This document shows, one piece after another, positions 1 through 64,000 of a DNA stretch of 64,000 nt. Numbering within the stretch: the first letter of the stretch is position 1; every line of letters starts with the position of its first letter. This DNA is from Escherichia coli (GTDB lineage Bacteria > Pseudomonadota > Gammaproteobacteria > Enterobacterales > Enterobacteriaceae). Made by a program: the position numbers and the translations under genes. Below the pieces are notes generated by a model. That model did no database searches and was not told where the DNA came from. It worked only from the letters and a program-made list of their open reading frames with translations. The stretch lies in the NCBI RefSeq assembly GCF_013315695.1, contig NZ_CP054353.1. The stretch is one strand, 5' to 3'.

Positions 1-100
1 AGAAGTGGATTACGAGAAATCTCGTCTGAAAGTGTCTGTTTCTATCTTCGGTCGTGCGACCCCGGTAGAGCTGGACTTCAGCCAGGTTGAAAAAGCCTAA
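1..100 (+). CDS. nusG: Transcription antiterminator NusG, 3' end (partial, runs off window start)
   Basis: Open frame from the window edge to TAA at 98-100; peptide ...[19 protein letters not shown] matches the NusG C-terminus; position immediately upstream of rplK. Confidence 0.85.
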
Positions 101-195
101 CCCAGCGATCAAAAAAGCGGCGATTTAATCGTTGCACAAGGCGCGAGATTGGAATACAATTTCGCGCCTTTTGTTTTTATGGGCCTTGCCCGTAA

Positions 196-1395
<1,200 letters not shown>

Positions 1396-1686
1396 TGCCT
1401 TTACGTGGGCGGTGATTTTGTCTACAATCTTACCCCCACGTATGCTAACGAAAGTTAGCAGCTAAAAAGATTTGTTCGTTGGAGCCTGGCCTATCCAGGC
1501 CTCCGTCGAAGACCGCAGGAGTTTCGCAAGAAACTTAATCCCCTGCGTAGACGGTGACAGAACGCTAAGATTATTCTTTTATATTCTGGCTTGTTTCTGC
1601 TCACCGTAATTAAGACGCTCTCTCCGTTTGGAGGAGTGAAGTGAGTTCCAGAGATTTTCTCTGGCAAACATCCAGGAGCAAAGCTA
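1396..1686 (+). promoter_or_regulatory. rplJ leader (rplJL promoter and L10-L12 autoregulatory mRNA leader)
   Basis: 290 nt non-coding spacer between rplA and rplJ; established location of the L10 leader in enterobacteria; boundaries not refined. Confidence 0.55.
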
Positions 1687-2184
1687 ATGGCTTTAAATCT
1701 TCAAGACAAACAAGCGATTGTTGCTGAAGTCAGCGAAGTAGCCAAAGGCGCGCTGTCTGCAGTAGTTGCGGATTCCCGTGGCGTAACTGTAGATAAAATG
1801 ACTGAACTGCGTAAAGCAGGTCGCGAAGCTGGCGTATACATGCGTGTTGTTCGTAACACCCTGCTGCGCCGTGCTGTTGAAGGTACTCCGTTCGAGTGCC
1901 TGAAAGACGCGTTTGTTGGTCCGACCCTGATTGCATACTCTATGGAACACCCGGGCGCTGCTGCTCGTCTGTTCAAAGAGTTCGCGAAAGCGAATGCAAA
2001 ATTTGAGGTCAAAGCCGCTGCCTTTGAAGGTGAGCTGATCCCGGCGTCTCAGATCGACCGCCTGGCAACTCTGCCGACCTACGAAGAAGCAATTGCACGC
2101 CTGATGGCAACCATGAAAGAAGCTTCGGCTGGCAAACTGGTTCGTACTCTGGCTGCTGTACGCGATGCGAAAGAAGCTGCTTAA
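1687..2184 (+). CDS. rplJ: 50S ribosomal protein L10
   Basis: 165 aa [70 protein letters not shown]. Confidence 0.97.
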
Positions 2185-2250
2185 TCGCAGTTATCTTTTT
2201 AACGCATTCGCTTACGTATAAACTTATTCTGATATTCAGGAACAATTTAA

Positions 2251-2616
<366 letters not shown>

Positions 2617-2655
2617 GCCAACCCTTCCGGTTGCAGCCTGAGAAATCAGGCTGAT

Positions 2656-2687
2656 GGCTGGTGACTTTTTAGTCACCAGCCTTTTTG
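2656..2687 (+). terminator. rplL-rpoB intergenic attenuator hairpin
   Basis: GGCTGGTGACT-tttt-AGTCACCAGCC perfect stem followed by TTTTT; sits between rplL stop and rpoB start where the partial attenuator is known. Confidence 0.75.
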
Positions 2688-2935
2688 CGCTGTAAGGCGC
2701 CAGTAGCGTTTCACACTGTTTGACTACTGCTGTGCCTTTCAATGCTTGTTTCTATCGACGACTTAATATACTGCGACAGGACGTCCGTTCTGTGTAAATC
2801 GCAATGAAATGATTTAAGCGTGATAGCAACAGGCATTGCGGAAAGTGTTCCATTTTCCGGTCAACAAAATAGTGTTGCACAAACTGTCCGCTCAATGGAC
2901 AGATGGGTCGACTTGTCAGCGAGCTGAGGAACCCT

Positions 2936-5900
2936 ATGGTTTACTCCTATACCGAGAAAAAACGTATTCGTAAGGATTTTGGTAAACGTCCACAAGTTCT
3001 GGATGTACCTTATCTCCTTTCTATCCAGCTTGACTCGTTTCAGAAATTTATCGAGCAAGATCCTGAAGGGCAGTATGGTCTGGAAGCTGCTTTCCGTTCC
3101 GTATTCCCGATTCAGAGCTACAGTGGTAATTCCGAGCTGCAATACGTCAGCTACCGCCTTGGCGAACCGGTGTTTGACGTCCAGGAATGTCAAATCCGTG
3201 GCGTGACCTATTCCGCACCGCTGCGCGTTAAACTGCGTCTGGTGATCTATGAGCGCGAAGCGCCGGAAGGCACCGTAAAAGACATTAAAGAACAAGAAGT
3301 CTACATGGGCGAAATTCCGCTCATGACAGACAACGGTACCTTTGTTATCAACGGTACTGAGCGTGTTATCGTTTCCCAGCTGCACCGTAGTCCGGGCGTC
3401 TTCTTTGACTCCGACAAAGGTAAAACCCACTCTTCGGGTAAAGTGCTGTATAACGCGCGCATCATCCCTTACCGTGGTTCCTGGCTGGACTTCGAATTCG
3501 ATCCGAAGGACAACCTGTTCGTACGTATCGACCGTCGCCGTAAACTGCCTGCGACCATCATTCTGCGCGCCCTGAACTACACCACAGAGCAGATCCTCGA
3601 CCTGTTCTTTGAAAAAGTTATCTTTGAAATCCGTGATAACAAGCTGCAGATGGAACTGGTGCCGGAACGCCTGCGTGGTGAAACCGCATCTTTTGACATC
3701 GAAGCTAACGGTAAAGTGTACGTAGAAAAAGGCCGCCGTATCACTGCGCGCCACATTCGCCAGCTGGAAAAAGACGACGTCAAACTGATCGAAGTCCCGG
3801 TTGAGTACATCGCAGGTAAAGTGGTTGCTAAAGACTATATTGATGAGTCTACCGGCGAGCTGATCTGTGCTGCGAACATGGAGCTGAGCCTGGATCTGCT
3901 GGCTAAGCTGAGCCAGTCTGGTCACAAGCGTATCGAAACGCTGTTCACCAACGATCTGGATCACGGCCCATATATCTCTGAAACCTTACGTGTCGACCCA
4001 ACTAACGACCGTCTGAGCGCACTGGTAGAAATCTACCGCATGATGCGCCCTGGCGAGCCGCCGACTCGTGAAGCAGCTGAAAGCCTGTTCGAGAACCTGT
4101 TCTTCTCCGAAGACCGCTATGACCTGTCTGCGGTTGGTCGTATGAAGTTCAACCGTTCTCTGCTGCGCGAAGAAATCGAAGGTTCCGGTATCCTGAGCAA
4201 AGACGACATCATTGATGTTATGAAAAAGCTCATCGATATCCGTAACGGTAAAGGCGAAGTCGATGATATCGACCACCTCGGCAACCGTCGTATCCGTTCC
4301 GTTGGCGAAATGGCGGAAAACCAGTTCCGCGTTGGCCTGGTACGTGTAGAGCGTGCGGTGAAAGAGCGTTTGTCTCTGGGCGATCTGGATACCCTGATGC
4401 CTCAGGATATGATCAACGCCAAGCCGATTTCCGCAGCAGTGAAAGAGTTCTTCGGTTCCAGCCAGCTGTCTCAGTTTATGGACCAGAACAACCCGCTGTC
4501 TGAGATTACGCACAAACGTCGTATCTCCGCACTCGGCCCAGGTGGTCTGACCCGTGAACGTGCAGGCTTCGAAGTTCGAGACGTACACCCGACTCACTAC
4601 GGTCGCGTATGTCCAATCGAAACCCCTGAAGGTCCGAACATCGGTCTGATCAACTCTTTGTCCGTGTACGCACAGACTAACGAATACGGCTTCCTTGAGA
4701 CTCCGTATCGTAAAGTGACCGACGGTGTTGTAACTGACGAAATTCACTACCTGTCTGCTATCGAAGAAGGCAACTACGTTATCGCCCAGGCGAACTCCAA
4801 CCTGGATGAAGAAGGCCACTTCGTAGAAGACCTGGTAACCTGCCGTAGCAAAGGCGAATCCAGCTTGTTCAGCCGCGACCAGGTTGACTACATGGACGTA
4901 TCCACCCAGCAGGTGGTATCCGTCGGTGCGTCCCTGATCCCGTTCCTGGAACACGATGACGCCAACCGTGCATTGATGGGTGCGAACATGCAACGTCAGG
5001 CCGTTCCGACTCTGCGCGCTGATAAGCCGCTGGTTGGTACGGGTATGGAACGTGCTGTTGCCGTTGACTCCGGTGTAACTGCGGTAGCTAAACGTGGTGG
5101 TGTCGTTCAGTACGTGGATGCTTCCCGTATCGTTATCAAAGTTAACGAAGACGAGATGTATCCGGGTGAAGCAGGTATCGACATCTACAACCTGACCAAA
5201 TACACCCGTTCTAACCAGAACACTTGTATCAACCAGATGCCGTGTGTGTCTCTGGGGGAACCGGTTGAACGTGGCGACGTGCTGGCAGACGGTCCGTCCA
5301 CCGACCTCGGTGAACTGGCACTTGGTCAGAACATGCGCGTAGCGTTCATGCCGTGGAATGGTTACAACTTCGAAGACTCCATCCTCGTATCCGAGCGTGT
5401 TGTTCAGGAAGACCGTTTCACCACCATCCACATTCAGGAACTGGCGTGTGTGTCCCGTGACACCAAGCTGGGGCCAGAAGAGATCACCGCTGACATCCCG
5501 AACGTGGGTGAAGCTGCGCTCTCCAAACTGGATGAATCCGGTATCGTTTACATTGGTGCGGAAGTGACCGGTGGCGACATTCTGGTTGGTAAGGTAACGC
5601 CGAAAGGTGAAACTCAGCTGACCCCAGAAGAAAAACTGCTGCGTGCGATCTTCGGTGAGAAAGCGTCTGACGTTAAAGACTCTTCTCTGCGCGTACCAAA
5701 CGGTGTATCCGGTACGGTTATCGACGTTCAGGTCTTTACTCGCGATGGCGTAGAAAAAGACAAACGTGCGCTGGAAATTGAAGAAATGCAGCTCAAACAG
5801 GCGAAGAAAGACCTGTCTGAAGAACTGCAGATCCTCGAAGCGGGTCTGTTCAGCCGTATCCGTGCTGTGCTGGTAGCCGGTGGCGTTGAAGCTGAGAAGC

Positions 5901-6964
5901 TCGACAAACTGCCGCGCGATCGCTGGCTGGAGCTGGGCCTGACCGACGAAGAGAAACAAAATCAGCTGGAACAGCTGGCTGAGCAGTATGACGAACTGAA
6001 ACACGAGTTCGAGAAGAAACTCGAAGCGAAACGCCGCAAAATCACCCAGGGCGACGATCTGGCACCGGGCGTGCTGAAGATTGTTAAAGTATATCTGGCG
6101 GTTAAACGCCGTATCCAGCCTGGTGACAAGATGGCAGGTCGTCACGGTAACAAGGGTGTAATTTCTAAGATCAACCCGATCGAAGATATGCCTTACGATG
6201 AAAACGGTACGCCGGTAGACATCGTACTGAACCCGCTGGGCGTACCGTCTCGTATGAACATCGGTCAGATCCTCGAAACCCACCTGGGTATGGCTGCGAA
6301 AGGTATCGGCGACAAGATCAACGCCATGCTGAAACAGCAGCAAGAAGTCGCGAAACTGCGCGAATTCATCCAGCGTGCGTACGATCTGGGCGCTGACGTT
6401 CGTCAGAAAGTTGACCTGAGTACCTTCAGCGATGAAGAAGTTATGCGTCTGGCTGAAAACCTGCGCAAAGGTATGCCAATCGCAACGCCGGTGTTCGACG
6501 GTGCGAAAGAAGCAGAAATTAAAGAGCTGCTGAAACTTGGCGACCTGCCGACTTCTGGTCAGATCCGCCTGTACGACGGTCGCACTGGTGAACAGTTCGA
6601 ACGTCCGGTAACCGTTGGTTACATGTACATGCTGAAACTGAACCACCTGGTCGACGACAAGATGCACGCGCGTTCCACCGGTTCTTACAGCCTGGTTACT
6701 CAGCAGCCGCTGGGTGGTAAGGCACAGTTCGGTGGTCAGCGTTTCGGGGAGATGGAAGTGTGGGCGCTGGAAGCATACGGCGCAGCATACACCCTGCAGG
6801 AAATGCTCACCGTTAAGTCTGATGACGTGAACGGTCGTACTAAGATGTATAAAAACATCGTGGACGGCAACCATCAGATGGAGCCGGGCATGCCAGAATC
6901 CTTCAACGTATTGTTGAAAGAGATTCGTTCGCTGGGTATCAACATCGAACTGGAAGACGAGTAA
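2936..6964 (+). CDS. rpoB: RNA polymerase beta subunit
   Basis: 1342 aa from ATG at 2936 ([38 protein letters not shown]); the track ORF begins 11 codons earlier at an upstream in-frame ATG. Confidence 0.97.
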
Positions 6965-7040
6965 TTCTCGCTCAAACAGGTCACTGCTGTCGGGGTAAAA
7001 CCCGGCAGCGGATTGTGCTAACTCCGACGGGAGCAAATCC

Positions 7041-10000
7041 GTGAAAGATTTATTAAAGTTTCTGAAAGCGCAGACTAAAACCGAAGAGTTTGATGCGATC
7101 AAAATTGCTCTGGCTTCGCCAGACATGATCCGTTCATGGTCTTTCGGTGAAGTTAAAAAGCCGGAAACCATCAACTACCGTACGTTCAAACCAGAACGTG
7201 ACGGCCTTTTCTGCGCCCGTATCTTTGGGCCGGTAAAAGATTACGAGTGCCTGTGCGGTAAGTACAAGCGCCTGAAACACCGTGGCGTCATCTGTGAGAA
7301 GTGCGGCGTTGAAGTGACCCAGACTAAAGTACGCCGTGAGCGTATGGGCCACATCGAACTGGCTTCCCCGACTGCGCACATCTGGTTCCTGAAATCGCTG
7401 CCGTCCCGTATCGGCCTGCTGCTCGATATGCCGCTGCGCGATATCGAACGCGTGCTGTACTTTGAATCCTATGTGGTTATCGAAGGCGGTATGACCAATC
7501 TGGAGCGTCAGCAGATCCTGACTGAAGAACAGTATCTGGACGCGCTGGAAGAGTTCGGTGACGAATTCGACGCGAAGATGGGTGCGGAAGCAATCCAGGC
7601 CCTGCTGAAGAGCATGGATCTGGAGCAAGAGTGTGAACAGCTGCGTGAAGAGCTGAACGAAACCAACTCCGAAACCAAGCGTAAAAAGCTGACCAAGCGT
7701 ATTAAACTGCTGGAAGCGTTCGTTCAGTCTGGTAACAAACCAGAGTGGATGATCCTGACCGTTCTGCCGGTACTGCCGCCAGATCTGCGTCCGCTGGTTC
7801 CGCTGGATGGTGGTCGTTTCGCGACTTCTGACCTGAACGATCTGTATCGTCGCGTCATTAACCGTAACAACCGTCTGAAACGTCTGCTGGATCTGGCTGC
7901 GCCGGACATCATCGTACGTAACGAAAAACGTATGCTGCAGGAAGCGGTAGACGCCCTGCTGGATAACGGTCGTCGCGGTCGTGCGATCACTGGTTCTAAC
8001 AAGCGTCCTCTGAAATCTTTGGCCGACATGATCAAAGGTAAACAGGGTCGTTTCCGTCAGAACCTGCTCGGTAAGCGTGTTGACTACTCCGGTCGTTCTG
8101 TAATCACCGTAGGTCCATACCTGCGTCTGCATCAGTGCGGTCTGCCGAAGAAAATGGCACTGGAGCTGTTCAAACCGTTCATCTACGGCAAGCTGGAACT
8201 GCGTGGTCTTGCTACCACCATTAAAGCTGCGAAGAAAATGGTTGAGCGCGAAGAAGCTGTCGTTTGGGATATCCTGGACGAAGTTATCCGCGAACACCCG
8301 GTACTGCTGAACCGTGCACCGACTCTGCACCGTCTGGGTATCCAGGCATTTGAACCGGTACTGATCGAAGGTAAAGCTATCCAGCTGCACCCGCTGGTTT
8401 GTGCGGCATATAACGCCGACTTCGATGGTGACCAGATGGCTGTTCACGTACCGCTGACGCTGGAAGCCCAGCTGGAAGCGCGTGCGCTGATGATGTCTAC
8501 CAACAACATCCTGTCCCCGGCGAACGGCGAACCAATCATCGTTCCGTCTCAGGACGTTGTACTGGGTCTGTACTACATGACCCGTGACTGTGTTAACGCC
8601 AAAGGCGAAGGCATGGTGCTGACTGGCCCGAAAGAAGCAGAACGTCTGTATCGCTCTGGTCTGGCTTCTCTGCATGCGCGCGTTAAAGTGCGTATCACTG
8701 AGTATGAAAAAGATGCTAACGGTGAATTAGTCGAGAAAACCAGCCTGAAAGATACGACCGTTGGCCGTGCCATTCTGTGGATGATTGTACCGAAAGGTCT
8801 GCCTTACTCCATCGTCAACCAGGCGCTGGGTAAGAAAGCAATCTCCAAAATGCTGAACACCTGCTACCGCATTCTCGGTCTGAAACCGACCGTTATTTTT
8901 GCGGACCAGATCATGTACACCGGCTTTGCCTATGCAGCGCGTTCTGGTGCATCTGTTGGTATCGATGACATGGTCATCCCGGAGAAGAAACACGAAATCA
9001 TCTCCGAGGCAGAAGCTGAAGTTGCTGAGATTCAGGAGCAGTTCCAGTCTGGTCTGGTAACTGCGGGCGAACGCTACAACAAAGTTATCGATATCTGGGC
9101 TGCGGCGAACGATCGTGTATCCAAAGCGATGATGGATAACCTGCAAACTGAAACCGTTATTAACCGTGACGGTCAGGAAGAGAAGCAGGTTTCCTTCAAC
9201 AGCATCTACATGATGGCCGACTCCGGTGCGCGTGGTTCTGCGGCACAGATTCGTCAGCTTGCTGGTATGCGTGGTCTGATGGCGAAGCCGGATGGCTCCA
9301 TCATCGAAACGCCAATCACCGCGAACTTCCGTGAAGGTCTGAACGTACTCCAGTACTTCATCTCCACCCACGGTGCTCGTAAAGGTCTGGCGGATACCGC
9401 ACTGAAAACTGCGAACTCCGGTTACCTGACTCGTCGTCTGGTTGACGTGGCGCAGGACCTGGTGGTTACCGAAGACGATTGTGGTACCCATGAAGGTATC
9501 ATGATGACTCCGGTTATCGAAGGTGGTGACGTTAAAGAGCCGCTGCGCGATCGCGTATTGGGTCGTGTAACTGCTGAAGACGTTCTGAAGCCGGGTACTG
9601 CTGATATCCTTGTTCCGCGCAACACGCTGCTGCACGAACAGTGGTGTGACCTGCTGGAAGAGAACTCTGTCGACGCGGTTAAAGTACGTTCTGTTGTATC
9701 TTGTGACACCGACTTTGGTGTATGTGCGCACTGCTACGGTCGTGACCTGGCGCGTGGCCACCTCATCAACAAAGGTGAAGCAATCGGTGTTATCGCGGCA
9801 CAGTCCATCGGTGAACCGGGTACACAGCTGACCATGCGTACGTTCCACATCGGTGGTGCGGCATCTCGTGCGGCTGCTGAATCCAGCATCCAGGTGAAAA
9901 ACAAAGGTAGCATCAAGCTCAGCAACGTGAAGTCGGTTGTGAACTCCAGTGGTAAACTGGTTATCACTTCCCGTAACACCGAACTGAAACTGATCGACGA

Positions 10001-11264
10001 ATTCGGTCGTACCAAAGAAAGCTACAAAGTACCTTACGGTGCGGTACTGGCGAAAGGCGATGGCGAACAGGTTGCTGGCGGCGAAACCGTTGCAAACTGG
10101 GACCCGCACACCATGCCGGTTATCACCGAAGTAAGCGGTTTTGTACGCTTTACTGACATGATCGACGGCCAGACCATTACTCGTCAGACCGACGAATTGA
10201 CCGGTCTGTCTTCGCTGGTGGTTCTGGATTCCGCAGAACGTACCGCAGGTGGTAAAGATCTGCGTCCGGCACTGAAAATCGTTGATGCTCAGGGTAACGA
10301 CGTTCTGATCCCGGGTACCGATATGCCTGCGCAGTACTTCCTGCCGGGTAAAGCGATTGTTCAGCTGGAAGATGGCGTACAGATCAGCTCTGGTGACACC
10401 CTGGCGCGTATTCCGCAGGAATCCGGCGGTACCAAGGACATCACCGGTGGTCTGCCGCGCGTTGCGGATCTGTTCGAAGCACGTCGTCCGAAAGAGCCGG
10501 CAATCCTGGCTGAAATCAGCGGTATCGTTTCCTTCGGTAAAGAAACCAAAGGTAAACGTCGTCTGGTTATCACCCCGGTAGACGGTAGCGATCCGTACGA
10601 AGAGATGATTCCGAAATGGCGTCAGCTCAACGTGTTCGAAGGTGAACGTGTAGAACGTGGTGACGTAATTTCCGACGGTCCGGAAGCGCCGCACGACATT
10701 CTGCGTCTGCGTGGTGTTCATGCTGTTACTCGTTACATCGTTAACGAAGTACAGGACGTATACCGTCTGCAGGGCGTTAAGATTAACGATAAACACATCG
10801 AAGTTATCGTTCGTCAGATGCTGCGTAAAGCTACCATCGTTAACGCGGGCAGCTCCGACTTCCTGGAAGGCGAACAGGTTGAATACTCTCGCGTCAAGAT
10901 CGCAAACCGCGAACTGGAAGCGAACGGCAAAGTGGGTGCAACTTACTCCCGCGATCTGCTGGGTATCACCAAAGCGTCTCTGGCAACCGAGTCCTTCATC
11001 TCCGCGGCATCGTTCCAGGAGACCACTCGCGTGCTGACCGAAGCAGCCGTTGCGGGCAAACGCGACGAACTGCGCGGCCTGAAAGAGAACGTTATCGTGG
11101 GTCGTCTGATCCCGGCAGGTACCGGTTACGCGTACCACCAGGATCGTATGCGTCGCCGTGCTGCGGGTGAAGCTCCGGCTGCACCGCAGGTGACTGCAGA
11201 AGACGCATCTGCCAGCCTGGCAGAACTGCTGAACGCAGGTCTGGGCGGTTCTGATAACGAGTAA
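7041..11264 (+). CDS. rpoC: RNA polymerase beta-prime subunit
   Basis: 1407 aa, GTG start; [37 protein letters not shown], zinc-finger cysteines, NADFDGD catalytic motif. Confidence 0.97.
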
Positions 11265-11285
11265 TCGTTAATCCGCAAATAACGT

Positions 11286-11311
11286 AAAAACCCGCTTCGG
11301 CGGGTTTTTTT
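11286..11311 (+). terminator. Rho-independent terminator of rplKAJL-rpoBC
   Basis: AAAAACCCGC-ttcg-GCGGGTTTTTTT about 20 nt after rpoC stop. Confidence 0.85.
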
Positions 11312-11505
11312 ATGGGTGTTATTCAGAGGGCAAATTCTTCATGGGAAATATTAAGAAAGGCAGGGCGAAACGAGGAAGAAGCTTTTCGCCCTGGACAACA
11401 TTCCTGCTGACGGGACTACCATAAAAAAACACAACGCTTTCAACAACCTTGCGTTTTTCATCTTCCGTAGCGGCTCGGAATAAATTTACGTTGTTACATT
11501 CTGTC

Positions 11506-12639
11506 TCATGGCCTTTGCGAGGCGCGTCCCAGATAGCTGTCCCAGTCTTTCCATACCGGCTGCAAACCCTGAGCGGTTAACGCGGCAGCAACCGCTTCCG
11601 GTCTGCGATCGTCGTGCGGTGAGAACTGTTCCAGCTCGGGGTGATTGTCGGCATAGCCACCTGGCTGCGTTTTCGAAAAAGCGCTAACGTTATTAATTGC
11701 CAGCGGAATAACGCGATCGCGAAACCACGGTGATTCCCGCGTGGAGAGTGACAGTTCAATCTCCGGTGCAAGCAGCCGGAAGGCGCAGATGGTTTGCACT
11801 AACTGGCGTTCATCCATAATCGACGCAGGCTCAATGCCGCCAGTACATGGACGCAGGCGTGGGAAGGAGACAGAGTAGCGGCTTTGCCAGTAATGCTGTT
11901 GCAGCCATAGCAAATGTTCTGCAACCATATAGCAGTCAATGCGCCAGCTGTCGGAAAGGCCAATTAGCGCGCCGAGGCCTATCTTATCAATCCCCGCACG
12001 GCCCAGCCGATCCGGCGTTTCCAGCCGCCAGAAGAAGTCCTGTTTTTTACCTTTCAGATGATGGCGGGCATAAGTCGCCTCGTGATATGTCTCCTGATAA
12101 ACCATCACGCCATCCAGACCTAGTTGCTTTAACTCGGCGTATTCCGTCTCCGCCAGCGGTTGCACTTCCATCTGTAGTGAAGAGAACTGTTCACGCAGGG
12201 CAGGGAGATGACGACGAAAGTAATCCATCCCCACTTTCGCCTGATGTTCACCAGTGACTAATAGCAGATGTTCAAAGCCCATCTCCCGTATAGCGGCGCT
12301 TTCCCTGGCAATATCCGCTTCATCCAGCGTTTTGCGCTTGATGCGGTTGCTCATAGAAAATCCGCAATAAGTACAGTCGTTAGCGCAGAGATTGGAAAGA
12401 TAAAGCGGGACGTAGAAGCTGACGACGTTGCCAAATCGCTGACGTGTCAGACGCTGCGCCCGTTGGGCCAGTGGTTCCAGATAGCCACTGGCGGCTGGCG
12501 ATAACAGCGCCATCATATCGTCGCGGGTGAGTTGCGAGACATTTAGCGCCCGCTCTACGTCAGCAGCCGTTTTGCCGTTGATACGCAGGCGGATGTCGTC
12601 CCAGTCCAGTTGTCGCCAGCGATCGCTGAAGTTTTTCAT
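11506..12639 (-). CDS. thiH: 2-iminoacetate synthase (tyrosine lyase) ThiH
   Basis: 377 aa from ATG(rc) at 12637-12639 ([33 protein letters not shown]), radical-[13 protein letters not shown] motif; the 497 aa track ORF is an upstream extension overlapping thiG. Confidence 0.93.
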
Positions 12640-13406
12640 GCCGATGCCTCCAGAAATCCGGTCAGCGGGCTGGTGGCATGAGCAAAATGACTGCGGCTGC
12701 CCGGTCCGGACTGACGTGCCAGCAGGCCTGCTTCTACCGCCAGACGAAATGCCTTCGCCATGTTGACGGGATCGTCCGCGACGGCAATCGCCGTATTCAC
12801 TAACACCGCGTCGGCCCCCATTTCCAGCGCCTGCGCGGCATGGCTGGGAACGCCGATGCCAGCATCGACAACCACCGGAACGGTGGCCTGCTGGATAATA
12901 ATCTCCAGCATGGCGCGGGTTTCCAGTCCCTGATTCGAGCCAATCGGCGCGCCGAGCGGCATTACTGCTGCACAGCCCACTTCCTCCAGACGTTTGCACA
13001 ACACCGGATCGGCACCGCAGTAAGGCAGCACGACAAATCCCTGTTGCACCAGCGTTTCGGCGGCTTTCAGGGTTTCGATGGGATCGGGCAACAGCCAGCG
13101 GACGTCAGGGTGAATCTCTAATTTTAGCCAGTTTGTGCCTAACGCTTCACGTGCCAGATGGGCAGCAAAGATCGCTTCTTCCGCAGTTTTCGCTCCGGAA
13201 GTATTCGGCAGCAGTGTTACACCCGCCGCGATAAGTGGATCGAGGATAGCATCGTTGTGTTGGTGCAAATCGACGCGTTTCATCGCCAGTGTCACCAGTT
13301 GGCTGCCGGAAGCGCGGATCGCCTCCACCATCAGTTGTGAAGAAGCGAATTTCCCTGTGCCGGTAAACAGATGTGAATCAAACGTTTTGTCCGCAATACG
13401 TAACAT
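12636..13406 (-). CDS. thiG: Thiazole synthase ThiG
   Basis: 256 aa [20 protein letters not shown]...; 4 nt overlap with thiH start. Confidence 0.93.
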
Positions 13407-13407
13407 C

Positions 13408-13608
13408 TCAACCCCCTGCAATAACCTGAAAAAGCAGGATCTGGTCGCCATCCTGCACGATATGTTGCGCCCACTGCTCACGCGGGACGATTTGCTGATT
13501 AATCGCCAGAGCCGCGCCCGCTTGTCGTTGGTCGAGTTGCTCCAGTAGTTCGTGAACCGTTTGCCCGGCGGCGCACTGCATCGGTTGATCGTTAAACAGG
13601 ATCTGCAT
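13408..13608 (-). CDS. thiS: Sulfur carrier protein ThiS
   Basis: 66 aa [25 protein letters not shown]...QVIAGG with C-terminal GG. Confidence 0.9.
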
Positions 13609-14347
13609 TGCTTCCTCCGCATACCGGGCAACCACTGGCGCGGCGCAACGCCAGGCTGCGCCACTGGCTCGACTTACCGTCGAACAGTCGGAGTTCTCCC
13701 GCAGGCGTCTCTATACCGCTTAATAACTTAATGGCTTCCAGGGCCTGCAAAGTGCCCATAACCCCGACCACCGGGCCAACCACGCCCGCCGTGCGGCAGT
13801 TGCGTTCAGGCTCCTGGTTATCTGGCCACAGGCAGCGGTAACACCCCTGCTCCCAGGGCGGCGTCAGTACCATCAACTGACCGCCAAATCCGACCGCGCT
13901 GGCGGTGATAAGCGGCGTGTTGAGTGCCACGCAGGCGGTATTAATCTCCTGACGAGTCGCCATATTGTCGGTACAGTCGAGCACCACATCGGCCCGTGCT
14001 ACCGCATCTTTTAACGCCTCACCCGTTAACCGTTGTTGTAGTGCCGTCAGTTGAATGTCGGGATTCAACTGTGTCAGTCGCTGTTGGCTGACCTGCGATT
14101 TCGGGCGATCGATATCTTCAGTGGTAAAGAGGATTTGTCGTTGCAGATTGCTTAAATGCACATCGTCGTCATCTGCCAGTACCAGCGTCCCGACGCCAGC
14201 CCCCGCCAGGTATAGCGCAGCAGGTGTACCCAGCCCGCCAAGACCAATAATCAGCACCTGGCTGTCGAGCAGTTTTTGCTGCCCGTCCAGAGCGATATCG
14301 TCGAGCAGGATTTGGCGGCTATAACGCATAAAGTCACGGTCATTCAT
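13592..14347 (-). CDS. thiF: ThiS adenylyltransferase ThiF
   Basis: 251 aa [40 protein letters not shown] (E1-like Rossmann motif); overlaps thiS by 17 nt. Confidence 0.93.
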
Positions 14348-14974
14348 CGCCAGCTCCTGCAATTTCCAGCAACTGTGCCGTTGCCAAACGCCAGTCTGCG
14401 GCTTGAGTAATGGCGCTGACGACGGCGATACTGCCGACACCCGTTGCTATCACCGCAGGCGCGCGCGGCAGACTGATACCGCCAATCGCCACGGTGGGAT
14501 AATCCACCAGGCGCTCAACATGCCGTGCCAGCTGTTCCAGCCCCTGCGGTGCGGAAGGCATCTGTTTGGTTTGTGTCGGAAACACATGTCCCAGCGCGAT
14601 ATAAGAAGGACGTGCCGCCAGCGCGACGTCGATTTCCATATCATCATGAGTCGAAACGCCCAGCCGCAGGCCCGCTGTACGGATAGCGTCGAGATCGGTG
14701 GCTTGCAAATCTTCCTGTCCCAGATGGACGCCATATGCCTGATGCTTAATCGCCAGCCGCCAGTAATCGTTGATAAACAGCCGTGCGTTATAGCGGCGGC
14801 CCAGCGCAATTGCTGCCACGACATCGGCTTCAACCTCTTCATCGCGCCGATCTTTGATGCGCAGCTGGAGAGTACGCACGTCTGCATCCAACAGACGTTC
14901 GATCCACTGTACGCTATCCACTACCGGGTACAGTCCTAAACGAAAAGGTACATGAGGAAAATCAGGCTGATACA

Positions 14975-14975
<1 letters not shown>
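14340..14975 (-). CDS. thiE: Thiamine-phosphate synthase ThiE
   Basis: about 211 aa, [29 protein letters not shown]; start codon ambiguous between two adjacent ATGs. Confidence 0.92.
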
Positions 14976-16873
<1,898 letters not shown>

Positions 16874-16944
16874 TCATTCCAAAAAGTTAAGGACGTGGCT
16901 TGTCAGACGACGGATGAAGCAAGAGACGATCGCCGCAAAGGCGA

Positions 16945-17035
16945 TGCGATAGCAGATTAACTCTTGTTCCCTTCGCAGGTATTAGCCTGATCAGGTTCCG
17001 CGGATCCCGAATAAACGGTCTCAGCCAGTTAAGGC
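16945..17035 (-). promoter_or_regulatory. TPP riboswitch (THI element) in thiC leader
   Basis: Reverse strand reads ...GGCTGAGACCGT...ACCTGATCAGGCTAATACCTGCGAAGGGAA, carrying the conserved CUGAGA and ACCUGAUC/GGnUAAUnCC/AGGGAA blocks, upstream of thiC. Confidence 0.8.
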
Positions 17036-17102
17036 ACTCCGACAAGAAATTAGCCCCACAAACGGGGCGTTGAATGTAAATTACGCGTTAACAGCGCAGA
17101 AC

Positions 17103-17579
17103 TCAAGCAGGATGTTTGACGCGGGCGGCGTCAAGCACCAGCAGAATCAGCTTATCTTCCAGCACAAAGCGCGCTTCCAGCGCCTCGCCGATGTCAGATA
17201 AAACCTGTTGAAACTCAAGGTAATTATCATGATCGATGGCGGTTTCCAGGCTGGAATCGTAGTAATCCATGATCTGTTGGGTATTGGCTTCGAGTTGCGG
17301 CCAAATCTTCGCGGCGCGCGCGAGTTGCCCGTTGCCTTCCAGCTTATGAAGAATGCGCTCATAAATACTGAAATGTCCGGCAGACAAGTAATCGACCAGG
17401 CTCTGACAAAAATCATCAAGGGCTTTTTCGTTTAGCCTCATGTACGATTCTTTGCCAGGCTTAATGCCAACCAGATTGTAGTAAGCCACGAGCAGATGCT
17501 TACGTACATGTAGCCAGCGATCAACCAGTTTGTTACTTCCTCTGACGCGCTCCGTCAGGTTATCGAGCTGGTTAAGCAT
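17103..17579 (-). CDS. rsd: Regulator of sigma D (anti-sigma70)
   Basis: 158 aa MLNQLDNLTERVRGSNKLVDRWLHVRKHLLVAYYNLVGIKPGKE. Confidence 0.93.
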   Translation of the reverse strand: MLNQLDNLTERVRGSNKLVDRWLHVRKHLLVAYYNLVGIKPGKESYMRLNEKALDDFCQSLVDYLSAGHFSIYERILHKLEGNGQLARAAKIWPQLEANTQQIMDYYDSSLETAIDHDNYLEFQQVLSDIGEALEARFVLEDKLILLVLDAARVKHPA

Positions 17580-17673
17580 GATTGACTCCGCAAGTTTGTA
17601 TTCAAAAACTGCTCAGTGAGAAATGTAAAAACCATGTTAAACATGCCAGTGATGCAAAGGTAGTGCAAGAGCT

Positions 17674-18447
17674 ATGGATCGTATAATTGAAAAATTAGAT
17701 CACGGCTGGTGGGTCGTCAGCCATGAACAAAAATTATGGTTGCCGAAGGGAGAATTGCCATATGGCGAAGCGGCAAATTTCGATCTTGTGGGTCAGCGCG
17801 CACTACAAATCGGCGAATGGCAGGGGGAACCTGTTTGGTTAGTACAACAGCAGCGGCGTCACGATATGGGGTCGGTACGTCAGGTCATTGATCTCGATGT
17901 TGGGCTGTTTCAACTGGCCGGACGTGGCGTGCAACTGGCGGAGTTTTACCGATCGCATAAATACTGTGGTTACTGCGGGCATGAAATGTATCCAAGCAAA
18001 ACCGAATGGGCGATGCTGTGCAGCCATTGCCGTGAGCGTTACTACCCGCAAATCGCCCCCTGCATTATTGTTGCCATCCGTCGCGATGATTCGATCCTCC
18101 TCGCCCAGCATACCCGCCATCGTAACGGTGTCCATACGGTACTTGCCGGATTCGTCGAAGTGGGCGAAACCCTCGAGCAGGCTGTCGCGCGGGAAGTGAT
18201 GGAAGAGAGCGGAATTAAAGTTAAAAACTTGCGTTACGTGACTTCCCAGCCGTGGCCGTTTCCTCAGTCTTTAATGACCGCGTTTATGGCGGAATATGAC
18301 AGCGGCGAGATCGTGATCGACCCGAAAGAATTGCTTGAGGCGAACTGGTATCGCTATGACGATTTGCCGTTACTCCCGCCGCCCGGCACCGTAGCGCGCC
18401 GTCTGATAGAAGATACAGTGGCGATGTGTCGGGCAGAGTATGAGTGA
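17674..18447 (+). CDS. nudC: NADH pyrophosphatase / RNA NAD-decapping Nudix hydrolase
   Basis: 257 aa; Cys cluster CGYCGHEM...CSHC and Nudix box [23 protein letters not shown]. Confidence 0.93.
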
Positions 18448-18486
18448 TGATACACTGACCGCCTGACGCACTAAGGAACAGCCAAA

Positions 18487-19551
18487 ATGACCGAACTTAA
18501 AAACGATCGTTATCTGCGGGCGCTGCTGCGCCAGCCCGTTGATGTCACTCCAGTATGGATGATGCGCCAGGCGGGTCGCTATCTACCGGAATATAAAGCC
18601 ACGCGCGCCCAGGCGGGCGATTTTATGTCGCTGTGCAAAAACGCCGAGCTGGCGTGCGAAGTGACTTTGCAACCGCTGCGTCGCTACCCGCTGGATGCGG
18701 CGATCCTCTTTTCCGATATCCTCACCGTGCCGGACGCGATGGGGTTAGGGCTCTATTTTGAAGCCGGAGAAGGTCCGCGTTTTACCTCGCCAGTCACCTG
18801 CAAAGCCGACGTCGATAAACTGCCAATTCCGGACCCGGAAGATGAGCTGGGTTACGTGATGAACGCGGTGCGTACCATTCGTCGCGAACTGAAAGGCGAA
18901 GTGCCGCTGATTGGTTTTTCTGGCAGCCCGTGGACGCTGGCGACCTACATGGTGGAAGGCGGCAGCAGCAAAGCCTTCACCGTGATCAAAAAAATGATGT
19001 ATGCCGATCCGCAGGCGCTGCACGCGCTACTCGATAAACTGGCGAAAAGCGTCACTTTGTATCTGAATGCGCAGATTAAAGCCGGTGCTCAGGCAGTGAT
19101 GATTTTCGACACCTGGGGCGGCGTGCTTACCGGGCGCGATTATCAACAGTTCTCGCTCTATTACATGCATAAAATTGTTGATGGTTTACTGCGTGAAAAC
19201 GACGGTCGCCGCGTGCCAGTCACGCTGTTTACCAAAGGTGGCGGACAGTGGCTGGAAGCGATGGCAGAAACCGGTTGCGATGCGCTGGGCCTCGACTGGA
19301 CAACGGACATCGCCGATGCGCGCCGCCGCGTCGGCAATAAAGTCGCGTTGCAGGGCAATATGGATCCGTCGATGCTGTATGCGCCGCCTGCCCGCATTGA
19401 AGAAGAAGTGGCGTCTATACTTGCAGGTTTCGGTCACGGCGAAGGTCATGTCTTTAACCTTGGTCACGGCATTCATCAGGATGTGCCGCCAGAACATGCT
19501 GGCGTGTTTGTGGAGGCAGTGCATCGCCTGTCTGCGCCTTATCATCTGTAA
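18487..19551 (+). CDS. hemE: Uroporphyrinogen decarboxylase
   Basis: 354 aa [36 protein letters not shown]. Confidence 0.96.
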
Positions 19552-19560
19552 GGAGTGGTT

Positions 19561-20232
19561 ATGGATCTCGCGTCATTACGCGCTCAACAAATCGAACTGG
19601 CTTCTTCTGTGATCCGCGAGGATCGACTCGATAAAGATCCACCGGATCTGATCGCCGGAGCCGATGTCGGATTTAAGCAGGGCGGAGAAGTGACGCGAGC
19701 GGCGATGGTGCTGCTGAAATACCCCTCGCTTGAGCTGGTGGAGTATAAAGTGGCCCGCATCGCCACCACCATGCCTTACATTCCAGGTTTTCTCTCCTTC
19801 CGCGAATATCCTGCGCTGCTGGCAGCGTGGGAGATGCTGTCACAAAAGCCGGATTTAGTGTTTGTCGATGGTCACGGGATCTCGCATCCTCGCCGTCTTG
19901 GTGTCGCCAGCCATTTTGGCTTATTGGTGGATGTGCCAACGATAGGCGTGGCGAAAAAACGGCTCTGCGGTAAATTCGAACCGCTCTCCAGCGAACCGGG
20001 CGCGCTGGCCCCACTGATGGATAAAGGCGAGCAGCTGGCCTGGGTCTGGCGCAGCAAAGCGCGCTGTAACCCATTGTTTATCGCTACCGGCCATCGGGTT
20101 AGCGTGGACAGCGCGCTGGCGTGGGTACAACGCTGCATGAAAGGCTATCGTCTGCCGGAGCCAACGCGCTGGGCGGACGCGGTGGCCTCGGAACGTCCGG
20201 CGTTCGTGCGCTATACAGCAAATCAGCCCTAA
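19561..20232 (+). CDS. nfi: Endonuclease V
   Basis: 223 aa from ATG at 19561 preceded by [44 protein letters not shown]; track ORF starts at upstream GTG 19555. Confidence 0.93.
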
Positions 20233-20274
20233 TTCAGGTAAACTGCGGATAATTTCCGTATTTGAGAACTCAAC

Positions 20275-20865
20275 ATGTTACAAAACCCAATTCATCTGCG
20301 TCTGGAGCGCCTGGAAAGCTGGCAGCACGTCACTTTTATGGCCTGCTTATGCGAACGCATGTACCCTAATTACGCCGTATTCTGTCAGCAAACTGGTTTT
20401 GGTGATGGGCAGATTTACCGCCGCATTCTCGATCTCATCTGGGAAACGCTGACCGTCAAAGACGCAAAAGTAAATTTCGACAGCCAACTGGAGAAATTTG
20501 AAGAAGCGATTCCTTCAGCCGACGATTTCGATCTGTACGGCGTTTATCCGGCAATCGATGCATGCGTGGCGTTAAGTGAACTGGTCCATTCGCGTTTGAG
20601 TGGTGAAACGCTCGAACACGCGGTGGAAGTGAGTAAGACCTCCATCACGACCGTTGCGATGCTGGAAATGACTCAGGCTGGTCGCGAAATGAGCGATGAA
20701 GAGCTCAAAGAAAACCCAGCTGTAGAGCAAGAATGGGACATTCAGTGGGAAATATTCCGACTTTTAGCTGAGTGCGAAGAACGCGATATCGAGCTGATAA
20801 AAGGCCTTAGGGCAGACCTGCGTGAGGCGGGCGAGAGCAATATTGGTATAATTTTTCAGCAATAA
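20275..20865 (+). CDS. yjaG: DUF416 family protein YjaG
   Basis: 196 aa ORF MLQNPIHLRLERLESWQHVTFMACLCERMYPNYAVF in conserved position before hupA. Confidence 0.88.
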   Translation: MLQNPIHLRLERLESWQHVTFMACLCERMYPNYAVFCQQTGFGDGQIYRRILDLIWETLTVKDAKVNFDSQLEKFEEAIPSADDFDLYGVYPAIDACVALSELVHSRLSGETLEHAVEVSKTSITTVAMLEMTQAGREMSDEELKENPAVEQEWDIQWEIFRLLAECEERDIELIKGLRADLREAGESNIGIIFQQ

Positions 20866-21051
20866 GACCAGAAAACGTGATTTAACGCCTGATTTGTCGT
20901 ACCTGGAGTCTTCCCTTTCGCCCCCCGTCTGGTCTACATTTGGGGGGCGAAAAAAAGTGGCTATCGGTGCGTGTATGCAGGAGAGTGCTATTCTGGCATT
21001 TCCGTCGCACTCGATGCTTAGCAAGCGATAAACACATTGTAAGGATAACTT

Positions 21052-21324
21052 ATGAACAAGACTCAACTGATTGATGTAATTGCAGAGAAAGCAGAACTGT
21101 CCAAAACCCAGGCTAAAGCTGCTCTGGAGTCCACTCTGGCTGCAATTACTGAGTCTCTGAAAGAAGGCGATGCTGTACAACTGGTTGGTTTCGGTACCTT
21201 CAAAGTGAACCACCGCGCTGAGCGTACTGGCCGCAACCCGCAGACCGGTAAAGAAATCAAAATTGCCGCAGCTAACGTACCGGCATTTGTTTCTGGCAAG
21301 GCACTGAAAGACGCAGTTAAGTAA
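21052..21324 (+). CDS. hupA: DNA-binding protein HU-alpha
   Basis: 90 aa [69 protein letters not shown]. Confidence 0.97.
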
Positions 21325-21352
21325 GATTGCGTGGCAGTGAACAGTTTTAACG

Positions 21353-21374
21353 AAGGGGTGGTTTCACCCCTTTT
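21353..21374 (+). terminator. hupA terminator hairpin
   Basis: GGGGTG-gttt-CACCCC followed by TTTT, 30 nt after hupA stop. Confidence 0.7.
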
Positions 21375-21396
21375 GTCTTTCTGGCGTCGATCATTG

Positions 21397-22032
21397 ATGC
21401 TGGCTGGCGCTCTGTTTCTCACTGCCTGTAGTCACAACTCTTCACTTCCTCCCTTTACCGCCAGTGGATTTGCTGAAGACCAGGGCGCGGTACGCATCTG
21501 GCGAAAAGACAGCGGCGATAATGTGCATCTGCTTGCCGTGTTTAGCCCGTGGCGCAGTGGCGATACCACCACGCGAGAGTATCGCTGGCAGGGCGATAAC
21601 CTCACGCTCATCAATATCAATGTTTACAGCAAACCCCCGGTGAATATTCGCGCGCGTTTTGACGATCGCGGCGATCTGAGCTTTATGCAACGTGAATCCG
21701 ATGGGGAAAAGCAGCAGCTTTCTAACGACCAAATCGATTTATACCGTTATCGTGCTGATCAGATCCGCCAGATTAGCGATGCCTTACGTCAGGGGAGAGT
21801 CGTGCTGCGCCAGGGGCGCTGGCATGCGATGGAACAGACCGTGACCACCTGCGAAGGGCAAACCATTAAACCTGATTTAGATTCGCAGGCGATAGCGCAT
21901 ATCGAGCGCCGCCAGAGCCGCTCTTCTGTTGATGTCAGCGTGGCATGGCTGGAAGCGCCCGAAGGTTCGCAATTACTGTTGGTGGCAAACTCTGATTTCT
22001 GTCGCTGGCAACCCAACGAGAAAACGTTCTGA
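21397..22032 (+). CDS. yjaH: Putative lipoprotein YjaH (DUF1481)
   Basis: Start chosen at ATG 21397 giving MLAGALFLTACSHNSS (lipobox LTAC); the track ORF start at 21331 would place the hupA terminator hairpin inside the coding region. Confidence 0.8.
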   Translation: MLAGALFLTACSHNSSLPPFTASGFAEDQGAVRIWRKDSGDNVHLLAVFSPWRSGDTTTREYRWQGDNLTLININVYSKPPVNIRARFDDRGDLSFMQRESDGEKQQLSNDQIDLYRYRADQIRQISDALRQGRVVLRQGRWHAMEQTVTTCEGQTIKPDLDSQAIAHIERRQSRSSVDVSVAWLEAPEGSQLLLVANSDFCRWQPNEKTF

Positions 22033-22033
22033 T

Positions 22034-22459
22034 TTACCAGTGGCCCATACCCATATGACCGCCACCACCGCAGCCGCCGTAGCCCATGCCCATTCCGGCT
22101 CCGCGCGGAATACCCGCTTCAGCCATCGCAATATCCCGTTTCACCCGTAACTCATCTAACGACTGACGCAAATTCTCCATCTCTTTGGCGACCGCGTTAA
22201 TTTTGCTGCTATCCGGTGGGTTCGCGGCTAACAGGGCATTGTATTCATAACGCTTCGTCACCAGTTGCTGTTGCAGTGCGCTGCTTTGAGCGTAAAAGTC
22301 ATTATGGATTTTCTGCCACGCTGTCTGTTGTTCGCTGGTCAAAGGCGCGGCATTTTGCTGCCACATACCGTGTCCGCCGTGAGCAAATGCAGATGTCGAT
22401 CCCATCGCCATTGCTGAAAGCGCCATCATTACCAGGGCAATTTTCGTGTTCCGTTTCAT
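22034..22459 (-). CDS. zraP: Zinc-resistance associated periplasmic protein ZraP
   Basis: 141 aa MKRNTKIALVMMALSAMAMGSTSAFA signal peptide, Gly/His/Met-rich C-terminus GYGGCGGGGHMGMGHW; start at ATG(rc) 22457-22459. Confidence 0.9.
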   Translation of the reverse strand: MKRNTKIALVMMALSAMAMGSTSAFAHGGHGMWQQNAAPLTSEQQTAWQKIHNDFYAQSSALQQQLVTKRYEYNALLAANPPDSSKINAVAKEMENLRQSLDELRVKRDIAMAEAGIPRGAGMGMGYGGCGGGGHMGMGHW

Positions 22460-22493
22460 GGTTAATCCTCCAGTGGTTGTCTTACTTCGGGTA

Positions 22494-22510
22494 TTGCATC
22501 TTCCGTGCCA
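22494..22510 (-). promoter_or_regulatory. sigma54 promoter of zraP
   Basis: Reverse strand TGGCACGGAAGATGCAA: GG and GC separated by 10 nt, the -24/-12 pattern. Confidence 0.75.
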
Positions 22511-22553
22511 ACGATGAAACGCTGATATGACGGGTAATCTGGCATGATAAACG

Positions 22554-22598
22554 AGTAAAAATGACTCGCCTGCTGCGGGTGGCGAGTCATTTTTACTC
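22554..22598. promoter_or_regulatory. ZraR enhancer: paired 18 bp inverted repeat
   Basis: GAGTAAAAATGACTCGCC - 10 bp - GGCGAGTCATTTTTACTC, perfect inverted repeat centred between the divergent zraP and zraSR sigma54 promoters. Confidence 0.8.
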
Positions 22599-22649
22599 AT
22601 TGAAACTTAAGCCTTTGTGTTACAGCGCAGGGTAAGCGCTGATAAAAGA

Positions 22650-22665
22650 TGGCATGATTTCTGCT
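22650..22665 (+). promoter_or_regulatory. sigma54 promoter of zraSR
   Basis: TGGCATGATTTCTGCT, GG-N10-GC spacing, about 30 nt upstream of zraS ATG. Confidence 0.75.
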
Positions 22666-22696
22666 GTCAGAAAGGGATGAGCAGGCAAAGAAGAAG

Positions 22697-24073
22697 ATGC
22701 GTTTTATGCAACGTTCTAAAGACTCCTTAGCTAAATGGTTAAGCGCGATCCTCCCCGTGGTCATTGTTGGGCTGGTGGGGCTGTTTGCGGTGACAGTGAT
22801 TCGCGATTATGGACGCGAGACTGCCGCCGCCAGACAAACGCTGCTGGAAAAAGGCAGTGTACTTATCCGTGCTCTCGAATCCGGCTCGCGCGTCGGCATG
22901 GGGATGCGCATGCATCATGCGCAGCAGCAGGCATTACTGGAAGAAATGGCCGGGCAGCCTGGTGTACGTTGGTTTGCGGTCACGGATGAACAAGGAACAA
23001 TCGTGATGCATAGCAACTCCGGCATGGTGGGAAAACAGCTTTATTCCCCGCAGGAAATGCAGCAGTTACATCCGGGAGATGAAGAAGCGTGGCGGCGGAT
23101 CGATAGCGCAGACGGCGAGCCTGTTCTGGAAATTTATCGCCAGTTTCAACCGATGTTTGCTGCTGGAATGCACCGGATGCGCCATATGCAGCAGTATGCC
23201 GCGACACCACAAGCAATTTTTATCGCTTTCGACGCCAGTAACATTGTGAGTGCTGAAGATCGTGAGCAGAGAAACACCTTGATTATCCTCTTCGCCCTGG
23301 CGACGGTCTTGCTGGCAAGCGTGTTGTCATTCTTCTGGTATCGCCGATATCTGCGCTCGCGGCAGCTATTGCAGGATGAAATGAAGCGCAAAGAGAAGCT
23401 GGTGGCACTGGGGCATCTTGCGGCAGGCGTTGCCCACGAAATCCGTAACCCACTTTCCTCGATTAAAGGGCTGGCGAAATACTTTGCCGAACGCGCGCCA
23501 GCAGGGGGAGAAGCGCATCAACTGGCGCAGGTGATGGCGAAAGAAGCTGACCGTTTAAACCGCGTGGTAAGCGAGTTGCTGGAACTGGTTAAGCCAACGC
23601 ATCTGGCTTTGCAGGCGGTGGAGCTCAACACGCTGATTAGCCACTCATTACAGCTGGTAAGCCAGGATGCAAACAGCCGGGAGATCCAGTTACGCTTTAC
23701 CGCCAACGACACATTACCGGAAATTCAGGCCGATCCGGACAGGCTGACTCAGGTCCTGTTGAATCTCTATCTCAACGCTATTCAGGCGATTGGTCAGCAT
23801 GGCGTGATTAGCGTGACGGCCAGCGAAAGCGGCGCGGGCGTGAAAATCAGCGTTACCGACAGCGGTAAGGGAATTGCGGCGGATCAGCTTGAAGCCATCT
23901 TCACTCCGTACTTCACCACCAAAGCCGAAGGCACCGGACTGGGGCTGGCGGTTGTGCATAATATTGTTGAACAACACGGTGGTACAATTCAGGTCGCAAG
24001 CCAGGAGGGAAAAGGCGCAACGTTCACCCTTTGGCTTCCGGTCAATATTACGCGTAAGGACCCACAAGGATGA
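22697..24073 (+). CDS. zraS: Sensor histidine kinase ZraS
   Basis: 458 aa; N-terminal TM segment, H-box LAAGVAHEIRNPLSSIKG, ATPase G-boxes DSGKGI / GTGLGLAVV. Confidence 0.93.
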   Translation: MRFMQRSKDSLAKWLSAILPVVIVGLVGLFAVTVIRDYGRETAAARQTLLEKGSVLIRALESGSRVGMGMRMHHAQQQALLEEMAGQPGVRWFAVTDEQGTIVMHSNSGMVGKQLYSPQEMQQLHPGDEEAWRRIDSADGEPVLEIYRQFQPMFAAGMHRMRHMQQYAATPQAIFIAFDASNIVSAEDREQRNTLIILFALATVLLASVLSFFWYRRYLRSRQLLQDEMKRKEKLVALGHLAAGVAHEIRNPLSSIKGLAKYFAERAPAGGEAHQLAQVMAKEADRLNRVVSELLELVKPTHLALQAVELNTLISHSLQLVSQDANSREIQLRFTANDTLPEIQADPDRLTQVLLNLYLNAIQAIGQHGVISVTASESGAGVKISVTDSGKGIAADQLEAIFTPYFTTKAEGTGLGLAVVHNIVEQHGGTIQVASQEGKGATFTLWLPVNITRKDPQG

Positions 24074-25395
24074 CGCACGATAATATCGATATTCTGGTGG
24101 TGGATGATGACATTAGCCACTGCACTATTTTGCAGGCTTTGCTGCGCGGCTGGGGCTATAACGTCGCGCTGGCGAACAGCGGGCGACAGGCGCTGGAGCA
24201 GGTGCGGGAACAGGTTTTTGATCTTGTGCTTTGCGATGTGCGAATGGCAGAGATGGATGGTATCGCCACGCTAAAAGAGATCAAAGCGTTAAATCCGGCG
24301 ATTCCGGTACTGATTATGACCGCATACTCCAGCGTCGAGACGGCGGTAGAGGCGTTGAAAACCGGGGCGCTGGATTATCTCATCAAGCCGCTGGATTTCG
24401 ATAACCTGCAGGCGACGCTGGAAAAGGCGCTCGCACATACGCACAGTGTTGACGCTGAAACGCCTGCGGTGTCTGCCAGCCAGTTCAGTATGGTCGGTAA
24501 AAGCCCGGCGATGCAACACCTGCTCAGTGAAATCGCCCTCGTCGCGCCATCGGAAGCCACGGTGCTGATCCACGGCGATTCCGGCACCGGTAAAGAGCTG
24601 GTCGCCAGGGCGATTCACGCCAGTAGCGCACGGAGTGAAAAACCACTGGTAACGCTCAACTGTGCGGCACTCAACGAATCCTTGCTGGAATCTGAATTGT
24701 TCGGTCACGAAAAAGGGGCGTTTACCGGAGCCGACAAACGGCGGGAAGGGCGCTTTGTTGAGGCGGACGGCGGCACGCTGTTTCTCGATGAAATTGGCGA
24801 TATCTCACCGATGATGCAGGTTCGTCTGCTGCGTGCGATTCAGGAGCGCGAAGTTCAGCGTGTCGGCAGCAACCAGACCATCTCGGTTGATGTCCGGCTG
24901 ATTGCGGCGACTCATCGCGATCTTGCCGCAGAGGTGAATGCCGGGCGTTTTCGCCAGGATCTCTACTATCGCCTGAACGTGGTGGCGATTGAAGTACCGC
25001 CGCTGCGTCAGCGGCGGGAAGATATTCCTCTGCTGGCTGACCATTTTCTTCAGCGCTTTGCCGAGCGTAATCGCAAGGCGGTAAAAGGTTTTACGCCCCA
25101 GGCGATGGATCTGCTGATTCACTACGACTGGCCGGGAAATATTCGTGAACTGGAAAACGCGGTGGAACGGGCGGTGGTGCTGCTGACCGGGGAATATATT
25201 TCCGAACGCGAGCTGCCGCTGGCGATTGCGAGTACGCCGATCCCGCTGGTACAAAGTCAGGATATTCAGCCGCTGGTGGAAGTCGAAAAAGAGGTGATTC
25301 TTGCGGCACTGGAGAAAACGGGCGGCAACAAAACCGAAGCCGCCCGTCAGTTAGGGATCACGCGCAAAACGCTCTTGGCAAAACTGTCGCGTTAG
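24070..25395 (+). CDS. zraR: sigma54-dependent response regulator ZraR
   Basis: 441 aa; receiver domain, AAA+ sigma54-activator motifs GDSGTGKE and GAFTGA, C-terminal HTH; 4 nt overlap with zraS. Confidence 0.95.
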
Positions 25396-26681
25396 TTCTG
25401 CTCGCGTTCGATAGCGCGCCAGCCGATATCTTTCCGGCAGAAGCAGTCGTCCCAGTGGATATCGGTCATTAAGGCGTAGGCGCGTTTCTGCGCTTCTGCT
25501 ACGGTATGACCCAGCGCGGTGACGCACAGTACGCGCCCGCCGCTGGTCACTACCTGCTCGTTACCCGCCAGTTTCGTGCCCGCGTGGAACACTTTGCCGT
25601 CAGACACTTCTTCCAGCGGCAGGCCGTGGATCACATCGCCGGTGCGGTAATCGCCCGGATATCCACCCGCAGCCATCACCACGCCGAGAGAAGCGCGTTC
25701 ATCCCACTCGGACGTTTTCTCGTCCAGCTTGCCTTCACAGGCCGCCAGGCAAAGCTCAACCAGATCGGACTTCATGCGCAGCATAATCGGCTGGGTTTCT
25801 GGATCGCCAAAGCGGCAGTTAAATTCAATAACCTTCGGATTGCCCTGTTTGTCGATCATCAGGCCCGCGTAGAGAAAACCAGTGTAGGTGTTGCCTTCTG
25901 CCGCCATGCCTTTCACGGTTGGCCAGATGATTCGTTCCATCGTGCGCTGATGAACCTCATCGGTCACTACTGGCGCAGGGGAGTAAGCGCCCATCCCGCC
26001 GGTGTTCGGCCCGGTATCTTTATCGCCTACGCGTTTGTGATCCTGGCTGGTGGCCATCGGCAGCACATGCTCACCGTCCACCATCACGATAAAGCTCGCT
26101 TCTTCGCCGTCGAGGAACTCTTCGATAACGATGCGATGCCCCGCGTCGCCAAAAGCGTTGCCCGCCAGCATATCGTGAACAGCCGCTTCCGCTTCTTCCT
26201 GCGTCATCGCCACGATAACGCCTTTCCCGGCAGCCAGACCGTCAGCTTTAATGACGATTGGCGCGCCTTTCTCACGCAGATACGCCAGCGCAGGTTCTAC
26301 CTCGGTGAAGTTCTGGTATTCCGCCGTAGGGATCTGATGGCGGGCCAGGAAATCCTTGGTAAACGCTTTCGAGCCTTCCAGCTGCGCGGCACCTGCGGTT
26401 GGGCCGAAGATTTTCATCCCGGCGGCGCGGAAGGTATCGACCACGCCTTTCACCAGCGGCGCTTCCGGGCCGACGATGGTTAGATCGATCTTTTCGTTTT
26501 GCGCGAAATCCAGCAGCGCCGGGATATCGGTTACGCCGATAGCGACGTTTTGCAGTGCAGGCTCCAGCGCAGTGCCTGCGTTACCCGGAGCAACAAAAAC
26601 AGTTTCAACCAGCGGCGACTGGGCCGCTTTCCAGGCCAGCGCGTGCTCGCGCCCGCCGTTACCAATCACTAATACTTTCAT
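25392..26681 (-). CDS. purD: Phosphoribosylamine-glycine ligase
   Basis: 429 aa MKVLVIGNGGREHALAWKAAQSPLVETVFVAPGNAGTA; stop overlaps the zraR stop convergently. Confidence 0.96.
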   Translation of the reverse strand: MKVLVIGNGGREHALAWKAAQSPLVETVFVAPGNAGTALEPALQNVAIGVTDIPALLDFAQNEKIDLTIVGPEAPLVKGVVDTFRAAGMKIFGPTAGAAQLEGSKAFTKDFLARHQIPTAEYQNFTEVEPALAYLREKGAPIVIKADGLAAGKGVIVAMTQEEAEAAVHDMLAGNAFGDAGHRIVIEEFLDGEEASFIVMVDGEHVLPMATSQDHKRVGDKDTGPNTGGMGAYSPAPVVTDEVHQRTMERIIWPTVKGMAAEGNTYTGFLYAGLMIDKQGNPKVIEFNCRFGDPETQPIMLRMKSDLVELCLAACEGKLDEKTSEWDERASLGVVMAAGGYPGDYRTGDVIHGLPLEEVSDGKVFHAGTKLAGNEQVVTSGGRVLCVTALGHTVAEAQKRAYALMTDIHWDDCFCRKDIGWRAIEREQN

Positions 26682-26692
26682 CTATTGCTCCA

Positions 26693-28282
26693 TTAATGGC
26701 GGAAGTGGCGCATGTCGGTGAAGAGCATTGCAATACCGTGCTCGTCGGCGGCGGCAATCACTTCGTCATCACGGATAGAACCGCCAGGCTGGATTACGCA
26801 GGTCACGCCCGCAGCGGCGGCGGCATCAATACCGTCGCGGAACGGGAAGAACGCGTCAGAAGCCATCGAGGAACCTTTCACTTCCAGACCTTCATCGGCA
26901 GCTTTAATACCGGCGATTTTCGCGGAGTACACGCGGCTCATCTGGCCTGCGCCAATACCGATGGTCATATTGTTTTTGGCGTAGACAATGGCGTTAGATT
27001 TCACGAACTTCGCCACCTTCCAGCAGAACAGCGCATCACGCAGCTCCTGTTCAGTCGGCTGACGTTTGGTGACGACGCGCAGTTCTTCCGCGCCGACCAT
27101 GCCCAGATCGCGATCCTGAACCAGCAGACCGCCGTTCACGCGTTTGAAATCAAGACCCGGAACACGCTCGCCCCACTGACCGCAGGTCAGAACGCGTACG
27201 TTCTGCTTGGCGGCGGTGATTTTCAGTGCTTCTTCGCTGGCGGACGGCGCAATAATCACTTCGACGAACTGACGAGAAATGATGGCCTGCGCGGTTTCCG
27301 CATCCAGCTCGCGGTTAAAGGCGATAATGCCGCCGAATGCGGAGGTCGGGTCGGTTTTGTACGCGCGATCGTAAGCATCAAGAATGGAATTGCCGATAGC
27401 CACGCCGCAAGGGTTGGCGTGCTTCACAATCACACATGCCGGCTCGGCGAACTCTTTCACGCACTCCAGCGCCGCATCGGTATCGGCGATGTTGTTATAA
27501 GAGAGGGCTTTACCCTGAACCTGGGTTGCGGTAGCAACGGAGGCTTCTTTCACATTCTCTTCTATATAGAAGGCAGCCTGCTGGTGGCTGTTCTCGCCGT
27601 AACGCATATCCTGCTTCTTAATGAAGTTCAGGTTCAGCGTGCGTGGGAAGCGACCGGCGGCTTCTTTGCTTTCACCGTGGTAAGCCGGAACCATGCTGCC
27701 GAAGTAGTTGGCAATCATGCTGTCGTAGGCGGCGGTGTGTTCGAAGGCTTTGATGGCAAGGTCAAAGCGAGTTTCCAGAGTCAGGGAGCCTTCATTGGCA
27801 TCTATCTCTTTAATAATGGCGTCGTAGTCGCTGCTCTTCACCACGATTGCGACATCTTTATGGTTCTTGGCGGCAGAGCGCACCATCGTTGGGCCGCCGA
27901 TATCGATGTTCTCAACCGCATCTTCCAGCGAGCAACCTTCACGGGCAACGGTCTGGGCGAACGGATACAGGTTAACAACCACCATATCGATAGGCTGGAT
28001 CTGATGTTCTTCCATAATGGCATCGTCCTGGCCGCGACGGCCCAGAATGCCACCATGTACTTTCGGATGCAGGGTCTTCACGCGTCCATCCATCATCTCC
28101 GGGAAACCGGTGTAATCGGAAACTTCGGTTACCGGCAGACCTTTTTCTGCTAACAGACGGGCTGTGCCCCCTGTAGACAGCAGCTCCACACCGCGTGCGG
28201 AAAGTGCCTGGGCGAATTCGACGATACCGGCTTTGTCAGAAACACTGAGCAGAGCGCGGCGGACTGGACGACGTTGTTGCAT
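26693..28282 (-). CDS. purH: Bifunctional AICAR transformylase / IMP cyclohydrolase
   Basis: 529 aa [44 protein letters not shown]. Confidence 0.96.
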
Positions 28283-28389
28283 GGTAAATCCCCTGGATTT
28301 GACTATTACAGAGAGCGTTAGCTGAATTTTTCGCGAAAAACTCAGCTAACGCCCCTAACGGGGCATCCTTATTTTTCGCCCGCATTGTA

Positions 28390-28405
28390 ACGAAAACGTT
28401 TGCGC
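28390..28405 (-). promoter_or_regulatory. PurR operator (PUR box) of purHD
   Basis: ACGAAAACGTTTGCGC; reverse complement matches the palindromic PurR consensus ACGCAAACGTTTTCGT, about 100 nt upstream of purH. Confidence 0.7.
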
Positions 28406-28576
28406 AACGCTCGCGAATTTTTCTCTTTCAATGGTGATCACAATTTTGACAGTGGTTACCGTGGGAAAAATACAGAAATTACATTGATGATTGTGGATAA
28501 CTCTGTGCGTAAAAAGGTATAAAGCGGGGTTTTGCTGGGGAATGCAGCAGTCAGTCATTTTTCTGCAATTTTTCTA

Positions 28577-28604
28577 TTGCGGCCTGCGGAGAACTCCCTA
28601 TAAT
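28577..28604 (+). promoter_or_regulatory. rRNA operon promoter P1
   Basis: TTGCGG -35, 16 bp spacer, TATAAT -10, then GC-rich discriminator GCGCC; A/T-rich UP region upstream. Confidence 0.75.
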
Positions 28605-28686
28605 GCGCCTCCATCGACACGGCGGATGTGAATCACTTCACACAAACAGCCGGTTCGGTTGAAGAGAAAAATCCTGAAATTCAGGG

Positions 28687-28714
28687 TTGACTCTGAAAGA
28701 GGAAAGCGTAATAT
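28687..28714 (+). promoter_or_regulatory. rRNA operon promoter P2
   Basis: TTGACT -35, 16 bp spacer, TAATAT -10, about 110 bp downstream of P1. Confidence 0.7.
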
Positions 28715-28898
28715 ACGCCACCTCGCGACAGTGAGCTGAAAGCCGCGTCGCAACTGCTCTTTAACAATTTATCAGACAATCTGTGTGGGCACTCGAAGAT
28801 ACGGATTCTTAACGTCGCAAGACGAAAAATGAATACCAAGTCTCAAGAGTGAACACGTAATTCATTACGAAGTTTAATTCTTTGAGCATCAAACTTTT

Positions 28899-30440
<1,542 letters not shown>

Positions 30441-30525
30441 CCTTAAAGAAGCGTACTTTGAAGTGCTCACACAGATTGTCTGATAGAAAGTGAAAAGCAA
30501 GGCGTCTTGCGAAGCAGACTGATAC

Positions 30526-30601
30526 GTCCCCTTCGTCTAGAGGCCCAGGACACCGCCCTTTCACGGCGGTAACAGGGGTTCGAATCCCCTAGGGGACGCC
30601 A
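30526..30601 (+). tRNA. gltV: tRNA-Glu (UUC) in 16S-23S spacer
   Basis: GTCCCCTTCGTCTAGAGGCCCAGGACACCGCCCTTTCACGGCGGTAACAGGGGTTCGAATCCCCTAGGGGACGCCA, 76 nt, anticodon loop CTTTCAC. Confidence 0.96.
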
Positions 30602-30795
30602 CTTGCTGGTTTGTGAGTGAAAGTCACCGACCTTAATATCGTTAAAGATGACTTACGAGTCATGTTTAAGATATTTGCTCTTTAAAAATCTGGATCAAGC
30701 TGAAAATTGAAACACTGAACAACGAAAGTTGTTCGTGAGTCTCTCAAATTTTCGCAACACGATGATGAGTCGAAAGAAACATCTTCGGGTTGTGA

Positions 30796-33699
<2,904 letters not shown>

Positions 33700-33793
33700 A
33701 CAACGCCGAAGATGTTTTGGCGGAAGAGACATCGATAAGTAAGCTTGATAACAGATTAAATCAGAACGCAGAAGTGGTCTGATAAACAGAATT

Positions 33794-33913
33794 TGCCTGG
33801 CGGCCTTAGCGCGGTGGTCCCACCTGACCCCATGCCGAACTCAGAAGTGAAACGCCGTAGCGCCGATGGTAGTGTGGGGTCTCCCCATGCGAGAGTAGGG
33901 AACTGCCAGGCAT
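33794..33913 (+). rRNA. rrfE: 5S ribosomal RNA
   Basis: TGCCTGGCGGCCTTAGCGCGGTGGTCCCACCTGACCCCATGCCGAACTCAGAAGTGAAACGCCGTAGCGCCGATGG...CTGCCAGGCAT, 120 nt. Confidence 0.97.
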
Positions 33914-33927
33914 CAAATTAAGCGAAA

Positions 33928-33952
33928 GGCCATCCTGACGGATGGCCTTTTT
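33928..33952 (+). terminator. rRNA operon terminator
   Basis: GGCCATCC-tgac-GGATGGCC followed by TTTTT, 15 nt after 5S. Confidence 0.85.
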
Positions 33953-34002
33953 GCGCTGGTGCAGAAAAAGGTCGGATGCGACGCTGGCGCGTCTTACCCG
34001 AC

Positions 34003-34479
34003 CTACGAAGAGTTGCGGCGAGTGCAGATATCCGCATTATCCCCCACATATGCCAGATTCAGCAATGGATACGGTTTCCCCAAATCGTCCACCTCAGAGC
34101 GTCCCGTAACCTTAAAACCCACCTTCTTATAGAACCCAACCGCCTGCTCATTTTGCTCATTAACATTGGTTGTCAGTTCCGGGGCCATTGAGAGCGCATG
34201 CTTCACCAGCATCCGACCCACGCCGCAGCCGCGCACATCAGGATCGATAAACAGCGCATCCATATGCTGCCCACTTAACAACATAAACCCAACCGGCCGA
34301 TCCCGCTCATTAACCGCGACCCACAACGGCGCTTCCGGCAAGAAGGAACGAACTAGCTCCTCCAGCTCGGCCCGATACTCTGCTGATAAAAAATCGTGAG
34401 TGGCATCGACAGAACGACACCAAATCGCAACGAGTTCCTCCCCTTCCTCATGCCGTGAGCGGCGAATACTAATAACCAT
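34003..34479 (-). CDS. yjaB: GNAT family N-acetyltransferase YjaB
   Basis: 158 aa track ORF MVISIRRSRHEEGEELVAIWCRSVDATHDFLSAEYRAELEEL...; acetyl-CoA binding motif RGCGVGRMLVKHAL, GFYKKVGF. Confidence 0.85.
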   Translation of the reverse strand: MVISIRRSRHEEGEELVAIWCRSVDATHDFLSAEYRAELEELVRSFLPEAPLWVAVNERDRPVGFMLLSGQHMDALFIDPDVRGCGVGRMLVKHALSMAPELTTNVNEQNEQAVGFYKKVGFKVTGRSEVDDLGKPYPLLNLAYVGDNADICTRRNSS

Positions 34480-34592
34480 TTTCTCTCCTTTTCGTCATTC
34501 TTATATTCTAACGTAGCCTTTTCCTTGAAACTTTCTCACCTTCAACATGCAGACTCGACATTGGCAAATTTTCTGGTTATCTTCAGCTATCT

Positions 34593-34616
34593 GGATGTCT
34601 AAACGTATAAGCGTAT
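34593..34616 (+). promoter_or_regulatory. MetJ operator (tandem met boxes) of metA
   Basis: GGATGTCT AAACGTAT AAGCGTAT: three tandem 8 bp repeats related to the met box AGACGTCT, 20-45 nt upstream of metA. Confidence 0.65.
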
Positions 34617-34635
34617 GTAGTGAGGTAATCAGGTT

Positions 34636-35565
34636 ATGCCGATTCGTGTGCCGGACGAGCTACCCGCCGTCAATTTCTTGCGTGAAGAAAACGTCTTTGT
34701 GATGACAACTTCTCGTGCGTCTGGTCAGGAAATTCGTCCGCTAAAGGTACTTATCCTTAACCTGATGCCGAAGAAGATCGAAACTGAAAATCAGTTTCTG
34801 CGCCTGCTTTCAAACTCACCTTTGCAGGTCGATATTCAGCTGTTGCGCATTGATTCCCGTGAATCGCGCAACACGCCCGCAGAGCATCTGAATAACTTCT
34901 ACTGTAACTTTGAAGATATTCAGGAACAAAACTTTGACGGTCTGATAGTTACCGGCGCGCCGCTGGGCCTGGTGGAGTTTAATGATGTCGCTTACTGGCC
35001 GCAGATCAAACAGGTGCTGGAGTGGTCGAAAGATCACGTCACCTCGACGCTGTTTGTCTGCTGGGCGGTACAGGCCGCGCTAAATATCCTCTACGGCATT
35101 CCTAAGCAAACTCGCACCGACAAACTCTCTGGCGTTTACGAGCATCATATTCTCCATCCTCATGCGCTTCTGACGCGTGGCTTTGATGATTCATTCCTGG
35201 CACCGCATTCGCGCTATGCTGACTTTCCGGCAGCGTTGATTCGTGATTACACCGATCTGGAAATTCTGGCAGAGACGGAAGAAGGGGATGCATATCTGTT
35301 TGCCAGCAAAGATAAGCGCATTGCCTTTGTGACGGGCCATCCCGAATATGATGCGCAAACGCTGGCGCAGGAATATTTCCGCGATGTGGAAGCCGGACTA
35401 GACCCGGAAGTACCGTATAACTATTTCCCGCACAATGATCCGCAAAACAAACCGCGAGCGAGCTGGCGTAGTCACGGTAATTTGCTGTTTACCAACTGGC
35501 TCAACTATTACGTCTACCAGATCACGCCATACGATCTACGGCACATGAATCCAACGCTGGATTAA
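34636..35565 (+). CDS. metA: Homoserine O-succinyltransferase
   Basis: 309 aa [51 protein letters not shown]. Confidence 0.96.
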
Positions 35566-35609
35566 TCTTCTGTGATAGTCGATCGTTAAGCGATTCAGCA
35601 CCTTACCTC

Positions 35610-35632
35610 AGGCACCTTCGGGTGCCTTTTTT
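35610..35632 (+). terminator. metA terminator
   Basis: AGGCACC-ttcg-GGTGCCT followed by TTTTTT. Confidence 0.8.
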
Positions 35633-35709
35633 ATTTCCGAAACGCACCTCAGTAGGTGAATAAAATTTATTCATATTGTTATCAATAAGTTATCAAGTAT
35701 TTTTAATTA

Positions 35710-35740
35710 AAATGGAAATTGTTTTTGATTTTGCATTTTA
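35710..35740 (+). promoter_or_regulatory. aceBAK promoter region with IclR box
   Basis: AAATGGAAATTGTTTTTGATTTTGCATTTT, A/T-rich imperfect palindrome resembling the IclR operator (TGGAAAT...ATTTCCA type), about 100 nt upstream of aceB. Confidence 0.45.
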
Positions 35741-35833
35741 AATGAGTAGTCTTAGTTGTGCTGAACGAAAAGCGCACAACGATCCTTCGTTCACAGTGGG
35801 GAAGTTTTCGGATCCATGACGAGGAGCTGCACG

Positions 35834-37435
35834 ATGACTGAACAGGCAACAACAACCGATGAACTGGCTTTCATAAGGCCGTATGGCGAGCAGGAGAAGC
35901 AAATTCTTACTGCCGAAGCGGTAGAATTTCTGACTGAGCTGGTGACGCATTTTACGCCACAACGCAATAAACTTCTGGCAGCGCGCATTCAGCAGCAGCA
36001 GGATATCGATAACGGAACGTTGCCTGATTTTATTTCGGAAACAGCTTCCATTCGTGATGCTGACTGGAAAATTCGTGGTATTCCCGCGGACTTACAAGAT
36101 CGTCGAGTCGAGATAACTGGCCCGGTTGAGCGCAAGATGGTGATCAACGCGCTCAACGCCAATGTGAAAGTCTTTATGGCCGATTTCGAAGATTCACTGG
36201 CCCCGGACTGGAACAAAGTGATCGACGGGCAAATTAACCTGCGCGATGCGGTTAACGGCACCATCAGCTATACCAATGAAGCAGGCAAAATTTATCAGCT
36301 CAAGCCCAATCCAGCGGTGTTGATTTGTCGGGTTCGCGGTCTGCACTTGCCGGAAAAACATGTCACCTGGCGCGGCGAAGCAATTCCTGGCAGCCTGTTT
36401 GATTTTGCGCTCTATTTCTTCCACAACTACCAGGCTCTGTTAGCAAAAGGCAGCGGTCCCTATTTCTATCTGCCGAAAACCCAGTCCTGGCAGGAAGCGG
36501 CCTGGTGGAGCGAAGTCTTCAGCTATGCAGAAGATCGCTTTAATCTGCCGCGCGGCACCATCAAGGCGACGTTGCTGATTGAAACGCTGCCCGCCGTGTT
36601 CCAGATGGACGAAATCCTTCACGCGCTGCGTGACCATATTGTTGGTCTGAACTGCGGTCGTTGGGATTACATCTTCAGTTATATCAAAACGTTGAAAAAC
36701 TATCCCGATCGCGTCCTGCCAGATAGACAGGCAGTGACGATGGATAAACCCTTCCTGAATGCTTACTCACGCCTGTTGATTAAAACCTGCCATAAACGCG
36801 GCGCATTTGCGATGGGCGGCATGGCGGCGTTTATTCCGAGCAAAGATGAAGAGCGCAATAACCAGGTGCTCAACAAAGTAAAAGCGGATAAATCGCTGGA
36901 AGCCAATAACGGTCACGATGGCACATGGATCGCTCACCCAGGTCTTGCGGATACGGCAATGGCGGTATTCAACGACATTCTCGGCTCCCGTAAAAATCAG
37001 CTTGAAGTGATGCGCGAACAAGACGCGCCGATTACTGCCGATCAGCTGCTGGCACCTTGTGATGGTGAACGCACCGAAGAAGGTATGCGCGCCAACATTC
37101 GCGTGGCTGTGCAGTACATCGAAGCATGGATCTCCGGCAACGGCTGCGTGCCGATTTATGGCCTGATGGAAGATGCGGCGACGGCTGAAATTTCCCGTAC
37201 CTCAATCTGGCAGTGGATCCATCATCAAAAAACGTTGAGCAATGGCAAACCGGTGACCAAAGCCTTGTTCCGCCAGATGCTGGGCGAAGAGATGAAAGTC
37301 ATTGCCAGCGAACTGGGCGAAGAACGTTTCTCCCAGGGGCGTTTTGACGATGCCGCACGTTTGATGGAACAGATCACCACTTCCGATGAGTTAATTGATT
37401 TCCTGACCCTGCCAGGCTACCGCCTGTTAGCGTAA
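35834..37435 (+). CDS. aceB: Malate synthase A
   Basis: 533 aa from ATG 35834 ([33 protein letters not shown]); track ORF starts 6 codons upstream. Confidence 0.96.
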
Positions 37436-37464
37436 ACCACCACATAACTATGGAGCATCTGCAC

Positions 37465-38769
37465 ATGAAAACCCGTACACAACAAATTGAAGAATTACAG
37501 AAAGAGTGGACTCAACCGCGTTGGGAAGGCATTACTCGGCCATACAGCGCGGAAGATGTGGTGAAATTACGCGGTTCAGTCAATCCTGAATGCACGCTGG
37601 CGCAACTGGGCGCGGCGAAAATGTGGCGTCTGCTGCACGGCGAGTCGAAAAAAGGCTACATCAACAGCCTCGGTGCACTGACTGGCGGTCAGGCGCTGCA
37701 ACAGGCGAAAGCGGGTATTGAAGCGGTCTATCTGTCGGGATGGCAGGTAGCGGCGGACGCTAACCTGGCGGCCAGCATGTATCCGGATCAGTCGCTCTAT
37801 CCGGCAAACTCGGTGCCAGCTGTGGTGGAGCGGATCAACAACACCTTCCGCCGTGCGGATCAGATCCAATGGTCCGCGGGCATTGAGCCGGGCGATCCGC
37901 GCTATGTCGATTACTTCCTGCCGATCGTTGCTGATGCGGAAGCCGGTTTTGGCGGTGTCCTGAATGCCTTTGAACTGATGAAAGCGATGATTGAAGCCGG
38001 TGCAGCGGCAGTTCACTTCGAAGATCAGCTGGCATCAGTGAAGAAATGCGGTCACATGGGCGGCAAAGTTTTAGTGCCAACTCAGGAAGCTATTCAGAAA
38101 CTGGTCGCGGCGCGTCTGGCAGCTGACGTGACGGGCGTTCCAACCCTTCTGGTTGCCCGTACCGATGCTGATGCGGCGGATCTGATTACCTCCGATTGCG
38201 ACCCGTATGACAGCGAATTTATTACCGGCGAGCGTACCAGTGAAGGCTTCTTCCGTACTCATGCAGGTATTGAACAAGCGATCAGCCGTGGCCTGGCGTA
38301 TGCGCCATATGCTGACCTGGTATGGTGTGAAACCTCCACGCCGGATCTGGAACTGGCGCGTCGCTTTGCACAAGCCATCCACGCGAAATATCCGGGCAAA
38401 CTGCTGGCTTATAACTGCTCGCCTTCGTTCAACTGGCAGAAAAACCTCGACGACAAAACTATTGCCAGCTTCCAGCAGCAGCTGTCGGATATGGGCTACA
38501 AGTTCCAGTTCATCACCCTGGCAGGTATCCACAGCATGTGGTTCAACATGTTTGACCTGGCAAACGCCTATGCCCAGGGCGAGGGTATGAAGCACTATGT
38601 TGAGAAAGTGCAGCAGCCGGAATTTGCCGCCGCGAAAGATGGCTATACCTTCGTATCTCACCAGCAGGAAGTGGGTACAGGTTACTTCGATAAAGTGACG
38701 ACCATTATTCAGGGCGGCACGTCGTCGGTTACCGCACTGACTGGCTCCACTGAAGAATCGCAGTTCTAA
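37465..38769 (+). CDS. aceA: Isocitrate lyase
   Basis: 434 aa from ATG 37465 ([38 protein letters not shown]); KKCGHMGGK active-site motif. Confidence 0.96.
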
Positions 38770-38789
38770 GCAACCTACAAACGTTGCTG

Positions 38790-38928
38790 ACTGTAGGCCG
38801 GATAAGGCATTTACGCCGCATCCGGCAATCGGTGCACGATGCCTGATGCGACGCTTGCGCGTCTTATCATGCCTACAACCGTTGCCGAACGTAGGCTGGA
38901 TAAGGCGTTTACGCCGCATCCGGCAATT
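38790..38928. repeat. REP/BIME cluster (three REP units, alternating orientation)
   Basis: CTGTAGGCCGGATAAGGCATTTACGCCGCATCCGGCAA, GCCTGATGCGACGCTTGCGCGTCTTATCATGCCTAC, GTAGGCTGGATAAGGCGTTTACGCCGCATCCGGCAA match the E. coli REP consensus. Confidence 0.85.
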
Positions 38929-38952
38929 CTCTGCTCCTGATGAGGGCGCTAA

Positions 38953-40677
<1,725 letters not shown>

Positions 40678-40693
40678 ATCAGAGGCGAAAAAG

Positions 40694-41518
40694 TCAGCGC
40701 ATTCCACCGTACGCCAGCGTCACTTCCTTCGCCGCTTTAATCACCATCGCGCCAAACTCGGTCACGCGGTCATCGGTAATACGTGAAATCGGTCCGGAAA
40801 TAGAAATTGCGGCAAACGGTTCACGGTGCTCATCGAAAATACACGCTGCAAGGCAACGTAGCCCCAGCGCATGTTCCTCATCGTCAAATGAATAACCCCG
40901 TTTGCGCGTTTGGGCGAGATCTTCTTTTAAATGCACAGGAGACACTAGCGTTGCGTGGGTATAGGCATGTAACCCTTTGCGGTGCAGCAGCTTCGTCACC
41001 TGTTCTTCGCTCAGTTGGGCTAAAAAGGCTTTACCCGCACCGGAAGCGTGCATAGGTAATTTACCGCCGATAGGCGCGGACATTCGCATCAGGTGGGTAC
41101 ACTGTACTTGGTCGATAATAATCGCTTCATGATCGCTTTGATCAAGCACCGCCATATTGACCGTTTCGCCAGACTCTTCCATTAGATTGCGCAGGATAGG
41201 GTGAACAATTGCTAACAAATTACGGCTCTGGAGAAAGCTGCTGCCGACCATAAAGGCATGTGCGCCGATTGCCCAGTGTCCCAGTTCGCCAACCTGACGC
41301 ACGAAACCCTGCTGTTGCATCGTGGTTAGCAGGCGGTGGGTCGTGGAATTGGGTAACCCGGCTTGTTGCGCCAGCTCCGTGAGTGCCACACTGCCATTGG
41401 ATTCGGCAATCCACTCCAGTAATTTCAGGCCACGCGTTAAAGACTGAACCTGTCCAGTCGCTGGTGCGGTGGCAACGGCGGGTTTTCTGCCGCGTTTCGC
41501 GGGAATGGGTGCGACCAT
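40694..41518 (-). CDS. iclR: Glyoxylate bypass repressor IclR
   Basis: 274 aa MVAPIPAKRGRKPAVATAPATGQVQSLTRGLKLLEWIAESNGSVALTELAQQAGLPNSTTHRLL; stop is 16 nt from aceK stop. Confidence 0.95.
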   Translation of the reverse strand: MVAPIPAKRGRKPAVATAPATGQVQSLTRGLKLLEWIAESNGSVALTELAQQAGLPNSTTHRLLTTMQQQGFVRQVGELGHWAIGAHAFMVGSSFLQSRNLLAIVHPILRNLMEESGETVNMAVLDQSDHEAIIIDQVQCTHLMRMSAPIGGKLPMHASGAGKAFLAQLSEEQVTKLLHRKGLHAYTHATLVSPVHLKEDLAQTRKRGYSFDDEEHALGLRCLAACIFDEHREPFAAISISGPISRITDDRVTEFGAMVIKAAKEVTLAYGGMR

Positions 41519-41717
41519 GACAGTCTCCTTTTTCTGTATCGTGGAAATCATTTTCATTTTTATTGTTAGCTAATGCAATAGTTGCTGAACTGATCCGATG
41601 AGTTAATGTTGAACAAATCTCATGTTGCGTGGTGGTCGCTTTTACCACAGATGCGTTTATGCCAGTATGGTTTGTTGAATTTTTATTAAATCTGGGTTGA
41701 GCGTGTCGGGAGCAAGT

Positions 41718-45401
<3,684 letters not shown>

Positions 45402-45620
45402 TTCACAAATCTGTCACTTTTCCTTACAACAAACAGGGCGCTCAATGAGTGCCCTGTCTCTTTATTAATATGAAACACTTATACTGGAATCAGGCTGGAA
45501 TAATCTTAGCCGGAAAAACGAAGGTCAAAAGGCACAGTAAAGATGCCAGTCAGCGTGTTTCCGGTCCTTTGGTCATTCAATTGCTTCAGGAACATATAAC
45601 GATAAGGAGAACCTGAACTC

Positions 45621-47252
45621 GTGTTAACGCTGCTTCACCTGCTTTCTGCCGTCGCCCTGCTGGTCTGGGGGACTCATATTGTTCGAACCGGCGTAATGCG
45701 CGTCTTCGGCGCGCGTCTGCGTACTGTTCTTAGCCGAAGCGTCGAAAAGAAGCCGCTCGCCTTTTGCGCGGGGATAGGCGTTACCGCACTGGTGCAGAGC
45801 AGTAATGCCACCACCATGCTGGTGACCTCGTTTGTCGCTCAGGATCTGGTAGCCCTCGCACCGGCTCTGGTGATTGTGCTGGGTGCAGATGTCGGGACGG
45901 CGCTAATGGCGCGTATTCTCACCTTCGATTTATCCTGGCTGTCACCGTTACTTATTTTTATCGGCGTGATTTTTTTCCTCGGACGCAAACAGTCACGCGC
46001 CGGGCAACTGGGCCGCGTCGGTATTGGTCTTGGGCTGATTTTGCTGGCGCTGGAGTTGATTGTGCAGGCCGTAACGCCGATCACCCAGGCAAACGGCGTT
46101 CAGGTGATCTTTGCCTCGCTGACCGGCGATATTCTGCTGGATGCGCTGATTGGCGCGATGTTCGCCATTATCAGCTACTCCAGCCTTGCTGCTGTACTGC
46201 TGACCGCGACTCTGACCGCCGCAGGCATTATCTCCTTCCCCGTGGCGCTCTGTCTGGTGATTGGTGCTAACCTCGGTTCCGGTCTGCTGGCGATGCTCAA
46301 CAACAGTGCCGCCAATGCCGCAGCCCGCCGTGTCGCGCTGGGTAGCCTGCTGTTTAAGCTGGTGGGTAGCCTGATTATCCTGCCGTTTGTCCATTTGCTG
46401 GCAGAGACAATGGGGAAGTTGCCACTGCCAAAAGCGGAACTGGTGATCTATTTCCACGTCTTCTACAACCTTGTACGCTGCCTGGTCATGCTGCCATTTG
46501 TTGACCCGATGGCACGGTTTTGCAAAACGATTATTCGCGATGAACCGGAACTGGATACCCAGCTACGACCCAAACATCTGGATGTCAGCGCGCTGGATAC
46601 GCCCACGCTTGCTCTGGCGAACGCCGCGCGCGAAACCCTGCGCATTGGCGACGCCATGGAACAGATGATGGAAGGGTTGAATAAAGTGATGCACGGCGAG
46701 CCACGGCAGGAGAAAGAGCTGCGTAAGCTGGCAGATGATATCAACGTTCTCTACACCGCCATTAAGCTGTATCTGGCGCGAATGCCAAAAGAGGAACTGG
46801 CAGAAGAAGAGTCGCGCCGCTGGGCGGAGATCATCGAAATGTCGCTCAACCTTGAACAGGCCTCCGATATCGTCGAGCGCATGGGCAGCGAAATTGCCGA
46901 CAAATCGCTGGCTGCAAGGCGAGCATTTTCGCTTGATGGTTTGAAGGAACTGGATGCGCTCTATGAGCAATTGCTCAGTAATTTAAAACTGGCAATGTCG
47001 GTTTTCTTCTCTGGCGATGTTACCACCGCCCGTCGTTTGCGCCGTAGCAAACATCGTTTTCGCATTCTTAATCGCCGCTATTCCCATGCCCACGTCGATC
47101 GCCTGCATCAGCAAAACGTGCAAAGCATTGAAACCAGTTCGCTACATTTAGGCTTACTGGGAGATATGCAGCGTCTGAACTCGCTGTTTTGTTCGGTGGC
47201 TTACAGTGTGCTGGAACAGCCGGATGAAGACGAAGGACGGGACGAGTATTAA
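45621..47252 (+). CDS. yjbB: Na/Pi cotransporter family membrane protein YjbB
   Basis: 543 aa polytopic N-terminal half plus PhoU-like C-terminal half; position after metH. Confidence 0.9.
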   Translation: MLTLLHLLSAVALLVWGTHIVRTGVMRVFGARLRTVLSRSVEKKPLAFCAGIGVTALVQSSNATTMLVTSFVAQDLVALAPALVIVLGADVGTALMARILTFDLSWLSPLLIFIGVIFFLGRKQSRAGQLGRVGIGLGLILLALELIVQAVTPITQANGVQVIFASLTGDILLDALIGAMFAIISYSSLAAVLLTATLTAAGIISFPVALCLVIGANLGSGLLAMLNNSAANAAARRVALGSLLFKLVGSLIILPFVHLLAETMGKLPLPKAELVIYFHVFYNLVRCLVMLPFVDPMARFCKTIIRDEPELDTQLRPKHLDVSALDTPTLALANAARETLRIGDAMEQMMEGLNKVMHGEPRQEKELRKLADDINVLYTAIKLYLARMPKEELAEEESRRWAEIIEMSLNLEQASDIVERMGSEIADKSLAARRAFSLDGLKELDALYEQLLSNLKLAMSVFFSGDVTTARRLRRSKHRFRILNRRYSHAHVDRLHQQNVQSIETSSLHLGLLGDMQRLNSLFCSVAYSVLEQPDEDEGRDEY

Positions 47253-47261
47253 TACCGTGAC

Positions 47262-47337
47262 CCTGTAGGCCTGATAAGACGCGTAAAGCGTCGCATCAGG
47301 CACGATGAACAAGATGCCGGATCATGCATCCGGCAAT
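47262..47337. repeat. REP element pair
   Basis: CTGTAGGCCTGATAAGACGCGTAAAGCGTCGCATCAGGCA and GATGCCGGATCATGCATCCGGCAA between yjbB and pepE. Confidence 0.8.
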
Positions 47338-47341
47338 TCAT

Positions 47342-48031
47342 TTAAAAACGGTGACCCGCTTCCAGCGGAACCGCTTCTTCACCAGCCTTAAATACATAAG
47401 TGGTGTTCGGGCCACCCAGCGTAGCGTGACCTTTACTTACTGTGATCCAGTTACCTTCCGGCAGACCAATAATCGTCAGTTCTGGCGCGACGACCAGCAG
47501 TTCGCGAATACGCTGCTCACGCGTTTCACCTTTATGGCCTTCCGGCAGCGCGTTGGTGAAGTGCGGGTTGATTTGCAACGGGAACAGATTCAGCGCATCG
47601 AAACCTTGCGGATCGACAATCGGCATATCGTTGGTGGTACGAATGGTTGGGCAAGCAAGGTTAGCGCCTGCGCTCCAGCCAATATACAGCGCGCCACGTT
47701 TCACCACGTCAGTAATTGGTGCCAGCAGCCCGCGCTCGCGGCACTGTTTCAGCAACTGGAAAGTATTACCGCCGCCGACAATCACGATCTCAGCATTTTC
47801 AATCGCGGCAACGGGATCGACAACGCTATGAATACCGGTGACAGAAACACCCAGCGGAGCGAGAACCGCAGCCGTTTTCGCTGTGTAATCATCCCAGGTC
47901 TGCGTTACGCCAGCGAAAGGAATAAATACCGCTGAGCGGCGACCCTGCAACTGTTCAGCAATCAGCGGCAGCGCGTGTTCCAGCCAGGCTTTACCCGGCA
48001 GCGTCGAGTTACTCAATAAAAGCAGTTCCAT
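47342..48031 (-). CDS. pepE: Dipeptidase E (alpha-aspartyl dipeptidase)
   Basis: 229 aa [57 protein letters not shown]. Confidence 0.95.
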
Positions 48032-48153
48032 TACTTCTCCGGTTAGTAAGAAATCACGGGAGCCATGCTACCACTGTGATTTTAACCGCTTACTGACATG
48101 GCTCACGATGTTGCGCATTGCTTCTGGCGTGGCAAACAAGGCGCTGATGTTTC

Positions 48154-48966
48154 TTATCCTTCTCGTGCAAATTGTGCCGCCTCAGCAATCAGTTGCGCAT
48201 CAGGCCGTACGCCGGTATACATTGCGAACTGCTCGACGGCCTGTAAAGCAATCACCTCCGCACCGCTAATCGTCTGCTTATCAAGCCGTTGCGCCAGGCG
48301 AATGAGCGGCGTTTCCGGCGGCAAGGCCACGACATCAAAAACGACGCTTGCCGTTGAGACCATCGCTTCGCTGAAGGCCAGCTCATGGCTCTCTTTACCG
48401 CCGCTCATGCCAACGGGCGTCACGTTGACCAGAATGTCGCAGGCGATGCCTTCCGGCTGCGGTTGCCACTGAAACCCATACTGCTTCGCCAGCGCCGGGC
48501 CGCTCTCGCGGTTGCGGGCGGCAATGATAACATCCGTAAACCCCGCGTCGCGAAAGGCGGCAATCACCGCTTTGCCCATGCCGCCACTGCCGCGAATCAT
48601 CACTCGCGTGGTGGTATTGAGCTGGTGGTGGGTAATCAGGCTTTTCACCGCGATATAGTCGGTGTTAAACCCGGTCAGCCTGCCGTCGTCATTCACGATG
48701 GTATTCACGGAATCAATGACCTTCGCCGACGGATCGATCGCGTCGAGAAAAGGCATGCAGCTTTCTTTAAACGGCATCGACACAGCGCAACCGCGAATAC
48801 CCAACGCGCGAACCCCTTTCACCGCCGCTGCAATATCCTGGGTGGTGAACGCTTTATAGATGAAATTCAGCCCCAGCTTTTCATAAAGATAATTGTGAAA
48901 ACGCGTGCCGAAGTTACCGGGGCGGCCGGCCAGCGACATGCAGAGTTGAGTATCGCGATTAATCAT
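48154..48966 (-). CDS. AroE/YdiB-family (shikimate dehydrogenase-like) NAD(P) oxidoreductase, substrate unknown
   Basis: 271 aa from ATG(rc) 48964-48966: MINRDTQLCMSLAGRPGNFGTRFHNYLYEKLGLNFIYKAF...NTDYIA...IRGSGGMGKAV; N-terminal substrate domain, NTD motif and Gly-rich Rossmann loop laid out as in AroE; start overlaps the sorE stop (ATGATTAA). Confidence 0.75.
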   Translation of the reverse strand: MINRDTQLCMSLAGRPGNFGTRFHNYLYEKLGLNFIYKAFTTQDIAAAVKGVRALGIRGCAVSMPFKESCMPFLDAIDPSAKVIDSVNTIVNDDGRLTGFNTDYIAVKSLITHHQLNTTTRVMIRGSGGMGKAVIAAFRDAGFTDVIIAARNRESGPALAKQYGFQWQPQPEGIACDILVNVTPVGMSGGKESHELAFSEAMVSTASVVFDVVALPPETPLIRLAQRLDKQTISGAEVIALQAVEQFAMYTGVRPDAQLIAEAAQFAREG

Positions 48967-50188
48967 GGGAAATCGCCTCTGCATGGGCGAGCAGGTACTG
49001 CTCCGCCTCGCCAGACCAGACTCCCTGATGACGCGCCAGAATCGCCGCCAGTTCTTCATCCTGAATCTGCGTGAGTGATGTCAGCGGCAGATATTTCCCG
49101 GTATACACCAGTTTTTTCCCGCCGCCGACGGCAGGCAATTCAAGCGTGGTTTCGCCCGCGGCATTCAGCCCAAGAATATGTGTTACCACTTTTGCGGCCT
49201 GCACTTTTTTCTCTTCAATCAATTTGACCGCTGCGCGCATGTCGTCGGTATTGCCGCCTGACGTGCCTACGTAGTGGGTAAATGCATAATGCACATCGTA
49301 GAAATTAATTGGCGCGCTGAAGTGCTTATCCTGCGGTCCGGCGAAGAAATTCAGGCAACCATCTGTCGCCAGCAAGGAAGAGGCGAGAGTCACCAGTCCT
49401 TCATTAGGCACAAAGACGAAAATATCATCGAAGCCGTGACCGCCACTCAGCGCCATTAACGTATCAAATGCTGCATCGGTGGCATTGAGATAATGAATCA
49501 GTGTTTGCGGTTCTGATGGATAGTGCTTGCGCGCATAACTCAATTTGTCGTTGTCGGTATCGGTAATGACGAGCAGCGAAGGGTTAACGGGTCCATGTAG
49601 CGCATAATCAATCGCCAACAGTCCCATTGGTCCGGTGCCGCCGAGGATCAGCGTGCGCCCTTGCGGGCGAATCCCCATCGTGTGGTTATAACTACCTTCC
49701 TGAAGATGATAGTTGGCGTTGAACGCGCCAATCACGCAGGAAAGCGGTTCAACCAGCGAGCCTTCAAAATAGGTTTCGCCGTCGTATGCCAGCAGGCAAT
49801 CTTGTTCCATGACCTCGTTGGGAATAACCACATGCGTCGCTTCGCCGCCTACCCACGGGAAGGAGTAGCCGGGGCAGTCCGGGCGGTCGGGGAGTTGCAG
49901 GTTGGCCTGAATCACATAACGCTGACCCGGCTGGAATTTGTGCTGCCACTTTTTACCCACGGCCAGAATATCGCCGCAAAATTCGTGGCCGATGATGATG
50001 GGATTGGTCGCCACATCGTCGGGTACTTTTTTATGGTTTTCCCCCAGATTGGCCTCTTTCCAGGAAGAGAGGCACAGGCTGTCAGTGACCACCGTCGCGA
50101 GGATTTCATCCTCCTGCATTTCAGGAAGGTCAAAGGTTTCCAGACGCAGGTCACGTTTGCCATAAAGACGCAGAGCTGTTGTTTTCAT
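48959..50188 (-). CDS. sorE: Sorbose-1-phosphate reductase (Zn-dependent MDR dehydrogenase)
   Basis: About 409 aa (MKTTALRLYGKRDLRLETFDL...), zinc-ADH fold motifs GHEFCGDI and LILGGTGPMG; last gene of the sor-type PTS cluster; start ambiguous (track ORF 48959..50200). Confidence 0.75.
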   Translation of the reverse strand: MKTTALRLYGKRDLRLETFDLPEMQEDEILATVVTDSLCLSSWKEANLGENHKKVPDDVATNPIIIGHEFCGDILAVGKKWQHKFQPGQRYVIQANLQLPDRPDCPGYSFPWVGGEATHVVIPNEVMEQDCLLAYDGETYFEGSLVEPLSCVIGAFNANYHLQEGSYNHTMGIRPQGRTLILGGTGPMGLLAIDYALHGPVNPSLLVITDTDNDKLSYARKHYPSEPQTLIHYLNATDAAFDTLMALSGGHGFDDIFVFVPNEGLVTLASSLLATDGCLNFFAGPQDKHFSAPINFYDVHYAFTHYVGTSGGNTDDMRAAVKLIEEKKVQAAKVVTHILGLNAAGETTLELPAVGGGKKLVYTGKYLPLTSLTQIQDEELAAILARHQGVWSGEAEQYLLAHAEAISHD

Positions 50189-50239
50189 AAACCACCTCAT
50201 GTTGAGCGATGACCCCGGCAGTCGTGCCGGGGCGAAGAA

Positions 50240-51064
50240 TCAGGACAGGAAGCCCAGCGCATTACCGATAATCCCTAAACCAAACAGGGCGAAAATCAGC
50301 CATACCGGGTTAATTTTTTTGTTGAGCAGACGTACCATCAGCAGCGTCAAACCGAGCGCCAGCAATCCAGGGCAAAGCTGGTCGAGAATGTTCTGTACGG
50401 TCATAGTGACGGTGGCACCATCGGCGGCAGGCGTTTGTGAAACCACTAACGGCACGTTGATCGATGTCCATTTGGTCACCAGTACGCCCATTACAAACAG
50501 CCCGAGAATCGACGCGCCTTCGGTCAGTTTTTGCAGCAAATTACCGCCCATATCGCTGACGATATTCACCCCTTTACGAAAGCCCAGTTGCAGCCCATAC
50601 CATTTCATTGCCAGACGTACTGCATTGAAAATAAAGAAGAACAGCAGGGGGCCGAGAATGTTGCCCGAAAGTGCCAGAGATGCGCCGAGCGCGGCGGTAA
50701 TCGGGCGCAGCGTTCCCCAGACCAGTGGATCGCCAACACCTGCCAACGGTCCCATCAGGCCGACTTTGATGCCGTTAATGGTACCGTCATCAATTTCCGC
50801 GCCGTTGGCTCGCGCCTCTTCCATGGCGGCAGTGACGCCGATGACCGGGCCACATACGGCTGGCGTGGTATTGAAGAACACCAGGTGTCGCCTGAGCGCC
50901 GCAACTTGATCCTCTTTTAATGGGTAAAGTCGTTTGATGGCGGGGATCATGTCGTAGCAAAAACCCAGCCCGTGAATACGTTCAAAGTTAAAGGATGCCT
51001 GTTGCAGGTTGGAGCGCAGAAACATGCTCACCAGATCGCTGCGTGTAATTTTTCTCTGTTCCAT
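50240..51064 (-). CDS. sorM: PTS sorbose (mannose-family) EIID component
   Basis: About 274 aa (MEQRKITRSDLVSMFLRSNLQQASFNFERIHGLGFCY), characteristic EIID-Man N-terminus; alternative start 51094. Confidence 0.8.
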   Translation of the reverse strand: MEQRKITRSDLVSMFLRSNLQQASFNFERIHGLGFCYDMIPAIKRLYPLKEDQVAALRRHLVFFNTTPAVCGPVIGVTAAMEEARANGAEIDDGTINGIKVGLMGPLAGVGDPLVWGTLRPITAALGASLALSGNILGPLLFFFIFNAVRLAMKWYGLQLGFRKGVNIVSDMGGNLLQKLTEGASILGLFVMGVLVTKWTSINVPLVVSQTPAADGATVTMTVQNILDQLCPGLLALGLTLLMVRLLNKKINPVWLIFALFGLGIIGNALGFLS

Positions 51065-51074
51065 GATGGCTCCG

Positions 51075-51872
51075 TTAATCATCAAGTTGGTCAAGGGCGG
51101 TGATAGTGGTGGTCTGGGGATGTGGTTCAGCTTTACGCCACTGTGGATTTAACTGGATGTAGAGCAGGGCCATGATCACGCCGACGCCACCGAACGCCAG
51201 CAGACTGAGATCGAGGTAGCCACCTGCGAGGAAACCGAGGAAAAAGAAAGGCATCAAATATTTCACGCCCATCATGCGAAGCACCATGGCGTAACCGACC
51301 ACCACGATAAAACCGCCAGCAATCTGCAGCCCACGGGTCACAAATTCGGGAATGGCGCTCAGCATATTGCTCACCATATCAGCGCTGACGAACAGCGAGA
51401 CAATCAGTGCCGGAATAGCAACGCGCAGTGCCTGCACGCCAAGCGCGGAGACATGCAGAATATCGAGAGTGCGAAACCGTGCTTCTTCCGCTGCTTTATC
51501 CGCCGCGTGCTGGAACACTACGGTGATGGTACGGGCAAACACCGTCAGCACCTGGCCTGCCGCAGCCACAGGCAACGCGATGGCGATTCCGGTGGCGATG
51601 CTTTGCTGACCAACGATAACCAGAATGGCGGAGATTATGCTGGCGAGTGCAGAATCCGGAGATTGCGCCGCGCCGACGTTCATCCAGCCGAGAGCTATCA
51701 ATTCCAGCGTACCACCGAGCATAATTCCGGTTTTTAAATCACCGAGAATTAAACCAATCACCGTACAGGCAATTAACGGACGATGAGTCTGAAATTCATC
51801 CAGCACGCTGCCCATTCCGGCAATACAGGAAAAAAGAAATATAGCAATAATTTGTAGGGTACTTATTTCCAT
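51075..51872 (-). CDS. sorA: PTS sorbose EIIC component
   Basis: 265 aa polytopic membrane protein MEISTLQIIAIFLFSCIAGMGSVLDEFQTHRPLIACTVIGLILGDLKTGIMLGGTLELIALGW (EIIC-Man family). Confidence 0.8.
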   Translation of the reverse strand: MEISTLQIIAIFLFSCIAGMGSVLDEFQTHRPLIACTVIGLILGDLKTGIMLGGTLELIALGWMNVGAAQSPDSALASIISAILVIVGQQSIATGIAIALPVAAAGQVLTVFARTITVVFQHAADKAAEEARFRTLDILHVSALGVQALRVAIPALIVSLFVSADMVSNMLSAIPEFVTRGLQIAGGFIVVVGYAMVLRMMGVKYLMPFFFLGFLAGGYLDLSLLAFGGVGVIMALLYIQLNPQWRKAEPHPQTTTITALDQLDD

Positions 51873-51937
51873 GATTTGTCACCTTTTAAGTGTCGTCATC
51901 CCTGCCTGTTAAAGCATATGTACACAGGCGCTATTAT

Positions 51938-52432
51938 TTAATTTGCGATTAACTGTTCGTTTATTTTGTCGATAATATTGATTGAGGGATCTGACGCTAC
52001 GACGCGTAAATCCAGTATGACGCCAAGATTATTTAACTCATGAAATGCGTTAATATCATCGTCATCTAATGAAACTGCTTTGGTTAACTGTTTCTTACCA
52101 GGACGCCAGGCCATACCGCCAATATTCAGGGTACCTATTTTTACCCCCTGGCGAACCATTGCTAAGGCATCTTGTGGGCGAGTGAAAAGATAAAAAACGG
52201 TTTCGTCCTGATATTGCGGGTTGTGATAAACCGCGACGGCTTTTTCAATATTGACCACGTTAACCTTCATTCCCGGTGGCGCAGCCTGACGCAATAATGT
52301 CCGGCGAACTTCATCGTTATAAACTTCGTCATTGCAGATAATAATGCGTTGGGCGTTAGCCACTTTAGACCAGACGGTAGTGACCTGGCCGTGGATCAGG
52401 CGGTCATCAATGCGGGCGAGCGTAATGTTCAT
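51938..52432 (-). CDS. sorB: PTS sorbose EIIB component
   Basis: 164 aa MNITLARIDDRLIHGQVTTVWSK, EIIB-Man phosphohistidine motif. Confidence 0.82.
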   Translation of the reverse strand: MNITLARIDDRLIHGQVTTVWSKVANAQRIIICNDEVYNDEVRRTLLRQAAPPGMKVNVVNIEKAVAVYHNPQYQDETVFYLFTRPQDALAMVRQGVKIGTLNIGGMAWRPGKKQLTKAVSLDDDDINAFHELNNLGVILDLRVVASDPSINIIDKINEQLIAN

Positions 52433-52839
52433 CAGAAATCCTCCTCCGCTGTTGCCACCTGTCTCCAGACGACGCAGATTTGCTTTGCGATTTGCGTCAG
52501 GTGTTCACACAGTTCATCAATATTCATGCTGTCCTGGTTATCAACCAGTTCGAGCGCCAGCGGCAGAGAAAGGCCGCTGATTACCCGCAGACGAGGATTG
52601 CGCATCGCAAGCATCGCTGCCGCATTCCACGGGCTGCCGCACTGTAAATCCACGGCAATCAGCCACTCATCTTGATTGTGAATGCTTGCTAACTTTTCCA
52701 GCTTTGCTACGATGTCTCCGGCGTTCTCGCCGGGCACAAATTCAACGGCCTCGACCCTGGCATCGCCGTACACCATCTGAACCGATTCCAGCATGGCGCA
52801 AGCTAATTTGCCATGGGCGCAAAAAATGGCATTGACCAT
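52432..52839 (-). CDS. sorF: PTS sorbose EIIA component
   Basis: 135 aa MVNAIFCAHGKLACAMLESVQMVYGD, EIIA-Man with conserved His near N-terminus. Confidence 0.82.
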   Translation of the reverse strand: MVNAIFCAHGKLACAMLESVQMVYGDARVEAVEFVPGENAGDIVAKLEKLASIHNQDEWLIAVDLQCGSPWNAAAMLAMRNPRLRVISGLSLPLALELVDNQDSMNIDELCEHLTQIAKQICVVWRQVATAEEDF

Positions 52840-52848
52840 AAAGCCTCC

Positions 52849-53655
52849 TTAGCCGCGCGTTTTGCCGCCCGCAATGTTAGTGGTTACTCCGGTGATATAG
52901 CTGGCGCGTTCAGACAGCAGATAACAAACAAAATCAGCCACTTCTGCTAATCTTCCGGCGCGCCCAATAGGAATGGCGTTTTTGGTATAGCCTTCACGCA
53001 GCTGCTCGACGGTGATATTGCGCGTCCACGCCAGCGCTTCTTCATATTCCGGCGTGCGCAGTCCTGTTTTTTCCAGAATCCCCGGCGCGATACCGACCAC
53101 ACGGATACCGTGCTTACCCAGTTCTTTCGACCAGGAGCGAGTGAAGCTATTGAGCGCAGCTTTAGTGGCGGCGTAGCAGCTCTGGCCTTCTGAGCCTTCC
53201 AGCCCACTTTCTGAGGAAACATTCACAATCACGCCATCGTGTTGTTTGACCATCTGTCGCGCCACCGCCTGCGACATCAGAAAAACGCCTTTCTGGTTGA
53301 TATTGACCATTTTTTCGAATGCAGCTTCGTTGAGTTCATACTGCCCGGCAGGCGCTTTCTCATCGACCAGCAGACGCGGGAAATTGACCCCGGCGTTATT
53401 GACCAGACCGTCGATGCGACCAAAACGCTGGATAATTTCTGCTACCGTATGATTTACCTCTTTGGCGCTGGAAATATCGGTCGGCCAAAACTGATAGCCT
53501 TTATGACCTTCATATTGTCCATCGCCACCGTGAATATCGACCATCTGTACATTCGCGCCTTGTGCTAATAATTCATCCACAATCGCCAGACCAATGCCGG
53601 ATGCGCCACCGGTGACAATAATGATTTTATCCTGCAAATTTAACCACGTTTGCAT
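52849..53655 (-). CDS. sorD: Short-chain dehydrogenase (D-glucitol-6-phosphate dehydrogenase type)
   Basis: 268 aa MQTWLNLQDKIIIVTGGASGIGLAIV... (TGxxxGIG), SDR catalytic YAATK. Confidence 0.8.
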   Translation of the reverse strand: MQTWLNLQDKIIIVTGGASGIGLAIVDELLAQGANVQMVDIHGGDGQYEGHKGYQFWPTDISSAKEVNHTVAEIIQRFGRIDGLVNNAGVNFPRLLVDEKAPAGQYELNEAAFEKMVNINQKGVFLMSQAVARQMVKQHDGVIVNVSSESGLEGSEGQSCYAATKAALNSFTRSWSKELGKHGIRVVGIAPGILEKTGLRTPEYEEALAWTRNITVEQLREGYTKNAIPIGRAGRLAEVADFVCYLLSERASYITGVTTNIAGGKTRG

Positions 53656-53724
53656 AACAGACTCCTGATTTTAGATAATAGGGACCCGCCGTAATTTTTA
53701 TTACGGTAAACATCGGGAAGATTT

Positions 53725-54672
53725 TTATTTCAGTAATAGTTCAGCTGTGCTGCTATTCGTTACCAGACAATTAATATATTTTCCACGCAGTGCACCAACA
53801 ATTCCGCTGTATTTTTCTTCACTCATGGCAATGCCAATGGAATATCGTGCCTGCTTTAATTTATTCATTTCGATAGAGAGTGTTTTTTCGCTCATATTCG
53901 TTTCAACCATTGCGCCGTGAATATCAAAAAAGCGCGAGCAAATATCGCCAGCAACCTGGCGGGCATTCAGGTCGTCACTCTCTTCACCACCATAAAACGC
54001 ATGCCAGTTAGCGCCGTCGCGAATGGCCGGTGAGCCAATTCCCACCAGGGCGACATCCAGATTATCCCAGTAGGCAGAGATGGTTTTAAAGTGCTGAGAC
54101 TGCATGATCCCATTACGAATTAATGGGTTATCCAGCAGAGCCGGAAAATCCGCGAGATGCGATTCCCCTTTCAACTTCGCTGCCGCGCTGTAGGTTAATG
54201 TGTTTACATGATAGCGGCTTTCGAGTTTACCGGACGGTCCGCCAATAATTGGTACGCAGATTAACTGCCGCGATTGCCCCGCCTGCGGCAAGTTTTCAAC
54301 CAGTGCGCTCACCGCGCGGCCCCAGGAAAAACCAACAATATCGCCAGGTTCCAGCAAGCGATCCAGCAGTTGCGCGCCGTGTAACCCCATCATCGCCAGT
54401 TGAGTCTCTTCATCCTCATCATTTCCCGACACCACCACAACGTCTTTCAGGCCAAACTTTTGCTTCAGTTGCTGCTCCAGCCAGAGATTTTCGTTGTAGT
54501 CATAGTTGATGGCGATGGTGACAATTCCCTGATCGCGGCCTCGTTTAAGCAAGCGGCTGATGGTGGTGCGGTAAATACCCAGTTCGCGCGCGATTTGCGC
54601 CTGCGTCATATCCTGTTCGTAATAGAGTTGGGCAATCTTCACAATCAAACGGATATCGTCACTGTTTTCCAT
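53725..54672 (-). CDS. sorC: SorC-family transcriptional regulator of the sorbose operon
   Basis: 315 aa from ATG(rc) 54670-54672 (MENSDDIRLIVKIAQLYYEQDMTQAQIARELGIYRTTISRLLKRGRDQGIV), N-terminal HTH plus sugar-phosphate binding domain; first gene of the cluster. Confidence 0.8.
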   Translation of the reverse strand: MENSDDIRLIVKIAQLYYEQDMTQAQIARELGIYRTTISRLLKRGRDQGIVTIAINYDYNENLWLEQQLKQKFGLKDVVVVSGNDEDEETQLAMMGLHGAQLLDRLLEPGDIVGFSWGRAVSALVENLPQAGQSRQLICVPIIGGPSGKLESRYHVNTLTYSAAAKLKGESHLADFPALLDNPLIRNGIMQSQHFKTISAYWDNLDVALVGIGSPAIRDGANWHAFYGGEESDDLNARQVAGDICSRFFDIHGAMVETNMSEKTLSIEMNKLKQARYSIGIAMSEEKYSGIVGALRGKYINCLVTNSSTAELLLK

Positions 54673-55019
54673 TGCCGCCTCCTGGTTCTGCACATTTGTG
54701 CAAATACGCTTTCTCACCGCTTGATCTGATATAACCCCATCATGATGGCCTTTCAAAGCGATTTTTCACTCTTTGCATGGGGGGAAATAGCGCTTTCTCT
54801 TGCACATTTGTTTCTCTGCGTAGTAGTCATCAGCACAGGTGTGCAGCGATTCGTAATATGTTGATTATCCTTATTTTGCCAGGCAAATTTGCATCGTACT
54901 TCCGGAGACACTTTTGTGATAAAAGGCGTGGCAGATCACATTTAATTTCGACGTTGCCGCATAACCCTGTTTTTCCCCGCTAAGAGGTACGGTATATTCC
55001 GCGTTTTACAGGAGAATTT

Positions 55020-55892
55020 ATGCTGCCCGACTCATCAGTCCGTTTAAATAAATACATCAGCGAAAGCGGAATTTGCTCACGCCGCGAAGCGGATCGCTAT
55101 ATCGAGCAAGGCAATGTGTTCCTTAATGGCAAGCGAGCCACCATTGGCGATCAGGTGAAACCCGGCGACGTTGTGAAAGTAAACGGTCAGTTGATTGAGC
55201 CTCGGGAAGCCGAAGATTTGGTACTTATCGCCCTGAACAAGCCCGTCGGTATTGTCAGCACCACCGAAGATGGCGAGCGCGATAACATTGTCGATTTCGT
55301 TAACCACAGCAAACGCGTGTTCCCGATTGGCCGCCTGGATAAAGACTCCCAGGGGCTGATTTTCCTCACCAATCACGGCGATCTGGTGAATAAGATCCTC
55401 CGTGCGGGTAACGATCATGAGAAAGAGTATTTGGTGACGGTTGATAAACCGATTACCGATGAATTTATTCGTGGTATGGGGGCGGGAGTGCCGATCCTCG
55501 GGACGGTGACGAAAAAGTGCAAAGTCAAAAAAGAAGCGCCGTTTGTCTTCCGCATTACCCTGGTGCAGGGGCTGAACCGTCAGATCCGTCGCATGTGCGA
55601 GCACTTTGGTTACGAAGTGAAAAAGCTGGAACGTACGCGCATTATGAACGTCAGTTTAAGCGGCATTCCGCTGGGTGAGTGGCGCGATTTAACCGACGAT
55701 GAGTTAATCGACCTCTTTAAGCTCATCGAAAATTCCTCTTCCGAGGCAAAACCTAAAGCGAAGGCCAAACCGAAAACGGTAGGCATCAAACGTCCAGTCG
55801 TCAAGATGGAAAAAACGGCGGAAAAAGGCGGTCGCCCGGCGTCCAACGGTAAGCGTTTTACCTCGCCGGGGCGAAAAAAGAAGGGACGTTAA
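55020..55892 (+). CDS. rluF: 23S rRNA pseudouridine synthase RluF
   Basis: 290 aa; S4 domain N-terminus and pseudouridine synthase motif [21 protein letters not shown]; Lys-rich tail. Confidence 0.94.
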
Positions 55893-56165
55893 TCAGCGCC
55901 TGCCGCGCGTCGACGTATTTGCTGACCAGCTAAATGACGCCTCAGGATCCGGTTTATAAGCCTGCTTTTTCTTCAATTGGCGGGCTTTTTTCGCTTCAGC
56001 CTCACGCTCGACCATTAATTTATCGATGTACTCTTTCTTAATGCTGTTGGTTTCGGAGTTGGTCAGTACGCGACCATGCGCAATCCGCGCCCGATCCAGC
56101 AATGTTTTAAGTTCACGCTGCTCGCGTTCAGTCATCTCTTTTTGGGTAATACGGGGGAGTGCCAT
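55893..56165 (-). CDS. yjbD: DUF3811 family protein YjbD
   Basis: 90 aa MALPRITQKEMTEREQRELKTLLDRARIAHGRVLTNSETNSIKKEYIDKLMVEREAEAKKARQLKKK. Confidence 0.85.
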   Translation of the reverse strand: MALPRITQKEMTEREQRELKTLLDRARIAHGRVLTNSETNSIKKEYIDKLMVEREAEAKKARQLKKKQAYKPDPEASFSWSANTSTRGRR

Positions 56166-56378
56166 GATGGTGCCCTCAGTGAGCCAGAGAGTTCAGTGTA
56201 CGGGAATTCGTTTGCGAGCAGAACTGATAATATTCCTTTGTTCCCTTCTTAAATATCTATCTTTCTTGATAATTGACGATAAATACAGATAAAAATTTAG
56301 CAAAAAGTTTTCCCCCTACAAACAACAGTAATTCATTAACTCTTTATTTTTCATTTGGTTAATGGTTTTTCTCAATTC

Positions 56379-56394
56379 TGGCACGCTTCTCGCA
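56379..56394 (+). promoter_or_regulatory. Putative sigma54 (-24/-12) promoter upstream of the SPFH gene
   Basis: TGGCACGCTTCTCGCA: matches TGGCACG-N4-TTGCW with one mismatch (C for T at -14); GG and GC separated by 10 nt; about 300 nt upstream of the SPFH start. Confidence 0.45.
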
Positions 56395-56693
56395 ATAACA
56401 CTTTTGCGTTGATACTGAATTTCAAAGGGGATTAAACCCCGTCGGCACACCAGGAACGGCCAGGCTGTTTTCCGGGCGTGTTCCGTCAGCCTTTGACGCT
56501 AATTACGGGTTCGATTCCCGAATTCATTCCTGAAATGAATACTGGTTGTAACTTATTAAATAAAAAATGGGGGATTGCGCAGTCAGCGATCCCCGATAAC
56601 GTCGCCGATAAAGACGCCGGGATACAGGCAAAAGGGAATTCCCCTGTCTCTTCGTGTCTGCTTCCGCGACGGCTGTTAAGCAAGGAATAGATA

Positions 56694-57821
56694 ATGATTA
56701 AGAAAATAAGCGTAAGAAAAGATCAGCTGGCATTACTCTCCAGAAATGGCGATTACTACAAAGTGCTGCATGCAGGCGAGCATCTTTTACCCTGGTTAAA
56801 TACGCCAGAAGTCTTGCTGATTACGCTCGATGGCAGCGAAGTTCCCGACGTGCTGGCGGATTATTTGCGCCGCTTTCAGCCTGATTGGGTGGAAAGATAT
56901 TGCGTGGTGGCCGACTTGTCGGAGACTGAAGCCGGGGCGTTGTATATGGACGGTATTTTGCTGGAGATCCTGCCGCCATCAACGCGTCGTTTGTACTGGC
57001 GTGTAGAGGATGATTTGACGCTGGTGCGGATGAATACGCAGCAAGTCCAGGTTCAAACGGAGGTGATGAATGCGGTATTGCAGCCACGGCGCAAAGGGAC
57101 TGTTAAAGGCCGCGATGCGATACTGACGGTGCAGGTTCCGGCCTGGCACGTAGGTGTACTGAAAATCGATGGTGAAACGCAGGCGCTGTTACCGCCGGGG
57201 CTGACTGCGTACTGGAAAATTAACCATCTGGTTGAAGCTGAAGTGGTTGACACCCGCTTGCAGGTACTGGAAGTCAGTGGGCAAGAAATCTTAACGAAAG
57301 ATAAGGTCAATCTGCGGATTAATCTCGCCGCTAACTAGCGCTACAGCGACGTGTTATTGGCATTTAGTCAGTTAACGAAGCCGATTGATCATTTGTATCG
57401 GGAATTGCAATTTGCACTGCGTGAAGCGGTAGGTACGCGTACGCTGGATGAGTTGCTGGAAGATAAACAAGTCATTGATGACGTTGTCAGCGAACAGGTG
57501 AAATCGCGTATGTTGCCATTTGGTATGGAGATTGCTTCATTAGGGGTGAAAGATATCGTCCTGCCTGGCGATATGAAAAATATCCTTGCGCAGCTGGTTG
57601 AGGCGGAGAAATCCGCGCAGGCCAATGTGATTCGTCGACGTGAAGAAACGGCAGCGACGCGTTCGTTACTCAATACCGCTAAAGTCATGGAAAACAACCC
57701 GGTGGCGTTACGCTTAAAAGAACTGGAAACGCTGGAGAGAGTGGCTGAGCGGATCGATAACATCTCTGTATTTGGTGGTCTGGATCAGGTTCTGCACGGG
57801 TTAGTGAATATCAAAGGATGA
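56694..57821 (+). pseudogene. SPFH/band-7 domain protein, interrupted by in-frame TAG at 57339-57341
   Basis: Track ORFs 56694..57338 and 57351..57821 are in the same frame, separated only by the TAG; the joined product (...TKDKVNLRINLAAN*RYSDVLLAFSQ...LLEDKQVIDDVVSEQVKSRMLPFGMEIASLGVKDIVLPGDMKNILAQLVEAEKSAQANVIRRREE) has a stomatin/prohibitin-type SPFH domain spanning the stop. Confidence 0.7.
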
Positions 57822-57933
57822 GTCAAATGCCATTAAATGGAGTCAGTGCTGCGATGCGCGAACGGGTATCGCAGCAGTTAAAAGAAATAGAACGTCGCTA
57901 TGGCGTGAAAGTGCTGTACGCCTGCGAATCAGG

Positions 57934-57945
57934 CAGCCGCGGCTG
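57934..57945. repeat. IS4 target-site duplication, left copy
   Basis: CAGCCGCGGCTG immediately 5' of the IS4 terminus TAATGCC. Confidence 0.85.
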
Positions 57946-59371
57946 TAATGCCAGTCAGTTAAGCAACTGACTGGCTCTTTTTCGGGGCTGTGGGGTATTT
58001 CCAGGGCCTCTCCTTTACCACTCTCGGGAAGGCCCTTTCCCTTCTTGTCGGTAATTTCACAAGTTGTCCCATACTTGCAAGATCGCGCATCAGCTCCGGT
58101 ATACGTCCCGGTGAAGCGCCCTGCAATGTCATCAGCATTCTCATCACCATTCCGCATGATTCTGAGAAACTCAGTTGATTCGGCCAGTAACCTTTCAGAT
58201 GTTCCGCCATTTTAATCATCTGATATCTCACCAGATTATAAGCCAGTAAGACACCCCACAGCTCTTGCTCCACAAGCTCCGGTTTTTTACTTCTCAGCGT
58301 CAGCCTGCTCAGTTGCATCGTCTGTTTTATCTCCCTGTATCCCAGTTCGATTTCCCAGCGATGACTGTACAGATCCGCCATTTCTCCTCCGGGGAAGCGC
58401 ATGGCGTCCGTCATCGACGTCAGCAGATGGCAGACTTTTCCTTTGCGCGTCACGGTCAGCAGGCGGGCTGTCACTTCATTTCCCAGTCCCGGCCACTTTT
58501 TTCGTGCCTGCGGGCTGGTTTTCAGCTTCACCAGATGATCGCCTTTACCCAGTTTTCTGATCTCTTCATATTGCGCTCCCTTTCTGAGAGGTATCATCCA
58601 GTGGCGGTGTTCTCCCGCCAGGCTCCAGGCATTTAACAGTCCCAGTGAGTAATAACCTTTATCCATTAACGTCAGAGTGTTATCGCCGGTTTGTTCTATA
58701 AGTTGCTCAGCAAGCTCATTTTCGCTGTTCTTCATCGTGCCGAAGGCTGCAGCCGTCAGCAGATGGCTGGTCAGTTCCATCTGGCAGACCATTTTGACCT
58801 GCGGGTAGAGCGCCGGGTTCCCGGCATGTGTCTGGCGGGGGAAGGCTGCATCGTTCTCTGGTGTATCCGGTGTGCGCCAGAACACACCATCGATGGCCAG
58901 CAGGGTCAGGCCGCACCAGTGCGGATGCGGCGTGGCGTTATGCCAGAGCTGCGCTGTTTTCGTGAACACGCGGCGGACAGCCTCACTTCCCAGGCGCTGG
59001 CGGGCCTGAATAACGGCACTGGGGGCAACGAAGGGGCGATTGCCCGGCAGCATGATGTCCAGGCGATTCACAATCTGGTGAAGAGGTTCTTTACGCTCAA
59101 GCGCCATGCCAACAATACACCAGACCATCATTTCGAGGGGAAGACGGCGCTTGCGTAGCGTTACAGTACCTGATTCGGCAAGGCAACGAGAGATGAGTTC
59201 GGGGTCGAGGTAATCCCCCAGAGAAGTCAGTGGGTTACGCAGAGAATCGTAACGGGATACCAGATCAAGAGCCTGTCCAATGTGCATAAAAAAATCCGGA
59301 AACAAGTGAGCGTTTCCGGATTCTTACACAGCCACTGGATCGGTCAACTGATCCTTAACTGATCGGCATTA
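57946..59371 (-). mobile_element. IS4 insertion sequence (complete, 1426 bp)
   Basis: Terminal inverted repeats TAATGCCAGTCAGTTAAG... and ...CTTAACTGATCGGCATTA; single 442 aa DDE transposase; flanked by a 12 bp direct repeat. Confidence 0.92.
57959..59287 (-). CDS. insG: IS4 transposase
   Basis: 442 aa [63 protein letters not shown]... (IS4 family DDE transposase). Confidence 0.92.
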
Positions 59372-59383
59372 CAGCCGCGGCTG
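59372..59383. repeat. IS4 target-site duplication, right copy
   Basis: CAGCCGCGGCTG immediately 3' of the IS4 terminus. Confidence 0.85.
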
Positions 59384-60170
59384 GGGATTTGCCTCGCCCG
59401 ATAGCGACTACGATGTACGGTTTTTGTATGTCCATCCGCTGGAATGGTATCTGCGTGTAGAGTCACCGCGCGATGTTATCGAGCTGCCCATCGACGACGA
59501 ATTAGATGTTTCCGGTTGGGAGTGGCGTAAGGCGCTGGGATTATTGAAAGGCGCGAATCCGACGCTGATAGAATGGCTGGATTCTCCGGTGGTCTATCAA
59601 CAAGATGAAGAAACGATAACGGCGCTTAAGGCAATGGTCCCAATGTGGTTTTCTTCGTTGCGTGCACGCTGGCATTACTATTCGATGGCGCAGAAAAACT
59701 TCCGCGGCTATTTGCAGGGCGATGAAGTTCGACTGAAAAAATACTTTTACGTGCTGCGCCCGCTGCTGGCCGTGCGCTGGGTCGAAGCGGGTAAAGGCGT
59801 GCCGCCAATGCGCTTTGCTGAGTTACTGGCAGGAAGCGAGCTTGATGCGCCGTTACGCGAAGAGATTGACGAACTGCTGGAGCGTAAACAGCGAGCGGGG
59901 GAGGCGGAATATGGTCCGCGCCGTCCTTTGTTACATGCGTTTATTCGCGCGGAGCTGGCGCGTGGGGAAATTCCACCGATTTTACCGGACAGTCGAGATG
60001 GAGATGTTCGGGAGCTAGATAATTTGCTGTATCAAACGGTAATGCGCCGGGCATAAAGCCCGGCGTGATTTATTGCTGGTATTGCCAACTGCTGACTAAA
60101 GCGTACAAGTGATTTGGTGATGCTGCCAACTTACTGATTTAGTGTATGATGGTGTTTTTGAGGTGCTCCA

Positions 60171-60446
60171 GTGGCTTCTGTTTCTATCAGCTGTCCCTCC
60201 TGTTCAGCTACTGACGGGGTGGTGCGTAACGGCAAAAGCACCGCCGGACATCAGCGCTATCTCTGCTCTCACTGCCGTAAAACATGGCAACTGCAGTTCA
60301 CTTACACCGCTTCTCAACCCGGTACGCACCAGAAAATCATTGATATGGCCATGAATGGCGTTGGATGCCGGGCAACAGCCCGCATTATGGGCGTTGGCCT
60401 CAACACGATTTTACGTCACTTAAAAAACTCAGGCCGCAGTCGGTAA
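60171..60446 (+). CDS. insA: IS1 InsA
   Basis: 91 aa [43 protein letters not shown]... zinc-finger/HTH protein of IS1. Confidence 0.93.
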
Positions 60447-60868
60447 CCTCGCGCATACAGCCGGGCAGTGACGTCATCGTCTGCGCGGAAATGGACGAAC
60501 AGTGGGGCTATGTCGGGGCTAAATCGCGCCAGCGCTGGCTGTTTTACGCGTATGACAGGCTCCGGAAGACGGTTGTTGCGCACGTATTCGGTGAACGCAC
60601 TATGGCGACGCTGGGGCGTCTTATGAGCCTGCTGTCACCCTTTGACGTGGTGATATGGATGACGGATGGCTGGCCGCTGTATGAATCCCGCCTGAAGGGA
60701 AAGCTGCACGTAATCAGCAAGCGATATACGCAGCGAATTGAGCGGCATAACCTGAATCTGAGGCAGCACCTGGCACGGCTGGGACGGAAGTCGCTGTCGT
60801 TCTCAAAATCGGTGGAGCTGCATGACAAAGTCATCGGGCATTATCTGAACATAAAACACTATCAATAA
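60365..60868 (+). CDS. insB: IS1 InsB reading frame (expressed as InsAB' by -1 frameshift)
   Basis: -1 frame relative to insA; ...[78 protein letters not shown] slippery run in the insA/insB overlap. Confidence 0.9.
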
Positions 60869-60921
60869 GTTGGAGTCATTACCAATAGCGTCGTGGGTCG
60901 CTATTCACCTCTACTGATCGT

Positions 60922-62271
60922 TTACTCAAACAAATTAAAATGCAGCTTCTGCACCACCTGCTCGGCATCTTCGCCGGGCACCAGGAAGCACAGGTTATGG
61001 CTGGATGCGCCGTAACAAATCATGCGAATGTTGAACGGTTCCAGTACGCCGAATACCTCTTTGCCAACGCCGCAGGCTTTTGACAGGTCATTGCCAATCA
61101 ACGCGACCAGCGCCAGCCCCTCTTCCACTTCCACCCGGCACAGTGCGGAAAGCTCCATCAGCAGGGATTGCGTCAGCAAGGTATCGCCAGTGGAGGTTGA
61201 ACCGGTGGTATCAAGGGTTAATGCCACGCTCACTTCTGACGTGGTGATTAAGTCTACCGAAATATTATGCCGCGCGAGGATGCCGAAAACTTCCGCGAGG
61301 AAACCGCGAGAATGCAGCATATTCAGGCTGTGCAAAGTGAGCAGGGTCTGATTGCGACGAAGCGCCAGCGCGCGGAACAGCGGCGGATTTTCAGTTTTAT
61401 TGCACACCAGCGTACCACCTGCGCGTGGGTCTTTGCTGGAGCCGACAAAGACCGGGATATCGCTGCGTACTGCGGGTAGCAACGTTGCCGGATGCAGTAC
61501 TTTTGCACCAAAAGTTGCCATCTCTGCCGCTTCGGCAAACGCGATTTCATCAATGCGTTTTGCTGCGGAAACCACGCGTGGATCGGTGGTGTAGATGCCC
61601 GGGACGTCGGTCCAGATATCAACACGAGATGCGTGTAAAGCCTCCGCCAGCAAGGCTGCCGTATAATCGCTGCCTCCACGGCCAAGCGTCGTTGTACGAC
61701 CTTTATTTTCGCTACCGATAAATCCCTGGGTGATCACTAAGCCTTCATTGAGGCGTGGGAGCAGCTGCAGCGCGGTCAGTTCCGCCAGCGCGGCTACATC
61801 TGGCTCTGCACGACCAAATCGGTCGTTGGTACGCATCACTTTACGTACATCAAACCACTGTGCCTGAACATCGCGTTCGCGCAGGATTTCGACAAACAGC
61901 AGGGTCGACATCAGCTCGCCGTGGCTGACCAGTTCATCTGTCAGGGCCGGAGACGTTGCCAGCGCCGCCGCTTCTGCCAGAACAGTAATATTCTCCAGCA
62001 GACGTTCAATCTCTTCACGGATAACGTTCGGGTAACGCAGACGTTCCAGAATGGCAAACTGGATATTGCGGATTGCGTCGAGTTTTTCGAATCGCTCGCC
62101 AGGTTCCAGTCCTTCAGCTAAAGCGACCAGCAGATTAGTGATACCAGCAGAAGCCGAGAGGACAACTAAACGCACGTTGGCATCAGAAAGCACAATATCA
62201 GCGCTGCGGTTCATGGCGTCAAAATCAGCTACGCTGGTACCGCCAAATTTGGAGACAACAATTTCAGACAT
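60922..62271 (-). CDS. lysC: Lysine-sensitive aspartokinase III
   Basis: 449 aa MSEIVVSKFGGTSVADFDAMNRSADIVLSDANVRLVVLSASAGITNLLVALAEG...; C-terminal ACT domains. Confidence 0.96.
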   Translation of the reverse strand: MSEIVVSKFGGTSVADFDAMNRSADIVLSDANVRLVVLSASAGITNLLVALAEGLEPGERFEKLDAIRNIQFAILERLRYPNVIREEIERLLENITVLAEAAALATSPALTDELVSHGELMSTLLFVEILRERDVQAQWFDVRKVMRTNDRFGRAEPDVAALAELTALQLLPRLNEGLVITQGFIGSENKGRTTTLGRGGSDYTAALLAEALHASRVDIWTDVPGIYTTDPRVVSAAKRIDEIAFAEAAEMATFGAKVLHPATLLPAVRSDIPVFVGSSKDPRAGGTLVCNKTENPPLFRALALRRNQTLLTLHSLNMLHSRGFLAEVFGILARHNISVDLITTSEVSVALTLDTTGSTSTGDTLLTQSLLMELSALCRVEVEEGLALVALIGNDLSKACGVGKEVFGVLEPFNIRMICYGASSHNLCFLVPGEDAEQVVQKLHFNLFE

Positions 62272-62299
62272 AACTACCTCGTGTCAGGGGATCCATTTT

Positions 62300-62560
62300 C
62301 AGCCTTGGCACAAGGGAAGAGCGGAAGACGGGTGGGCGCAGAGCGATACTTCGCTACTATTTTCACCCAGAAGTGCTCCACCACTTGCGAAACGCCCGAC
62401 TGCGAACGCTTCTGGTGACAACCCAGGGGATTCAGCCCCTGTAGCCGATGATGAACGTGGCCAGCCGTTCAATCACCTCGGCGATGCACCCCCTCAGGTG
62501 TTATCACAGGACTGGCTCCTCCAACACCGTTACTTGGGCAACGCGCCTCTTCTGGCCTGC
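62300..62560 (-). promoter_or_regulatory. Lysine riboswitch (L box) in lysC leader
   Basis: Long structured leader upstream of lysC; reverse strand contains ...AGAGGCGCGTTGCCCAAG... and ...GGTGCATCGCCGAGGTGATTGAACGG..., consistent with L-box conserved segments; exact ends not determined. Confidence 0.6.
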
Positions 62561-62741
62561 GCTAGCGCAGGTAGTACATTTATAAATAAAGGGTGAGCGG
62601 GGCGGTTGTCAACGATGGGGTCATGCGGATTTTTCATCCACTCCTGGCGGTCAGTAGTTCAGCTAATAAATGCTTCACTGCGCTAAGGGTTTACACTCAA
62701 CATTACGCTAACGGCACTAAAACCATCACATTTTTCTGTGA

Positions 62742-64000
<1,259 letters not shown>

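What the first reader, a model, noticed from the sequence alone, without database searches (positions are those of the whole stretch)
33914..34002. yjaA is absent between the 5S rRNA gene and yjaB
Only 89 bp, containing the rRNA terminator, separate rrfE from the yjaB stop codon. K-12 carries yjaA in this position, and yjaA is a phylotyping marker. Its absence here is a lineage-informative indel.
Basis: partly seen in the sequence, partly recalled or inferred. Interest (0 to 1): 0.3.

Follow-up and report, generated by a model that had tools for sequence, protein, structure and literature searches.

The report
yjaA-less junction after rRNA operon E
This E. coli strain lacks the small gene yjaA that K-12 carries between its rrnE ribosomal RNA operon and yjaB; this is a well-known strain-typing difference shared by about half of all E. 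coli, so the finding is correct but ordinary.

Summary
The 5S rRNA gene ends at 33913 and the yjaB stop codon is at 34003-34005 on the minus strand. The 89 bp between them hold a strong terminator hairpin and a REP-like palindrome, and no yjaA. K-12 has yjaA (b4011) exactly here. yjaA is absent from the whole window and from the six complete genomes with the same junction.

The absence is common. Of 5,426 complete E. coli genomes, 2,594 have yjaA, almost always at this locus, and 2,832 lack it. arpA, a second typing marker, is also missing from the window. The nearest non-identical relatives over a 10-kb stretch are ST648-type genomes (phylogroup F), where the arpA-negative, yjaA-negative profile is expected.

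Three refinements:
- It is a replacement, not a simple indel: 518 bp in K-12 against 120 unrelated bp here.
- At least three interchangeable cassettes occupy this site. The window has a rare one. A 1-nt difference in a C-run lengthens its YjaB by 11 residues, which is why the gap is 89 bp rather than about 125 bp.
- The cassette moves by recombination anchored in the rRNA operon. A yjaA-less copy of the junction lies downstream of rrnG, where it encodes K-12's small protein YfiS.

Whether yjaA was lost or gained is unresolved. Verdict: already known, low interest.

The parts
33794..33913 (+). rrfE, the 5S rRNA gene at the end of the rrnE operon
   Evidence: Rfam RF00001 at 93.2 bits. It aligns over its full 120 nt with K-12 rrfE. 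Synteny purH-rrs-tRNA-Glu-rrl-rrf-yjaB-metA is seen in MSB1_4I.
33914..33920 (+). CAAATTA, the 7 nt after the 5S gene that K-12 and most aligned E. coli alleles share (two aligned yjaA-less alleles differ by one base); left edge of the variable cassette
   Evidence: Alignments A1 and A2.
33921..34040 (.). Window-specific 'N2' cassette of 120 bp, occupying the place of the 518-bp K-12 segment (another terminator, yjaA, a 62-bp spacer and the end of yjaB)
   Evidence: Alignments A1 and A2. yjaA-less genomes match K-12 only from L001 position 1186 onward. Window 33950-34050 is 100% identical at this locus in only 6 of 5,426 genomes.
33922..33954 (+). Intrinsic-terminator hairpin of rrnE: core stem GGCCATCC/GGATGGCC at 33928-33935 and 33940-33947, T-run at 33948-52. 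An A-tract on the other side makes it look bidirectional.
   Evidence: Fold energy -22.3 kcal/mol, z = -6.7. The terminator scan flags it on the minus strand. The same hairpin follows the 5S gene in Citrobacter koseri and Kosakonia, with compensated stem variants in Salmonella, Klebsiella, another Citrobacter and Phytobacter.
33971..34006 (.). REP-like palindromic element GGTCGGATGCGACGCTGGCGCGTCTTACCCGACCTAC
   Evidence: The core 33974-33996 has one other copy in the window, at 38844-38866 with 2 mismatches, against 0 expected by chance. That copy lies inside the Rfam naRNA4 hit. It forms a stable hairpin, mainly on the minus strand. A REP-like element occupies the same position in other enteric species.
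34003..34479 (-). yjaB, a GNAT lysine acetyltransferase, in a 158-aa form. The last 11 residues (NADICTRRNSS) plus the stop codon run into the REP element (34003-34038).
   Evidence: ORF list. NCBIfam NF007807 at 276 bits against a cutoff of 134, plus Pfam GNAT domains. K-12 YjaB is 147 aa and ends ...LAYVGA*. The same protein, WP_000236989.1, is annotated in MSB1_4I and GF131.
34041..34045 (.). C-run with 5 C where homology to K-12 resumes. It has 6 C in strain E7-1N7 and in the rrnG-distal copy of strain 042; with 6 C the TAA stop is in frame and YjaB is 147 aa.
   Evidence: Alignments A2 and A5. yjaB is annotated at 444 nt in E7-1N7 against 477 nt here.

Best explanation
The window comes from an E. 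coli whose nearest non-identical relatives are phylogroup F. It carries one of the old yjaA-less forms of the rrnE-yjaB junction.

Shown. The 89 bp consist of the rrnE terminator hairpin, which sits between two convergent transcription units, followed by a REP-like palindrome. The yjaB reading frame ends inside the REP because the C-run at the end of the gene has 5 C rather than 6.

Shown. The site between the 5S gene (plus 7 nt) and the last codon of yjaB holds at least three unrelated cassettes across E. coli: a yjaA cassette of 518 bp, a common yjaA-less cassette (N1) and a rare one (N2, found here).

Inferred. Cassettes are exchanged by homologous recombination. One end lies in the long, near-identical rRNA operon and the other in yjaB or metA. 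The absence of yjaA here is therefore inherited and recombination-shuffled allelic variation, not a fresh deletion in this strain. Within its yjaA-less relatives, this lineage swapped an N1 cassette for N2.
For: Anatomy.

K-12 has yjaA at this position.

yjaA is present in 2,594 of 5,426 genomes and is single-copy. The K-12 type junction is covered in 2,586 genomes, so yjaA is essentially always at this locus.

The six genomes with the window's junction have no yjaA elsewhere. In the chimeric query they match only the window part and have one matching place.

arpA is also absent, with a 16-bp aceK-iclR gap, and the in-silico PCR is negative for both markers.

Window 41700-52000 is 99.5% identical to ST648-type genomes. 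ST648 is phylogroup F (PMC8281228), and those genomes carry the N1 junction.

The right flank (660 bp) is 100% identical to GF131 (N2), 99.5% to CE10 (N1) and 99.2% to RIVM_C036204 (yjaA+). It is only 97.4% and 95.4% identical to two other N2 strains. Cassette type is therefore uncoupled from the flank.

Against strain ST648, differences cluster in the cassette and in yjaB's 3' part, then none from 34296 to 35780.

In E. whittamii the stretch from the 5S gene to the metA promoter is 96.8-100% identical to K-12, while metA and aceB are about 93%.

yjaA-less junctions with the same hairpin-plus-REP layout occur in Salmonella, Citrobacter, Klebsiella and Escherichia sp. E1V33; a divergent Escherichia genome also lacks yjaA there, though its contig ends before the 5S.
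Against: The direction of the original event is not settled. yjaA orthologues at about 65% aa identity sit at the same position in Kosakonia and Phytobacter, so yjaA may be ancestral and the yjaA-less state derived.

The window's flank is almost as close to yjaA-positive strains such as 536 (phylogroup B2 in PMC8281228) at 99.2% as to the phylogroup F strain CE10 at 99.5%. A loss from a yjaA-positive ancestor of this lineage is therefore not excluded.

Terminator and REP functions are inferred from sequence and folding only.

chuA and TspE4.C2 lie outside the window, so the phylogroup assignment rests on relatives and on two of the four markers.
Confidence: 0.8

Rival explanations
1. Recent loss in this lineage by ectopic recombination. 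A yjaA-positive ancestor lost yjaA when the rrnE-distal flank was converted using the yjaA-less paralogous flank downstream of rrnG. The left anchor was the rRNA operon and the right anchor the roughly 55-bp yjaB-like fragment.
For: Every E. coli examined has a yjaA-less copy of the junction downstream of rrfG, consisting of the hairpin, a REP (partly deleted in K-12) and the last 19 yjaB codons. The match is 183 bp at 88.5% (E = 8e-61) between the window and strain 042, and 47 of 53 nt (E = 4e-12) in K-12.

An N2-type cassette 94% identical to the window's lies at rrnG in 186 genomes.

The window's flank is 99.2% identical to yjaA-positive strains such as 536, which is phylogroup B2 in PMC8281228.
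Against: The window's own lineage does not hold an N2 copy at rrnG: the N2 query finds one place per genome in MSB1_4I and OZ547117.

The rrnE and rrnG N2 copies differ at 5 of 88 cassette positions (about 6 over the full 101-nt query), so no recent conversion links them.

The nearest relatives (ST648-type genomes and CE10) are already yjaA-less.

The test in strain N3, which has N2 at both sites, was inconclusive.
Confidence: 0.12
2. yjaA-less is the ancestral state in Escherichia. K-12-like strains (phylogroup A, and B2 strains such as 536) gained the yjaA cassette by rRNA-operon-anchored recombination from another enteric bacterium. On this view the window simply never had yjaA.
For: Salmonella, Citrobacter, Klebsiella and Escherichia sp. 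E1V33 lack yjaA and share the hairpin-plus-REP layout, and a divergent Escherichia genome also lacks yjaA.

The rrnG-distal duplicate was copied from a yjaA-less junction and is near-universal in E. coli.

E. whittamii shows that such an import can happen.

The terminator hairpin of the E. coli yjaA cassette differs from that of all other enterics examined.
Against: Kosakonia and Phytobacter carry yjaA at the same site, and their proteins diverge from E. coli's roughly as vertical descent would give: YjaA about 65% identical and YjaB about 77%.

No donor lineage was identified.

This rival concerns polarity only. It is compatible with the best explanation's account of the window.
Confidence: 0.45
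3. Artefact: assembly collapse at the rRNA operon removed yjaA, or yjaA has moved elsewhere in the genome.
For: rRNA operons are repeats that often break or confuse assemblies. Many outgroup contigs end here.
Against: Six independent complete genomes have the junction at 100% identity, and 2,832 complete genomes lack yjaA.

Full-length yjaA copies (2,587) and K-12 type junctions (2,586) agree almost exactly.

The chimeric query finds no yjaA segment elsewhere in these genomes.
Confidence: 0.01

Closest known systems
Clermont phylotyping marker yjaA (triplex 2000, quadruplex 2013; ClermonTyping, PMC6113867)
   Same: This is the same locus and the same presence/absence polymorphism. The window is yjaA-negative and arpA-negative by sequence and by in-silico PCR. 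That matches the phylogroup F, or minority B2, profile listed in PMC10145502.
   Different: The typing scheme treats yjaA as present or absent. Here the absent state resolves into at least two unrelated cassettes (N1 and N2), and the boundaries fall 7 nt after the 5S gene and at the last codon of yjaB.
rrnB T2-type intrinsic terminator of E. coli rRNA operons
   Same: The hairpin is GGCCATCC-TGAC-GGATGGCC followed by TTTTTGCG, directly after ...GCCAGGCATCAAATTAAGC. Some strains carry a longer, roughly 160-bp insert before this hairpin at rrnE, which I recognise from memory as the rrnB T1-plus-T2 arrangement.
   Different: Here it directly follows a complete 5S gene at rrnE. K-12's rrnE uses a different hairpin, CCCCGGTCC-ATAA-GGCCGGGG. 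The identification as rrnB T2 rests on my memory of the rrnB sequence and was not checked against an rrnB record.
REP (repetitive extragenic palindromic) elements
   Same: It is a roughly 36-nt imperfect palindrome with the core GATGCGACGCTGGCGCGTCTTA and the tail CCTAC. It lies between convergent genes and has a second copy in the window inside the naRNA4 hit.
   Different: The outer stem is unusual (GGTCGG...CCGACC). The lengthened yjaB frame ends inside it, so it is not strictly extragenic here.
yfiS (b4783), the 20-aa small protein gene between kgtP and rrfG in K-12
   Same: YfiS is MEVGKLGKPYPLLNLAYVGV*, which mirrors the YjaB C-terminus ...EVDDLGKPYPLLNLAYVGA*. Its flank repeats the hairpin-REP-yjaB-end order of the yjaA-less rrnE junction.
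   Different: It lies at another rRNA operon, outside the window, and keeps only the last 19 or so codons of yjaB. I found no paper in the searchable library that notes this relationship.

Membership tests
yjaA-negative genotype (Clermont marker absent) | No yjaA sequence or primer sites in the genome | tested here: met
   The window gives only chance matches and has no primer sites at up to 4 mismatches, apart from one isolated chance site. The six genomes with an identical junction have no second place matching an 80-nt yjaA segment. The source genome itself was not available in full.
yjaA-negative genotype (Clermont marker absent) | The locus where yjaA normally sits (rrfE to yjaB) is intact and contiguous | tested here: met
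   rrfE, 89 bp, then yjaB and metA in one uninterrupted sequence. The same is seen in annotated complete genomes.
Simple insertion/deletion | One allele equals the other minus a contiguous segment | tested here: not met
   Between shared breakpoints K-12 has 518 bp (L001 668-1185) and the window has 120 bp (33921-34040) with no detectable homology.
Intrinsic (rho-independent) terminator | G+C-rich hairpin immediately followed by a T-run, downstream of the transcription unit | tested here: met
   Energy -22.3 kcal/mol, z = -6.7, with TTTTT after the stem. The consensus scan flagged it only on the minus strand, because A/T tracts extend the stem. Termination activity was not tested.
REP element | Imperfect palindrome of about 35 nt matching the REP consensus, repeated in the genome, in intergenic DNA | tested here: inconclusive
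   The core is repeated at 38844-38866 against 0 expected by chance. It forms a hairpin, but z is only -1.2 on the plus strand. Genome-wide copy number was not counted, and the 3' end overlaps the lengthened yjaB frame.
YjaB acetyltransferase (NCBIfam NF007807, PRK10514 equivalog) | Full-length match above the curated cutoff | tested here: met
   276 bits against a cutoff of 134, residues 1-145 on profile positions 1-145 of 147. The 11-residue tail lies outside the profile.
Phylogroup F of E. coli | Quadruplex profile arpA-, chuA+, yjaA-, TspE4.C2- | tested here: inconclusive
   arpA- and yjaA- are shown. chuA and TspE4.C2 are outside the window. The nearest non-identical relatives over 10 kb are ST648-type genomes, and ST648 is phylogroup F (PMC8281228).

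The most novel reading that the evidence does not exclude
The Clermont marker yjaA sits in a recombination hot spot where at least three unrelated cassettes are swapped between the end of rrnE and the stop codon of yjaB. A yjaA-less duplicate of this junction downstream of rrnG, which gave rise to the small protein gene yfiS, serves as an in-genome template. Ectopic conversion from that template can erase yjaA in one step. This would explain both the sharp breakpoints and the patchy distribution of the marker across phylogroups.
Probability: 0.25. Interest if true: 0.4.

Novelty: already known. Interest (0 to 1): 0.15.

Why it matters
As stated, the finding adds little. yjaA presence or absence has been a routine E. 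coli typing marker since 2000, and a yjaA-negative, arpA-negative profile is what the typing scheme lists for phylogroup F. Its practical value is a quick lineage call for the window.

The anatomy uncovered here matters modestly for people who use or interpret the marker.
- The negative state is not one allele but several.
- The cassette can be carried across lineages, and even across species, by recombination anchored in the rRNA operon.
- A paralogous yjaA-less template exists at rrnG.

These points give a concrete reason why yjaA-based typing sometimes disagrees with whole-genome phylogeny. They also suggest an origin for the small protein YfiS.

Tried and rejected
1. yjaA remnant in the junction. 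An exact 11-mer, TGCAGAAAAAG, is shared between yjaA (nt 126-136) and window 33960-33970. It is A-rich, about 18 such 11-mers occur across the window by chance, and a similar motif occurs in yjaA-less Citrobacter. I treat it as chance.

2. Intragenomic conversion in strain N3, which has N2 at both rrnE and rrnG. A chimeric query built to rank N3's rrnG copy first did not bring it into the top 30, so the test is inconclusive.

3. Literature. I searched for any description of the yjaA, rrnE and yjaB junction anatomy, for strain MSB1_4I and for E. coli YfiS. Nothing relevant turned up in the searchable library.

4. Pfam has no family for YjaA. Only NCBIfam NF041448 'stress_YjaA' matches, so no functional inference was possible beyond the annotation name.

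5. Counting the N1 cassette by megablast was not informative, because N1 is heterogeneous, with small indels.

6. Dating the rrnG-distal duplicate in Salmonella or Klebsiella was not possible.

Full report
**Observation**

The window holds a complete rRNA operon: 16S at 28899-30440, tRNA-Glu, 23S at 30796-33699 and 5S. Alignment with K-12 rrfE places the 120-nt 5S gene at 33794-33913. On the minus strand an ORF at 34003-34479 encodes a GNAT acetyltransferase. It matches the YjaB equivalog NF007807 at 276 bits against a cutoff of 134. The near-identical genome MSB1_4I differs from the window at 4 positions in 41 kb and annotates the ORF as yjaB, in the order purH-rrnE-yjaB-metA-aceBAK.

In K-12 MG1655 the same interval holds yjaA (b4011), between rrfE (b4010) and yjaB (b4012). 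Nothing resembling yjaA exists anywhere in the 64-kb window, at either protein or DNA level.

**What the 89 bp contain**

After 7 nt shared with K-12 and most other alleles (CAAATTA) comes a hairpin, GGCCATCC-TGAC-GGATGGCC, flanked by an A-tract and a T-run, at 33922-33954. Its predicted energy is -22.3 kcal/mol, z = -6.7, and 0 of 200 shuffles fold as well. The same hairpin follows the 5S gene at this locus in Citrobacter koseri and Kosakonia, and Salmonella, Klebsiella, another Citrobacter and Phytobacter carry compensated stem variants. From memory it is the rrnB T2 type.

Next comes a REP-like palindrome at 33971-34006. Its core recurs once more in the window, at 38844-38866, against zero expected by chance. 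That second copy lies inside the Rfam naRNA4 hit.

The yjaB stop codon (CTA on the plus strand, 34003-34005) lies in the tail of this REP.

**Not a simple indel**

Homology to K-12 stops at 33920 and resumes at 34041, at CCCCCACATA. Between those points K-12 has 518 bp (L001 668-1185): a different terminator hairpin, yjaA, a 62-bp spacer, and the last codon and stop of yjaB. The window has 120 unrelated bp (33921-34040).

Ten E. coli alleles were aligned. Three families emerge, all diverging 7 nt after the 5S gene and all reconverging at the C-run:

| Family | Members in the alignment |
|---|---|
| yjaA+ | K-12, RIVM_C036204 |
| Common yjaA-less, 'N1' | CE10, ERL03-1416, SH21PTE31, 2017.09.02CC, 2014C-3011 |
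| Rare yjaA-less, 'N2' | window, GF131, E7-1N7 |

Strain N3 is a further N2 member, identified separately. Some alleles (2014C-3011 and N3) also carry about 160 bp more, which from memory is the rrnB-like T1 terminator plus a 5S fragment, ahead of the hairpin.

The window's YjaB is 158 aa rather than 147. Its C-run has 5 C where E7-1N7, and the rrnG copy described below, have 6. With 6 C the TAA stop is in frame (...VGG*). With 5 C the frame runs on for 11 residues into the REP. This explains why the gap is 89 bp here and about 125 bp in most yjaA-less genomes.

**Population numbers** (5,426 complete E. coli genomes)

- yjaA is found in 2,594 genomes (48%), with a median of one copy.
- The K-12 type junction from the rrfE-distal end through yjaA into yjaB is covered at 80% or more in 2,586 genomes. 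yjaA is thus essentially never elsewhere, and 2,832 genomes (52%) lack it.
- The window's junction segment (33950-34050) is 100% identical at this locus in only six genomes: OZ547117, MSB1_4I, MS 21-1, GF131, OZ546925 and OZ546911. It is 95-98% identical in three more.
- A chimeric query joining the window junction to 80 nt of yjaA ranks those six genomes first. They match only the window part and have a single matching place each, so none carries that yjaA segment anywhere.

**Lineage**

arpA, the second Clermont marker that maps inside this window, is also absent. aceK ends at 40677 and iclR starts at 40694. In an in-silico PCR the AceK.f primer site is present at 40279-40298, but the ArpA1.r site and all yjaA primer sites are absent. 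The primer sequences are from memory; the yjaA pairs were validated on K-12, where each pair gives the expected 211-bp product.

By the published scheme, an arpA-negative, yjaA-negative profile is phylogroup F, or a minority of B2 (PMC10145502; method in PMC6113867). Window 41700-52000 is identical in five genomes and 99.5% identical to a large group of ST648-type genomes. ST648 is phylogroup F (PMC8281228), and these genomes carry the N1 junction. The absence of yjaA is therefore what this lineage is expected to show.

**The cassette is exchangeable**

The 660 bp to the right of the cassette were compared across strains:

| Strain | Cassette | Identity to window |
|---|---|---|
| GF131 | N2 | 100% |
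| CE10 | N1 | 99.5% |
| RIVM_C036204 | yjaA+ | 99.2% |
| E7-1N7 | N2 | 97.4% |
| N3 | N2 | 95.4% (over 610 of the 660 bp) |

Cassette type and flank are thus uncoupled.

Against strain ST648, differences cluster in the cassette and in the 3' part of yjaB (14 between 34122 and 34295). There are none from 34296 to 35780. That is a mosaic with a breakpoint inside yjaB.

In E. whittamii the stretch from the 5S gene through yjaA and yjaB to the metA promoter is 96.8-100% identical to K-12, while metA and aceB are about 93%. This is a recombination import whose other end must lie in the rRNA operon.

**Polarity is unresolved**

- Points toward ancestral presence with repeated loss: yjaA orthologues at about 65% aa identity occupy the same position in Kosakonia and Phytobacter, preceded by the common hairpin.
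- Points toward ancestral absence: Salmonella, Citrobacter, Klebsiella and Escherichia sp. E1V33 have the yjaA-less hairpin-plus-REP layout, and a divergent Escherichia genome also lacks yjaA there although its contig ends before the 5S.

**A paralogous junction at rrnG**

About 180 genomes hold a 94% copy of the window's N2 segment at a second locus. In strain 042 that locus is the spacer between rrfG and kgtP. There the homology to the window runs 183 bp at 88.5% (E = 8e-61), from the 5S end through the hairpin, REP and spacer into the last 19 codons of yjaB.

K-12 has the same arrangement with a partly deleted REP. The yjaB-like fragment there is annotated as the 20-aa small protein gene yfiS. 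YfiS reads MEVGKLGKPYPLLNLAYVGV*, against the YjaB C-terminus ...EVDDLGKPYPLLNLAYVGA*. The DNA match is 47 of 53 nt, E = 4e-12 at genome scale. This flank is covered at 80% or more in 4,531 genomes and gives some match in 5,422.

The rrnG flank is therefore an old copy of a yjaA-less rrnE junction. It could act as a template for ectopic conversion that removes yjaA. That step is inference only. The window's own lineage has no N2 copy at rrnG, and a test in strain N3 was inconclusive.

**Verdict**

The feature is a textbook typing polymorphism in its expected state, so it counts as already known and of low interest. The added details are modest but concrete by-products: a replacement rather than an indel, several negative alleles, a lengthened YjaB, recombination anchored in the rRNA operon, and the relationship between yfiS and yjaB.

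Noticed in passing
window 40678-40693 (aceK ends 40677, iclR starts 40694): arpA, another Clermont phylotyping marker that lies between aceK and iclR in K-12, is absent. Only 16 bp separate the two convergent genes. The AceK.f primer site is present at 40279-40298 and the ArpA1.r site is absent.
   Followed up: yes
L051 1926-1988 (K-12 NC_000913.3 2725925-2725987); L049 2463-2826 (strain 042): K-12's annotated small protein gene yfiS (20 aa) is a duplicated 3' end of yjaB. It sits downstream of rrfG within a yjaA-less copy of the rrnE-distal junction (hairpin, REP, yjaB end). No paper in the searchable library mentions this.
   Followed up: partly
L011 (Escherichia whittamii Sa2BVA5, NZ_JACSQI010000001.1): The 5S-yjaA-yjaB segment is 96.8-100% identical to E. 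coli K-12, while the adjacent metA and aceB are about 93%. This indicates a cross-species import of the yjaA cassette.
   Followed up: yes
window 34003-34041: YjaB carries an 11-residue C-terminal extension (NADICTRRNSS) caused by a 5-C rather than 6-C run. The same protein (WP_000236989.1) is annotated in both MSB1_4I and GF131, and a same-length (477-nt) yjaB in strain N3. Any effect on the enzyme is unknown.
   Followed up: partly
window 33805-33806: The 5S gene reads GGCGGCCTTAGCG where K-12 rrfE reads GGCGGCAGTAGCG. This two-base difference is at 5S positions 12-13.
   Followed up: no
L006 (2014C-3011) and L050 (N3), rrnE-distal end: Some strains carry about 160 extra bp after rrfE. From memory this reproduces the rrnB T1 terminator plus a partial 5S repeat ahead of the T2-like hairpin, which suggests exchange of distal ends between rRNA operons.
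   Followed up: partly
window 38796-38873: An Rfam naRNA4 (CssrE, REP-derived nucleoid-associated RNA) hit at 81.8 bits lies just upstream of aceK (38953-40677). It contains the window's only other copy of the REP core found at the rrnE junction.
   Followed up: no
window about 48150-54700 (L002 34455-40973): A gene cluster with sorE, four mannose/fructose/sorbose-family PTS subunit genes, a shikimate 5-dehydrogenase, an SDR oxidoreductase and a sugar-binding regulator follows pepE. From memory, K-12 lacks this cluster.
   Followed up: no
window 36100-38600 (aceB-aceA): Relative to strain ST648, aceB and aceA carry scattered clusters of differences after a 1.5-kb stretch with none. This indicates further recombination mosaicism in the region.
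   Followed up: no

Follow-up and report, generated by a model that had tools for sequence, protein, structure and literature searches.

The interval between pepE and lysC in Escherichia coli is very probably a stretch of ancestral enterobacterial synteny under erosion, and not a site that collects insertions. Its two accessory blocks, a sor operon and an RNA-repair islet, appear to be old operons, syntenic in other genera and deleted in many strains including K-12, which would make the interval a zone of gene loss and not an insertion hotspot. That K-12 represents the deleted state for both blocks is indicated by outgroup synteny, co-divergence with the flanking core, relics in E. albertii, ordinary GC content and the lack of att repeats.

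Layout of the interval and its states in E. coli

The window (the whole stretch of 64,000 nucleotides analyzed here) is 100% identical to E. coli MSB1_4I, and the RefSeq annotation was carried over directly from that record (Table 1). The limits that an earlier note had given for the interval, 47342 and 62271, coincide exactly with the ends of pepE and lysC. Annotation places the anchors, the sor block, the 1.1-kb core pair rluF-yjbD and the IS-rich SPFH/nucleotidyltransferase islet as described there, and agrees, together with the K-12 breakpoints, that the two blocks are unrelated and missing from K-12. K-12 has an 80-bp filler in place of the sor block, in which no sor relic was detectable, and a 121-bp filler in place of the islet. 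Compared with the window, K-12 also has an extra GC-rich repeat of about 122 bp separating rluF and yjbD.

Table 1. Features of the pepE-lysC interval (window coordinates; a point marks features listed without strand)
Feature	Position	Strand	Basis or remark
pepE	47342-48031	-	left core anchor; annotation of identical record; kept in outgroup loci
Left block (sor and eighth gene), not in K-12	48128-54984	-	breakpoints versus K-12
Shikimate-dehydrogenase-like gene (AroE/YdiB family)	48154-48966	-	Pfam PF08501 and PF01488
sorE	48959-50188	-	annotation
sorM	50240-51064	-	annotation
sorA	51075-51872	-	annotation
sorB	51938-52432	-	annotation
sorF	52432-52839	-	annotation
sorD	52849-53655	-	annotation
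sorC	53725-54672	-	annotation
Core pair rluF-yjbD	55020-56165	.	1,146 bp together
rluF	55020-55892	+	annotation
yjbD	55893-56165	-	annotation; abuts rluF directly in window strain
AT-rich (GATAA)n region	56258-56295	+	kept in K-12, whose homology extends to 56295
Right block (islet), not in K-12	56296-60920	.	breakpoints versus K-12
Sigma-54 (-24/-12) promoter TGGCACGCTTCTCGCA	56379-56394	+	pattern match
Conserved structured leader RNA (predicted)	56423-56693	+	alignment and RNAalifold
tRNA T-arm-like hairpin GGGTTCGATTCCC	56507-56519	+	per-sequence folds
Covarying hairpin in leader	56522-56540	+	alignment, RNAalifold
ACTGGTTGT element of leader	56541-56549	+	alignment
Slipin (SPFH/Band 7) pseudogene	56694-57821	+	Pfam PF01145 on intact orthologue
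rlaP (PF10127 nucleotidyltransferase), 5' fragment	57827-57945	+	Pfam RlaP, E = 8e-95, on intact orthologue
IS4, 1,426 bp, within rlaP	57946-59371	-	annotation; terminal inverted repeats
rlaP, 3' fragment	59372-60056	+	annotation and alignment to relatives
Relic, 3' end of first gene (151 aa) of BcepMu-like tail cluster	60072-60115	-	IAI39 gene at L009 4206-4661
IS1A, 768 bp	60116-60883	+	no target duplication; flanks AAGTGATTT and AATAGCGTC
38-bp stretch identical to right end of IAI39 tail-cluster region	60884-60921	.	alignment to L009
lysC	60922-62271	-	right core anchor; annotation of identical record

The genes sorE to sorC (48959-54672, minus strand; written sorCDFBAME) are annotated as L-sorbose PTS, sorbose-1-phosphate reductase, glucitol-6-phosphate dehydrogenase and SorC regulator. 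The set is complete and in canonical order (SorC regulator, SDR dehydrogenase, mannose-family EIIA/B/C/D and sorbose-1-phosphate reductase), and the seven genes, their order and their chromosomal position are like those of sorCDFBAME in Klebsiella pneumoniae and Sor+ E. coli (EAEC 042). In EAEC 042, sorEMABFDC adjoins rluF, and the operon is not in MG1655 (PMC2808357). Differences in sorbose use between strains are, according to references cited in that paper, a long-known polymorphism, and the evolutionary origin of sor was still termed undefined in 2026 (PMC13410766).

In contrast to the published operon, the window strain retains an eighth gene, which is shikimate-dehydrogenase-like and conserved in other genera. 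Because of an 8-bp overlap with the sorE 3' end, it is probably the terminal gene of the sor operon. It adjoins sorE in every sor-bearing outgroup locus with a flank of sufficient length. None of the eight reading frames is disrupted in the window. Among the 2,868 sor-positive E. coli genomes, only 176 have this gene intact; in other sor-positive strains 701 bp of it are missing and a 163-bp REP/BIME-like insert is present. The earlier note had overlooked the eighth gene.

Across 5,426 complete E. coli genomes, the sor block was found in 2,868 (53%), as one copy each and on the chromosome, and a K-12-type junction between pepE and rluF in 2,557 (47%). Together these two states account for all 5,425 genomes with a match. 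Islet DNA was present in 1,633 genomes (30%), and the yjbD|lysC junction was empty in 3,787. At this second site, 5,420 of 5,425 genomes were either empty or carried the islet, the other 5 falling outside both classes. The islet itself comes in sub-variants, with a zeta-toxin-family gene, a BcepMu-like tail cluster (203 genomes) or IS1/IS4 insertions. Both blocks coexist in 711 genomes, about 2,157 have sor only, about 922 the islet only, and about 1,635 neither.

These counts bear on the proposal of the earlier note that both sites flanking rluF-yjbD are insertion hotspots, with repeated independent insertion of foreign DNA followed by loss, and IS elements as drivers. Hotspots are sites where many gene families turn over, usually in the company of integrases or tRNA genes. 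Integration hotspots and genomic islands of E. coli were reportedly defined in the pan-genome studies of Touchon et al. in 2009 and Oliveira et al. in 2017. The pepE-lysC interval resembles such hotspots in being short, flanked by core genes and variable between strains, with phage-derived and IS material partly on the lysC side. The proposal also accommodates the functional unrelatedness of the blocks and their absence from K-12, as well as true insertions in the right interval (IS4, IS1, zeta-toxin-family gene, BcepMu-like cluster), IS1 in strains ET76 and SX12, whose yjbD|lysC spacer is otherwise empty, and the toxin-antitoxin pairs that Citrobacter youngae and Pseudocitrobacter carry at these intergenic sites. 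However, a range of different cargos was not seen at pepE|rluF, where all 5,425 genomes have either sor or a single type of empty junction, and the right site holds one apparently ancestral module with a few add-ons. Together with the synteny, divergence and relics described below, and with an IS configuration limited to two genomes, this largely refutes the hotspot proposal as regards the two blocks, and we consider it highly improbable.

The earlier note had itself remarked that the blocks do not look like classical genomic islands, and here our results concur. As mobility genes, only the IS4 and IS1 transposases are annotated in the two blocks, with no integrase or site-specific recombinase, and ARAGORN found no tRNA or tmRNA gene in 45000-64000. 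Att-like direct repeats at the block boundaries were absent save for the IS4 target duplication. GC content is not unusual, sor having 51.8% and the islet 50.3%, compared with 51.1% for rluF-yjbD and 53.0% for the window.

Outgroup synteny, divergence and relics

In Citrobacter, the Klebsiella oxytoca group, Pseudocitrobacter and another Escherichia species, the two blocks are located as in E. coli, and so is sor in Raoultella. The rluF-yjbD pair is kept in 69 of 80 outgroup loci. Of 64 species representatives that could be assessed, 19 have a complete sor operon immediately upstream of rluF (an Escherichia genome about 91% identical to E. coli, Pseudocitrobacter, Citrobacter, Klebsiella, Raoultella and one Enterobacter); in another Escherichia locus, E69, five sor genes are seen before the left flank ends. 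Slipin and/or rlaP are found between yjbD and lysC in 18 of the 64. Within Escherichia, the sampling covered species other than E. fergusonii, and E. albertii for the right (yjbD-lysC) side only.

Pairwise sor distances parallel those of rluF plus lysC (r = 0.92, mean ratio 0.99), and distances of slipin plus rlaP those of the flanking core (r = 0.90), the test being weaker between genera, where nucleotide p-distances near 0.2 are partly saturated. For E. coli, the slipin plus rlaP ratios are 1.18-1.57, within the range of all other pairs. Relics are also present. In the 335-bp yjbD-lysC spacer of E. albertii, two pieces of slipin survive in colinear order (E = 7e-8 and 4e-4), and K-12 has retained 26 nt of the islet leader (E = 9e-4).

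Gain of a block would leave the same site empty in relatives, and what we find is the same position and core-like divergence in several genera. The "repeated gain" of the earlier note is thus not borne out. Outgroup and relic evidence points instead to K-12 as the derived state for both blocks, an outcome which that note had named as contrary to its own reading, though carriage in E. coli is only 53% for sor and 30% for the islet.

A different history would have an E. coli ancestor without one or both blocks, which were regained from a relative, either another genus or an Escherichia lineage, through homologous replacement via the conserved flanks and are now spreading. Sor distances between Escherichia and Pseudocitrobacter are only 0.54-0.62 of the core distance, and therefore blocks do pass from genus to genus by way of flanking homology. 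In the cryptic Escherichia locus E69 the sor region is a mosaic (sorC 99.4% and sorB 85.5% identical to E. coli), rluF of the window is 95.5% identical to K-12 compared with 97.5-98.2% for the outer flanks, and the two islet haplotypes of E. coli are 5.4% apart versus 1.6% for the core. The blocks are also missing in Salmonella arizonae and, at the right site, in E. albertii. Nevertheless, E. coli sor is as distant as the core from the operons of 14 Citrobacter, Klebsiella, Raoultella and Enterobacter taxa (ratio 0.93-1.01), and no closer donor was sampled except Pseudocitrobacter, which is equally close to the other Escherichia species. Core-like divergence of sor in the cryptic Escherichia species and the E. 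albertii slipin relics, which make the islet older than the species split, also speak against such a replacement. Finally, diversity is lower in the empty pepE|rluF allele than in the occupied one (at least 98.8% identity to K-12 among the matches listed, versus 96.7-100% identity of sor-positive alleles to the window). We regard a regain of this kind as unlikely.

For sor we therefore favor a history in which the operon is ancestral and one deletion allele arose later. The common ancestor of Escherichia, Citrobacter, Klebsiella and Raoultella would already have had the operon, with its shikimate-dehydrogenase-like gene, between pepE and rluF, and inheritance would have been mostly vertical since then. 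The K-12-type junction would have arisen as a single deletion within E. coli. It occurs in all combinations with neighboring polymorphism, and so has probably spread to its present 47% of genomes by descent and homologous recombination.

Besides the Pseudocitrobacter distances and the lack of a detectable sor relic in the K-12 filler, two observations count against such an eroding synteny. At the family level both blocks are patchy, about 30% of assessable species having sor and about 28% the rtc-type module, and vertical descent therefore requires many independent losses. True insertions also exist within the interval, among them the REP-like elements as well as the zeta-toxin-family gene, the BcepMu-like cluster, IS1, IS4 and the toxin-antitoxin pairs.

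The right block and its leader RNA

By its sequence, the islet is a truncated operon of the predicted RtcR-type RNA-repair kind, comprising a sigma-54 promoter, a structured leader, slipin and RlaP; this identity had escaped the earlier note. Pfam domains of the islet are Band_7, RlaP and Zeta_toxin, the zeta-toxin-family gene being seen only in E. coli. In the window, every component of the RNA-repair module is inactivated. Codon comparison with IAI39 locates a nonsense codon in slipin (W215, TGG to TAG at 57336-57338), and rlaP is split by IS4.

The islet shares its sigma-54 promoter type with known RtcR-regulated operons (E. coli rtcR-rtcBA, Salmonella rsr-yrlBA-rtcBA and Pseudomonas rtcB-rlaP-rtcA), and the RlaP nucleotidyltransferase is found in it too. 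Orthologous loci likewise have a divergent RtcR activator and sometimes RtcB. The islet differs in having neither rtcA nor rsr and in starting with slipin, an SPFH membrane scaffold. RlaP adds one or two nucleotides to damaged RNA 3' ends (PMC12776372). RtcR (NF038308, 813 bits), RtcB and PanS are all present in orthologous loci, and rtcR adjoins the operon in those of Citrobacter, Klebsiella and Phytobacter. Slipin and rlaP are spaced by 5 bp in E. coli, without RtcB between them. RtcB is apparently limited to three of the orthologous loci. In locus L014 the intervening RtcB is sequence-confirmed; loci L064 and L067 have a gap of about 1.2 kb in the same place, the gene sequence being confirmed for L014 only.

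An islet-adjacent rtcR was not found in any of the 5,426 E. coli genomes. There is essentially one rtcR match per genome (60-80% nucleotide identity, 5,423 of 5,426 genomes), annotated as the canonical rtcR, and one inspected match adjoins rtcB. Loss of the islet-adjacent rtcR would have left the sigma-54 promoter an orphan. Residual expression of the operon could then depend on the distant canonical RtcR.

The ancestral right unit would have consisted of panS, rtcR and a divergent sigma-54 promoter driving the structured leader, slipin, sometimes rtcB, and rlaP. After loss of panS and rtcR in the Escherichia lineage, E. coli would have gained the zeta-toxin-family gene or, in a single lineage, a cluster of BcepMu-like phage tail and lysis genes, and most strains would later have deleted the remainder of the block. 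The window strain, of the IAI39-type lineage, probably represents the last stage of decay, with the slipin nonsense codon, IS4 in rlaP and IS1 deletion of the 17.5-kb cluster.

The promoter, TGGCACGCTTCTCGCA, is of the same type as the E. coli rtcBA promoter TGGCACGACGGTTGCA, and the alignment shows it kept in all 18 orthologous loci from seven genera. Upstream, the (GATAA)n region, a possible enhancer, aligns by position with sequence immediately preceding rtcR in other genera; compared directly between K-12 and the outgroup, the similarity is not significant alone (z about 2).

For the leader RNA, the alignment and RNAalifold give compensatory changes in 14 of 56 predicted pairs. The T-arm-like hairpin has a GGG/CCC stem and a 7-nt UUCGAUU loop in 18 of 18 sequences, with C-G, U-A or U-G as closing pair. 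On its 3' side, most of the 18 sequences have the covarying hairpin (5-7 bp), and a conserved (A)CUGGUUGU comes next in 16. Rfam 15 returned no family for the leader at E <= 1 in the window and E <= 10 in L014, chance matches aside. Similar to the islet leader, YrlA of Salmonella is a tRNA-like non-coding element within an operon (PMC4201824), and a T-arm-like stem-loop with the tRNA T-loop sequence is common to the leader and YrlA-type Y RNAs. In contrast to the latter, rsr (the Ro60 orthologue) is absent beside the leader, the operons containing only slipin, sometimes rtcB, and rlaP.

We tentatively suggest, as a possibility that is still rather doubtful, that this leader of about 270 nt is an undescribed structured RNA that would act without Ro in a slipin-RlaP branch of RtcR-controlled RNA repair in Enterobacteriaceae. 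Its core would mimic the tRNA elbow (T-arm, closed hairpin and D-loop-like CUGGUUG, in the order of YrlA). Roughly one in four E. coli strains would retain this module without an rtcR of its own, switchable in trans by the canonical RtcR.

IS elements and the phage tail cluster

IS4 is a simple insertion, flanked by a 12-bp target duplication (CAGCCGCGGCTG at 57934-57945 and 59372-59383) that lies within the 11-13 bp expected; the target is uninterrupted in IAI39. The IS1A element stands in place of positions 4257-21801 (17,545 bp) of the IAI39 locus L009. The IAI39 sequences that match its two flanks lie 17.5 kb apart, window 59372-60120 corresponding to L009 3507-4256 and window 60884-62500 to L009 21802-23418 (99.7% identity). 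The 38-bp stretch next to IS1 is unlike the lysC-proximal sequence of K-12 and N1718, whose homology resumes only at 60921/60922. Of the tail cluster, only 44 bp and 38 bp remain in the window, one piece from each end. Judged from this alignment, IS1 marks an adjacent deletion of the 17.5-kb BcepMu-like cluster. Adjacent deletion is classical IS1 behavior, and nothing is unusual about the present case, with an intact 768-bp IS1, no 9-bp duplication and discontiguous flanks.

In IAI39, the cluster codes for sheath, tube, tape measure, baseplate, fibre and lysis genes and a Mor-type late activator. Its sheath shares 71-74% identity with the sheaths of the transposable phages BcepMu, KP12 and PhiKM. 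Unlike these phages, the cluster has no annotated head, transposase or repressor genes, and is therefore likely to be a prophage remnant or tailocin-like cluster.

The claim that IS elements drive part of the turnover holds for the right block, which was reshaped by the IS4 insertion and the IS1 deletion, and in 14EC033 by an independent IS1 deletion that took slipin and rlaP together with part of the zeta-toxin-family gene. Beyond that the effect is confined. The exact IS configuration of the window occurs in only 2 of 5,426 genomes, and the IS-driven decay of the islet, while real, is therefore recent. The 17.5-kb deletion marked by IS1 had been overlooked in the earlier note.

Gene map and limits of the two blocks

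Window 46500-63000 is 100% identical to E. coli MSB1_4I, and the annotation of that record served as gene map (see table). Relative to K-12, the window carries a left block (the sor operon, between pepE and rluF) where K-12 has 80 bp, and a right block (the slipin/rlaP islet, between yjbD and lysC) where K-12 has 121 bp. The earlier note had described this content and its coordinates correctly, since the gene map agrees, ARAGORN finds no tRNA gene, and the only annotated mobility genes in the interval are two IS transposases. Neither att-like nor direct repeats were found at the boundaries of either block. The GC comparison with the core that the same note had proposed revealed nothing unusual (sor 51.8%, islet 50.3%, rluF-yjbD 51.1%, window 53.0%).

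Features of the pepE-lysC interval in window coordinates
Feature	Position	Strand	Source or remark
yjbB			before pepE; MSB1_4I annotation
pepE	47342-48031	minus	MSB1_4I annotation
left block	48128-54984		limits versus K-12
shikimate dehydrogenase-like gene (AroE/YdiB family)	48154-48966		eighth sor-block gene; MSB1_4I annotation
sorE-M-A-B-F-D-C	48959-54672		MSB1_4I annotation
rluF	55020-55892		MSB1_4I annotation
yjbD	55893-56165		MSB1_4I annotation
right block	56296-60920		limits versus K-12
sigma-54 promoter	56379-56394
leader with promoter	56379-56693
T-loop hairpin sequence	56507-56519		GGGTTCGATTCCC
covarying hairpin	56522-56540
slipin (SPFH) pseudogene	56694-57821		MSB1_4I annotation
nucleotidyltransferase gene (rlaP)			interrupted by IS4; MSB1_4I annotation
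IS4	57946-59371
tail-cluster relic	60072-60115
IS1	60116-60883
tail-cluster relic	60884-60921
lysC	60922-62271		MSB1_4I annotation
lysine riboswitch	62363-62559		5' of lysC; ordinary; annotation of identical record

The stop codons of rluF and yjbD abut in the window and in several sor-positive strains. At the corresponding junction (window 55892/55893), K-12 (locus L002, 3627-3748) and KY202 carry a GC-rich repeat of about 122 bp containing CCCTCGCCCCTTCGGG...GGGTGAGGGG, which resembles boxC. The sor-positive strain EC1515 also has this insert, so that its link to sor is not strict.

Distribution and divergence of the blocks within and beyond E. coli

The earlier note had called the pepE-lysC interval an insertion hotspot, a headline that was mistaken in view of a two-state pepE|rluF site, outgroup synteny and core-like divergence. 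The best description is one of ancestral synteny under differential loss, to which a few real but small insertions have been added on the side of lysC. In the literature collection searched, no relevant paper naming it as a hotspot was found.

Both sites were surveyed in 5,426 complete E. coli genomes, 5,425 of which had a match. The sor block was found in 2,868 genomes, always chromosomal, essentially single-copy and 95-99% identical, and a contiguous K-12-type pepE|rluF junction in 2,557. Together these account for all matching genomes, which leaves the site with exactly two states and a single kind of empty junction. On the other side, islet DNA (1,633 genomes, nearly complete in 1,425) and the K-12-type yjbD|lysC junction (3,787 genomes, a few containing IS1) account for 5,420 of the 5,425. 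As 711 genomes carry both blocks, all four combinations of presence and absence are common.

For outgroups, we used RluF as anchor in 80 species representatives with 10-kb flanks and placed genes by tblastn. The rluF-yjbD pair is kept in 69 of the 80 loci. Nineteen loci carry a complete sor operon immediately upstream of rluF, namely those of one Escherichia (at about 91% identity to E. coli), Pseudocitrobacter, six Citrobacter, five Klebsiella, four Raoultella and one Enterobacter. In the cryptic Escherichia genome E69, five sor genes are present before the left flank ends, and Kluyvera retains only the eighth gene and a sorC-like gene. Slipin and/or rlaP separate yjbD from lysC in 18 loci, which belong to Citrobacter, the Klebsiella oxytoca group, Pseudocitrobacter, Phytobacter, Kosakonia, Superficieibacter and Leclercia. 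On this side, yjbD-panS-lysC is the most frequent arrangement, and a short yjbD-lysC spacer is found only in Escherichia, Salmonella arizonae, one Citrobacter, Yokenella and Pluralibacter.

The eighth gene, which overlaps the end of sorE by 8 bp, adjoins sorE in every sor-bearing outgroup locus whose flank extends there. It is intact in only 176 of the 2,868 sor-positive E. coli genomes; the others have a 701-bp deletion and a REP/BIME-like insert, as seen in N1718 and THO-015, where 163 bp of such sequence stand in place of the 701 bp retained in the window.

Pairwise nucleotide distances were calculated for 18 taxa from six concatenated genes of the left block (sorE, M, A, D, C and the eighth gene). 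They follow those of rluF and lysC (r = 0.92, mean ratio 0.99), and the sor/core ratio between E. coli and 14 Citrobacter, Klebsiella, Raoultella and Enterobacter operons is 0.93-1.01. Only the Escherichia-Pseudocitrobacter pairs clearly deviate (0.54-0.62), and these ratios point to one exchange of the sor block between the two genera, which would have occurred via recombination in the conserved flanks. Distances for slipin and rlaP likewise correlate with the core (r = 0.90), at a rate of about 1.3 times core in every lineage, with E. coli inside that range. In the Pseudocitrobacter loci L012 and L051, sor (about 3100-9650) is at a distance of 0.09-0.11 from Escherichia, versus 0.17 for flanking core genes.

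Relics were found for the right block. The 335-bp yjbD-lysC spacer of E. albertii (locus L013, 1583-1695) contains two colinear slipin fragments (E = 7e-8 and 4e-4), which are molecular fossils of a lost operon, and the K-12 counterpart of the islet holds a 26-nt piece of the islet operon leader. For the AT-rich spacer of K-12 and the rtcR-proximal region of other genera the evidence is positional, direct homology being not significant (z about 2). On the left, the 80-bp K-12 sequence did not score above shuffled controls for sor relics; at its rluF-proximal end it matches sequence upstream of rluF in other genera, which accounts for all but about 47 bp.

Taken together, syntenic co-divergence with the core in outgroups and the relics in E. 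albertii and K-12 indicate that presence is ancestral and that K-12 is the deleted state for both blocks, the very outcome that the earlier note had set against its own reading. Absence from K-12 does not equal acquisition: here K-12 is the reduced genome, which is relevant when "accessory" genes such as sor are read as acquired virulence or fitness traits. The position of sor beside rluF and its absence from MG1655 have been published (PMC2808357), and its evolutionary origin in clinical E. coli was still undefined in a 2026 paper (PMC13410766). A concrete answer follows from synteny and co-divergence, namely inheritance with loss plus one apparent exchange between Escherichia and Pseudocitrobacter.

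In other genera, small toxin-antitoxin pairs of two kinds, RelE/ParE-like with an HTH partner and CcdA/CcdB-like, have settled at one or other site (pepE|rluF or the yjbD side), in Citrobacter youngae ATCC 29220 (L032, 7552-9752) and Pseudocitrobacter faecalis (L012, 11344-12035). At the family level, these intergenic sites do acquire small selfish modules. The ketopantoate/pantothenate transporter gene panS lies between yjbD and lysC in most Enterobacteriaceae (e.g., outgroup locus L030, 11200-12144) and is absent at this position from every E. coli or other Escherichia locus examined.

IS elements and a tail cluster on the lysC side

The islet of the window is of the IAI39 type (98.4% identity over the slipin stretch). 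Downstream of rlaP, IAI39 lacks a zeta-toxin-family gene and has a 17.5-kb BcepMu-like cluster (locus L009, 4206-21801). This cluster codes for tail, baseplate, fibre and lysis functions as well as a Mor-type activator, and its sheath shares 71-74% identity with sheaths of BcepMu-like transposable phages. It occupies the rlaP-lysC interval of 203 E. coli genomes. Its annotation includes no gene for a head, a transposase or a repressor, and by its gene content it may be a prophage remnant or else a candidate tailocin. E69 (locus L011) has a related cluster after yjbD.

Relics of the tail cluster flank IS1 in the window. To the left, the window matches IAI39 up to L009 position 4256, and to the right from position 21802 (99.7%), and there is no 9-bp target duplication; because of this, IS1 bears the signature of an adjacent deletion, of 17,545 bp. 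Comparison with N1718 had suggested that IS1 deleted a zeta-toxin-family gene, which was ruled out by the comparison with IAI39, as the ancestor had the tail cluster instead. The IS4 copy in rlaP is a simple insertion, flanked by a 12-bp duplication (CAGCCGCGGCTG), and slipin codon 215 is changed from TGG to TAG. In 14EC033, an independent IS1 deletion removed slipin, rlaP and part of the zeta-toxin-family gene. These three IS events bear out the view that IS elements drive part of the turnover, but they are rare and recent, the IS4 plus IS1 arrangement of the window being found in only 2 of the 5,426 genomes.

The slipin/rlaP islet and its leader RNA

The most novel by-products are what appears to be an orphaned RNA-repair module and its tRNA-like leader. 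Intact islet copies, which strains such as HS, 042 and B7A carry, encode a slipin of the Band 7/SPFH type, a nucleotidyltransferase of the RlaP family (PF10127, E = 8e-95) and, in the reverse orientation, a P-loop protein of the zeta-toxin family. None of the three had a meaningful match to PADLOC models, and the islet was therefore not filed as a known defence system. RlaP enzymes add 1 or 2 nucleotides to damaged RNA 3' ends and are typical of RtcB operons (PMC12776372). Slipin-rlaP comes after panS and a divergent rtcR (NCBIfam RtcR equivalog, 813 bits) in Citrobacter, Klebsiella and Phytobacter. Slipin and rlaP of Citrobacter NCU1 are separated by an rtcB ligase gene; at that position, another two loci have a gap of about 1.2 kb. 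A sigma-54 promoter (TGGCAC-N5-T(G/C)GCA) is kept in 18 of 18 loci, E. coli included.

Judged from these sequence features, the E. coli islet is an RtcR-type RNA-repair operon. It appears to have lost its own activator, because there is essentially one rtcR match per matching E. coli genome, annotated as canonical rtcR; one inspected match adjoins rtcB. We infer that the canonical RtcR may drive the islet in trans. The anonymous slipin/nucleotidyltransferase genes of about 30% of E. coli can thus be placed as a putative remnant RtcR-type RNA-repair operon whose conserved leader is tRNA-like, and those who study RNA repair can compare intact, orphaned and decayed versions that occur as a natural series. 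In the literature collection searched, no relevant paper on a slipin/RtcB/sigma-54 or slipin-RlaP sigma-54 operon was found.

The zeta-toxin/PezT-family protein, absent from the window, has 308 aa with an N-terminal extension of about 100 aa, and its gene is convergent to rlaP (N1718, locus L003, 12612-13538), with no epsilon/PezA-type antitoxin annotated beside it in N1718. Among the loci compared, only those of E. coli have the gene and no outgroup locus does, so that it was probably added in this species.

A leader of about 300 nt, conserved across 7 genera, separates the sigma-54 promoter from slipin. RNAalifold predicted 56 pairs, 14 of them with compensatory changes. Three elements follow one another in the leader: a GGG/CCC-stemmed hairpin that bears the tRNA T-loop sequence UUCGAUU, a covarying hairpin of 5-7 bp (AUUCAU/AUGAAU, UUUCAU/AUGAAA, UUCACU/AGUGAA, UUCGCC/GGUGAA), and a conserved CUGGUUGU. 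The T-arm-like motif could also be read as the att remnant of a tRNA gene, which is unlikely because it sits in a 5' leader conserved across genera and adjoins covarying helices. Rfam scans of the leader gave chance matches only and no family.

In their order, the elements resemble YrlA, the Y RNA from the Salmonella rsr-yrlBA-rtcBA operon that mimics tRNA and is laid out as T-arm, acceptor-like stem and D-arm (PMC4201824). Unlike that operon, the slipin leader is not accompanied by rsr. The leader is possibly a YrlA-like tRNA mimic that would act without Ro, as a candidate for this class rather than a member.

What the first reader, a model, noticed from the sequence alone, without database searches (positions are those of the whole stretch)
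48154..54756. L-sorbose PTS operon (sorCDFBAME) inserted between pepE and rluF
Seven co-oriented minus-strand genes form a SorC-type regulator, an SDR dehydrogenase, a four-component mannose-family PTS (EIIA, EIIB, EIIC, EIID) and a zinc-dependent reductase. This is the gene order and domain content of the described sorbose operon, which K-12 lacks. It confers an accessory carbon-source phenotype and marks this genome as non-K-12.
Basis: partly seen in the sequence, partly recalled or inferred. Interest (0 to 1): 0.35.

Follow-up and report, generated by a model that had tools for sequence, protein, structure and literature searches.

The report
Sorbose operon with an eighth gene
This is the well-known L-sorbose sugar-uptake operon that about half of E. 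coli strains carry and K-12 lacks. Here it is in its less common eight-gene form, which still has a shikimate-dehydrogenase-like gene that most E. coli have deleted.

Summary
The interval holds the L-sorbose PTS operon on the minus strand between pepE and rluF, in the order sorC-D-F-B-A-M-E. All genes are intact, and K-12 lacks them.

Three corrections apply:
- The interval holds eight genes, not seven. The last 813 bp (48154-48966) encode SdhL, a shikimate-dehydrogenase-like protein 67% identical to H. influenzae HI0607. Its start overlaps the sorE stop by 8 bp.
- sorC starts at 54672, not 54756. The extension covers a conserved operator-like palindrome.
- "Inserted" is probably the wrong direction. 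The rluF-sorCDFBAME-sdhL arrangement sits at this locus in at least 8 enterobacterial genera.

Of 5426 complete E. coli genomes, 2865 carry sor. Only 176 keep sdhL, and 2574 share one 701-bp deletion scar in it. Kluyvera and Pluralibacter did the reverse: they lost the sor genes and kept sdhL.

Published omics for an ST648 strain show sdhL induced about 64-fold by L-sorbose, together with the sor genes. SdhL's substrate is unknown, and its shikimate-carboxylate ligands are replaced.

The finding is ordinary and of low interest. The small new point is that the seven-gene operon of most E. coli is a derived form of an eight-gene enterobacterial locus.

The parts
53725..54672 (-). sorC: SorC-family regulator, 315 aa (HTH plus PF04198 sugar-binding domain)
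   Evidence: The RefSeq start is 54672, with AGGAGG 7 nt upstream.
54689..54702 (.). Perfect palindrome TGCACAAATGTGCA, 30 nt upstream of the sorC ATG.
   Evidence: It is conserved at -30/-31 in 17 loci, identical in 13 of them; Serratia and Kluyvera differ by one base. Its function as an operator is inferred, not shown.
54832..54845 (.). Second, imperfect palindrome (TGCACACCTGTGCT on the minus strand) at -173. A related half-site lies at 54800-54811.
   Evidence: It was found at -173/-174 in 10 of the 17 loci and at -131 in Kluyvera.
52849..53655 (-). sorD: SDR, D-glucitol (sorbitol)-6-phosphate dehydrogenase, 268 aa
   Evidence: NF004817, 501 bits against a cut-off of 304. PF00106.
52432..52839 (-). 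sorF: EIIA of the mannose family, 135 aa
   Evidence: TIGR00824, 143.8 bits against a cut-off of 98.35. Sources name it PTS sorbose transporter subunit IIA.
51938..52432 (-). sorB: EIIB, 164 aa. Its start overlaps the sorF stop by 1 nt.
   Evidence: TIGR00854, 223 bits against a cut-off of 163.6. PF03830.
51075..51872 (-). sorA: EIIC, 265 aa
   Evidence: TIGR00822, 422 bits against a cut-off of 339.85. PF03609.
50240..51064 (-). sorM: EIID, 274 aa
   Evidence: TIGR00828, 473 bits against a cut-off of 292.75. PF03613.
48959..50188 (-). sorE: Zn-ADH-type L-sorbose-1-phosphate reductase, 409 aa
   Evidence: PF08240 plus PF00107. PGAP names the gene sorE. Homologues carry the name L-sorbose 1-phosphate reductase.
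48154..48966 (-). sdhL: shikimate-dehydrogenase-like protein of the SdhL/HI0607 class, 270 aa. It is the eighth cistron, and its ATG overlaps the sorE stop (ATGATTAA).
   Evidence: The overlap is conserved in 30 of 32 related sor+ loci. dN/dS is 0.05-0.09. It is induced by L-sorbose in an ST648 strain.
48208..48908 (.). The 701-bp internal part of sdhL that is deleted in most sor+ E. coli. The window has it intact.
   Evidence: The same deletion junction is present in 2574 of 5426 genomes.
48128..54984 (.). The segment that K-12 lacks. K-12 has 80 unrelated bp in its place.
47342..48031 (-). pepE, the downstream flank, co-oriented with the operon. No convincing terminator lies between sdhL and pepE.
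55020..55892 (+). rluF, the upstream flank, divergent from sorC across a 347-bp spacer

Best explanation
The interval is the chromosomal L-sorbose utilisation operon of E. coli, in an eight-gene form: sorC-sorD-sorF-sorB-sorA-sorM-sorE-sdhL.

**Pathway (established for Klebsiella and E. coli).** The four-subunit mannose-family PTS (SorF, SorB, SorA, SorM) takes up L-sorbose as L-sorbose-1-phosphate. SorE reduces this to D-glucitol-6-phosphate. SorD oxidises that to fructose-6-phosphate. SorC regulates the operon.

**Regulation (inferred).** SorC probably acts through the conserved TGCACAAATGTGCA palindromes upstream of its own gene.

**The eighth gene.** It encodes an SdhL-class NADP-type dehydrogenase. 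It is translationally coupled to sorE and induced with the operon. It is not needed for growth on sorbose, and its physiological substrate is unknown and probably not shikimate.

**History.** The eight-gene arrangement beside rluF is the older state for this locus in Enterobacteriaceae. Most E. coli later deleted 701 bp of sdhL, and the K-12 lineage lost the whole operon.
For: **Operon identity**
- Domain content and order.
- RefSeq annotation of the identical sequence.
- SorE homologues named L-sorbose 1-phosphate reductase.
- CFT073 orthologues 82-97% similar to characterised K. pneumoniae Sor proteins (PMC2831201).
- Growth, knock-out and knock-in evidence in E. coli ST131 and ST648 (PMC12817954).
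- The map position next to metH and iclR.

**sdhL as a member of the operon**
- The 8-bp ATGATTAA overlap is conserved in 30 of 32 related sor+ loci from 8 or more genera, and also in Klebsiella.
- In the ST648 strain PBIO730, L-sorbose raises sdhL by log2FC +6.01 (RNA) and +6.77 (protein). The sor genes rise by about +5.6 at the RNA level.

**Function retained**
- dN/dS is 0.05-0.09, like the sor genes.
- 83 of 270 residues are invariant in 80 orthologues, including K67 and D103.

**Ancestry and loss**
- The same synteny is found in Pseudocitrobacter, E. albertii, E. whittamii, Citrobacter, Raoultella, Klebsiella and a Serratia sp..
- Most E. coli keep the 5' 58 nt and 3' 54 nt of sdhL around one shared junction: 2574 genomes against 176 with the intact gene.
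- Kluyvera and Pluralibacter keep sdhL with a remnant of the sorE 3' end in front of it.

**Not an AroE**
- The score is below the TIGR00507 cut-off.
- N18, G20 and A214 replace the AroE Ser, Ser and Tyr.
Against: - No experiment was done on this strain. Growth on sorbose is inferred from near-identical operons.
- Outside Enterobacteriaceae, sdhL has no link to sugar genes. It follows secB-gpsA-cysE in Pasteurellaceae. sor operons in Yersinia, E. fergusonii and Enterococcus lack it. The association could therefore be a positional accident with passive co-transcription.
- The direction of the K-12 difference cannot be read from the junctions, because K-12 has 80 bp of unrelated filler. Recombination between lineages is evident, so a purely vertical history is not proven.
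- The operator role of the palindromes is inferred only.
- The consensus promoter and terminator scans were uninformative.
Confidence: 0.88

Rival explanations
1. The canonical seven-gene sorCDFBAME operon is the whole functional unit. On this view sdhL is an unrelated, lineage-specific (ST648/phylogroup F) insertion next to it. This is how the one paper that mentions it treats it.
For: - Only 176 of 5426 complete E. coli genomes have sdhL.
- PMC12817954 calls it unique to ST648 among six STs and speaks of ST-specific insertions.
- ST131, which lacks sdhL, grows on sorbose.
- The seven-gene order exists without sdhL in Enterococcus and E. fergusonii.
Against: - The seven-gene E. coli genomes carry both ends of sdhL around a 701-bp deletion, so they lost it.
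- sdhL follows sorE with the same 8-bp overlap in 8 or more genera, including Klebsiella.
- It is co-induced by sorbose at the RNA and protein level.
Confidence: 0.04
2. The cluster is a mannose-family PTS for another substrate (mannose, fructoselysine, N-acetylgalactosamine or similar), not sorbose.
For: - The EII HMMs that pass their cut-offs are generic mannose/fructose/sorbose subfamily models.
- SorM also passes the "PTS mannose transporter IID" subfamily model (414.8 bits against a cut-off of 365).
Against: - The Aga equivalogs and ManX IIAB fall below their cut-offs.
- The linked SorE, SorD and SorC are the sorbose-pathway set.
- Orthologous E. coli operons are induced by L-sorbose and affect growth on it; sorE loss abolishes the response.
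Confidence: 0.02
3. The operon was recently acquired by horizontal transfer into the pepE-rluF spacer of this lineage. This is "inserted" in the literal sense.
For: - K-12 and most phylogroup A/B1 strains lack it.
- The K-12 spacer has 80 bp with no counterpart in the sor+ allele.
- Divergence between the window and an ST131-type strain is mosaic, which shows recombination at the locus.
Against: - There are no mobile-element genes, tRNA or flanking direct repeats at the junctions.
- GC content is about 0.53, like the surroundings.
- The operon occupies the same position next to rluF in Escherichia species, Citrobacter, Klebsiella, Raoultella and Pseudocitrobacter, and remnants sit there in Kluyvera and Pluralibacter.
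- dS of the sor genes against Citrobacter and Klebsiella is in the range of the flanking pepE and rluF.
- The operon is present in more than 86% of genomes of every phylogroup except A and B1.
Confidence: 0.1
4. SdhL is a genuine, if slow, shikimate/dehydroshikimate oxidoreductase. On this view it ties sorbose availability to aromatic-amino-acid metabolism, acting as an AroE back-up or a route into shikimate catabolism.
For: - It belongs to the shikimate dehydrogenase family and keeps the catalytic Lys67/Asp103 pair plus N88 and Q242.
- From memory of Singh et al., J Biol Chem 2005 (not retrievable here): HI0607 oxidises shikimate with NADP, at about 1000-fold lower turnover than AroE.
- aroL and the trp genes rise with sorbose in PMC12817954.
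Against: - The three positions that in AroE bind the C1 carboxylate (Ser, Ser, Tyr; residue roles from memory) are Asn, Gly and Ala in all or nearly all of 80 SdhL orthologues. Carboxylate contacts are described as critical for substrate recognition (PMC7144000).
- The score is below the AroE equivalog cut-off (164.6 bits against 200.2).
- aroL and the trp genes also rise in ST131, which has no sdhL.
- Other family members act on ketohexoses, for example 5-ketofructose reductase (7cok; PMC7954740).
Confidence: 0.25

Closest known systems
L-sorbose PTS operon sorCDFBAME of Klebsiella pneumoniae and E. coli (Lengeler/Wehmeier work; E. coli CFT073 c4981-c4987; the ST131/ST648 operons of PMC12817954)
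   Same: - Same seven genes in the same order and orientation, with the same domain families.
- Same chromosomal neighbourhood (metH-iclR side, between pepE and rluF).
- 98-100% protein identity to an E. coli strain with the seven-gene form, and 74-99% to other genera.
   Different: - It carries an eighth, translationally coupled gene, sdhL, after sorE.
- The seven-gene name does not include sdhL, although modern Klebsiella genomes also have it.
- Most E. coli have only a deletion remnant.
SdhL / SDH-L class of the shikimate dehydrogenase family (H. influenzae HI0607, PDB 1npy)
   Same: - 67% identity over the full length (E = 2e-112).
- Passes NF009202.
- Same catalytic Lys67/Asp103.
- Same Asn-Phe-Gly and Ala substitutions at the AroE carboxylate-binding positions.
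   Different: - The genomic context differs. In Pasteurellaceae the gene follows secB-gpsA-cysE. Here it is the last cistron of a sorbose-induced sugar operon.
- No physiological substrate is known for either protein.
AroE and YdiB shikimate/quinate dehydrogenases
   Same: Same two-domain fold family and the same catalytic dyad.
   Different: - Below the AroE and YdiB equivalog cut-offs.
- Shorter N-terminal substrate loop, with SxS replaced by NxG, and the Tyr replaced by Ala.
- Not located with aromatic-pathway genes.
5-ketofructose reductases of the shikimate dehydrogenase family (Gluconobacter KFR, PDB 7cok; Tatumella TM-KFR)
   Same: They show that members of this family can be dedicated ketohexose reductases. 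TM-KFR has 1428 U/mg on 5-ketofructose and gives D-fructose (PMC7954740). 5-ketofructose and L-sorbose are chemically adjacent.
   Different: - The relationship is only distant (E = 2e-16 to 7cok, weaker than to archaeal AroE at 8e-33).
- No evidence here that SdhL uses 5-ketofructose.
Other mannose-family PTS systems of E. coli (ManXYZ, AgaBCD/AgaVWEF)
   Same: Same four-domain EIIA/B/C/D architecture and the same Pfam families.
   Different: - Equivalog scores are below the cut-offs.
- EIIA and EIIB are separate polypeptides.
- The system is linked to the SorE/SorD/SorC catabolic set.

Membership tests
L-sorbose (sor) operon, Klebsiella/E. coli type | Co-oriented gene order: regulator, SDR, EIIA, EIIB, EIIC, EIID, Zn-reductase | tested here: met
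   The same order is found in 30 or more related loci.
L-sorbose (sor) operon, Klebsiella/E. coli type | SorC-family regulator (N-terminal HTH plus PF04198 sugar-binding domain) | tested here: met
   PF04198, 270.6 bits.
L-sorbose (sor) operon, Klebsiella/E. coli type | Sorbitol (glucitol)-6-phosphate dehydrogenase of the SDR type (SorD) | tested here: met
   NF004817, 501 bits against a cut-off of 304.
L-sorbose (sor) operon, Klebsiella/E. coli type | Four separate mannose-family EII polypeptides | tested here: met
   TIGR00824, TIGR00854, TIGR00822 and TIGR00828 are all above their cut-offs. The phosphorylatable His motifs (CAHGK in SorF, LIHGQ in SorB) are visible in the translations; the assignment of those sites is from general knowledge.
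L-sorbose (sor) operon, Klebsiella/E. coli type | [quoted passage not shown] | tested here: met
   PGAP names it sorE. It is 86% identical to a Klebsiella cluster of that name. CFT073 SorE is 91% similar to K. pneumoniae SorE. No enzyme assay was done.
L-sorbose (sor) operon, Klebsiella/E. coli type | Induction by L-sorbose and growth on it | not testable with these tools
   Shown for E. coli ST131 and ST648 strains in PMC12817954, not for this strain.
SdhL (HI0607) class of shikimate dehydrogenase-like proteins | Full-length similarity to HI0607 and the family HMM above its cut-off | tested here: met
   1npy E = 2e-112, residues 1-268. NF009202, 467.5 bits against a cut-off of 306.
SdhL (HI0607) class of shikimate dehydrogenase-like proteins | Catalytic Lys67/Asp103 pair | tested here: met
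   K67 and D103 are invariant in 80 orthologues and align to HI0607.
SdhL (HI0607) class of shikimate dehydrogenase-like proteins | Weak NADP-dependent shikimate oxidation and no quinate activity | not testable with these tools
   Recalled from Singh et al. 2005. The paper is not held in the library.
AroE (biosynthetic shikimate dehydrogenase) | AroE equivalog score, plus the Ser-x-Ser and Tyr ligands for the shikimate carboxylate | tested here: not met
   TIGR00507, 164.6 bits against a cut-off of 200.2. The corresponding residues are N18, G20 and A214. The roles of these residues in AroE are from memory.
N-acetylgalactosamine/galactosamine or mannose PTS (Aga, Man) | Equivalog HMM above its cut-off | tested here: not met
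   AgaF 71.5 against 130, AgaW 147 against 300, AgaE 167 against 500, ManX IIAB 62.8 and 210.8 against 400.

The most novel reading that the evidence does not exclude
SdhL may be a functional eighth member of the enterobacterial sorbose regulon whose real substrate is not shikimate. Candidates are a sorbose-related ketose or polyol, such as 5-keto-D-fructose, or another compound that co-occurs with sorbose.

The evidence that leaves this open:
- SdhL is SorC-controlled in context and co-induced by sorbose.
- It is kept under purifying selection even where the sorbose PTS has been lost (Kluyvera keeps only the sorC-like gene plus sdhL).
- It lacks the shikimate-carboxylate ligands.

If true, this would give a physiological role to an enzyme class (HI0607/SdhL) that has had a crystal structure but no known function since 2005. 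It would also mean that the textbook seven-gene sor operon is incomplete.
Probability: 0.25. Interest if true: 0.45.

Novelty: already known. Interest (0 to 1): 0.2.

Why it matters
The operon is a known accessory carbon-source trait. It has recently been linked to fitness and virulence of high-risk E. coli lineages (PMC12817954, PMC13410766). Finding it here adds no new biology.

The modest added value lies in three points:
- The seven-gene form in most E. coli is a decayed version of an eight-gene locus shared across Enterobacteriaceae, not the complete unit.
- Intact sdhL is a sharper lineage marker than sor itself (3% of complete genomes against 53%).
- The conserved coupling to sorE, the sorbose induction, and the reciprocal losses give a concrete, testable lead to the unknown function of the SdhL class. 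The reciprocal losses are E. coli dropping sdhL while Kluyvera and Pluralibacter dropped sor.

Tried and rejected
- **Promoter and terminator scan of 47900-55100.** It found 3 promoter-like sites against 7.3 expected, and 11 terminator-like sites against 9.0 expected. This was uninformative.
- **Folding the sdhL-pepE spacer.** The z-score was -0.7, so no convincing terminator.
- **Rfam on 47000-57000.** Nothing lies inside the operon. The only result was a sub-threshold REP/naRNA4 match at 47268-47335.
- **Homology search for the 80-bp K-12 filler.** It matched nothing in the window or in the related loci checked in the output, so the junctions do not show whether the K-12 difference is a gain or a loss.
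- **sdhL context outside Enterobacteriaceae as a clue to function.**
  - In Pasteurellaceae the context is the housekeeping secB-gpsA-cysE cluster.
  - In Gilliamella, Lautropia and Neisseria the contexts are variable or monocistronic.
  - None of these links sdhL to sugar genes.
- **Tried to retrieve the HI0607 (JBC 2005) and Gluconobacter KFR (J Bacteriol 2021) papers.** Neither is held. Statements about HI0607 kinetics and AroE ligand residues therefore rest on memory and are marked as such.
- **A foreign origin for the window's sdhL.** I considered this because the remnant in seven-gene strains is about 10% diverged. A sliding comparison showed similar 6-7% patches elsewhere in the operon, so no such claim is made.
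- **Residue-level comparison with 5-ketofructose reductase.** It was not possible, because no tool returned the sequence.

Full report
**1. What is in the interval**

ORF listing of 46000-57500 shows an unbroken run of minus-strand ORFs between pepE (47342-48031) and the divergent rluF (55020-55892).

NCBIfam and Pfam scans assign them as follows.

| Gene | Coordinates | Assignment |
|---|---|---|
| sorC | 53725-54672 | SorC-type regulator, HTH plus PF04198 |
| sorD | 52849-53655 | SDR passing the sorbitol-6-phosphate dehydrogenase model NF004817 (501 bits, cut-off 304) |
| sorF | 52432-52839 | EIIA, mannose family, above TIGRFAM cut-off |
| sorB | 51938-52432 | EIIB, mannose family, above TIGRFAM cut-off |
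| sorA | 51075-51872 | EIIC, mannose family, above TIGRFAM cut-off |
| sorM | 50240-51064 | EIID, mannose family, above TIGRFAM cut-off |
| sorE | 48959-50188 | Zn-ADH-type protein |

A RefSeq chromosome that is 100% identical over 8.65 kb annotates exactly these eight CDSs, none flagged as a pseudogene. It names the reductase sorE, L-sorbose 1-phosphate reductase.

Eight genes occupy the stated coordinates, and the low coordinate is the stop codon of the unmentioned one. The high coordinate (54756) is the TTG of the longest ORF. The annotated ATG at 54672 has an AGGAGG 7 nt upstream, and the 84-nt extension contains a conserved palindrome (see section 5).

**2. Is it the sorbose operon?**

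The evidence says yes.
- The 120 best SorE homologues listed (63-100% identical) that carry a source name are called L-sorbose 1-phosphate reductase or generic zinc-binding or threonine-dehydrogenase-like dehydrogenase. They include an 86%-identical Klebsiella cluster of 1551 sequences.
- Orthologous loci in Klebsiella, Raoultella, Citrobacter and others have all seven proteins at 74-99% identity in the same order.
- A published comparison gives 82-97% similarity between the E. coli CFT073 orthologues and the characterised K. pneumoniae proteins listed, SorE to SorD (PMC2831201, Table 3).
- Function has been shown experimentally in E. coli.
  - ST131 and ST648 strains grow on L-sorbose.
  - A sorE deletion abolishes the sorbose growth benefit.
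  - A knock-in of the operon lets an ST10 strain grow on it.
  - The sor genes are the most strongly induced genes with L-sorbose (PMC12817954).
The subunits fall below the Aga and ManX equivalog cut-offs.
- The wider window (rpoBC, thi, rrnE, aceBAK, iclR, metH, yjbB, pepE, sor, rluF, yjbD, lysC, pgi) fits the classical map position of sor near metH and iclR. The map position is from my own recollection of Wehmeier et al. 1992.

**3. Distribution in E. coli**

Counts among 5426 complete E. coli genomes:
- All but one genome match the flanks.
- 2865 (53%) match at least 80% of the sor region.
- The rest, including K-12, have only the flanks.
- PMC12817954 reports the operon in more than 86% of genomes of every phylogroup except A (9.6%) and B1 (12.1%).

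K-12's 211-bp spacer matches the window at 48032-48127 and at 54985-55019. It has 80 unrelated bp in between. The K-12/window difference is thus 48128-54984 against 80 bp of filler. There are no repeats, tRNA genes or mobile-element genes at the junctions, and no GC anomaly.

**4. The eighth gene**

Identity and class:
- SdhL passes NF009202 (467 bits, cut-off 306).
- It is 67% identical over its full length to H. influenzae HI0607 (PDB 1npy, E = 2e-112).
- Its ATG overlaps the sorE stop codon (ATGATTAA), and a GAGG lies about 10 nt upstream.

Distribution and the deletion scar:
- Only 176 of 5426 genomes (3.2%) have the gene. One of them is IAI39.
- The common seven-gene strains have not simply "never had it". 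In strain BH100, the pepE-sorE spacer contains the first 58 nt and the last 54 nt of sdhL joined together. This is a 701-bp, frame-breaking deletion of window 48208-48908.
- A 100-nt probe across that junction matches 2574 genomes at 80% coverage or more. These include O157:H7 and ST131-type strains. One deletion allele therefore accounts for about 90% of sor+ E. coli.

Conservation across genera (scan of one genome per species):
- rluF | sorCDFBAME-sdhL | (...) pepE occurs in Pseudocitrobacter, E. albertii, E. whittamii, a cryptic Escherichia, eight or more Citrobacter, the Klebsiella oxytoca group, Raoultella, two "Enterobacter sp." and a Serratia sp.
- A Klebsiella contig from the K. variicola-named SorE cluster shows the same eight genes.
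- The 8-bp overlap is identical in 30 of 32 of these related sor+ loci.
- dN/dS of sdhL against these orthologues is 0.05-0.09, the same range as the sor genes and the flanks.

Reciprocal losses:
- Six Kluyvera species have only a SorC-like regulator (70% identical) followed 20 nt later by sdhL.
- Two Pluralibacter have rluF followed directly by sdhL.
- Both keep a recognisable piece of the sorE 3' end, including the GAGG, just upstream of sdhL.
- So these lineages deleted the sorbose genes but kept sdhL under purifying selection, while most E. coli did the reverse.

Limits of the linkage:
- E. fergusonii has the seven genes at the same locus without sdhL.
- Yersinia has sorC-FBAM-E elsewhere in its genome.
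- Enterococcus faecium has the same seven-gene order without sdhL.
- sdhL is therefore an addition specific to the enterobacterial rluF-linked locus, not part of every sor operon.

**5. Regulation**

Upstream of sorC lies a perfect palindrome, TGCACAAATGTGCA, at 54689-54702 (-30 from the ATG). A second, imperfect palindrome lies at 54832-54845 (-173).

The -30 palindrome is conserved in 17 loci from ten genera, identical in 13 of them. This includes the Kluyvera sorC-sdhL pair, where one base differs. The distal palindrome recurs at -173/-174 in 10 of the 17 loci, and at -131 in Kluyvera. I infer that these are SorC operators; this is not shown.

Co-expression of sdhL has experimental support. 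In the supplementary table of PMC12817954, the ST648 strain PBIO730 shows sdhL at log2FC +6.01 (RNA) and +6.77 (protein) with L-sorbose. sorA, sorF, sorB and sorE are at about +5.6 to +5.7 at the RNA level.

That paper describes sdhL as "immediately upstream" of the operon, unique to ST648 among its six STs, and groups it with the shikimate pathway. The data here place it downstream of sorE, as the last cistron.

**6. What SdhL might do**

Features retained and lost:
- It keeps the family's catalytic Lys67/Asp103 pair, plus N88 and Q242. These are invariant in 80 orthologues.
- Alignments to AroE structures put N18-F19-G20 where AroE has Ser-x-Ser, within a loop two residues shorter.
- They put A214 where AroE has the Tyr of the D-x-x-Y motif.
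- From memory, those three AroE residues bind the shikimate C1 carboxylate. [quoted passage not shown]
- SdhL also scores below the AroE equivalog cut-off.
- From memory of Singh et al. 2005 (not retrievable): HI0607 oxidises shikimate about 1000-fold more slowly than AroE and does not use quinate.

Together these points suggest that shikimate is not the physiological substrate.

There is a precedent for sugar substrates in this family. 5-ketofructose reductases (PDB 7cok; Tatumella KFR, 1428 U/mg, product D-fructose) belong to it, but SdhL is only distantly related to them.

Two observations argue against a sorbose-specific role:
- In Pasteurellaceae, sdhL follows secB-gpsA-cysE.
- ST131 grows on sorbose without it.

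My best reading is that SdhL is co-regulated with sorbose catabolism but is functionally separable from it, and that its substrate is unknown.

**7. Verdict**

The finding is real, correctly identified and already known. The corrections are the gene count (eight, not seven), the sorC and sorE start coordinates, and the likely polarity (ancestral locus lost in K-12, not an insertion). The one modestly new point is that sdhL is the conserved last cistron of the enterobacterial rluF-linked sor locus, and that most E. coli carry its deletion scar. Interest is low.

Noticed in passing
window 56694-60868: A decayed accessory island lies between yjbD and lysC. It is absent from K-12 and BH100. It holds a slipin (Band_7) gene with an internal stop (56694-57821), a nucleotidyltransferase gene split by an IS4 (fragments at 57827-57943 and 59373-60056; IS4 transposase at 57959-59305), and an IS1A (60171-60868). 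E. fergusonii has intact Band_7 and RlaP genes at the same place (L088).
   Followed up: partly
L018-L020, L028, L030, L032 (Kluyvera), around 9020-10813: Six Kluyvera species keep a two-gene unit between rluF and pepE: a SorC-like regulator (70% identical to SorC) followed by sdhL. It has the same upstream palindromes and no PTS or catabolic genes. Both genes are under purifying selection (dN/dS about 0.1 and 0.07).
   Followed up: partly
L002 2312-2492 (E. coli BH100): Seven-gene strains carry about 180 extra bp between pepE and the sdhL remnant. The segment has a GC hairpin and REP-like sequence (GCCGGATA...TATCCGGC). Only sub-threshold Rfam matches were found (ES036, naRNA4). The window lacks this segment.
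   Followed up: partly
window 47268-47335: A REP-like element between yjbB and pepE gives a sub-threshold match to naRNA4 (43.7 bits against a gathering score of 59.5).
   Followed up: no
window 55892/55893; L003 3317-3448: In the window the rluF and yjbD stop codons abut. K-12 has an extra 132 bp between them, a second small indel at this locus.
   Followed up: no
L009 (E. albertii NBRC 107761), 1517-2768: In this locus the reading frame that starts as sorE reaches a stop 489 bp before sdhL instead of overlapping it. This suggests a disrupted sorE in that strain.
   Followed up: no
L087 (Yersinia), L091 (Enterococcus faecium): Yersinia has sorC-sorFBAM-sorE at an unrelated locus, without sorD or sdhL. 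E. faecium has the full sorC-D-F-B-A-M-E order without sdhL. The seven-gene order is therefore much older and more widespread than the link to sdhL.
   Followed up: partly
window 48909-56400 compared with L002: Divergence between the window and the BH100 operon is mosaic, from 0% to about 7% per 300 bp. The peaks are at the sorE 3' end with the sdhL remnant, in sorM, and beyond yjbD. This is consistent with recombination within the locus.
   Followed up: partly
window 53656-53724: The 69-bp sorC-sorD spacer contains a short AT-rich hairpin (CCGTAAT-AAAA-ATTACGG). It might modulate read-through from sorC into the structural genes.
   Followed up: no

Follow-up and report, generated by a model that had tools for sequence, protein, structure and literature searches.

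sdhL, a gene of the SDH-L class of shikimate dehydrogenase homologs, as the eighth cistron of the Escherichia coli sorbose operon

The sdhL gene and its place in the sor locus

In the window analysed here, a stretch of 64,000 nucleotides from Escherichia coli, the genes sorC, D, F, B, A, M and E lie in that order on one strand upstream of sdhL, at a locus bounded by rluF and pepE. The features of the locus are as follows.

48060 to 48104, minus strand: weak hairpin with a U-rich stretch after it, in the spacer that separates the sdhL stop from the pepE start; a possible but unconvincing operon terminator
48154 to 48966, minus strand: sdhL coding sequence, 813 nt, 270 codons plus stop (open reading frame, translation and RefSeq coding sequence "shikimate 5-dehydrogenase")
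48208 to 48908, minus strand: interior of sdhL that is absent from all other sor-positive E. coli (701-bp deletion interval)
48959 to 48966, minus strand: ATGATTAA, overlap of the sdhL start codon and the sorE stop codon, read directly from the sequence
48976 to 48979, minus strand: GAGG Shine-Dalgarno sequence of sdhL, 9 nt 5' of the ATG and within the sorE coding sequence
48959 to 50188, minus strand: sorE, L-sorbose-1-phosphate reductase, 409 aa (RefSeq annotation, translation)
50240 to 51064, minus strand: sorM (open reading frame; RefSeq product in the syntenic locus L002, as for the next four genes)
51075 to 51872, minus strand: sorA
51938 to 52432, minus strand: sorB
52432 to 52839, minus strand: sorF
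52849 to 53655, minus strand: sorD
53725 to 54672, minus strand: sorC, regulator of 315 aa and first gene of the operon (open reading frame; RefSeq "sugar-binding transcriptional regulator")
54673 to 54850, minus strand: sor promoter region with TGCACA-N2-TGTGCA palindromes, candidate SorC operators (pattern search)

A preliminary description had placed an open reading frame at 48154-48966 with a start codon overlapping the sorE stop, and both hold on the minus strand; the 271 aa that it gave as the length included the stop codon, and the protein has 270 residues. The sdhL ATG occupies 48966-48964 and the sorE TAA 48961-48959, giving an overlap of 8 nt. Junctions of the ATGATTAA type, or near-adjacent ones, also occur in Pseudocitrobacter, Klebsiella, Raoultella, Serratia sp. 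H1w, Citrobacter and the K. pneumoniae complex. The position of the GAGG is likewise conserved across other genera; in Kluyvera it comes after the sorC stop. A frame of 301 aa extended to a start at 49059, taken from a mechanical list of open reading frames, was rejected: every ortholog begins MINRDT, and 48966 is therefore the real start of sdhL.

Upstream of sorC, the pattern search returned a perfect TGCACA-N2-TGTGCA palindrome at 54689-54702 and a second copy with one mismatch at 54832-54845. Alignments with Klebsiella, Citrobacter and Kluyvera show conservation of the proximal palindrome and of a TATAT/TATAC box that resembles a -10 element, and both palindromes are candidate SorC operators by virtue of their sequence. 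The candidate palindrome takes the form TTGCACA(A/T)ATGTGCAG in Kluyvera, whose sorC ortholog matches SorC/DeoR-type families. At the opposite end of the operon, a fold of 48165-48025 gave the hairpin a z-score of -1.0, which is not significant, and a consensus scan marked only its 3' part. At the sorE-sdhL junction the consensus scan, in which promoter and terminator sites were no more numerous than shuffling would give, found no terminator-like or promoter-like site. An Rfam scan of 45000-56500 returned zero matches.

Published expression data place sdhL under the same stimulus as its neighbours. In ST648, L-sorbose raises sdhL by a log2 fold change of 6.01 in RNA and 6.77 in protein, and the RNA of sorA, F, B and E by 5.62-5.67 (PMC12817954 supplement). 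The same 2025 mSystems paper, which counts seven sor genes, names the gene sdhL, describes it as a neighbour "immediately upstream", reports its sorbose induction alongside the sor genes and groups it with up-regulated shikimate-pathway genes (PMC12817954). The gene is thus not new: it is annotated in RefSeq as "shikimate 5-dehydrogenase", is the ortholog of the crystallised HI0607 and is the sdhL of the 2025 paper. The proposal of the preliminary description that it forms an eighth operon gene is borne out by the overlap with sorE, the lack of a terminator-like site between the two genes and a published induction on par with that of sorA, F, B and E. Contiguity, common strand and synteny conserved across genera are all observed at the locus, and sorbose co-induction is added from the literature. 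Position and equal induction together suggest that sorC to sdhL are co-transcribed from the sor promoter.

The sorCDFBAME operon of K. pneumoniae and E. coli, for which seven genes are described, occupies the same rluF-pepE locus with the same order, strand and regulator, and sdhL is co-induced with it. Accounts of that operon end at sorE, whereas the comparative data assembled here identify sdhL as the ancestral eighth cistron of the sor operon in Enterobacteriaceae, the K. pneumoniae complex among them.

Protein class and active site

SdhL belongs to the SDH-L class of the shikimate dehydrogenase family and is the enterobacterial ortholog of Haemophilus influenzae HI0607. It matches the NCBIfam model NF009202 with 467.5 bits against a cutoff of 306 (E 1e-140; residues 1-268 on profile positions 4-271 of 272) and the solved structure of HI0607, PDB 1NPY, with 377.8 bits (E 2e-112; residues 1-268), both far above chance; the second-best structure, 1NVT, scores 117 bits. 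Pfam assigns Shikimate_dh_N (residues 23-90, E 1e-17) and Shikimate_DH. The N-terminal domain, the NTD motif (residues 101-103) and the GSGGMG motif (residues 126-131) from which the preliminary description had recognized a paralog of the AroE/YdiB fold are all present, and the family it pointed to is the right one, with SdhL on the SDH-L branch.

Membership in the better-known classes is not supported. SdhL scores 164.6 bits against a cutoff of 200.2 for the AroE model TIGR00507 and 243.2 against 252 for NF001319, with the remaining AroE models far under their cutoffs, and its 96.2 bits against the 349 of NF009390 place it outside YdiB. The SDH-L equivalog cutoff, by comparison, is exceeded, and HI0607 is the nearest solved relative, well apart from AroE and YdiB. 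With HI0607 and its class (1NPY; NF009202/PRK12550), SdhL has in common its length, Lys67 and Asp103, the GSGGM loop, a shortened (G/S)NFGT loop and Ala214. The likeness to AroE (1NYT) and YdiB (1NPD) extends to the two-domain fold, the Lys/Asp pair, the equivalents of Asn86, Thr101 and Gln244, the Rossmann glycine loop and the Arg of the NRT/ARN motif; however, the scores are weak (55-95 bits), NTDG in those enzymes is NTDY in SdhL, and the substrate loop of SdhL is two residues shorter.

In a comparison of the active-site residues, which the preliminary description had suggested, the Lys/Asp dyad is kept and the three ligands of the shikimate carboxylate are replaced across 82 orthologs. K67, D103, N88, T102, Q242 and S63 are invariant in all 82 SDH-L sequences, in which AroE S14 becomes N18 (81 of 82), S16 becomes G20 (82 of 82) and Y215 becomes A214 (82 of 82). 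Ser14, Ser16 and Tyr215, which we take to be the carboxylate ligands from the AroE, T. thermophilus and Arabidopsis complexes, are retained in AroE, YdiB and M. jannaschii SDH, and SdhL lacks this set of ligands. Because all three carboxylate-holding residues are lost, the substrate is most likely a polyhydroxylated ring or a ketose that lacks this carboxylate. Judged by these residues, the substrate of SdhL is probably something other than shikimate. The earlier idea of a non-shikimate enzyme gains support from the replaced carboxylate binders, and its companion idea, that the enzyme extends the sorbose pathway, is doubtful on the grounds given below.

In work by Singh et al. in 2005, HI0607 is said to oxidise shikimate with NADP+ at a turnover about 1000-fold below that of AroE; the class is reportedly NADP+-dependent, slow on shikimate and inactive on quinate, and Lys67 and Asp103 are said to be the residues that were mutated in HI0607. 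Shikimate may therefore be a substrate of SdhL, and a rival reading that we consider possible, if unlikely, makes SdhL a genuine slow shikimate/3-dehydroshikimate dehydrogenase that serves as a backup or in NADPH balancing. Its link to sorbose would then be transcriptional hitch-hiking, with a single-gene function repeatedly landing at the 3' end of operons that give read-through expression. The catalytic dyad and every hydroxyl-binding residue are intact, consistent with this reading, but the three carboxylate binders have given way to other residues in 81 or 82 of the 82 orthologs. The reported activity of HI0607 cuts both ways, in that shikimate is oxidised but far more slowly than by AroE. 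Species carrying sdhL already possess aroE, which counts against a second shikimate enzyme, as does a score under the curated cutoff of every AroE and YdiB model; on the other side, the 2025 paper pools sdhL with the up-regulated shikimate-pathway genes (PMC12817954).

A precedent for a ketohexose substrate within the family is provided by 5-ketofructose reductase (Gluconobacter KFR, 7COK; Tatumella KFR), which has the SDH fold and depends on NADPH. To our knowledge, no KFR is linked to a PTS operon. The Tatumella enzyme converts 5-KF and NADPH to D-fructose and is strict for 5-KF (PMC7954740). That SdhL is a 5-keto-D-fructose reductase of this type, acting on free keto-sugars that co-occur with L-sorbose in fruit and acetic-acid-bacteria habitats, strikes us as very unlikely. 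SDH-family enzymes with exactly such activity do exist, and Gluconobacter produces both L-sorbose and 5-KF by oxidation (PMC7954740), but 7COK matches SdhL with only 63.2 bits (E 2.3e-16, rank 19), no better than ordinary AroE, and thus shows no specific relationship. Moreover, an SDH homolog from Clostridium, 48% similar to KFR, is inactive on 5-KF, and family membership is therefore no predictor of that activity (PMC7954740). An SDH-type KFR yielding L-sorbose was also considered and dropped: the SDH-type enzymes give D-fructose, and it is the aldo-keto reductases that give L-sorbose (PMC7954740).

Distribution and loss of sdhL

Within a survey of which 80 loci were kept, sdhL comes after sorE in 29 of the 37 species loci from Enterobacteriaceae. 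The K. pneumoniae species representative falls outside these loci; locus L083 and a cluster look-up place sdhL after sorE in K. pneumoniae, K. quasipneumoniae and K. variicola. Exceptions to the sor linkage are Pluralibacter, with sdhL alone at the locus, and Kluyvera, with sorC-sdhL. In six Kluyvera species the locus examined holds an intact sorC-sdhL pair only, with the sor promoter palindrome retained and both genes under purifying selection (dN/dS 0.05-0.09 for sdhL and 0.03-0.13 for sorC). That sdhL is kept next to a sorC and a sor promoter that are both intact would be hard to explain were the sorbose signal irrelevant, as hitch-hiking of a shikimate enzyme would have it. Across genera, dN/dS of sdhL is 0.05-0.12. 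In three draft assemblies (L005, L006 and L008) a frameshifted sorE or sorD sits beside an intact sdhL; these may be assembly errors and were left out of the evidence.

The sor operons of Yersinia and Enterococcus differ from that of the E. coli window in that sdhL is absent from them. Pasteurellaceae present the converse arrangement, gpsA-cysE-sdhL, with no sor genes nearby, or alternatively sdhL after hlyBD or rimM-trmD-rplS, and no SorC was found in their loci. HI0607-type genes of this family thus stand apart from sugar genes, whereas E. coli sdhL ends the sor operon and is sorbose-induced. A conserved functional partner was sought outside Enterobacteriaceae, where the neighbours are housekeeping or variable genes (cysE, gpsA, udp, lpxH, hlyBD, rplS, dld, nitroreductase, exbBD) and therefore give no clue to the substrate. 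Occurrence at the 3' end of unrelated operons across taxa, after sorE, cysE, hlyD or rplS, is what a hitch-hiking shikimate enzyme would be expected to show. The role in the sor pathway that had been proposed at the outset sits poorly with these findings, as sdhL is kept under purifying selection in Kluyvera, Pluralibacter and Pasteurellaceae where the locus holds no sor catabolic genes.

Within E. coli, sorE is present in 2866 and sdhL in 176 of 5426 genomes. The pepE-sorE spacer of Nissle aligns to 48138-48207 and 48909-49069 of the window only, and an identical 701-bp deletion junction is found in 2690 genomes, which is the 2866 with sorE minus the 176 with sdhL, that is, all of them; about 94% of sor-positive E. 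coli are without sdhL by deletion. The gene is accordingly a clean presence/absence marker in the E. coli sor locus, with one ancient deletion in every sor-positive strain that is without it. It is retained mainly in the lineage to which ST648 belongs, and in this high-risk clone the use of sorbose has been tied to competitive fitness.

Growth on L-sorbose does not depend on sdhL. ST131, which is without the gene, grows on L-sorbose minimal medium (PMC12817954), and the 2690 E. coli genomes that keep only the scar, Yersinia and Enterococcus tell the same story; with sor operons functioning in all of these, the suggestion that SdhL extends the pathway is doubtful. Such dispensability suits a shikimate enzyme. 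Could sdhL simply be a decaying relic without function in E. coli? Deletion from some 94% of sor-positive strains might be read in that way, but 175 of the 176 carriers have the frame intact and at 99% identity or higher, dN/dS across genera is low, and the protein is detected and sorbose-induced (PMC12817954). The relic reading is extremely improbable, and the data on selection and on the proteome in effect refute it.

Candidate roles of SdhL

The account that we favour, at about even probability, is that SdhL, under SorC control, is an NADP(H) oxidoreductase with an accessory function, acts on a polyol or ketose other than shikimate and is dispensable for sorbose growth. The gene would close the sorCDFBAME operon, which SorC controls, as a translationally coupled last cistron expressed upon L-sorbose induction, and its product would be a secondary-alcohol/ketone oxidoreductase of NADP(H) type that uses the retained Lys67/Asp103 and hydroxyl-binding residues. 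L-sorbose-1-phosphate or another ketose or ketose phosphate, or 5-keto-D-fructose, would be the leading candidate substrates. The activity would be accessory, outside the core route from L-sorbose to fructose-6-P, because that route works without SdhL and because sdhL is kept with sorC alone in Kluyvera, or without sor genes. The cofactor, the non-shikimate substrate and the accessory or detoxifying role are in each case what we infer. Contexts outside Enterobacteriaceae (after cysE, hlyD and rplS) tell against this account insofar as they equally fit hitch-hiking at operon 3' ends. It also tells against the account that SDH-L is no nearer in sequence to ketofructose reductase (63 bits) than to ordinary AroE.

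A more specific proposal, which we regard as unlikely, is that SdhL acts on L-sorbose-1-phosphate or a related ketose or ketose phosphate in a SorC-regulated, SorE-independent disposal of toxic ketose phosphates. In the form of a second exit from toxic L-sorbose-1-phosphate, or from the ketose-1-phosphates of promiscuous PTS uptake, by reduction or oxidation with NADP(H) and with general polyol-phosphate enzymes completing the conversion, we find it similarly unlikely. Since those general enzymes would finish the job, SdhL would be useful without the Sor PTS, SorE or SorD, and the minimal sorC-sdhL module kept in Kluyvera is consistent with this; Pasteurellaceae, which are without SorC, are not. 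Sorbose enters by other PTS systems, so that a delta-sorAM mutant still grows, sorbose strongly impairs the growth of a delta-sorE mutant in a strain without sdhL, and sdhL itself is sorbose-induced (PMC12817954), all of which would suit a disposal role, but most E. coli have lost the gene without evident cost. At the active site, Gly and Ala in place of Ser and Tyr at the carboxylate end would be expected to enlarge the pocket, yet the altered loop offers no conserved basic residue for a phosphate, position 22 being Arg in SdhL and Thr in HI0607.

RefSeq probably over-annotates the gene with the name "shikimate 5-dehydrogenase", and metabolic models that use it would gain a false aroE isozyme. 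Ketose-phosphate disposal, if true, would explain the sorC-sdhL-only locus of Kluyvera. It would also give a physiological function, for the first time, to the SDH-L class, which has remained an orphan since its crystal structure appeared in 2005. For a class with a solved structure and no physiological role, the conserved link to a sugar operon whose regulator responds to sugar is the best clue so far to the substrate, and attachment to the sor operon narrows the search to a short list of candidate compounds.

The sdhL gene and its junction with sorE

The RefSeq annotation of the AroE-like open reading frame (ORF) beside sorE is 'shikimate 5-dehydrogenase', and a 2025 study in mSystems of how E. 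coli handles L-sorbose through its sor genes named it sdhL (PMC12817954). The window is a piece of E. coli chromosome in which the gene order is metH, yjbB, pepE, [sdhL, sorE, sorM, sorA, sorB, sorF, sorD, sorC], rluF, with sdhL placed as follows.

48154-48966, minus strand: sdhL ORF, 270 codons plus stop
48966-48959, minus strand: overlap of the sdhL ATG and the sorE TAA, reading ATGATTAA (sequence read directly)

The preliminary description had a 271 aa ORF at 48154-48966; the coordinates stand, and the length is corrected to 270 codons plus stop, on the minus strand. Its view that the ORF start overlaps the sorE stop is borne out: sorE ends in ...ISHD*, and its TAA lies with the sdhL ATG within ATGATTAA. 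A GAGG sits inside sorE, 9 nt 5' of this ATG, and a consensus scan of the junction returned no promoter-like or terminator-like site. The proposed eighth operon gene is real: sdhL is encoded at the end of the sor operon, as a cistron overlapping the one before it. Antisense to it lie ORFs of 229 aa (48385-49074, plus strand) and 124 aa (48098-48472, plus strand), and at several related loci a naive ORF call yields an antisense ORF longer than sdhL itself; such long antisense ORFs are probably a by-product of the high GC3 of sdhL (0.66).

The AroE/YdiB-like architecture described earlier is also present, with an N-terminal substrate-binding domain, NTD (101-103) and GSGGMG (126-131), and that structural reading was sound. 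Judged by profile and structure scores, SdhL is an ortholog within the SDH-L (SdhL) class and neither AroE nor YdiB, because it scores 467.5 bits against NCBIfam NF009202 (PRK12550; cutoff 306), yet does not reach the curated cutoff of any AroE model (TIGR00507, 164.6 vs 200.2; NF001319, 243.2 vs 252) or of the YdiB model (96 bits vs 349). The closest structure by far is 1NPY, the Haemophilus influenzae 'shikimate 5-dehydrogenase-like protein HI0607', whose residues 1-268 align to 1-268 of SdhL at E 2e-112; M. jannaschii AroE follows at 117 bits. AroE or YdiB identity is ruled out by these sub-cutoff scores together with 1NPY as the top structure.

Induction by L-sorbose is on record. In strain PBIO730, L-sorbose raised sdhL by a log2 fold change of 6.01 in transcript and 6.77 in protein, alongside transcript values of 5.62-5.67 for sorA, F, B and E (PMC12817954, supplementary table). 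That study counted seven sor genes, treated sdhL as a shikimate-pathway neighbour, and, of the lineages it covered, placed the gene next to the sor operon in ST648 alone; our literature search found no link between sdhL and sorbose beyond it. The gene is dispensable for growth on L-sorbose, since ST131 grows without it (PMC12817954).

Distribution and loss of sdhL

From one scan of species-representative genomes, 80 loci with an SDH-L gene were kept, each viewed within a 20-kb neighborhood in which Sor proteins were placed by tblastn. In 29 of 37 Enterobacteriaceae loci, sorCDFBAME is followed directly by sdhL, spanning Pseudocitrobacter, Escherichia spp., Citrobacter, the Klebsiella oxytoca group, Raoultella, Enterobacter spp., Serratia sp. 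H1w and Entomohabitans. In the K. pneumoniae complex, sdhL likewise comes after sorE; the 8-nt overlap is shared, identity is 84%, and at least 1000 contigs show this arrangement. The seven-gene description is therefore too short, even in the species where the operon was defined. In Yersinia and Enterococcus faecium, sorE is the last gene of the sor operon and no SDH gene follows it.

Other contexts are varied. At two Pluralibacter loci sdhL stands by itself behind what is left of the sorE 3' end, and the remaining 43 loci, mostly Pasteurellaceae plus Pseudomonas, Lautropia, Neisseria, Rahnella, Ewingella and others, showed no sor catabolic genes by tblastn within 20 kb. In 19 of these 43, sdhL lies 7-27 nt after cysE in the string (yibN-secB-)gpsA-cysE-sdhL; elsewhere it follows hlyBD or rimM-trmD-rplS. 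Such variety suits the main rival reading, in which SdhL truly is a shikimate dehydrogenase, though a slow one, and merely hitch-hikes at operon 3' ends. HI0607 has shikimate activity, which fits as well. We consider this reading improbable.

Within E. coli, sorE is present in 2866 and sdhL in 176 of 5426 complete genomes. In Nissle, which is sor-positive and lacks sdhL, the pepE-sorE spacer retains both ends of the gene, directly joined, and so reveals an internal deletion.

48909-48966: retained 5' part, first 58 nt including ATGATTAA
48208-48908: deletion interval, internal, 701 bp, frame-breaking
48138-48207: retained 3' part, last 54 nt plus downstream sequence

A 161-nt junction query matched 2690 genomes, exactly 2866 minus 176, with at least 80% of its length covered in 2689 of them. 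Because the sorE-positive genomes lacking sdhL share this junction, the sequences indicate that the ancestral sor operon of E. coli carried sdhL and that the gene was lost once, the deleted allele now being dominant.

The sdhL-bearing operon looks like a distinct allele lineage and not the common allele plus one gene, since at least 99% identity with the window's sorE (48970-50200) is reached by only 158 of the 2866 copies in E. coli, the rest standing at 95-99%. The Nissle spacer (locus L001, 2189-2368) has about 180 bp, including a REP-like GCCTGATGCGCTAC sequence, in place of the 26 bp at window 48112-48137. E. coli JNEC-KY178 (locus L002, 5342-6154) carries a divergent sdhL allele of 91% nucleotide identity and, between metH and yjbB, two genes for hypothetical proteins that are absent from the 220-bp window spacer (45402-45620). 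Escherichia sp. MOD1-EC7003 and E. albertii NBRC 107761 have sorE as two overlapping tblastn pieces, and E. coli SCPM-O-B-8794 a split sorD; these genes (loci L005, 8780-10005; L008, 1517-2772; L006, 4068-4870) are either pseudogenes or draft-assembly errors, and sdhL is intact in all three.

A sorC-sdhL module and candidate SorC operators

Six Kluyvera species have sorC only in the 20-kb neighborhood, followed about 22 nt on by sdhL with its own GAGGA. By pairwise Nei-Gojobori estimates, dN/dS for sdhL is 0.05-0.09 among these species and 0.05-0.12 among sor-linked genera, and the intact, 307-aa Kluyvera sorC gives 0.03-0.13. The gene is conserved under purifying selection, which, together with the proteome data, contradicts and excludes a decaying relic. 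Kluyvera has also conserved, upstream of sorC, the proximal palindrome of the sor promoter, TTGCACA(A/T)ATGTGCAG, together with a -10-like box. The low dN/dS of both genes and the conserved palindrome show that a minimal sorC-sdhL module is maintained at this locus without PTS, SorE or SorD. The window holds two such palindromes.

54689-54702: TGCACATTTGTGCA, a perfect palindrome close upstream of where sorC begins
54832-54845: copy with one mismatch, some 140 bp farther upstream

The sorC upstream region (54673-55019) also contains related half-sites. These palindromes are probable SorC operators, a case built on position and on conservation of the proximal palindrome and -10-like box in Klebsiella, Citrobacter and Kluyvera, because the motif at two mismatches does not exceed chance count window-wide.

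A second, independent sorC-sdhL adjacency, with a truncated regulator, occurs in Serratia silvae (locus L073). Its SorC-like ORF (8970-9788) lacks the N-terminal ~47 residues (HTH region) and has 55% identity to SorC residues 48-314; an intact sdhL (9989-10807) from a distant clade (65% identity) follows 200 nt downstream.

Active site and proposed role

Our alignment combined 82 SDH-L sequences, the M. jannaschii enzyme, and AroE and YdiB of E. coli, the last two identical in sequence to 1NYT and 1NPD, respectively. All SDH-L sequences share the catalytic Lys67 and Asp103, and equally invariant are Ser63 (AroE Thr61), Asn88 (Asn86), Thr102 (Thr101) and Gln242 (Gln244). AroE Ser14, Ser16 and Tyr215, which we take to be the residues holding the shikimate carboxylate in shikimate complexes, are conserved across AroE, YdiB and the archaeal enzyme; SDH-L instead has Asn18 (81/82), Gly20 (82/82) and Ala214 (82/82), in a loop two residues shorter. 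AroE-type NTDG becomes NTDY, and the Arg of AroE's NRT motif, retained in the SDH-L ARN motif, is consistent with NADP(H) use. Shikimate-binding residues are thus not all retained, so this ground for rejecting the preliminary description falls away, and a substrate other than shikimate is favored.

SdhL may apply the family's Lys/Asp hydride-transfer chemistry to a polyhydroxylated ring or ketose without the shikimate carboxylate. The SDH-fold 5-ketofructose reductases (7COK; Tatumella KFR), which reduce a ketohexose with NADPH, offer a precedent for such chemistry, although SdhL has no specific relation to them (63 bits). The Kluyvera module suggests that the substrate would be linked to whatever SorC senses. 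L-sorbose is also taken up by other PTS systems and is toxic to a delta-sorE strain (PMC12817954), so L-sorbose-1-P or a similar ketose phosphate would be an attractive candidate; that SdhL acts on L-sorbose-1-P itself we regard as a tentative and rather doubtful proposal. The broader reading, in which SdhL is an accessory oxidoreductase controlled by SorC and acting on something other than shikimate, we judge evenly balanced.

The gene, its class and its L-sorbose induction were all previously on record. New here are that sdhL is an ancestral eighth cistron across Enterobacteriaceae, that a single deletion took it from most E. coli, that it is also paired with sorC alone or found without any sor genes, and that, by alignment, the carboxylate-binding triad is uniformly lost in SDH-L. 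Together, these features make an orphan enzyme class experimentally tractable.

Follow-up and report, generated by a model that had tools for sequence, protein, structure and literature searches.

The window analysed here is a 64,000-nucleotide stretch of Escherichia coli DNA in which 4.7 kb separates yjbD from lysC. The original prediction, made from the sequence alone, took these genes to be neighbours in K-12, where they are indeed adjacent with a spacer of 252 bp, and placed between them a sigma-54 promoter, a leader, a Band-7 gene, a nucleotidyltransferase (NTase) gene, IS4 and IS1. All of these features were found, almost to the base (Table 1), and an identical genome, that of E. coli AF3, bears these lesions in its PGAP annotation as well. 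The two genes are co-oriented and separated by only 5 nt, in keeping with the single operon that had been proposed, driven by a sigma-54 promoter and preceded by a structured leader. Both are independently inactivated, again as proposed, the first by a nonsense TAG and the second by insertion of IS4 between its GS and DxD motifs. In the window, both proteins are dead, and the promoter and the leader RNA are the sole intact parts.

Table 1. Features between and including yjbD and lysC, in window coordinates.
Feature	Position	Strand	Basis or remark
yjbD	55893-56165	-	flank
Putative RtcR enhancer (UAS), cTATC-N6-GATAA-N4-CGATA-N6-GATAAA	56257-56293	+	~90 bp upstream of sigma-54 promoter
Sigma-54 (-24/-12) promoter TGGCACGcttcTCGCA	56379-56394	+	unique pattern match; position kept in relatives
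Leader 5' module: hairpin P1 (56427-56440), then long helix P2	56412-56488	+	covariance model R1, compensatory changes
tRNA-like element	56506-56547	+	conservation, covariation, fold
T-arm CGGG-UUCGAUU-CCCG	56506-56520	+	part of tRNA-like element
Acceptor-like hairpin UUCAUUC/GAAUGAA	56522-56540	+	part of tRNA-like element
CUGGUU with D-loop-like GG	56542-56547	+	part of tRNA-like element; weak 3-bp stem
Leader 3' part: 9-bp hairpin (56570-56594) and long interrupted hairpin (56601-56670)	56570-56670	+	fold, covariation
Slipin / Band-7 (SPFH) pseudogene, 375 codons	56694-57821	+	Band_7 / stomatin homology and fold
RlaP pseudogene 5' part, codons 1-39, including GS motif	57827-57945	+	PF10127 on intact allele; reconstruction
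IS4, 1426 bp, transposase ORF 57959-59305	57946-59371	-	12-bp target duplication CAGCCGCGGCTG at 57934-45 and 59372-83
RlaP pseudogene 3' part, codons 40-263, DxD motif	59372-60056	+	second duplication copy 59372-59383; stop 60054-60056
Intrinsic terminator-like hairpin, operon end	60043-60067	+	conserved in strain 789
IS1, 768 bp	60116-60883	+	no 9-bp target duplication
lysC	60922-62271	-	flank

The first gene encodes a slipin with an N-terminus of beta repeats, followed by the SPFH domain and a C-terminal coiled-coil helix. It carries a single in-frame TAG at 57336-57338 (W215*; TGG in intact strains) and six other substitutions. No transmembrane or hydrophobic segment was found in the protein (maximum Kyte-Doolittle value over 19 residues, 1.13), which is a soluble stomatin-like protein without the membrane anchor of canonical slipins. 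If the slipin were an ordinary SPFH protein of membrane microdomains or of protease regulation, similar to QmcA or HflKC and only incidentally next to an NTase, this would agree with the NCBI name “slipin family protein”, with best structural matches that are membrane SPFH cages, and with weak matches to the HflK and HflC NCBIfam models. The latter, however, fall far under the curated cut-offs, and this reading is further contradicted by the missing hydrophobic segment, by the beta-repeat N-terminus, by the absence of an NfeD partner (the neighbours in E. coli and related loci being RlaP, RtcB and RtcR) and by an rtcR/rtcB linkage kept across orders. We therefore regard it as most improbable.

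Removal of IS4 and one repeat copy from the second gene yields an uninterrupted RlaP of 263 residues, 254 of which are identical to the intact protein of E. coli 789. The original prediction of a minimal NTase gene thus holds, while its length of 267 residues does not. The suggested comparison with PF10127 proved apt, as the intact allele matches this Pfam family over its full length (E 8.9e-95; residues 10-256 on model positions 1-248 of 249). The reconstructed protein contains the Pol-beta catalytic motif GS...DxD ESGSRGWGFASPDSDYD, which IS4 splits in the window. Judged by its sequence, the NTase is, when intact, a full-length member of the RlaP family. Downstream, IS1 occupies the spot of a convergent zeta-toxin (EzeT-like) gene that is found in most intact E. 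coli islets and that the window is without. We note that this absence, the IS1 copy without a target duplication, the T-arm and the activator-site repeats had all escaped the first inspection of the sequence.

The promoter, TGGCACGCTTCTCGCA, is the sole TGGCACG-N4-TNGCA match in the 64 kb, where 0.10 would be expected, and confirms the predicted sigma-54 type. For comparison, we used 80 related loci from Enterobacterales, Pseudomonas and Betaproteobacteria, about 55 of which have a CTGGCACG-N4-T(C/G)GCAAT promoter at the equivalent position. The window promoter also resembles the K-12 rtcBA promoter CTGGCACGacggTTGCAAT. As to the repeats upstream of it, a TTATCC-N5-GATAAA-N3-CGATA-N6-GATAAA block abuts the rtcR start codon in enteric orthologous loci, and we infer that the repeats form an RtcR site. 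There is no rtcR at the window locus, where yjbD abuts the repeats, and no rtcB. Nevertheless, 5424 of 5426 E. coli genomes contain rtcR, rtcBA is located elsewhere in the E. coli genome, and the HTH segment NDADRLRKYLARFGL is identical between K-12 RtcR and slipin-linked RtcR. Together, the kept repeats and the identical helix suggest RtcR-dependent transcription of the islet. The repeats upstream of K-12 rtcBA are related but differently spaced, which makes cross-activation by the core RtcR uncertain. Since the E. coli locus holds neither rtcR nor rtcB, we can only infer that regulation and ligation take place in trans.

The leader between promoter and slipin gene spans approximately 290 nt and conforms to the structured leader of about 300 nt that had been proposed: 93.4% of cells are paired, versus 42-50% in slid controls, none of 500 shuffles reaches the observed value, and 30 of 46 base pairs in the alignment display compensatory changes. 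R1, a covariance model for which 27 loci outside E. coli were used, matches the 5' module of the window leader (46.9 bits, E 3.9e-7) as well as 52 related loci, where its matches all lie on the + strand and upstream of the slipin gene, and has no match in the K-12 rtcBA locus. Helix P2 of this module carries a conserved 2-nt bulge (CGGCAC...GUG-UU-CCG). At the other end of the leader, the two 3' hairpins have fold z-scores of -5.7 and -3.2, and alignment helices 5 and 6 reveal double changes in 16 of 23 pairs.

The central tRNA-like element places a T-arm with a GGUUCGAAUCC-type loop upstream of the Band-7 gene. Thirteen enteric leaders share an unchanged GGGTTCGAxTCC, and covariation (CG/UA) is seen in the T-stem. 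In five short-form sequences, the acceptor-like hairpin folds and shows covariation, with AUU/AAU in the window versus ACU/AGU in Phytobacter, and the D-like element consists of the GG-containing CUGGUU with its weak 3-bp stem and nothing more. The apparent order T-arm, acceptor-like stem-loop, D-like element corresponds to the topology of the Y RNA YrlA (PMC4201824). In the window leader, ARAGORN detects no tRNA and Rfam none at E<=1; at the same place, non-enteric relatives have one or two Rfam-positive tRNA-like genes. Covariation shows the leader to be a conserved multi-helix RNA, with what appears to be a tRNA elbow mimic.

Such a leader could act purely in cis, as a 5' UTR that gates the translation or stability of slipin-rlaP upon sensing a protein or damaged or uncharged tRNA, instead of serving as a trans-acting, Y-RNA-like partner. 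No terminator-like site was found between leader and slipin gene, the last long hairpin stops approximately 20 nt before the start codon, and the acceptor-like helix of the window is closed by a loop, making RNase P-type excision unlikely. However, excision is expected for the cloverleaf tRNA-like genes at the same position in non-enteric relatives, which score up to 63.7 bits against the Rfam tRNA model, and the Y RNAs of the analogous rsr-yrlBA-rtcBA operon are processed out of the operon transcript (10.1101/312249; PMC4201824). We consider an exclusively cis-acting leader conceivable but rather unlikely, and note that the two roles are compatible.

The related loci place the islet in a wider context. 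In about 60 of the 80, the slipin homologue heads an operon of the form rtcR <-> sigma-54 promoter - leader - slipin - rtcB - rlaP - (rtcA). Over all 80 loci, a divergent rtcR adjoins the slipin gene in 60, rtcB is on the slipin strand in 61 (downstream of slipin in 59) and RlaP is encoded in 31. rtcB is adjacent in orthologous loci (L004-L006, L008, L011, L013 and others), and rtcR-slipin-rlaP arrangements lacking rtcB occur in Superficieibacter, Mangrovibacter, Hafnia and Pseudocitrobacter. These neighbours uphold the original suggestion that the module could respond to RNA damage and be linked to rtcB and rtcR.

In Pseudocitrobacter, Enterobacter, Siccibacter, Pluralibacter and Phytobacter, the interval from yjbD to lysC contains the operon together with rtcR; in Kosakonia, yjbD/rluF are on the rtcR side and the locus sequence ends at rlaP, before lysC. 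Because an rtcR-bearing operon fills the same site in five genera, the E. coli copy is best viewed as a remnant minus rtcR and rtcB, and not, as first supposed, as an insertion into a ground state resembling K-12. In fact, a degenerate copy of the UAS repeats survives in the K-12 yjbD-lysC spacer, and K-12 therefore represents a further, deleted state. The ancestral enterobacterial site thus probably read rtcR <-> [UAS, sigma-54 promoter, ~300-nt structured leader] - slipin - rtcB - rlaP. The E. coli lineage would have dropped rtcR and rtcB while UAS, promoter, leader, slipin and rlaP stayed; about 70% of E. coli, K-12 included, would later have deleted the remainder, and the window lineage would instead have inactivated slipin (W215*) and rlaP (IS4).

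Among complete E. coli genomes, 30% carry the intact islet. This patchy presence, the zeta-toxin gene adjoining intact islets and the part that RNA-repair systems play as counter-measures in ribotoxin conflicts could all be accommodated by the stand-alone two-gene module first envisaged, whether an anti-phage system of the abortive-infection type or a toxic conflict module, with the SPFH protein as sensor or scaffold, the NTase as effector, and decay through cost. We find this very improbable. PADLOC-DB 2.0 has no model for either protein (0 families matched for slipin, 0 for RlaP), the conserved partners are RtcR, RtcB and RtcA and not effectors, RlaP homologues act in vitro by extending the ends of damaged RNA (PMC12776372), and the locus is chromosomal, syntenic and ancestral, not mobile. 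Most of the 1627 E. coli carriers have both slipin and rlaP annotated as intact, which argues against strong toxicity. Nothing points to toxicity; loss of the cognate rtcR and rtcB, together with IS activity, explains the decay equally.

In sum, we consider it highly probable that the locus is what decay has left of a second RNA-repair operon, one that RtcR and sigma-54 control and that belongs to the Band-7 / tRNA-like-RNA / RlaP type. In such a system, the core E. coli RtcR might also fire the islet promoter through the kept repeats, giving a transcript that would begin with a multi-helix RNA holding the tRNA elbow mimic. The soluble stomatin-like protein could form a ring or cage with this RNA as partner or scaffold, comparable to Ro60 and Y RNA, and RlaP may extend damaged RNA at its 3'-OH by one or two nucleotides, as its homologues from P. 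fluorescens and P. aeruginosa do in vitro with NMP (PMC12776372). tRNAs short of nucleotides could then be resealed by RtcB, acting in trans from rtcBA; we note that the RlaP products keep a 3'-OH and are not directly ligatable by RtcB (PMC12776372). The ligand of RtcR is the subject of a separate study (PMC7790460).

A more specific reading, which we put forward tentatively and regard as doubtful, is that the leader is an undescribed, Rfam-absent multi-domain RNA, composed of the 5' bulged-helix module (52 loci, Proteobacteria), a circularly rearranged tRNA-elbow mimic and the two 3' hairpins. It would serve as RNA subunit in a soluble RNP, a vault-like SPFH cage that hands broken tRNAs to RlaP and RtcB, and the orphan module would be connected in trans to the regulon of the core RtcR. 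If true, 30% of E. coli strains would possess a second arm of the Rtc response, one that varies between strains. The resemblance of the slipin to the eukaryotic vault (major vault protein and vault RNA) is at the fold level only, with stomatin and HflK scoring higher.

Apart from these RNA details the locus is ordinary, since predictions and some studies of this type of system already exist for other bacteria. Although the pairing had at first seemed unnamed, Band-7 proteins with a tRNA-like RNA and RlaP in RtcR-controlled RtcB operons were predicted in 2016; these are the “Band-7 + b7a-tRNA” RNA-repair systems of the computational description by Burroughs & Aravind (NAR 2016), which is summarised in bioRxiv 10.1101/312249. 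As outlined there, the Band-7 protein is encoded directly downstream of the tRNA-like RNA, as in the islet, and linkage to RtcB, RlaP and RtcR is shared with the islet's orthologous loci. The slipin is of the same clade as in those systems (45-82% identity across loci), but the E. coli copy lacks rtcB and rtcR at the locus, and its tRNA-like element is cut down to a T-arm and a closed acceptor-like hairpin, to which tRNA finders are blind.

The P. aeruginosa rtc locus, rtcR - PA14_60630 (PaFlo8) - rtcB - rlaP - rtcA, includes both slipin and rlaP (PMC13086221; PMC12776372) and shares gene families and order with the family of the islet. Pseudomonas loci (slipin 56-57%, RlaP 56-61% identity) also have the sigma-54 promoter and leader 5' module of the window. 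Their operon is complete with ligase, cyclase and activator and has cloverleaf tRNA-like genes, whereas the window copy is truncated and pseudogenised. Deletion of PaFlo8 had no phenotype in the assays used (PMC13086221).

The Salmonella rsr-yrlBA-rtcBA operon (Ro60, YrlA, YrlB) is driven by RtcR and sigma-54, as proposed for the islet, and likewise embeds a structured RNA with a tRNA-like domain, in the order that the islet element appears to have, and a ring- or cage-forming protein as its presumed partner. This protein is SPFH/stomatin-like in the islet versus TROVE/Ro60 in Salmonella (the annotation of the E. coli loci includes no Rsr gene), and the islet RNA precedes its protein gene while the Salmonella Y RNAs follow theirs. 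Finally, K-12 rtcR-rtcBA is without leader RNA, slipin and RlaP and has otherwise spaced upstream repeats, but it shares with the islet family a near-identical sigma-54 promoter (CTGGCACG-N4-TTGCAAT versus CTGGCACG-N4-TCGCAAT) and, with slipin-linked RtcRs, an identical recognition helix.

The locus between yjbD and lysC in the window is a dead relic. The original prediction had rightly placed the two genes as neighbors in K-12, where they lie 252 bp apart, and the sigma-54 promoter, the Band-7 gene with its nonsense codon, the IS4-split nucleotidyltransferase (NTase) gene and IS1 that it described are all present. The Band-7 gene carries one in-frame TAG (57336-57338) in place of the TGG of intact alleles, and IS4 is bordered by a 12-bp duplication, CAGCCGCGGCTG. 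Removing IS4 and one repeat copy yields an uninterrupted NTase of 263 aa, not the 267 aa first proposed, that matches the intact E. coli 789 protein at 254/263 positions. The same lesions are marked in the NCBI annotation of an identical genome. Neither protein can be made from the window; the promoter and the RNA alone survive.

Features of the yjbD-lysC interval in the window
Feature	Position	Strand	Remark
yjbD	55893-56165	minus	
Sigma-54-type element TGGCACGCTTCTCGCA	56379-56394		single match in 64 kb, 0.10 expected
Band-7 gene, 375 codons	56694-57821		~300 nt downstream of the sigma-54 element
NTase gene start	57827		five nt past the Band-7 stop
IS4, 1426 bp	57946-59371		splits the NTase gene between GS and DxD motifs
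Terminator-like hairpin	60043-60067		closes the operon
IS1	60116-60883		beyond the terminator-like hairpin
lysC	60922-62271	minus	

Over its full length the NTase matches PF10127 (RlaP; Pfam, E 8.9e-95) and belongs to that family. Its neighbor, here called slipin, contains an SPFH/Band-7 domain (E 1.4e-23), and a profile search against the PDB reveals that residues 142-350 are homologous to stomatin (E 4e-33). No hydrophobic segment was found in slipin and it has no NfeD neighbor, so it is a soluble SPFH protein rather than a canonical membrane slipin. NCBIfam gave no match to RlaP and only sub-threshold HflK/HflC matches to slipin, while a sequence search of the PDB with RlaP found no solved relative; the PDB copy used gave no match to the PfRlaP structure described in a preprint. 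We note that slipin homologues in Providencia, Gilliamella, Snodgrassella and Xenorhabdus (loci L020, L034-L037, L040, L042, L047) are ~520 aa long and have an extra N-terminal repeat, with 24-43% identity to the N-terminal half of the query.

An earlier homologue search returned near-identical E. coli proteins only and no diversity, so 1.8 billion representative proteins were searched instead, giving 542 slipin clusters at E<=1e-30; 42 full-length homologues were aligned (A1). We then mapped E. coli RtcR, RtcB, RtcA and RlaP onto 80 reference-genome loci. The original prediction had proposed looking for rtcB and rtcR near intact homologues, and both are indeed there: 60/80 loci have a divergent rtcR at a distance of 450-800 bp upstream of slipin, and rtcB is found on the slipin strand in 61/80, downstream of slipin in 59 of those. 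RlaP is encoded in 31/80 loci, often with rtcA next. These loci belong to Enterobacterales, Pseudomonas, Burkholderiales, Rhodocyclales and Neisseriales. In Superficieibacter, Mangrovibacter, Hafnia and Pseudocitrobacter, rtcR diverges from slipin-rlaP without rtcB, an arrangement that matches the E. coli pair with the activator added. In ~55 loci the slipin start is preceded, at a distance of 310-690 nt, by a promoter, CTGGCACG-N4-T(C/G)GCAAT, that closely resembles that of K-12 rtcBA. In P. aeruginosa, both the SPFH gene PaFlo8 (PMC13086221) and rlaP (PMC12776372) have been placed within the rtc locus. The conserved rtc linkage and the missing anchor exclude a housekeeping membrane slipin. 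Between yjbD and rtcR, the Pseudocitrobacter locus (L063:4185-5923) also has two coding sequences missing from the corresponding E. coli site, a 190-aa ORF of unknown function and one for a polytopic membrane protein of 337 aa.

The leader is a conserved RNA. RNAalifold analysis of 13 enterobacterial leaders, aligned from promoter to start codon (A2), predicts 46 pairs in six helices, with compensatory changes in 30 pairs. On this structure 93.4% of cells pair, versus 42-50% in controls with the partners shifted by 1-3 columns, and the covariation score is 0.46 (<=0.17 in those controls); none of 500 shuffles reached the observed pairing or covariation values. The 5' module, comprising hairpin P1 and a helix with a conserved 2-nt bulge, is also visible by eye in Pseudomonas and Betaproteobacteria. 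A covariance model of this module (R1), trained on 27 non-E. coli sequences (A4), matches the window at 56412-56488 (46.9 bits, E 3.9e-7). R1 also matches 52 loci, in each case upstream of the slipin gene and on its strand, and has no match in the K-12 rtcBA or yjbD-lysC loci. The only other R1 match in the window (26254-26326, plus strand; 13.8 bits, E 0.53) is most likely due to chance. Two Nostoc loci have weak matches (E 0.002-0.005; L080:6615-6683 and L082:6481-6549) ~1.4 kb upstream of the slipin gene, with no rtcR or rtcB nearby. No terminator was found between leader and slipin gene. A purely cis-regulatory leader is possible, a reading compatible with a role in trans too.

Downstream of the 5' module, non-enteric loci contain one or two tRNA-like genes that form a cloverleaf and have odd anticodons (ARAGORN), scoring up to 63.7 bits with the Rfam tRNA model. 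Enteric loci keep the T-arm alone, with an invariant GGGUUCGAxUCCC (window 56506-56520) and a stem that covaries (e.g., CG in the window versus UA in strain 789); counted from the slipin ATG, the element is ~180-250 nt upstream. In one group (the window, Phytobacter, Pluralibacter and Pseudocitrobacter), a closed acceptor-like hairpin (56522-56540 in the window; covarying AUU/AAU versus ACU/AGU) comes after the T-arm, and CUGGUU after the hairpin. The other group, Enterobacter, Kosakonia, Superficieibacter, Siccibacter, Mangrovibacter, Hafnia and Proteus, builds its acceptor-like helix with a strand that precedes the T-arm (GCGAA/UUCGC, GCAAA/UUUGC, GAUG/CAUC, GGUG/CACC). Enterobacterales show two topologies, the helix using a strand before the T-arm or, in the closed hairpin, one after it (loci L005-L010 and L012 versus the window, L001, L004, L061 and L063), and a GGUU motif follows the 5' strand in both. 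Judged from the alignments, they look like a circular rearrangement tied to a ~16-nt deletion. The apparent order in the window (T, acceptor-like stem-loop, putative D-like element) resembles that described for YrlA Y RNAs (PMC4201824). ARAGORN found no tRNA in the window, and Rfam 15 cmscan of 55800-61000 at E<=1 found nothing in the leader.

Pseudocitrobacter, Enterobacter sp. BIGb0383, Siccibacter, Pluralibacter and Phytobacter have the complete locus between yjbD and lysC. The Kosakonia locus sequence stops at rlaP and so covers the rtcR side, bordered by rluF and yjbD, but not the lysC side. Common to these enterobacterial loci is a repeat block adjoining the rtcR start codon, TTATCC-N5-GATAAA-N3-CGATA-N6-GATAAA. 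The window retains it right beside yjbD (56257-56293), and the K-12 spacer (L084:1633-1884) has a degenerate copy, TTATCTCTTTCGATAATTAATTAGAGATGCAGATAAAAA, likewise beside yjbD, that is the scar of the deleted operon. Synteny in other genera and repeats kept in both the window and K-12 indicate that E. coli inherited the locus and lost rtcR and rtcB, the remainder being later deleted in most lineages. The original prediction described an accessory islet between two genes adjacent in K-12; the evolutionary reading is corrected here, as the locus is no insertion into a K-12-like ground state and K-12 is the deleted state. Leader and slipin are present at >=80% coverage in 1627/5426 complete E. 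coli genomes, mostly annotated intact, and only five of the 5426 match the window sequence at >=99%.

Between rlaP and lysC, intact E. coli islets also have a convergent gene for a 308-aa zeta toxin (L001:6490-7416, minus), found in 1434/5426 E. coli genomes. The PezT-like kinase part of this protein starts at residue 84, an architecture that has been reported for EzeT, where a cis antitoxin (residues 1-82) is joined to the toxin. The gene is absent from Pseudocitrobacter and from the window (corresponding place 60072-60921). IS1 lacks a 9-bp target duplication (AAGTGATTT left, AATAGCGTC right) and the 45 nt to its left have no match in strain 789, which suggests that a deletion or recombination associated with IS1 took place here and may have cost the islet its zeta-toxin gene. 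Either ezeT was deleted by IS1, or it was never in this lineage. The alignment did not support 60072-60115, left of IS1, as the 3' end of a zeta-toxin allele. Elsewhere in the window (53725-54756 and upstream), pepE and rluF, adjacent in K-12, are separated by a SorC-family regulator and a sorbose-type PTS/SDR operon.

The locus has the promoter, the leader and the gene order of an RtcR operon. The CARF domain of RtcR, a sigma-54 activator, binds 5' tRNA halves with a 2',3'-cyclic phosphate end and then oligomerizes (PMC7790460). The C-terminal recognition segment NDADRLRKYLARFGL is identical in K-12 RtcR and a slipin-linked RtcR (62% identical overall), and core RtcR would activate the orphaned promoter. 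Slipin may then form a soluble ring or cage using the leader RNA, as Ro60 does Y RNA. Burroughs and Aravind reportedly drew a vault analogy in 2016. RlaP would work with RtcB supplied in trans. RlaP of two pseudomonads adds one or two NMPs onto the 3'-OH of damaged RNA and can restore the function of tRNAs short of a nucleotide before ligation (PMC12776372). The proposed mechanism has three weak points. By eye, the region upstream of K-12 rtcBA has words related to the islet repeats (the putative RtcR enhancer) at different spacing, and we do not claim a shared RtcR site; PaFlo8 deletion gave no phenotype under the assays used; and the RlaP product ends in a 3'-OH that RtcB cannot join directly (PMC12776372).

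A stand-alone defence or toxic module is disfavored: PADLOC has no model matching slipin or RlaP, repair enzymes are what the pair is conserved with, the locus is ancestral and keeps its synteny, and the genes are intact in most carriers, which speaks against strong toxicity. Between the two functions originally proposed, rtcR/rtcB linkage favors RNA repair over defence. Since slipin-rlaP is intact, with sigma-54 promoter and leader RNA, in ~30% of complete E. coli genomes, apart from its activator and ligase genes, and core rtcR is present in 5424/5426, a simple genetic test of trans-regulation and slipin-RNA association is possible in the best-understood bacterium. A role of Band-7 proteins and tRNA-like RNA in RNA repair is a prediction, credited in a passage of a preprint (bioRxiv 10.1101/312249) to Burroughs & Aravind 2016, for which the locus offers a tractable E. 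coli entry point.

In sum, the pairing, first taken to lack a named system, had already been defined computationally and partly characterized biochemically, and will not surprise a specialist. Three features may be new: an E. coli arrangement that lacks ligase and activator, the rearrangement of the tRNA-like element, and the conserved modules of the leader that are not tRNA. The locus itself is a truncated, pseudogenized member of a known RNA-repair system and not a new kind.

Follow-up and report, generated by a model that had tools for sequence, protein, structure and literature searches.

The segment 56254–56693 of the E. coli DNA analysed here (64,000 nt in all, hereafter the window) very probably comprises the regulatory region, together with the 5' RNA, of an Rtc RNA-repair operon of the Band-7 type in reduced form. 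The leader in front of the first gene is most likely an RtcR-dependent, damage-induced RNA partner of the Band-7 and RlaP proteins, a putative function deduced by analogy with known systems. We hold the mechanistic part of this explanation, namely the activation by RtcR and the partner or scaffold role of the RNA, much more tentatively than the identity of the region; identity and mechanism taken together as a single statement are moderately probable. The decisive support for both the promoter and the hairpins is comparative, coming from an invariant promoter core and from covariation in the RNA.

The islet and its genes

The E. coli islet lies between yjbD and lysC and is carried by 1631 of 5426 complete genomes. 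Almost the whole islet is absent from K-12. The islet, with its border near 56296, contains the leader, a Band-7/slipin gene, and a gene for an RlaP (PF10127) nucleotidyltransferase. The gene upstream of its promoter in E. coli is yjbD, and rtcR is not adjacent. Neither the list of open reading frames nor the annotation revealed an enhancer-binding protein gene in the islet, in agreement with an earlier note on this DNA; furthermore, no Rsr/Ro gene is annotated at the locus and no integrase gene was seen in its annotation. The features of the control region and the genes, all on the plus strand, are as follows.

56254–56295, plus: GATA-repeat upstream activator site, TATC-TATC-N6-GATAA-N5-CGATAA-N5-AGATAAAAA, a putative RtcR site with predicted binding
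56349–56361, plus: putative IHF-like site, TTTCATTTGGTTA compared with WATCAANNNNTTR, two mismatches in E. coli, assigned by eye
56379–56394, plus: sigma-54 -24/-12 element TGGCACGCTTCTCGCA with GG-N10-GC spacing, predicted +1 near 56405
56683–56696, plus: Shine-Dalgarno sequence AAGGAA (56683–56688) and slipin start codon ATG (56694–56696), both outside the conserved structure
56694–57821, plus: Band-7/SPFH (slipin) gene, here a pseudogene with TAG at 57336–57338; the intact form has 375 aa
57827–60056, plus: RlaP (PF10127) nucleotidyltransferase gene, split by IS4 (transposase at 57959–59305 on the minus strand)

The islet system is probably inactive in this strain because its protein genes are broken. 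Both genes are intact in many other E. coli strains, including the O111:H- strain 11128, whose leader lies at 4924113–4924524 of NC_013364, and the intact O111 copy of RlaP matches PF10127 with an E-value of 8.9e-95. In the literature, RlaP is described as extending damaged 3' ends of RNA by nucleotide addition. The Band-7 protein is predicted to fold into an SPFH domain and a long helix, with N-terminal beta repeats that align to the major vault protein. A first protein search returned Escherichia sequences only; representatives of 50%-identity clusters were then used for a diverse alignment.

A sigma-54 promoter and its candidate activator

The -24/-12 element, TGGCACGCTTCTCGCA, has the sequence described in the earlier note and departs from the consensus TGGCAC-N5-TTGCW at a single place, with TCGCA instead of TTGCA. 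The pattern TGGCACN5TBGCW occurs twice in the 64 kb, against 0.27 occurrences expected. No base of the promoter core changes among 12 Enterobacterales leaders or among 7 E. coli haplotypes, in which the flanking bases do vary, and a sigma-54 element occupies the corresponding position in about 40 of 80 Band-7 loci (a single regular-expression match each). Farther upstream, TATC-N6-GATAA-N5-GATA finds its sole match in the window at 56258–56281, with 0.02 expected. The enhancer pattern TATC-N6-GATAA-N5-GAT has a single match in each of 19 loci, in every case some 110–150 nt upstream of the sigma-54 element, and at the loci with rtcR it directly follows the start codon of the divergent rtcR gene. 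At the place equivalent to the IHF-like site, other genera and the K-12 rtcBA promoter carry ATCAA-N4-TTA or close variants, as compared by eye. The positions of the putative enhancer and of the IHF-like site are both conserved, and an IHF site located between enhancer and promoter is frequent at sigma-54 promoters. The assignment of the -24/-12 element as a sigma-54 promoter requiring a trans-acting activator is thereby supported at the level of sequence.

RtcR is the probable activator of the islet promoter, acting in trans. In Phytobacter, Enterobacter, Pseudomonas, and Burkholderia, the rtcR gene stands divergently beside a promoter and an upstream site of the same kind; such adjacency is not seen at the E. 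coli locus and is found at the orthologous loci L004, L005, and L011. The divergent upstream genes of Phytobacter and Pseudomonas encode RtcR (NF038308, 832 and 847 bits), and RtcB, RlaP, and RtcA are encoded downstream. The islet itself has no activator gene, and the reading of the earlier note, a promoter that depends on an activator acting in trans, holds. E. coli could supply it from another locus, as rtcR is present elsewhere in 5424 of the 5426 genomes. The C-terminal segment NDADRLRKYLARFGL, taken to be the HTH recognition helix of RtcR, is identical in the E. coli protein and the promoter-adjacent Phytobacter protein, which share 63% identity overall. It is also conceivable that E. coli RtcR may fail to recognise the islet enhancer, leaving the promoter orphaned, because the canonical enhancer of K-12 rtcBA yields weak, overlapping matches with three mismatches to the islet pattern. 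Equivalence of the islet enhancer with the K-12 rtcBA enhancer was considered and found unsupported beyond the common GATA/TATC half-sites.

A conserved multi-helix leader RNA

The leader forms a conserved RNA with many helices and a length of about 290 nt. Four helices make up its 5' domain, which is followed by a T-arm module and then by a 3' domain, with the following elements.

56406–56499, plus: 5' domain, defined by RNAalifold and pair counts; covariance model R1 aligns here
56406–56412 with 56493–56499, plus: closing helix P0 (RNAduplex, all 12 genera)
56415–56418 (CUGA) with 56486–56489 (UCAG), plus: closing helix P1 (RNAduplex, all 12 genera), with changes to CUGG/CCAG
56427–56440, plus: hairpin H1, GGGG-AUUAAA-CCCC, inside the 5' domain
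56444–56482, plus: long stem H2 inside the 5' domain, with a conserved tandem G.U
56506–56520, plus: T-arm-like hairpin CGGG-UUCGAUU-CCCG, with compensatory changes CAGG/CCUG and UGGG/CCCA
56522–56540, plus: hairpin AUUCAUU-CCUGA-AAUGAAU, covarying between UUCAUU/AAUGAA and UUCACU/AGUGAA
56541–56568, plus: A/U-rich linker, at the position of a full cloverleaf in beta-proteobacteria and Pseudomonas (compared by eye)
56570–56671, plus: 3' domain, whose helices 4–7 are 81–97% paired, most with double changes
56570–56578 with 56586–56594, plus: hairpin H4, GGGGAT-N13-ATCCCC, within the 3' domain
56600–56609 with 56662–56671 and 56616–56632 with 56639–56655, plus: long interrupted stem with a conserved GGCAAAA...UUCCCC motif

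The earlier note had picked out four of these hairpins from a single sequence. The T-arm-like hairpin and the one following it are exactly as it gave them. H1 is present and ends at 56440, but it starts at 56427 instead of about 56426; likewise, H4 extends to 56594, but starts at 56570 and not at 56569, where a run of five G's begins. Alignment of homologous leaders, which the earlier note had recommended, revealed compensatory (double) changes in 37 of the 50 predicted pairs, compared with 9–13 when the partners were slid; the corresponding proportions of paired cells were 94% and 44–50%, and in neither measure did any of 500 shuffles reach the observed values. The hairpins are conserved at orthologous loci, the one at 56522–56540 only in a subgroup comprising E. 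coli, Phytobacter, Pluralibacter, Pseudocitrobacter, and Superficieibacter. Among the 7 E. coli haplotypes about 30 leader positions vary, but no change touches P0, the promoter core, or the hairpin that follows the T-arm; compensatory changes at paired sites within the species include C-G to U-A at 56506/56520 and also A-U to U-G. The folding z-score of the leader is -2.74 for the plus strand and -1.67 for the minus strand. Comparison across the genera thus indicates that the leader is a genuine structured RNA.

Homology extends beyond the Enterobacterales. The covariance model R1, built from the leaders of Pseudomonas, Burkholderia, and other beta-proteobacteria with no enterobacterial sequence, has a single match in the window, at 56395–56532 on the plus strand (19.8 bits, with a rough E-value of 5e-4), and it matches all other Enterobacterales leaders with up to 44 bits. 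R1 aligns the E. coli T-arm to the first T-arm of the Pseudomonas and Burkholderia RNAs. A second model, R2, built from the 3' domain of the leader, matches Snodgrassella and Gilliamella just upstream of Band-7 with rough E-values from 5e-5 to 0.01. With default filters, R2 found no match in the high-GC lineages (Pseudomonas and Burkholderia), for which the homology of the 3' domain rests on motifs spotted by eye (AGCAGUACCCGCCGG). The Rfam search proposed in the earlier note gave no believable match: the scan of 54000–59000 at E <= 10 returned four sub-threshold, unrelated matches, to SAM-III (18 bits) and to RNase P, snoRNA, and lncRNA fragments. In a scan of 13 loci at the gathering threshold, no Rfam family matched the leader RNA or the large 5' and 3' domains that flank its tRNA-like part.

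The last conserved helix ends 12 nt short of the Shine-Dalgarno sequence, and neither this sequence nor the AUG is ever included in the conserved structure. No intrinsic terminator was predicted in the leader. For these two reasons, the leader does not appear to be an attenuator. A long terminal stem joining the 5' and 3' ends of the leader is not formed. Open reading frames of 70 and 65 aa overlapping the leader were rejected as coding because the indels between genera are not multiples of three and the substitutions track the pairing.

A vestige of a tRNA-like module

An RNA associated with Band-7 and named b7a-tRNA was reportedly predicted by Burroughs and Aravind (2016). A preprint citing that work places b7a-tRNA beside Band-7 and RtcB, as a prediction that was unvalidated as of 2018, and also has YrlA and b7a-tRNA exchanging places between Ro and Band-7 operons. 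In the searchable literature, we found no experimental work on RNA of the b7a-tRNA type, with RtcB together with SPFH, PA4582, and vault/Band-7 also searched.

The operon order in other genera is rtcR, divergent from [sigma-54 promoter][structured RNA]-band7-rtcB-rlaP(-rtcA), and in Enterobacter BIGb0383 the full operon lies beside lysC, at the same place as the E. coli islet. In other lineages, one or two tRNA-like cloverleafs come after the 5' domain. Over all lineages, the RNA has between zero and two tRNA-like modules and a size of 290–690 nt, and most non-enterobacterial loci have tRNA-like genes 280–350 nt upstream of Band-7. The T-loop motif GGTTCGAWTCC occurs in the window only in the leader and in a true tRNA-Glu gene, with 0.08 occurrences expected. 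ARAGORN detected no tRNA in the leader and located the sole tRNA of the window, tRNA-Glu, at 30526, and the Rfam tRNA model had no match in 54000–59000 at E <= 10. The D-arm motif UAGCUCA...GAGC, carried by 23 family members, is absent from the E. coli leader. The strand after the T-arm, in the acceptor 3' position of a tRNA, pairs downstream in E. coli instead of upstream; in three other Enterobacterales, it pairs with an upstream GCGAA-type segment that E. coli does not have, and a 16-nt acceptor segment is missing from the E. coli leader. We also considered a tRNA-like topology made of the 5' domain and the T-arm, which was rejected because P0 closes before the T-arm and leaves it outside the closed domain. 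The reduced RNA subtype is also kept by Phytobacter, Pluralibacter, and Pseudocitrobacter; Phytobacter, the only one of them with its neighbours checked, has the complete operon.

Judged from these alignments, the T-arm at 56506–56520 is a vestige of a tRNA-like module, and the E. coli leader is a cut-down relative of the Band-7-associated tRNA-like RNA, the cloverleaf having been lost from the RNA and rtcR and rtcB from the locus. The idea of a tRNA-mimicking element of the RNA-repair type, raised in the earlier note, survives in this form, but not as a Y RNA, for which there is neither an Rfam match in 54000–59000 at E <= 10 nor an Rsr gene.

Possible function and alternative explanations

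In the proposed mechanism, the GATA-repeat enhancer, the IHF-like site, and the sigma-54 promoter would drive a transcript from near 56405 that contains the RNA followed by band-7 and rlaP. RtcR, encoded elsewhere in nearly all E. coli, would bind the GATA repeats and activate the sigma-54 RNA polymerase. The leader RNA might then serve as a partner or scaffold for a putatively cage-forming, vault-protein-like Band-7 protein and RlaP, comparable to Y RNA with Ro in rsr-yrlBA-rtcBA operons. It could act while it is still part of the mRNA or once a cut in the A/U-rich linker has released it, and an RNase E site at 56541–56568 is speculation on our part. Such a ribonucleoprotein or scaffold role is suggested by analogy (Ro with Y RNA, the vault with vault RNA) and by the gene neighbourhood. 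A more far-reaching version, which we consider doubtful, would make the leader the minimal form of a widespread 290–690 nt RNA that constitutes a damage-induced repair particle with an SPFH cage and RlaP, and the islet a second, so far unrecognised member of the RtcR regulon switched on in trans.

The leader could instead be a purely cis-acting 5' UTR element that controls how stable the band7-rlaP mRNA is or how it is translated, with no function as a separate RNA. It could, for example, be cut by tRNA-damaging ribotoxins and then resealed by RtcB, or be a protein-bound translation gate. The location within the 5' UTR, downstream of the promoter and ahead of the first start codon, and the lack of a predicted intrinsic terminator of its own fit a cis-acting role equally well, and the E. 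coli form has no acceptor stems for release by RNase P or RNase Z. However, the conserved helices stop 12 nt ahead of the Shine-Dalgarno sequence and never cover it or the AUG, and the size of 290–690 nt, the modular build, and the embedded cloverleafs in other lineages would be unusual for a simple attenuator. The swap of YrlA and b7a-tRNA between Ro and Band-7 operons, as given in the citing preprint, also argues for an RNA with a protein partner, and we regard an exclusively cis-acting leader as rather unlikely. Without the cloverleaf that defines b7a-tRNA and the upstream strand of the acceptor-like stem, the E. coli leader could also be a decaying relic. According to this explanation, it would be a non-functional remnant of an ancestral rtcR-band7-rtcB-rlaP operon with an orphaned promoter, conserved merely by recent common descent. 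The losses of rtcR and rtcB from the locus and of the cloverleaf and the 16-nt acceptor segment from the RNA, the stop codon in band-7 and the IS4 in rlaP of this strain, the deletion of almost everything in K-12, and the weak similarity of the canonical rtcBA enhancer are in its favour. Against it, the promoter core, P0, and the post-T-arm hairpin are invariant in 7 haplotypes despite about 30 differing positions, and paired sites show compensatory changes. The genes are also intact in many strains, and the reduced subtype persists in Phytobacter, Pluralibacter, and Pseudocitrobacter, with a complete operon in Phytobacter. This makes a relic distinctly improbable.

Other origins of the hairpins are still less probable. 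A bacterial Y RNA of the YrlA kind might be expected from the RNA-repair operons of Salmonella, whose YrlA and YrlB include a tRNA-like domain, but Rfam gave no Y RNA match in 54000–59000 at E <= 10 (given such models in the library), the locus lacks an Rsr/Ro gene, and the RNA ends do not form a long stem. The covariation and the independent match of the covariance model exclude hairpins arising by chance in intergenic DNA of mixed AT and GC content, and we consider a Y RNA or chance hairpins to be very improbable. The canonical T-loop of a T-arm near a strain-variable islet is reminiscent of the 3' remnant of a tRNA gene used as an attachment site, as proposed in the earlier note. We abandoned this idea as having a negligible likelihood: the T-arm lies some 210 nt into the islet, away from the border near 56296; across dozens of genera with varied chromosomal contexts, it keeps the same place ahead of Band-7; it covaries within a larger RNA; and an integrase gene was not seen in the annotation.

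The islet adds to the picture of the tRNA-like RNAs in bacterial RNA-repair operons, which have so far been either predictions only (b7a-tRNA, going by the searchable literature) or of unknown function (YrlA). The present comparison places the tRNA-like part within a far larger conserved RNA with strong covariation. About 30% of the complete E. coli genomes carry its stripped-down form, a genetically tractable, natural "minimal" variant. To our knowledge, rtcBA is the only target of RtcR known so far in E. coli, and the islet is predicted to be a second locus under its control in trans. The resemblance of the predicted Band-7 fold to the major vault protein might also suggest a vault-like analogy.

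Comparison with known systems

Genschik et al. are said to have described, in 1998, the sigma-54 promoter of the E. coli K-12 rtcBA operon with its activator RtcR. Later studies also report this promoter and activator in K-12 (Hughes et al. 2020, PMC7790460; Kotta-Loizou et al. 2022, PMC9650030). The islet shares with rtcBA the succession of an enhancer, an IHF site, and a TGGCAC-N5-TxGCA promoter, and its orthologous loci are likewise divergent from rtcR and drive RNA-repair genes. Unlike rtcBA, the E. coli islet has no adjacent rtcR, so that any activation would necessarily be in trans, and the GATA half-sites of its enhancer are arranged otherwise. The K-12 leader is short, with the promoter element ending about 30 nt before the rtcB ATG, whereas the islet leader is structured and has about 290 nt.

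The known RNA relative is b7a-tRNA. Like it, the E. coli leader immediately precedes, in the same orientation, an SPFH/Band-7 gene of an RtcB/RlaP RNA-repair set, and it has a canonical T-arm and homology to the cloverleaf-bearing RNA of Pseudomonas, Burkholderia, and beta-proteobacteria. In contrast, the Enterobacterales, including E. coli, have no cloverleaf, D-arm, or anticodon arm, and their leaders are matched by neither ARAGORN nor the Rfam tRNA model; they keep a mini module of acceptor stem and T-arm, which is reduced to the T-arm in E. coli. The rsr-yrlBA-rtcBA operon of Salmonella encodes the Y RNAs YrlA and YrlB, which have a tRNA-like domain, with Rsr (Ro60) (Chen et al. 2014, PMC4201824). 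Common to both systems are a non-coding RNA with a tRNA-mimicking T-arm, an RNA-repair operon of the RtcR/sigma-54 type, and an adjoining gene for a putative scaffold protein. The islet differs in having no Ro protein, Ro-binding terminal stem, or Rfam Y RNA match; its protein partner would be SPFH/Band-7, and its RNA is a 5' leader and not an intergenic gene. With the vault particle, the comparison is an analogy only. An alignment of the predicted Band-7 fold with the major vault protein spans more than 400 columns and takes in the beta repeats, the SPFH-like shoulder, and the cap helix, and a small structured RNA is genetically tied to Band-7. The Band-7 protein is, however, less than half the size of the major vault protein with 12–15% sequence identity, and its cage and RNA binding are putative here.

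The leader in its strain-variable islet

The window derives from the chromosome of E. coli. Of 5426 complete genomes of the species, 5425 matched the region 55800–57400, but just 1627 did so over at least 80% of its length. The 411 bases around the leader and promoter, to which no RNA feature is annotated, were present in 1631 of the 5426 genomes at 92–100% identity. In K-12, the yjbD–lysC spacer measures just 252 bp.

Genes of the islet and its surroundings
55020–55892, + strand: rluF, in the islet neighbourhood
55893–56165, − strand: yjbD, with the islet on its lysC-proximal side
56694–57821, + strand: slipin (Band-7/SPFH), a pseudogene here, with TAG at 57336–57338
60922–62271, − strand: lysC, the far flank of the islet

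The intact slipin form of 375 aa is common. The nucleotidyltransferase gene of the islet is interrupted by IS4 in the window strain; in O111 it is intact and encodes RlaP (PF10127, E 8.9e-95). The name of this protein reflects an association with RNA ligases, and a 2025 preprint reports that it extends damaged RNA 3' ends by one or two nucleotides. Because both protein genes are inactivated, the system is probably dead in the window strain, whether or not the RNA is still transcribed. Decay extends over 57947–59372 and 60100–60890, where IS4 splits rlaP and an IS1 occupies the place of a zeta-toxin-family (P-loop kinase-like) gene that O111:H- 11128 carries on the opposite strand in the rlaP–lysC interval (locus L003, 6366–7292).

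The K-12 spacer (locus L002, 3633–3884; compared with window 56093–56295 and 56602–56617) resembles a deletion scar of the islet operon. As far as window position 56295 it is 92% identical to the window, a stretch that takes in the GATA-repeat enhancer, of which the spacer has a copy with 2 mismatches to the pattern; 16–26 nt of the leader 3' stem may survive as well (CCGATAAAGACGCTGG; E 0.03–0.07, marginal). Another strain-variable block, upstream of rluF at 51900–54800, holds genes for a sugar-binding regulator, an SDR oxidoreductase and mannose-family PTS IIA/IIB/IIC, where K-12 has pepE and yjbB instead.

A conserved RNA structure

The sigma-54 promoter (56379–56394) and the hairpins that the earlier note had read ahead of the SPFH gene were all found in the sequence, at most one base from where it had placed them. 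Across the window, the T-loop motif is confined to the leader and the genuine tRNA-Glu gene. Compared with shuffled sequences, the + strand gives a more stable fold (z = −2.74, against −1.67 for the − strand), and no terminator was predicted at the leader. The note had also called for an alignment of homologous leaders that might reveal compensatory changes. We aligned 12 Enterobacterales leaders by sequence only with MAFFT and then applied RNAalifold, which gave a consensus of 50 pairs, 37 of them with compensatory changes. Standard pairs filled 94% of the cells, compared with 44–50% when the 3' partners were slid by 1–3 columns; pairs changed on both sides fell from 37 to 9–13 and the covariation score from 0.55 to about 0.1 under the same displacement, and none of 500 shuffles reached the observed values.

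Helices projected on the window (all + strand)
56406–12 with 56493–99: P0
56415–18 with 56486–89: P1
56427–40: H1
56444–82: H2, with a conserved tandem G.U
56506–20: T-arm
56522–40: hairpin after the T-arm, in a subgroup of genera only
56570–94: H4
56600–56671: long 3' stem

Compensatory changes were also seen within E. coli, at 56506/56520 (C-G to U-A) and 56622/56649 (A-U to U-G). Both the Shine-Dalgarno sequence (56683–88) and the AUG fall outside the structure.

Promoter, enhancer and candidate activator

The window contains two matches to the sigma-54 pattern, where 0.27 would be expected; the second, TGGCACATGGATCGCT at 36919–36934 on the + strand, may be chance or intragenic. TGGCAC-N5-T(G/C)GCA is invariant in the 12 Enterobacterales leaders, and the 16-nt core is constant in seven E. 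coli haplotypes, which differ from one another at six positions no more than 10 nt away. From 40 diverse full-length Band-7 protein homologues, which we aligned, we collected 80 loci, one genome per species. By a strict regular expression, about 40 of these loci carry the element, 300–680 nt ahead of Band-7, and in nearly all of the 40 it is the sole match in about 11 kb.

Upstream of the promoter, the GATA-repeat pattern TATC-N6-GATAA-N5-GATA occurs in the window only at 56258–56281 (0.02 expected). It matched once in each of 19 loci, always 110–150 nt upstream of the promoter, and directly after the rtcR start codon wherever rtcR is present. Between this block and the promoter, inspection by eye revealed an IHF-like site, ATCAA-N4-TTA or a near variant in the compared genera, with two mismatches in E. 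coli.

RtcR is encoded in 5424 of the 5426 E. coli genomes and is 63% identical to the RtcR of Phytobacter, whose gene adjoins an islet-type promoter. Both proteins share the C-terminal segment NDADRLRKYLARFGL, which we take to be the HTH recognition helix, yet the islet enhancer and the canonical rtcBA enhancer of K-12 are only loosely similar (overlapping 3-mismatch matches). We therefore regard RtcR, acting in trans, as the leading candidate activator of the islet promoter.

Related operons and tRNA-like RNAs

In the Phytobacter and Pseudomonas loci, RtcR is encoded divergently, upstream of Band-7 (NCBIfam equivalog NF038308, 832 and 847 bits; cut-off 650), and RtcB and a 266–267 aa protein at the RlaP position follow downstream; of the two, Pseudomonas alone adds RtcA. 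For P. aeruginosa, a 2026 paper likewise mentions an SPFH gene inside the rtc locus. A lysine riboswitch lies a few kb downstream of Band-7 in Enterobacter sp. BIGb0383 and Siccibacter as well, and the ORF listing for Enterobacter places a lysC-sized ORF between operon and riboswitch; the Enterobacter operon occupies the same chromosomal site as the E. coli islet. Full operons thus stand in other genera, one of them at the same site, and the islet of E. coli is a shortened version from which rtcR and rtcB have disappeared.

Most loci of Pseudomonas, Burkholderia and other beta-proteobacteria contain tRNA-like genes, one or two apiece, according to ARAGORN and the Rfam tRNA model. These genes share the strand of Band-7 and precede it by 280–350 nt; their anticodon loops are odd or variable (including GNRA tetraloops), and CCA is absent. 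[quoted passage not shown] In Burkholderia (L017, L013, L024 and L062, at about 4690–4700), a GNRA tetraloop replaces the anticodon loop (GCCGGC-GAAA/GCAA-GCCGGC), so that, judged from sequence, this cloverleaf must be a structural mimic incapable of decoding. Several beta- and gamma-proteobacterial loci (L033, L066, L067, L073, L081; also L022, L038, L047) have, besides the tRNA-like module, between 4 and 18 tRNA genes of ordinary appearance arrayed beside Band-7; Aliikangiella marina (L066) has 18.

The leaders of Pseudomonas, Burkholderia and other beta-proteobacteria, when read, follow a common order: sigma-54 promoter, 5' domain (a hairpin, then a GCCGGUGC ... GCAUGCCGC stem), tRNA-like module 1, full cloverleaf, long 3' domain and Band-7. 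Pseudomonas has a full module 1; in Burkholderia and Chitinimonas it is a mini unit of "acceptor plus T-arm". At the E. coli leader, neither ARAGORN nor Rfam found a tRNA or a known RNA family. Homology emerged with a covariance model of our own, built on the 5' domain and first T-arm of 17 leaders, all non-enterobacterial. Its single match in the 64-kb window covered the full model length at 56395–56532 (+), with 19.8 bits and E about 5e-4, E-values being rough. The model also matched every other Enterobacterales leader (up to 44 bits) and about 25 more loci, and gave no match in the K-12 rtcBA and yjbD–lysC regions. An enterobacterial 3'-domain model matched the Snodgrassella and Gilliamella leaders.

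Discussion

At the level of sequence, these comparisons establish the promoter architecture, its conservation, the RNA structure, and the homology and synteny with RtcR-controlled RNA-repair operons. Damaged tRNA fragments activate RtcR (Hughes et al. 2020 PMC7790460; Kotta-Loizou et al. 2022 PMC9650030). Most likely, RtcR activated in this way would bind the GATA repeats and switch on sigma-54 transcription from about 56405, and Band-7 and RlaP would then have the leader RNA as their partner. A leader acting in cis is possible, as is a mere relic. We consider a scaffold because YrlA and b7a-tRNA have been reported to interchange between Ro and Band-7 operons (2018 preprint), because the Shine-Dalgarno sequence is not sequestered, and because the predicted Band-7 fold resembles SPFH cage proteins and the major vault protein. 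In the predicted fold (pLDDT 88), an SPFH domain is joined to a long helix, an arrangement shared with stomatin and HflK/C, which form cages. Its N-terminal beta repeats (two domains), SPFH shoulder and long cap-like helix align to the eukaryotic major vault protein over 400–467 columns, and the model (m5227bedf44c3, gene 56694–57821) also aligns to the stomatin and HflK/C cage subunits. No membrane anchor is obvious in the Band-7 protein.

The literature already covers both the control of Rtc operons by sigma-54 and RtcR and a tRNA-like RNA associated with Band-7. Apparently new are the large conserved domains on the 5' and 3' sides of the tRNA-like part (no Rfam match at the gathering threshold in 13 loci scanned), the cloverleaf-less reduced variant of Enterobacterales and E. 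coli, the conserved GATA-repeat enhancer and the predicted RtcR-regulon membership of the rtcR-less E. coli islet, although Burroughs and Aravind 2016 may already contain some of this. Enterobacterales leaders have the mini module alone; in E. coli, Phytobacter, Pluralibacter and Pseudocitrobacter, a 16-nt segment with the 5' acceptor strand is missing, and the strand after the T-arm pairs downstream instead. The E. coli leader therefore lacks the cloverleaf that defines b7a-tRNA, yet it is homologous to the RNA that carries one.
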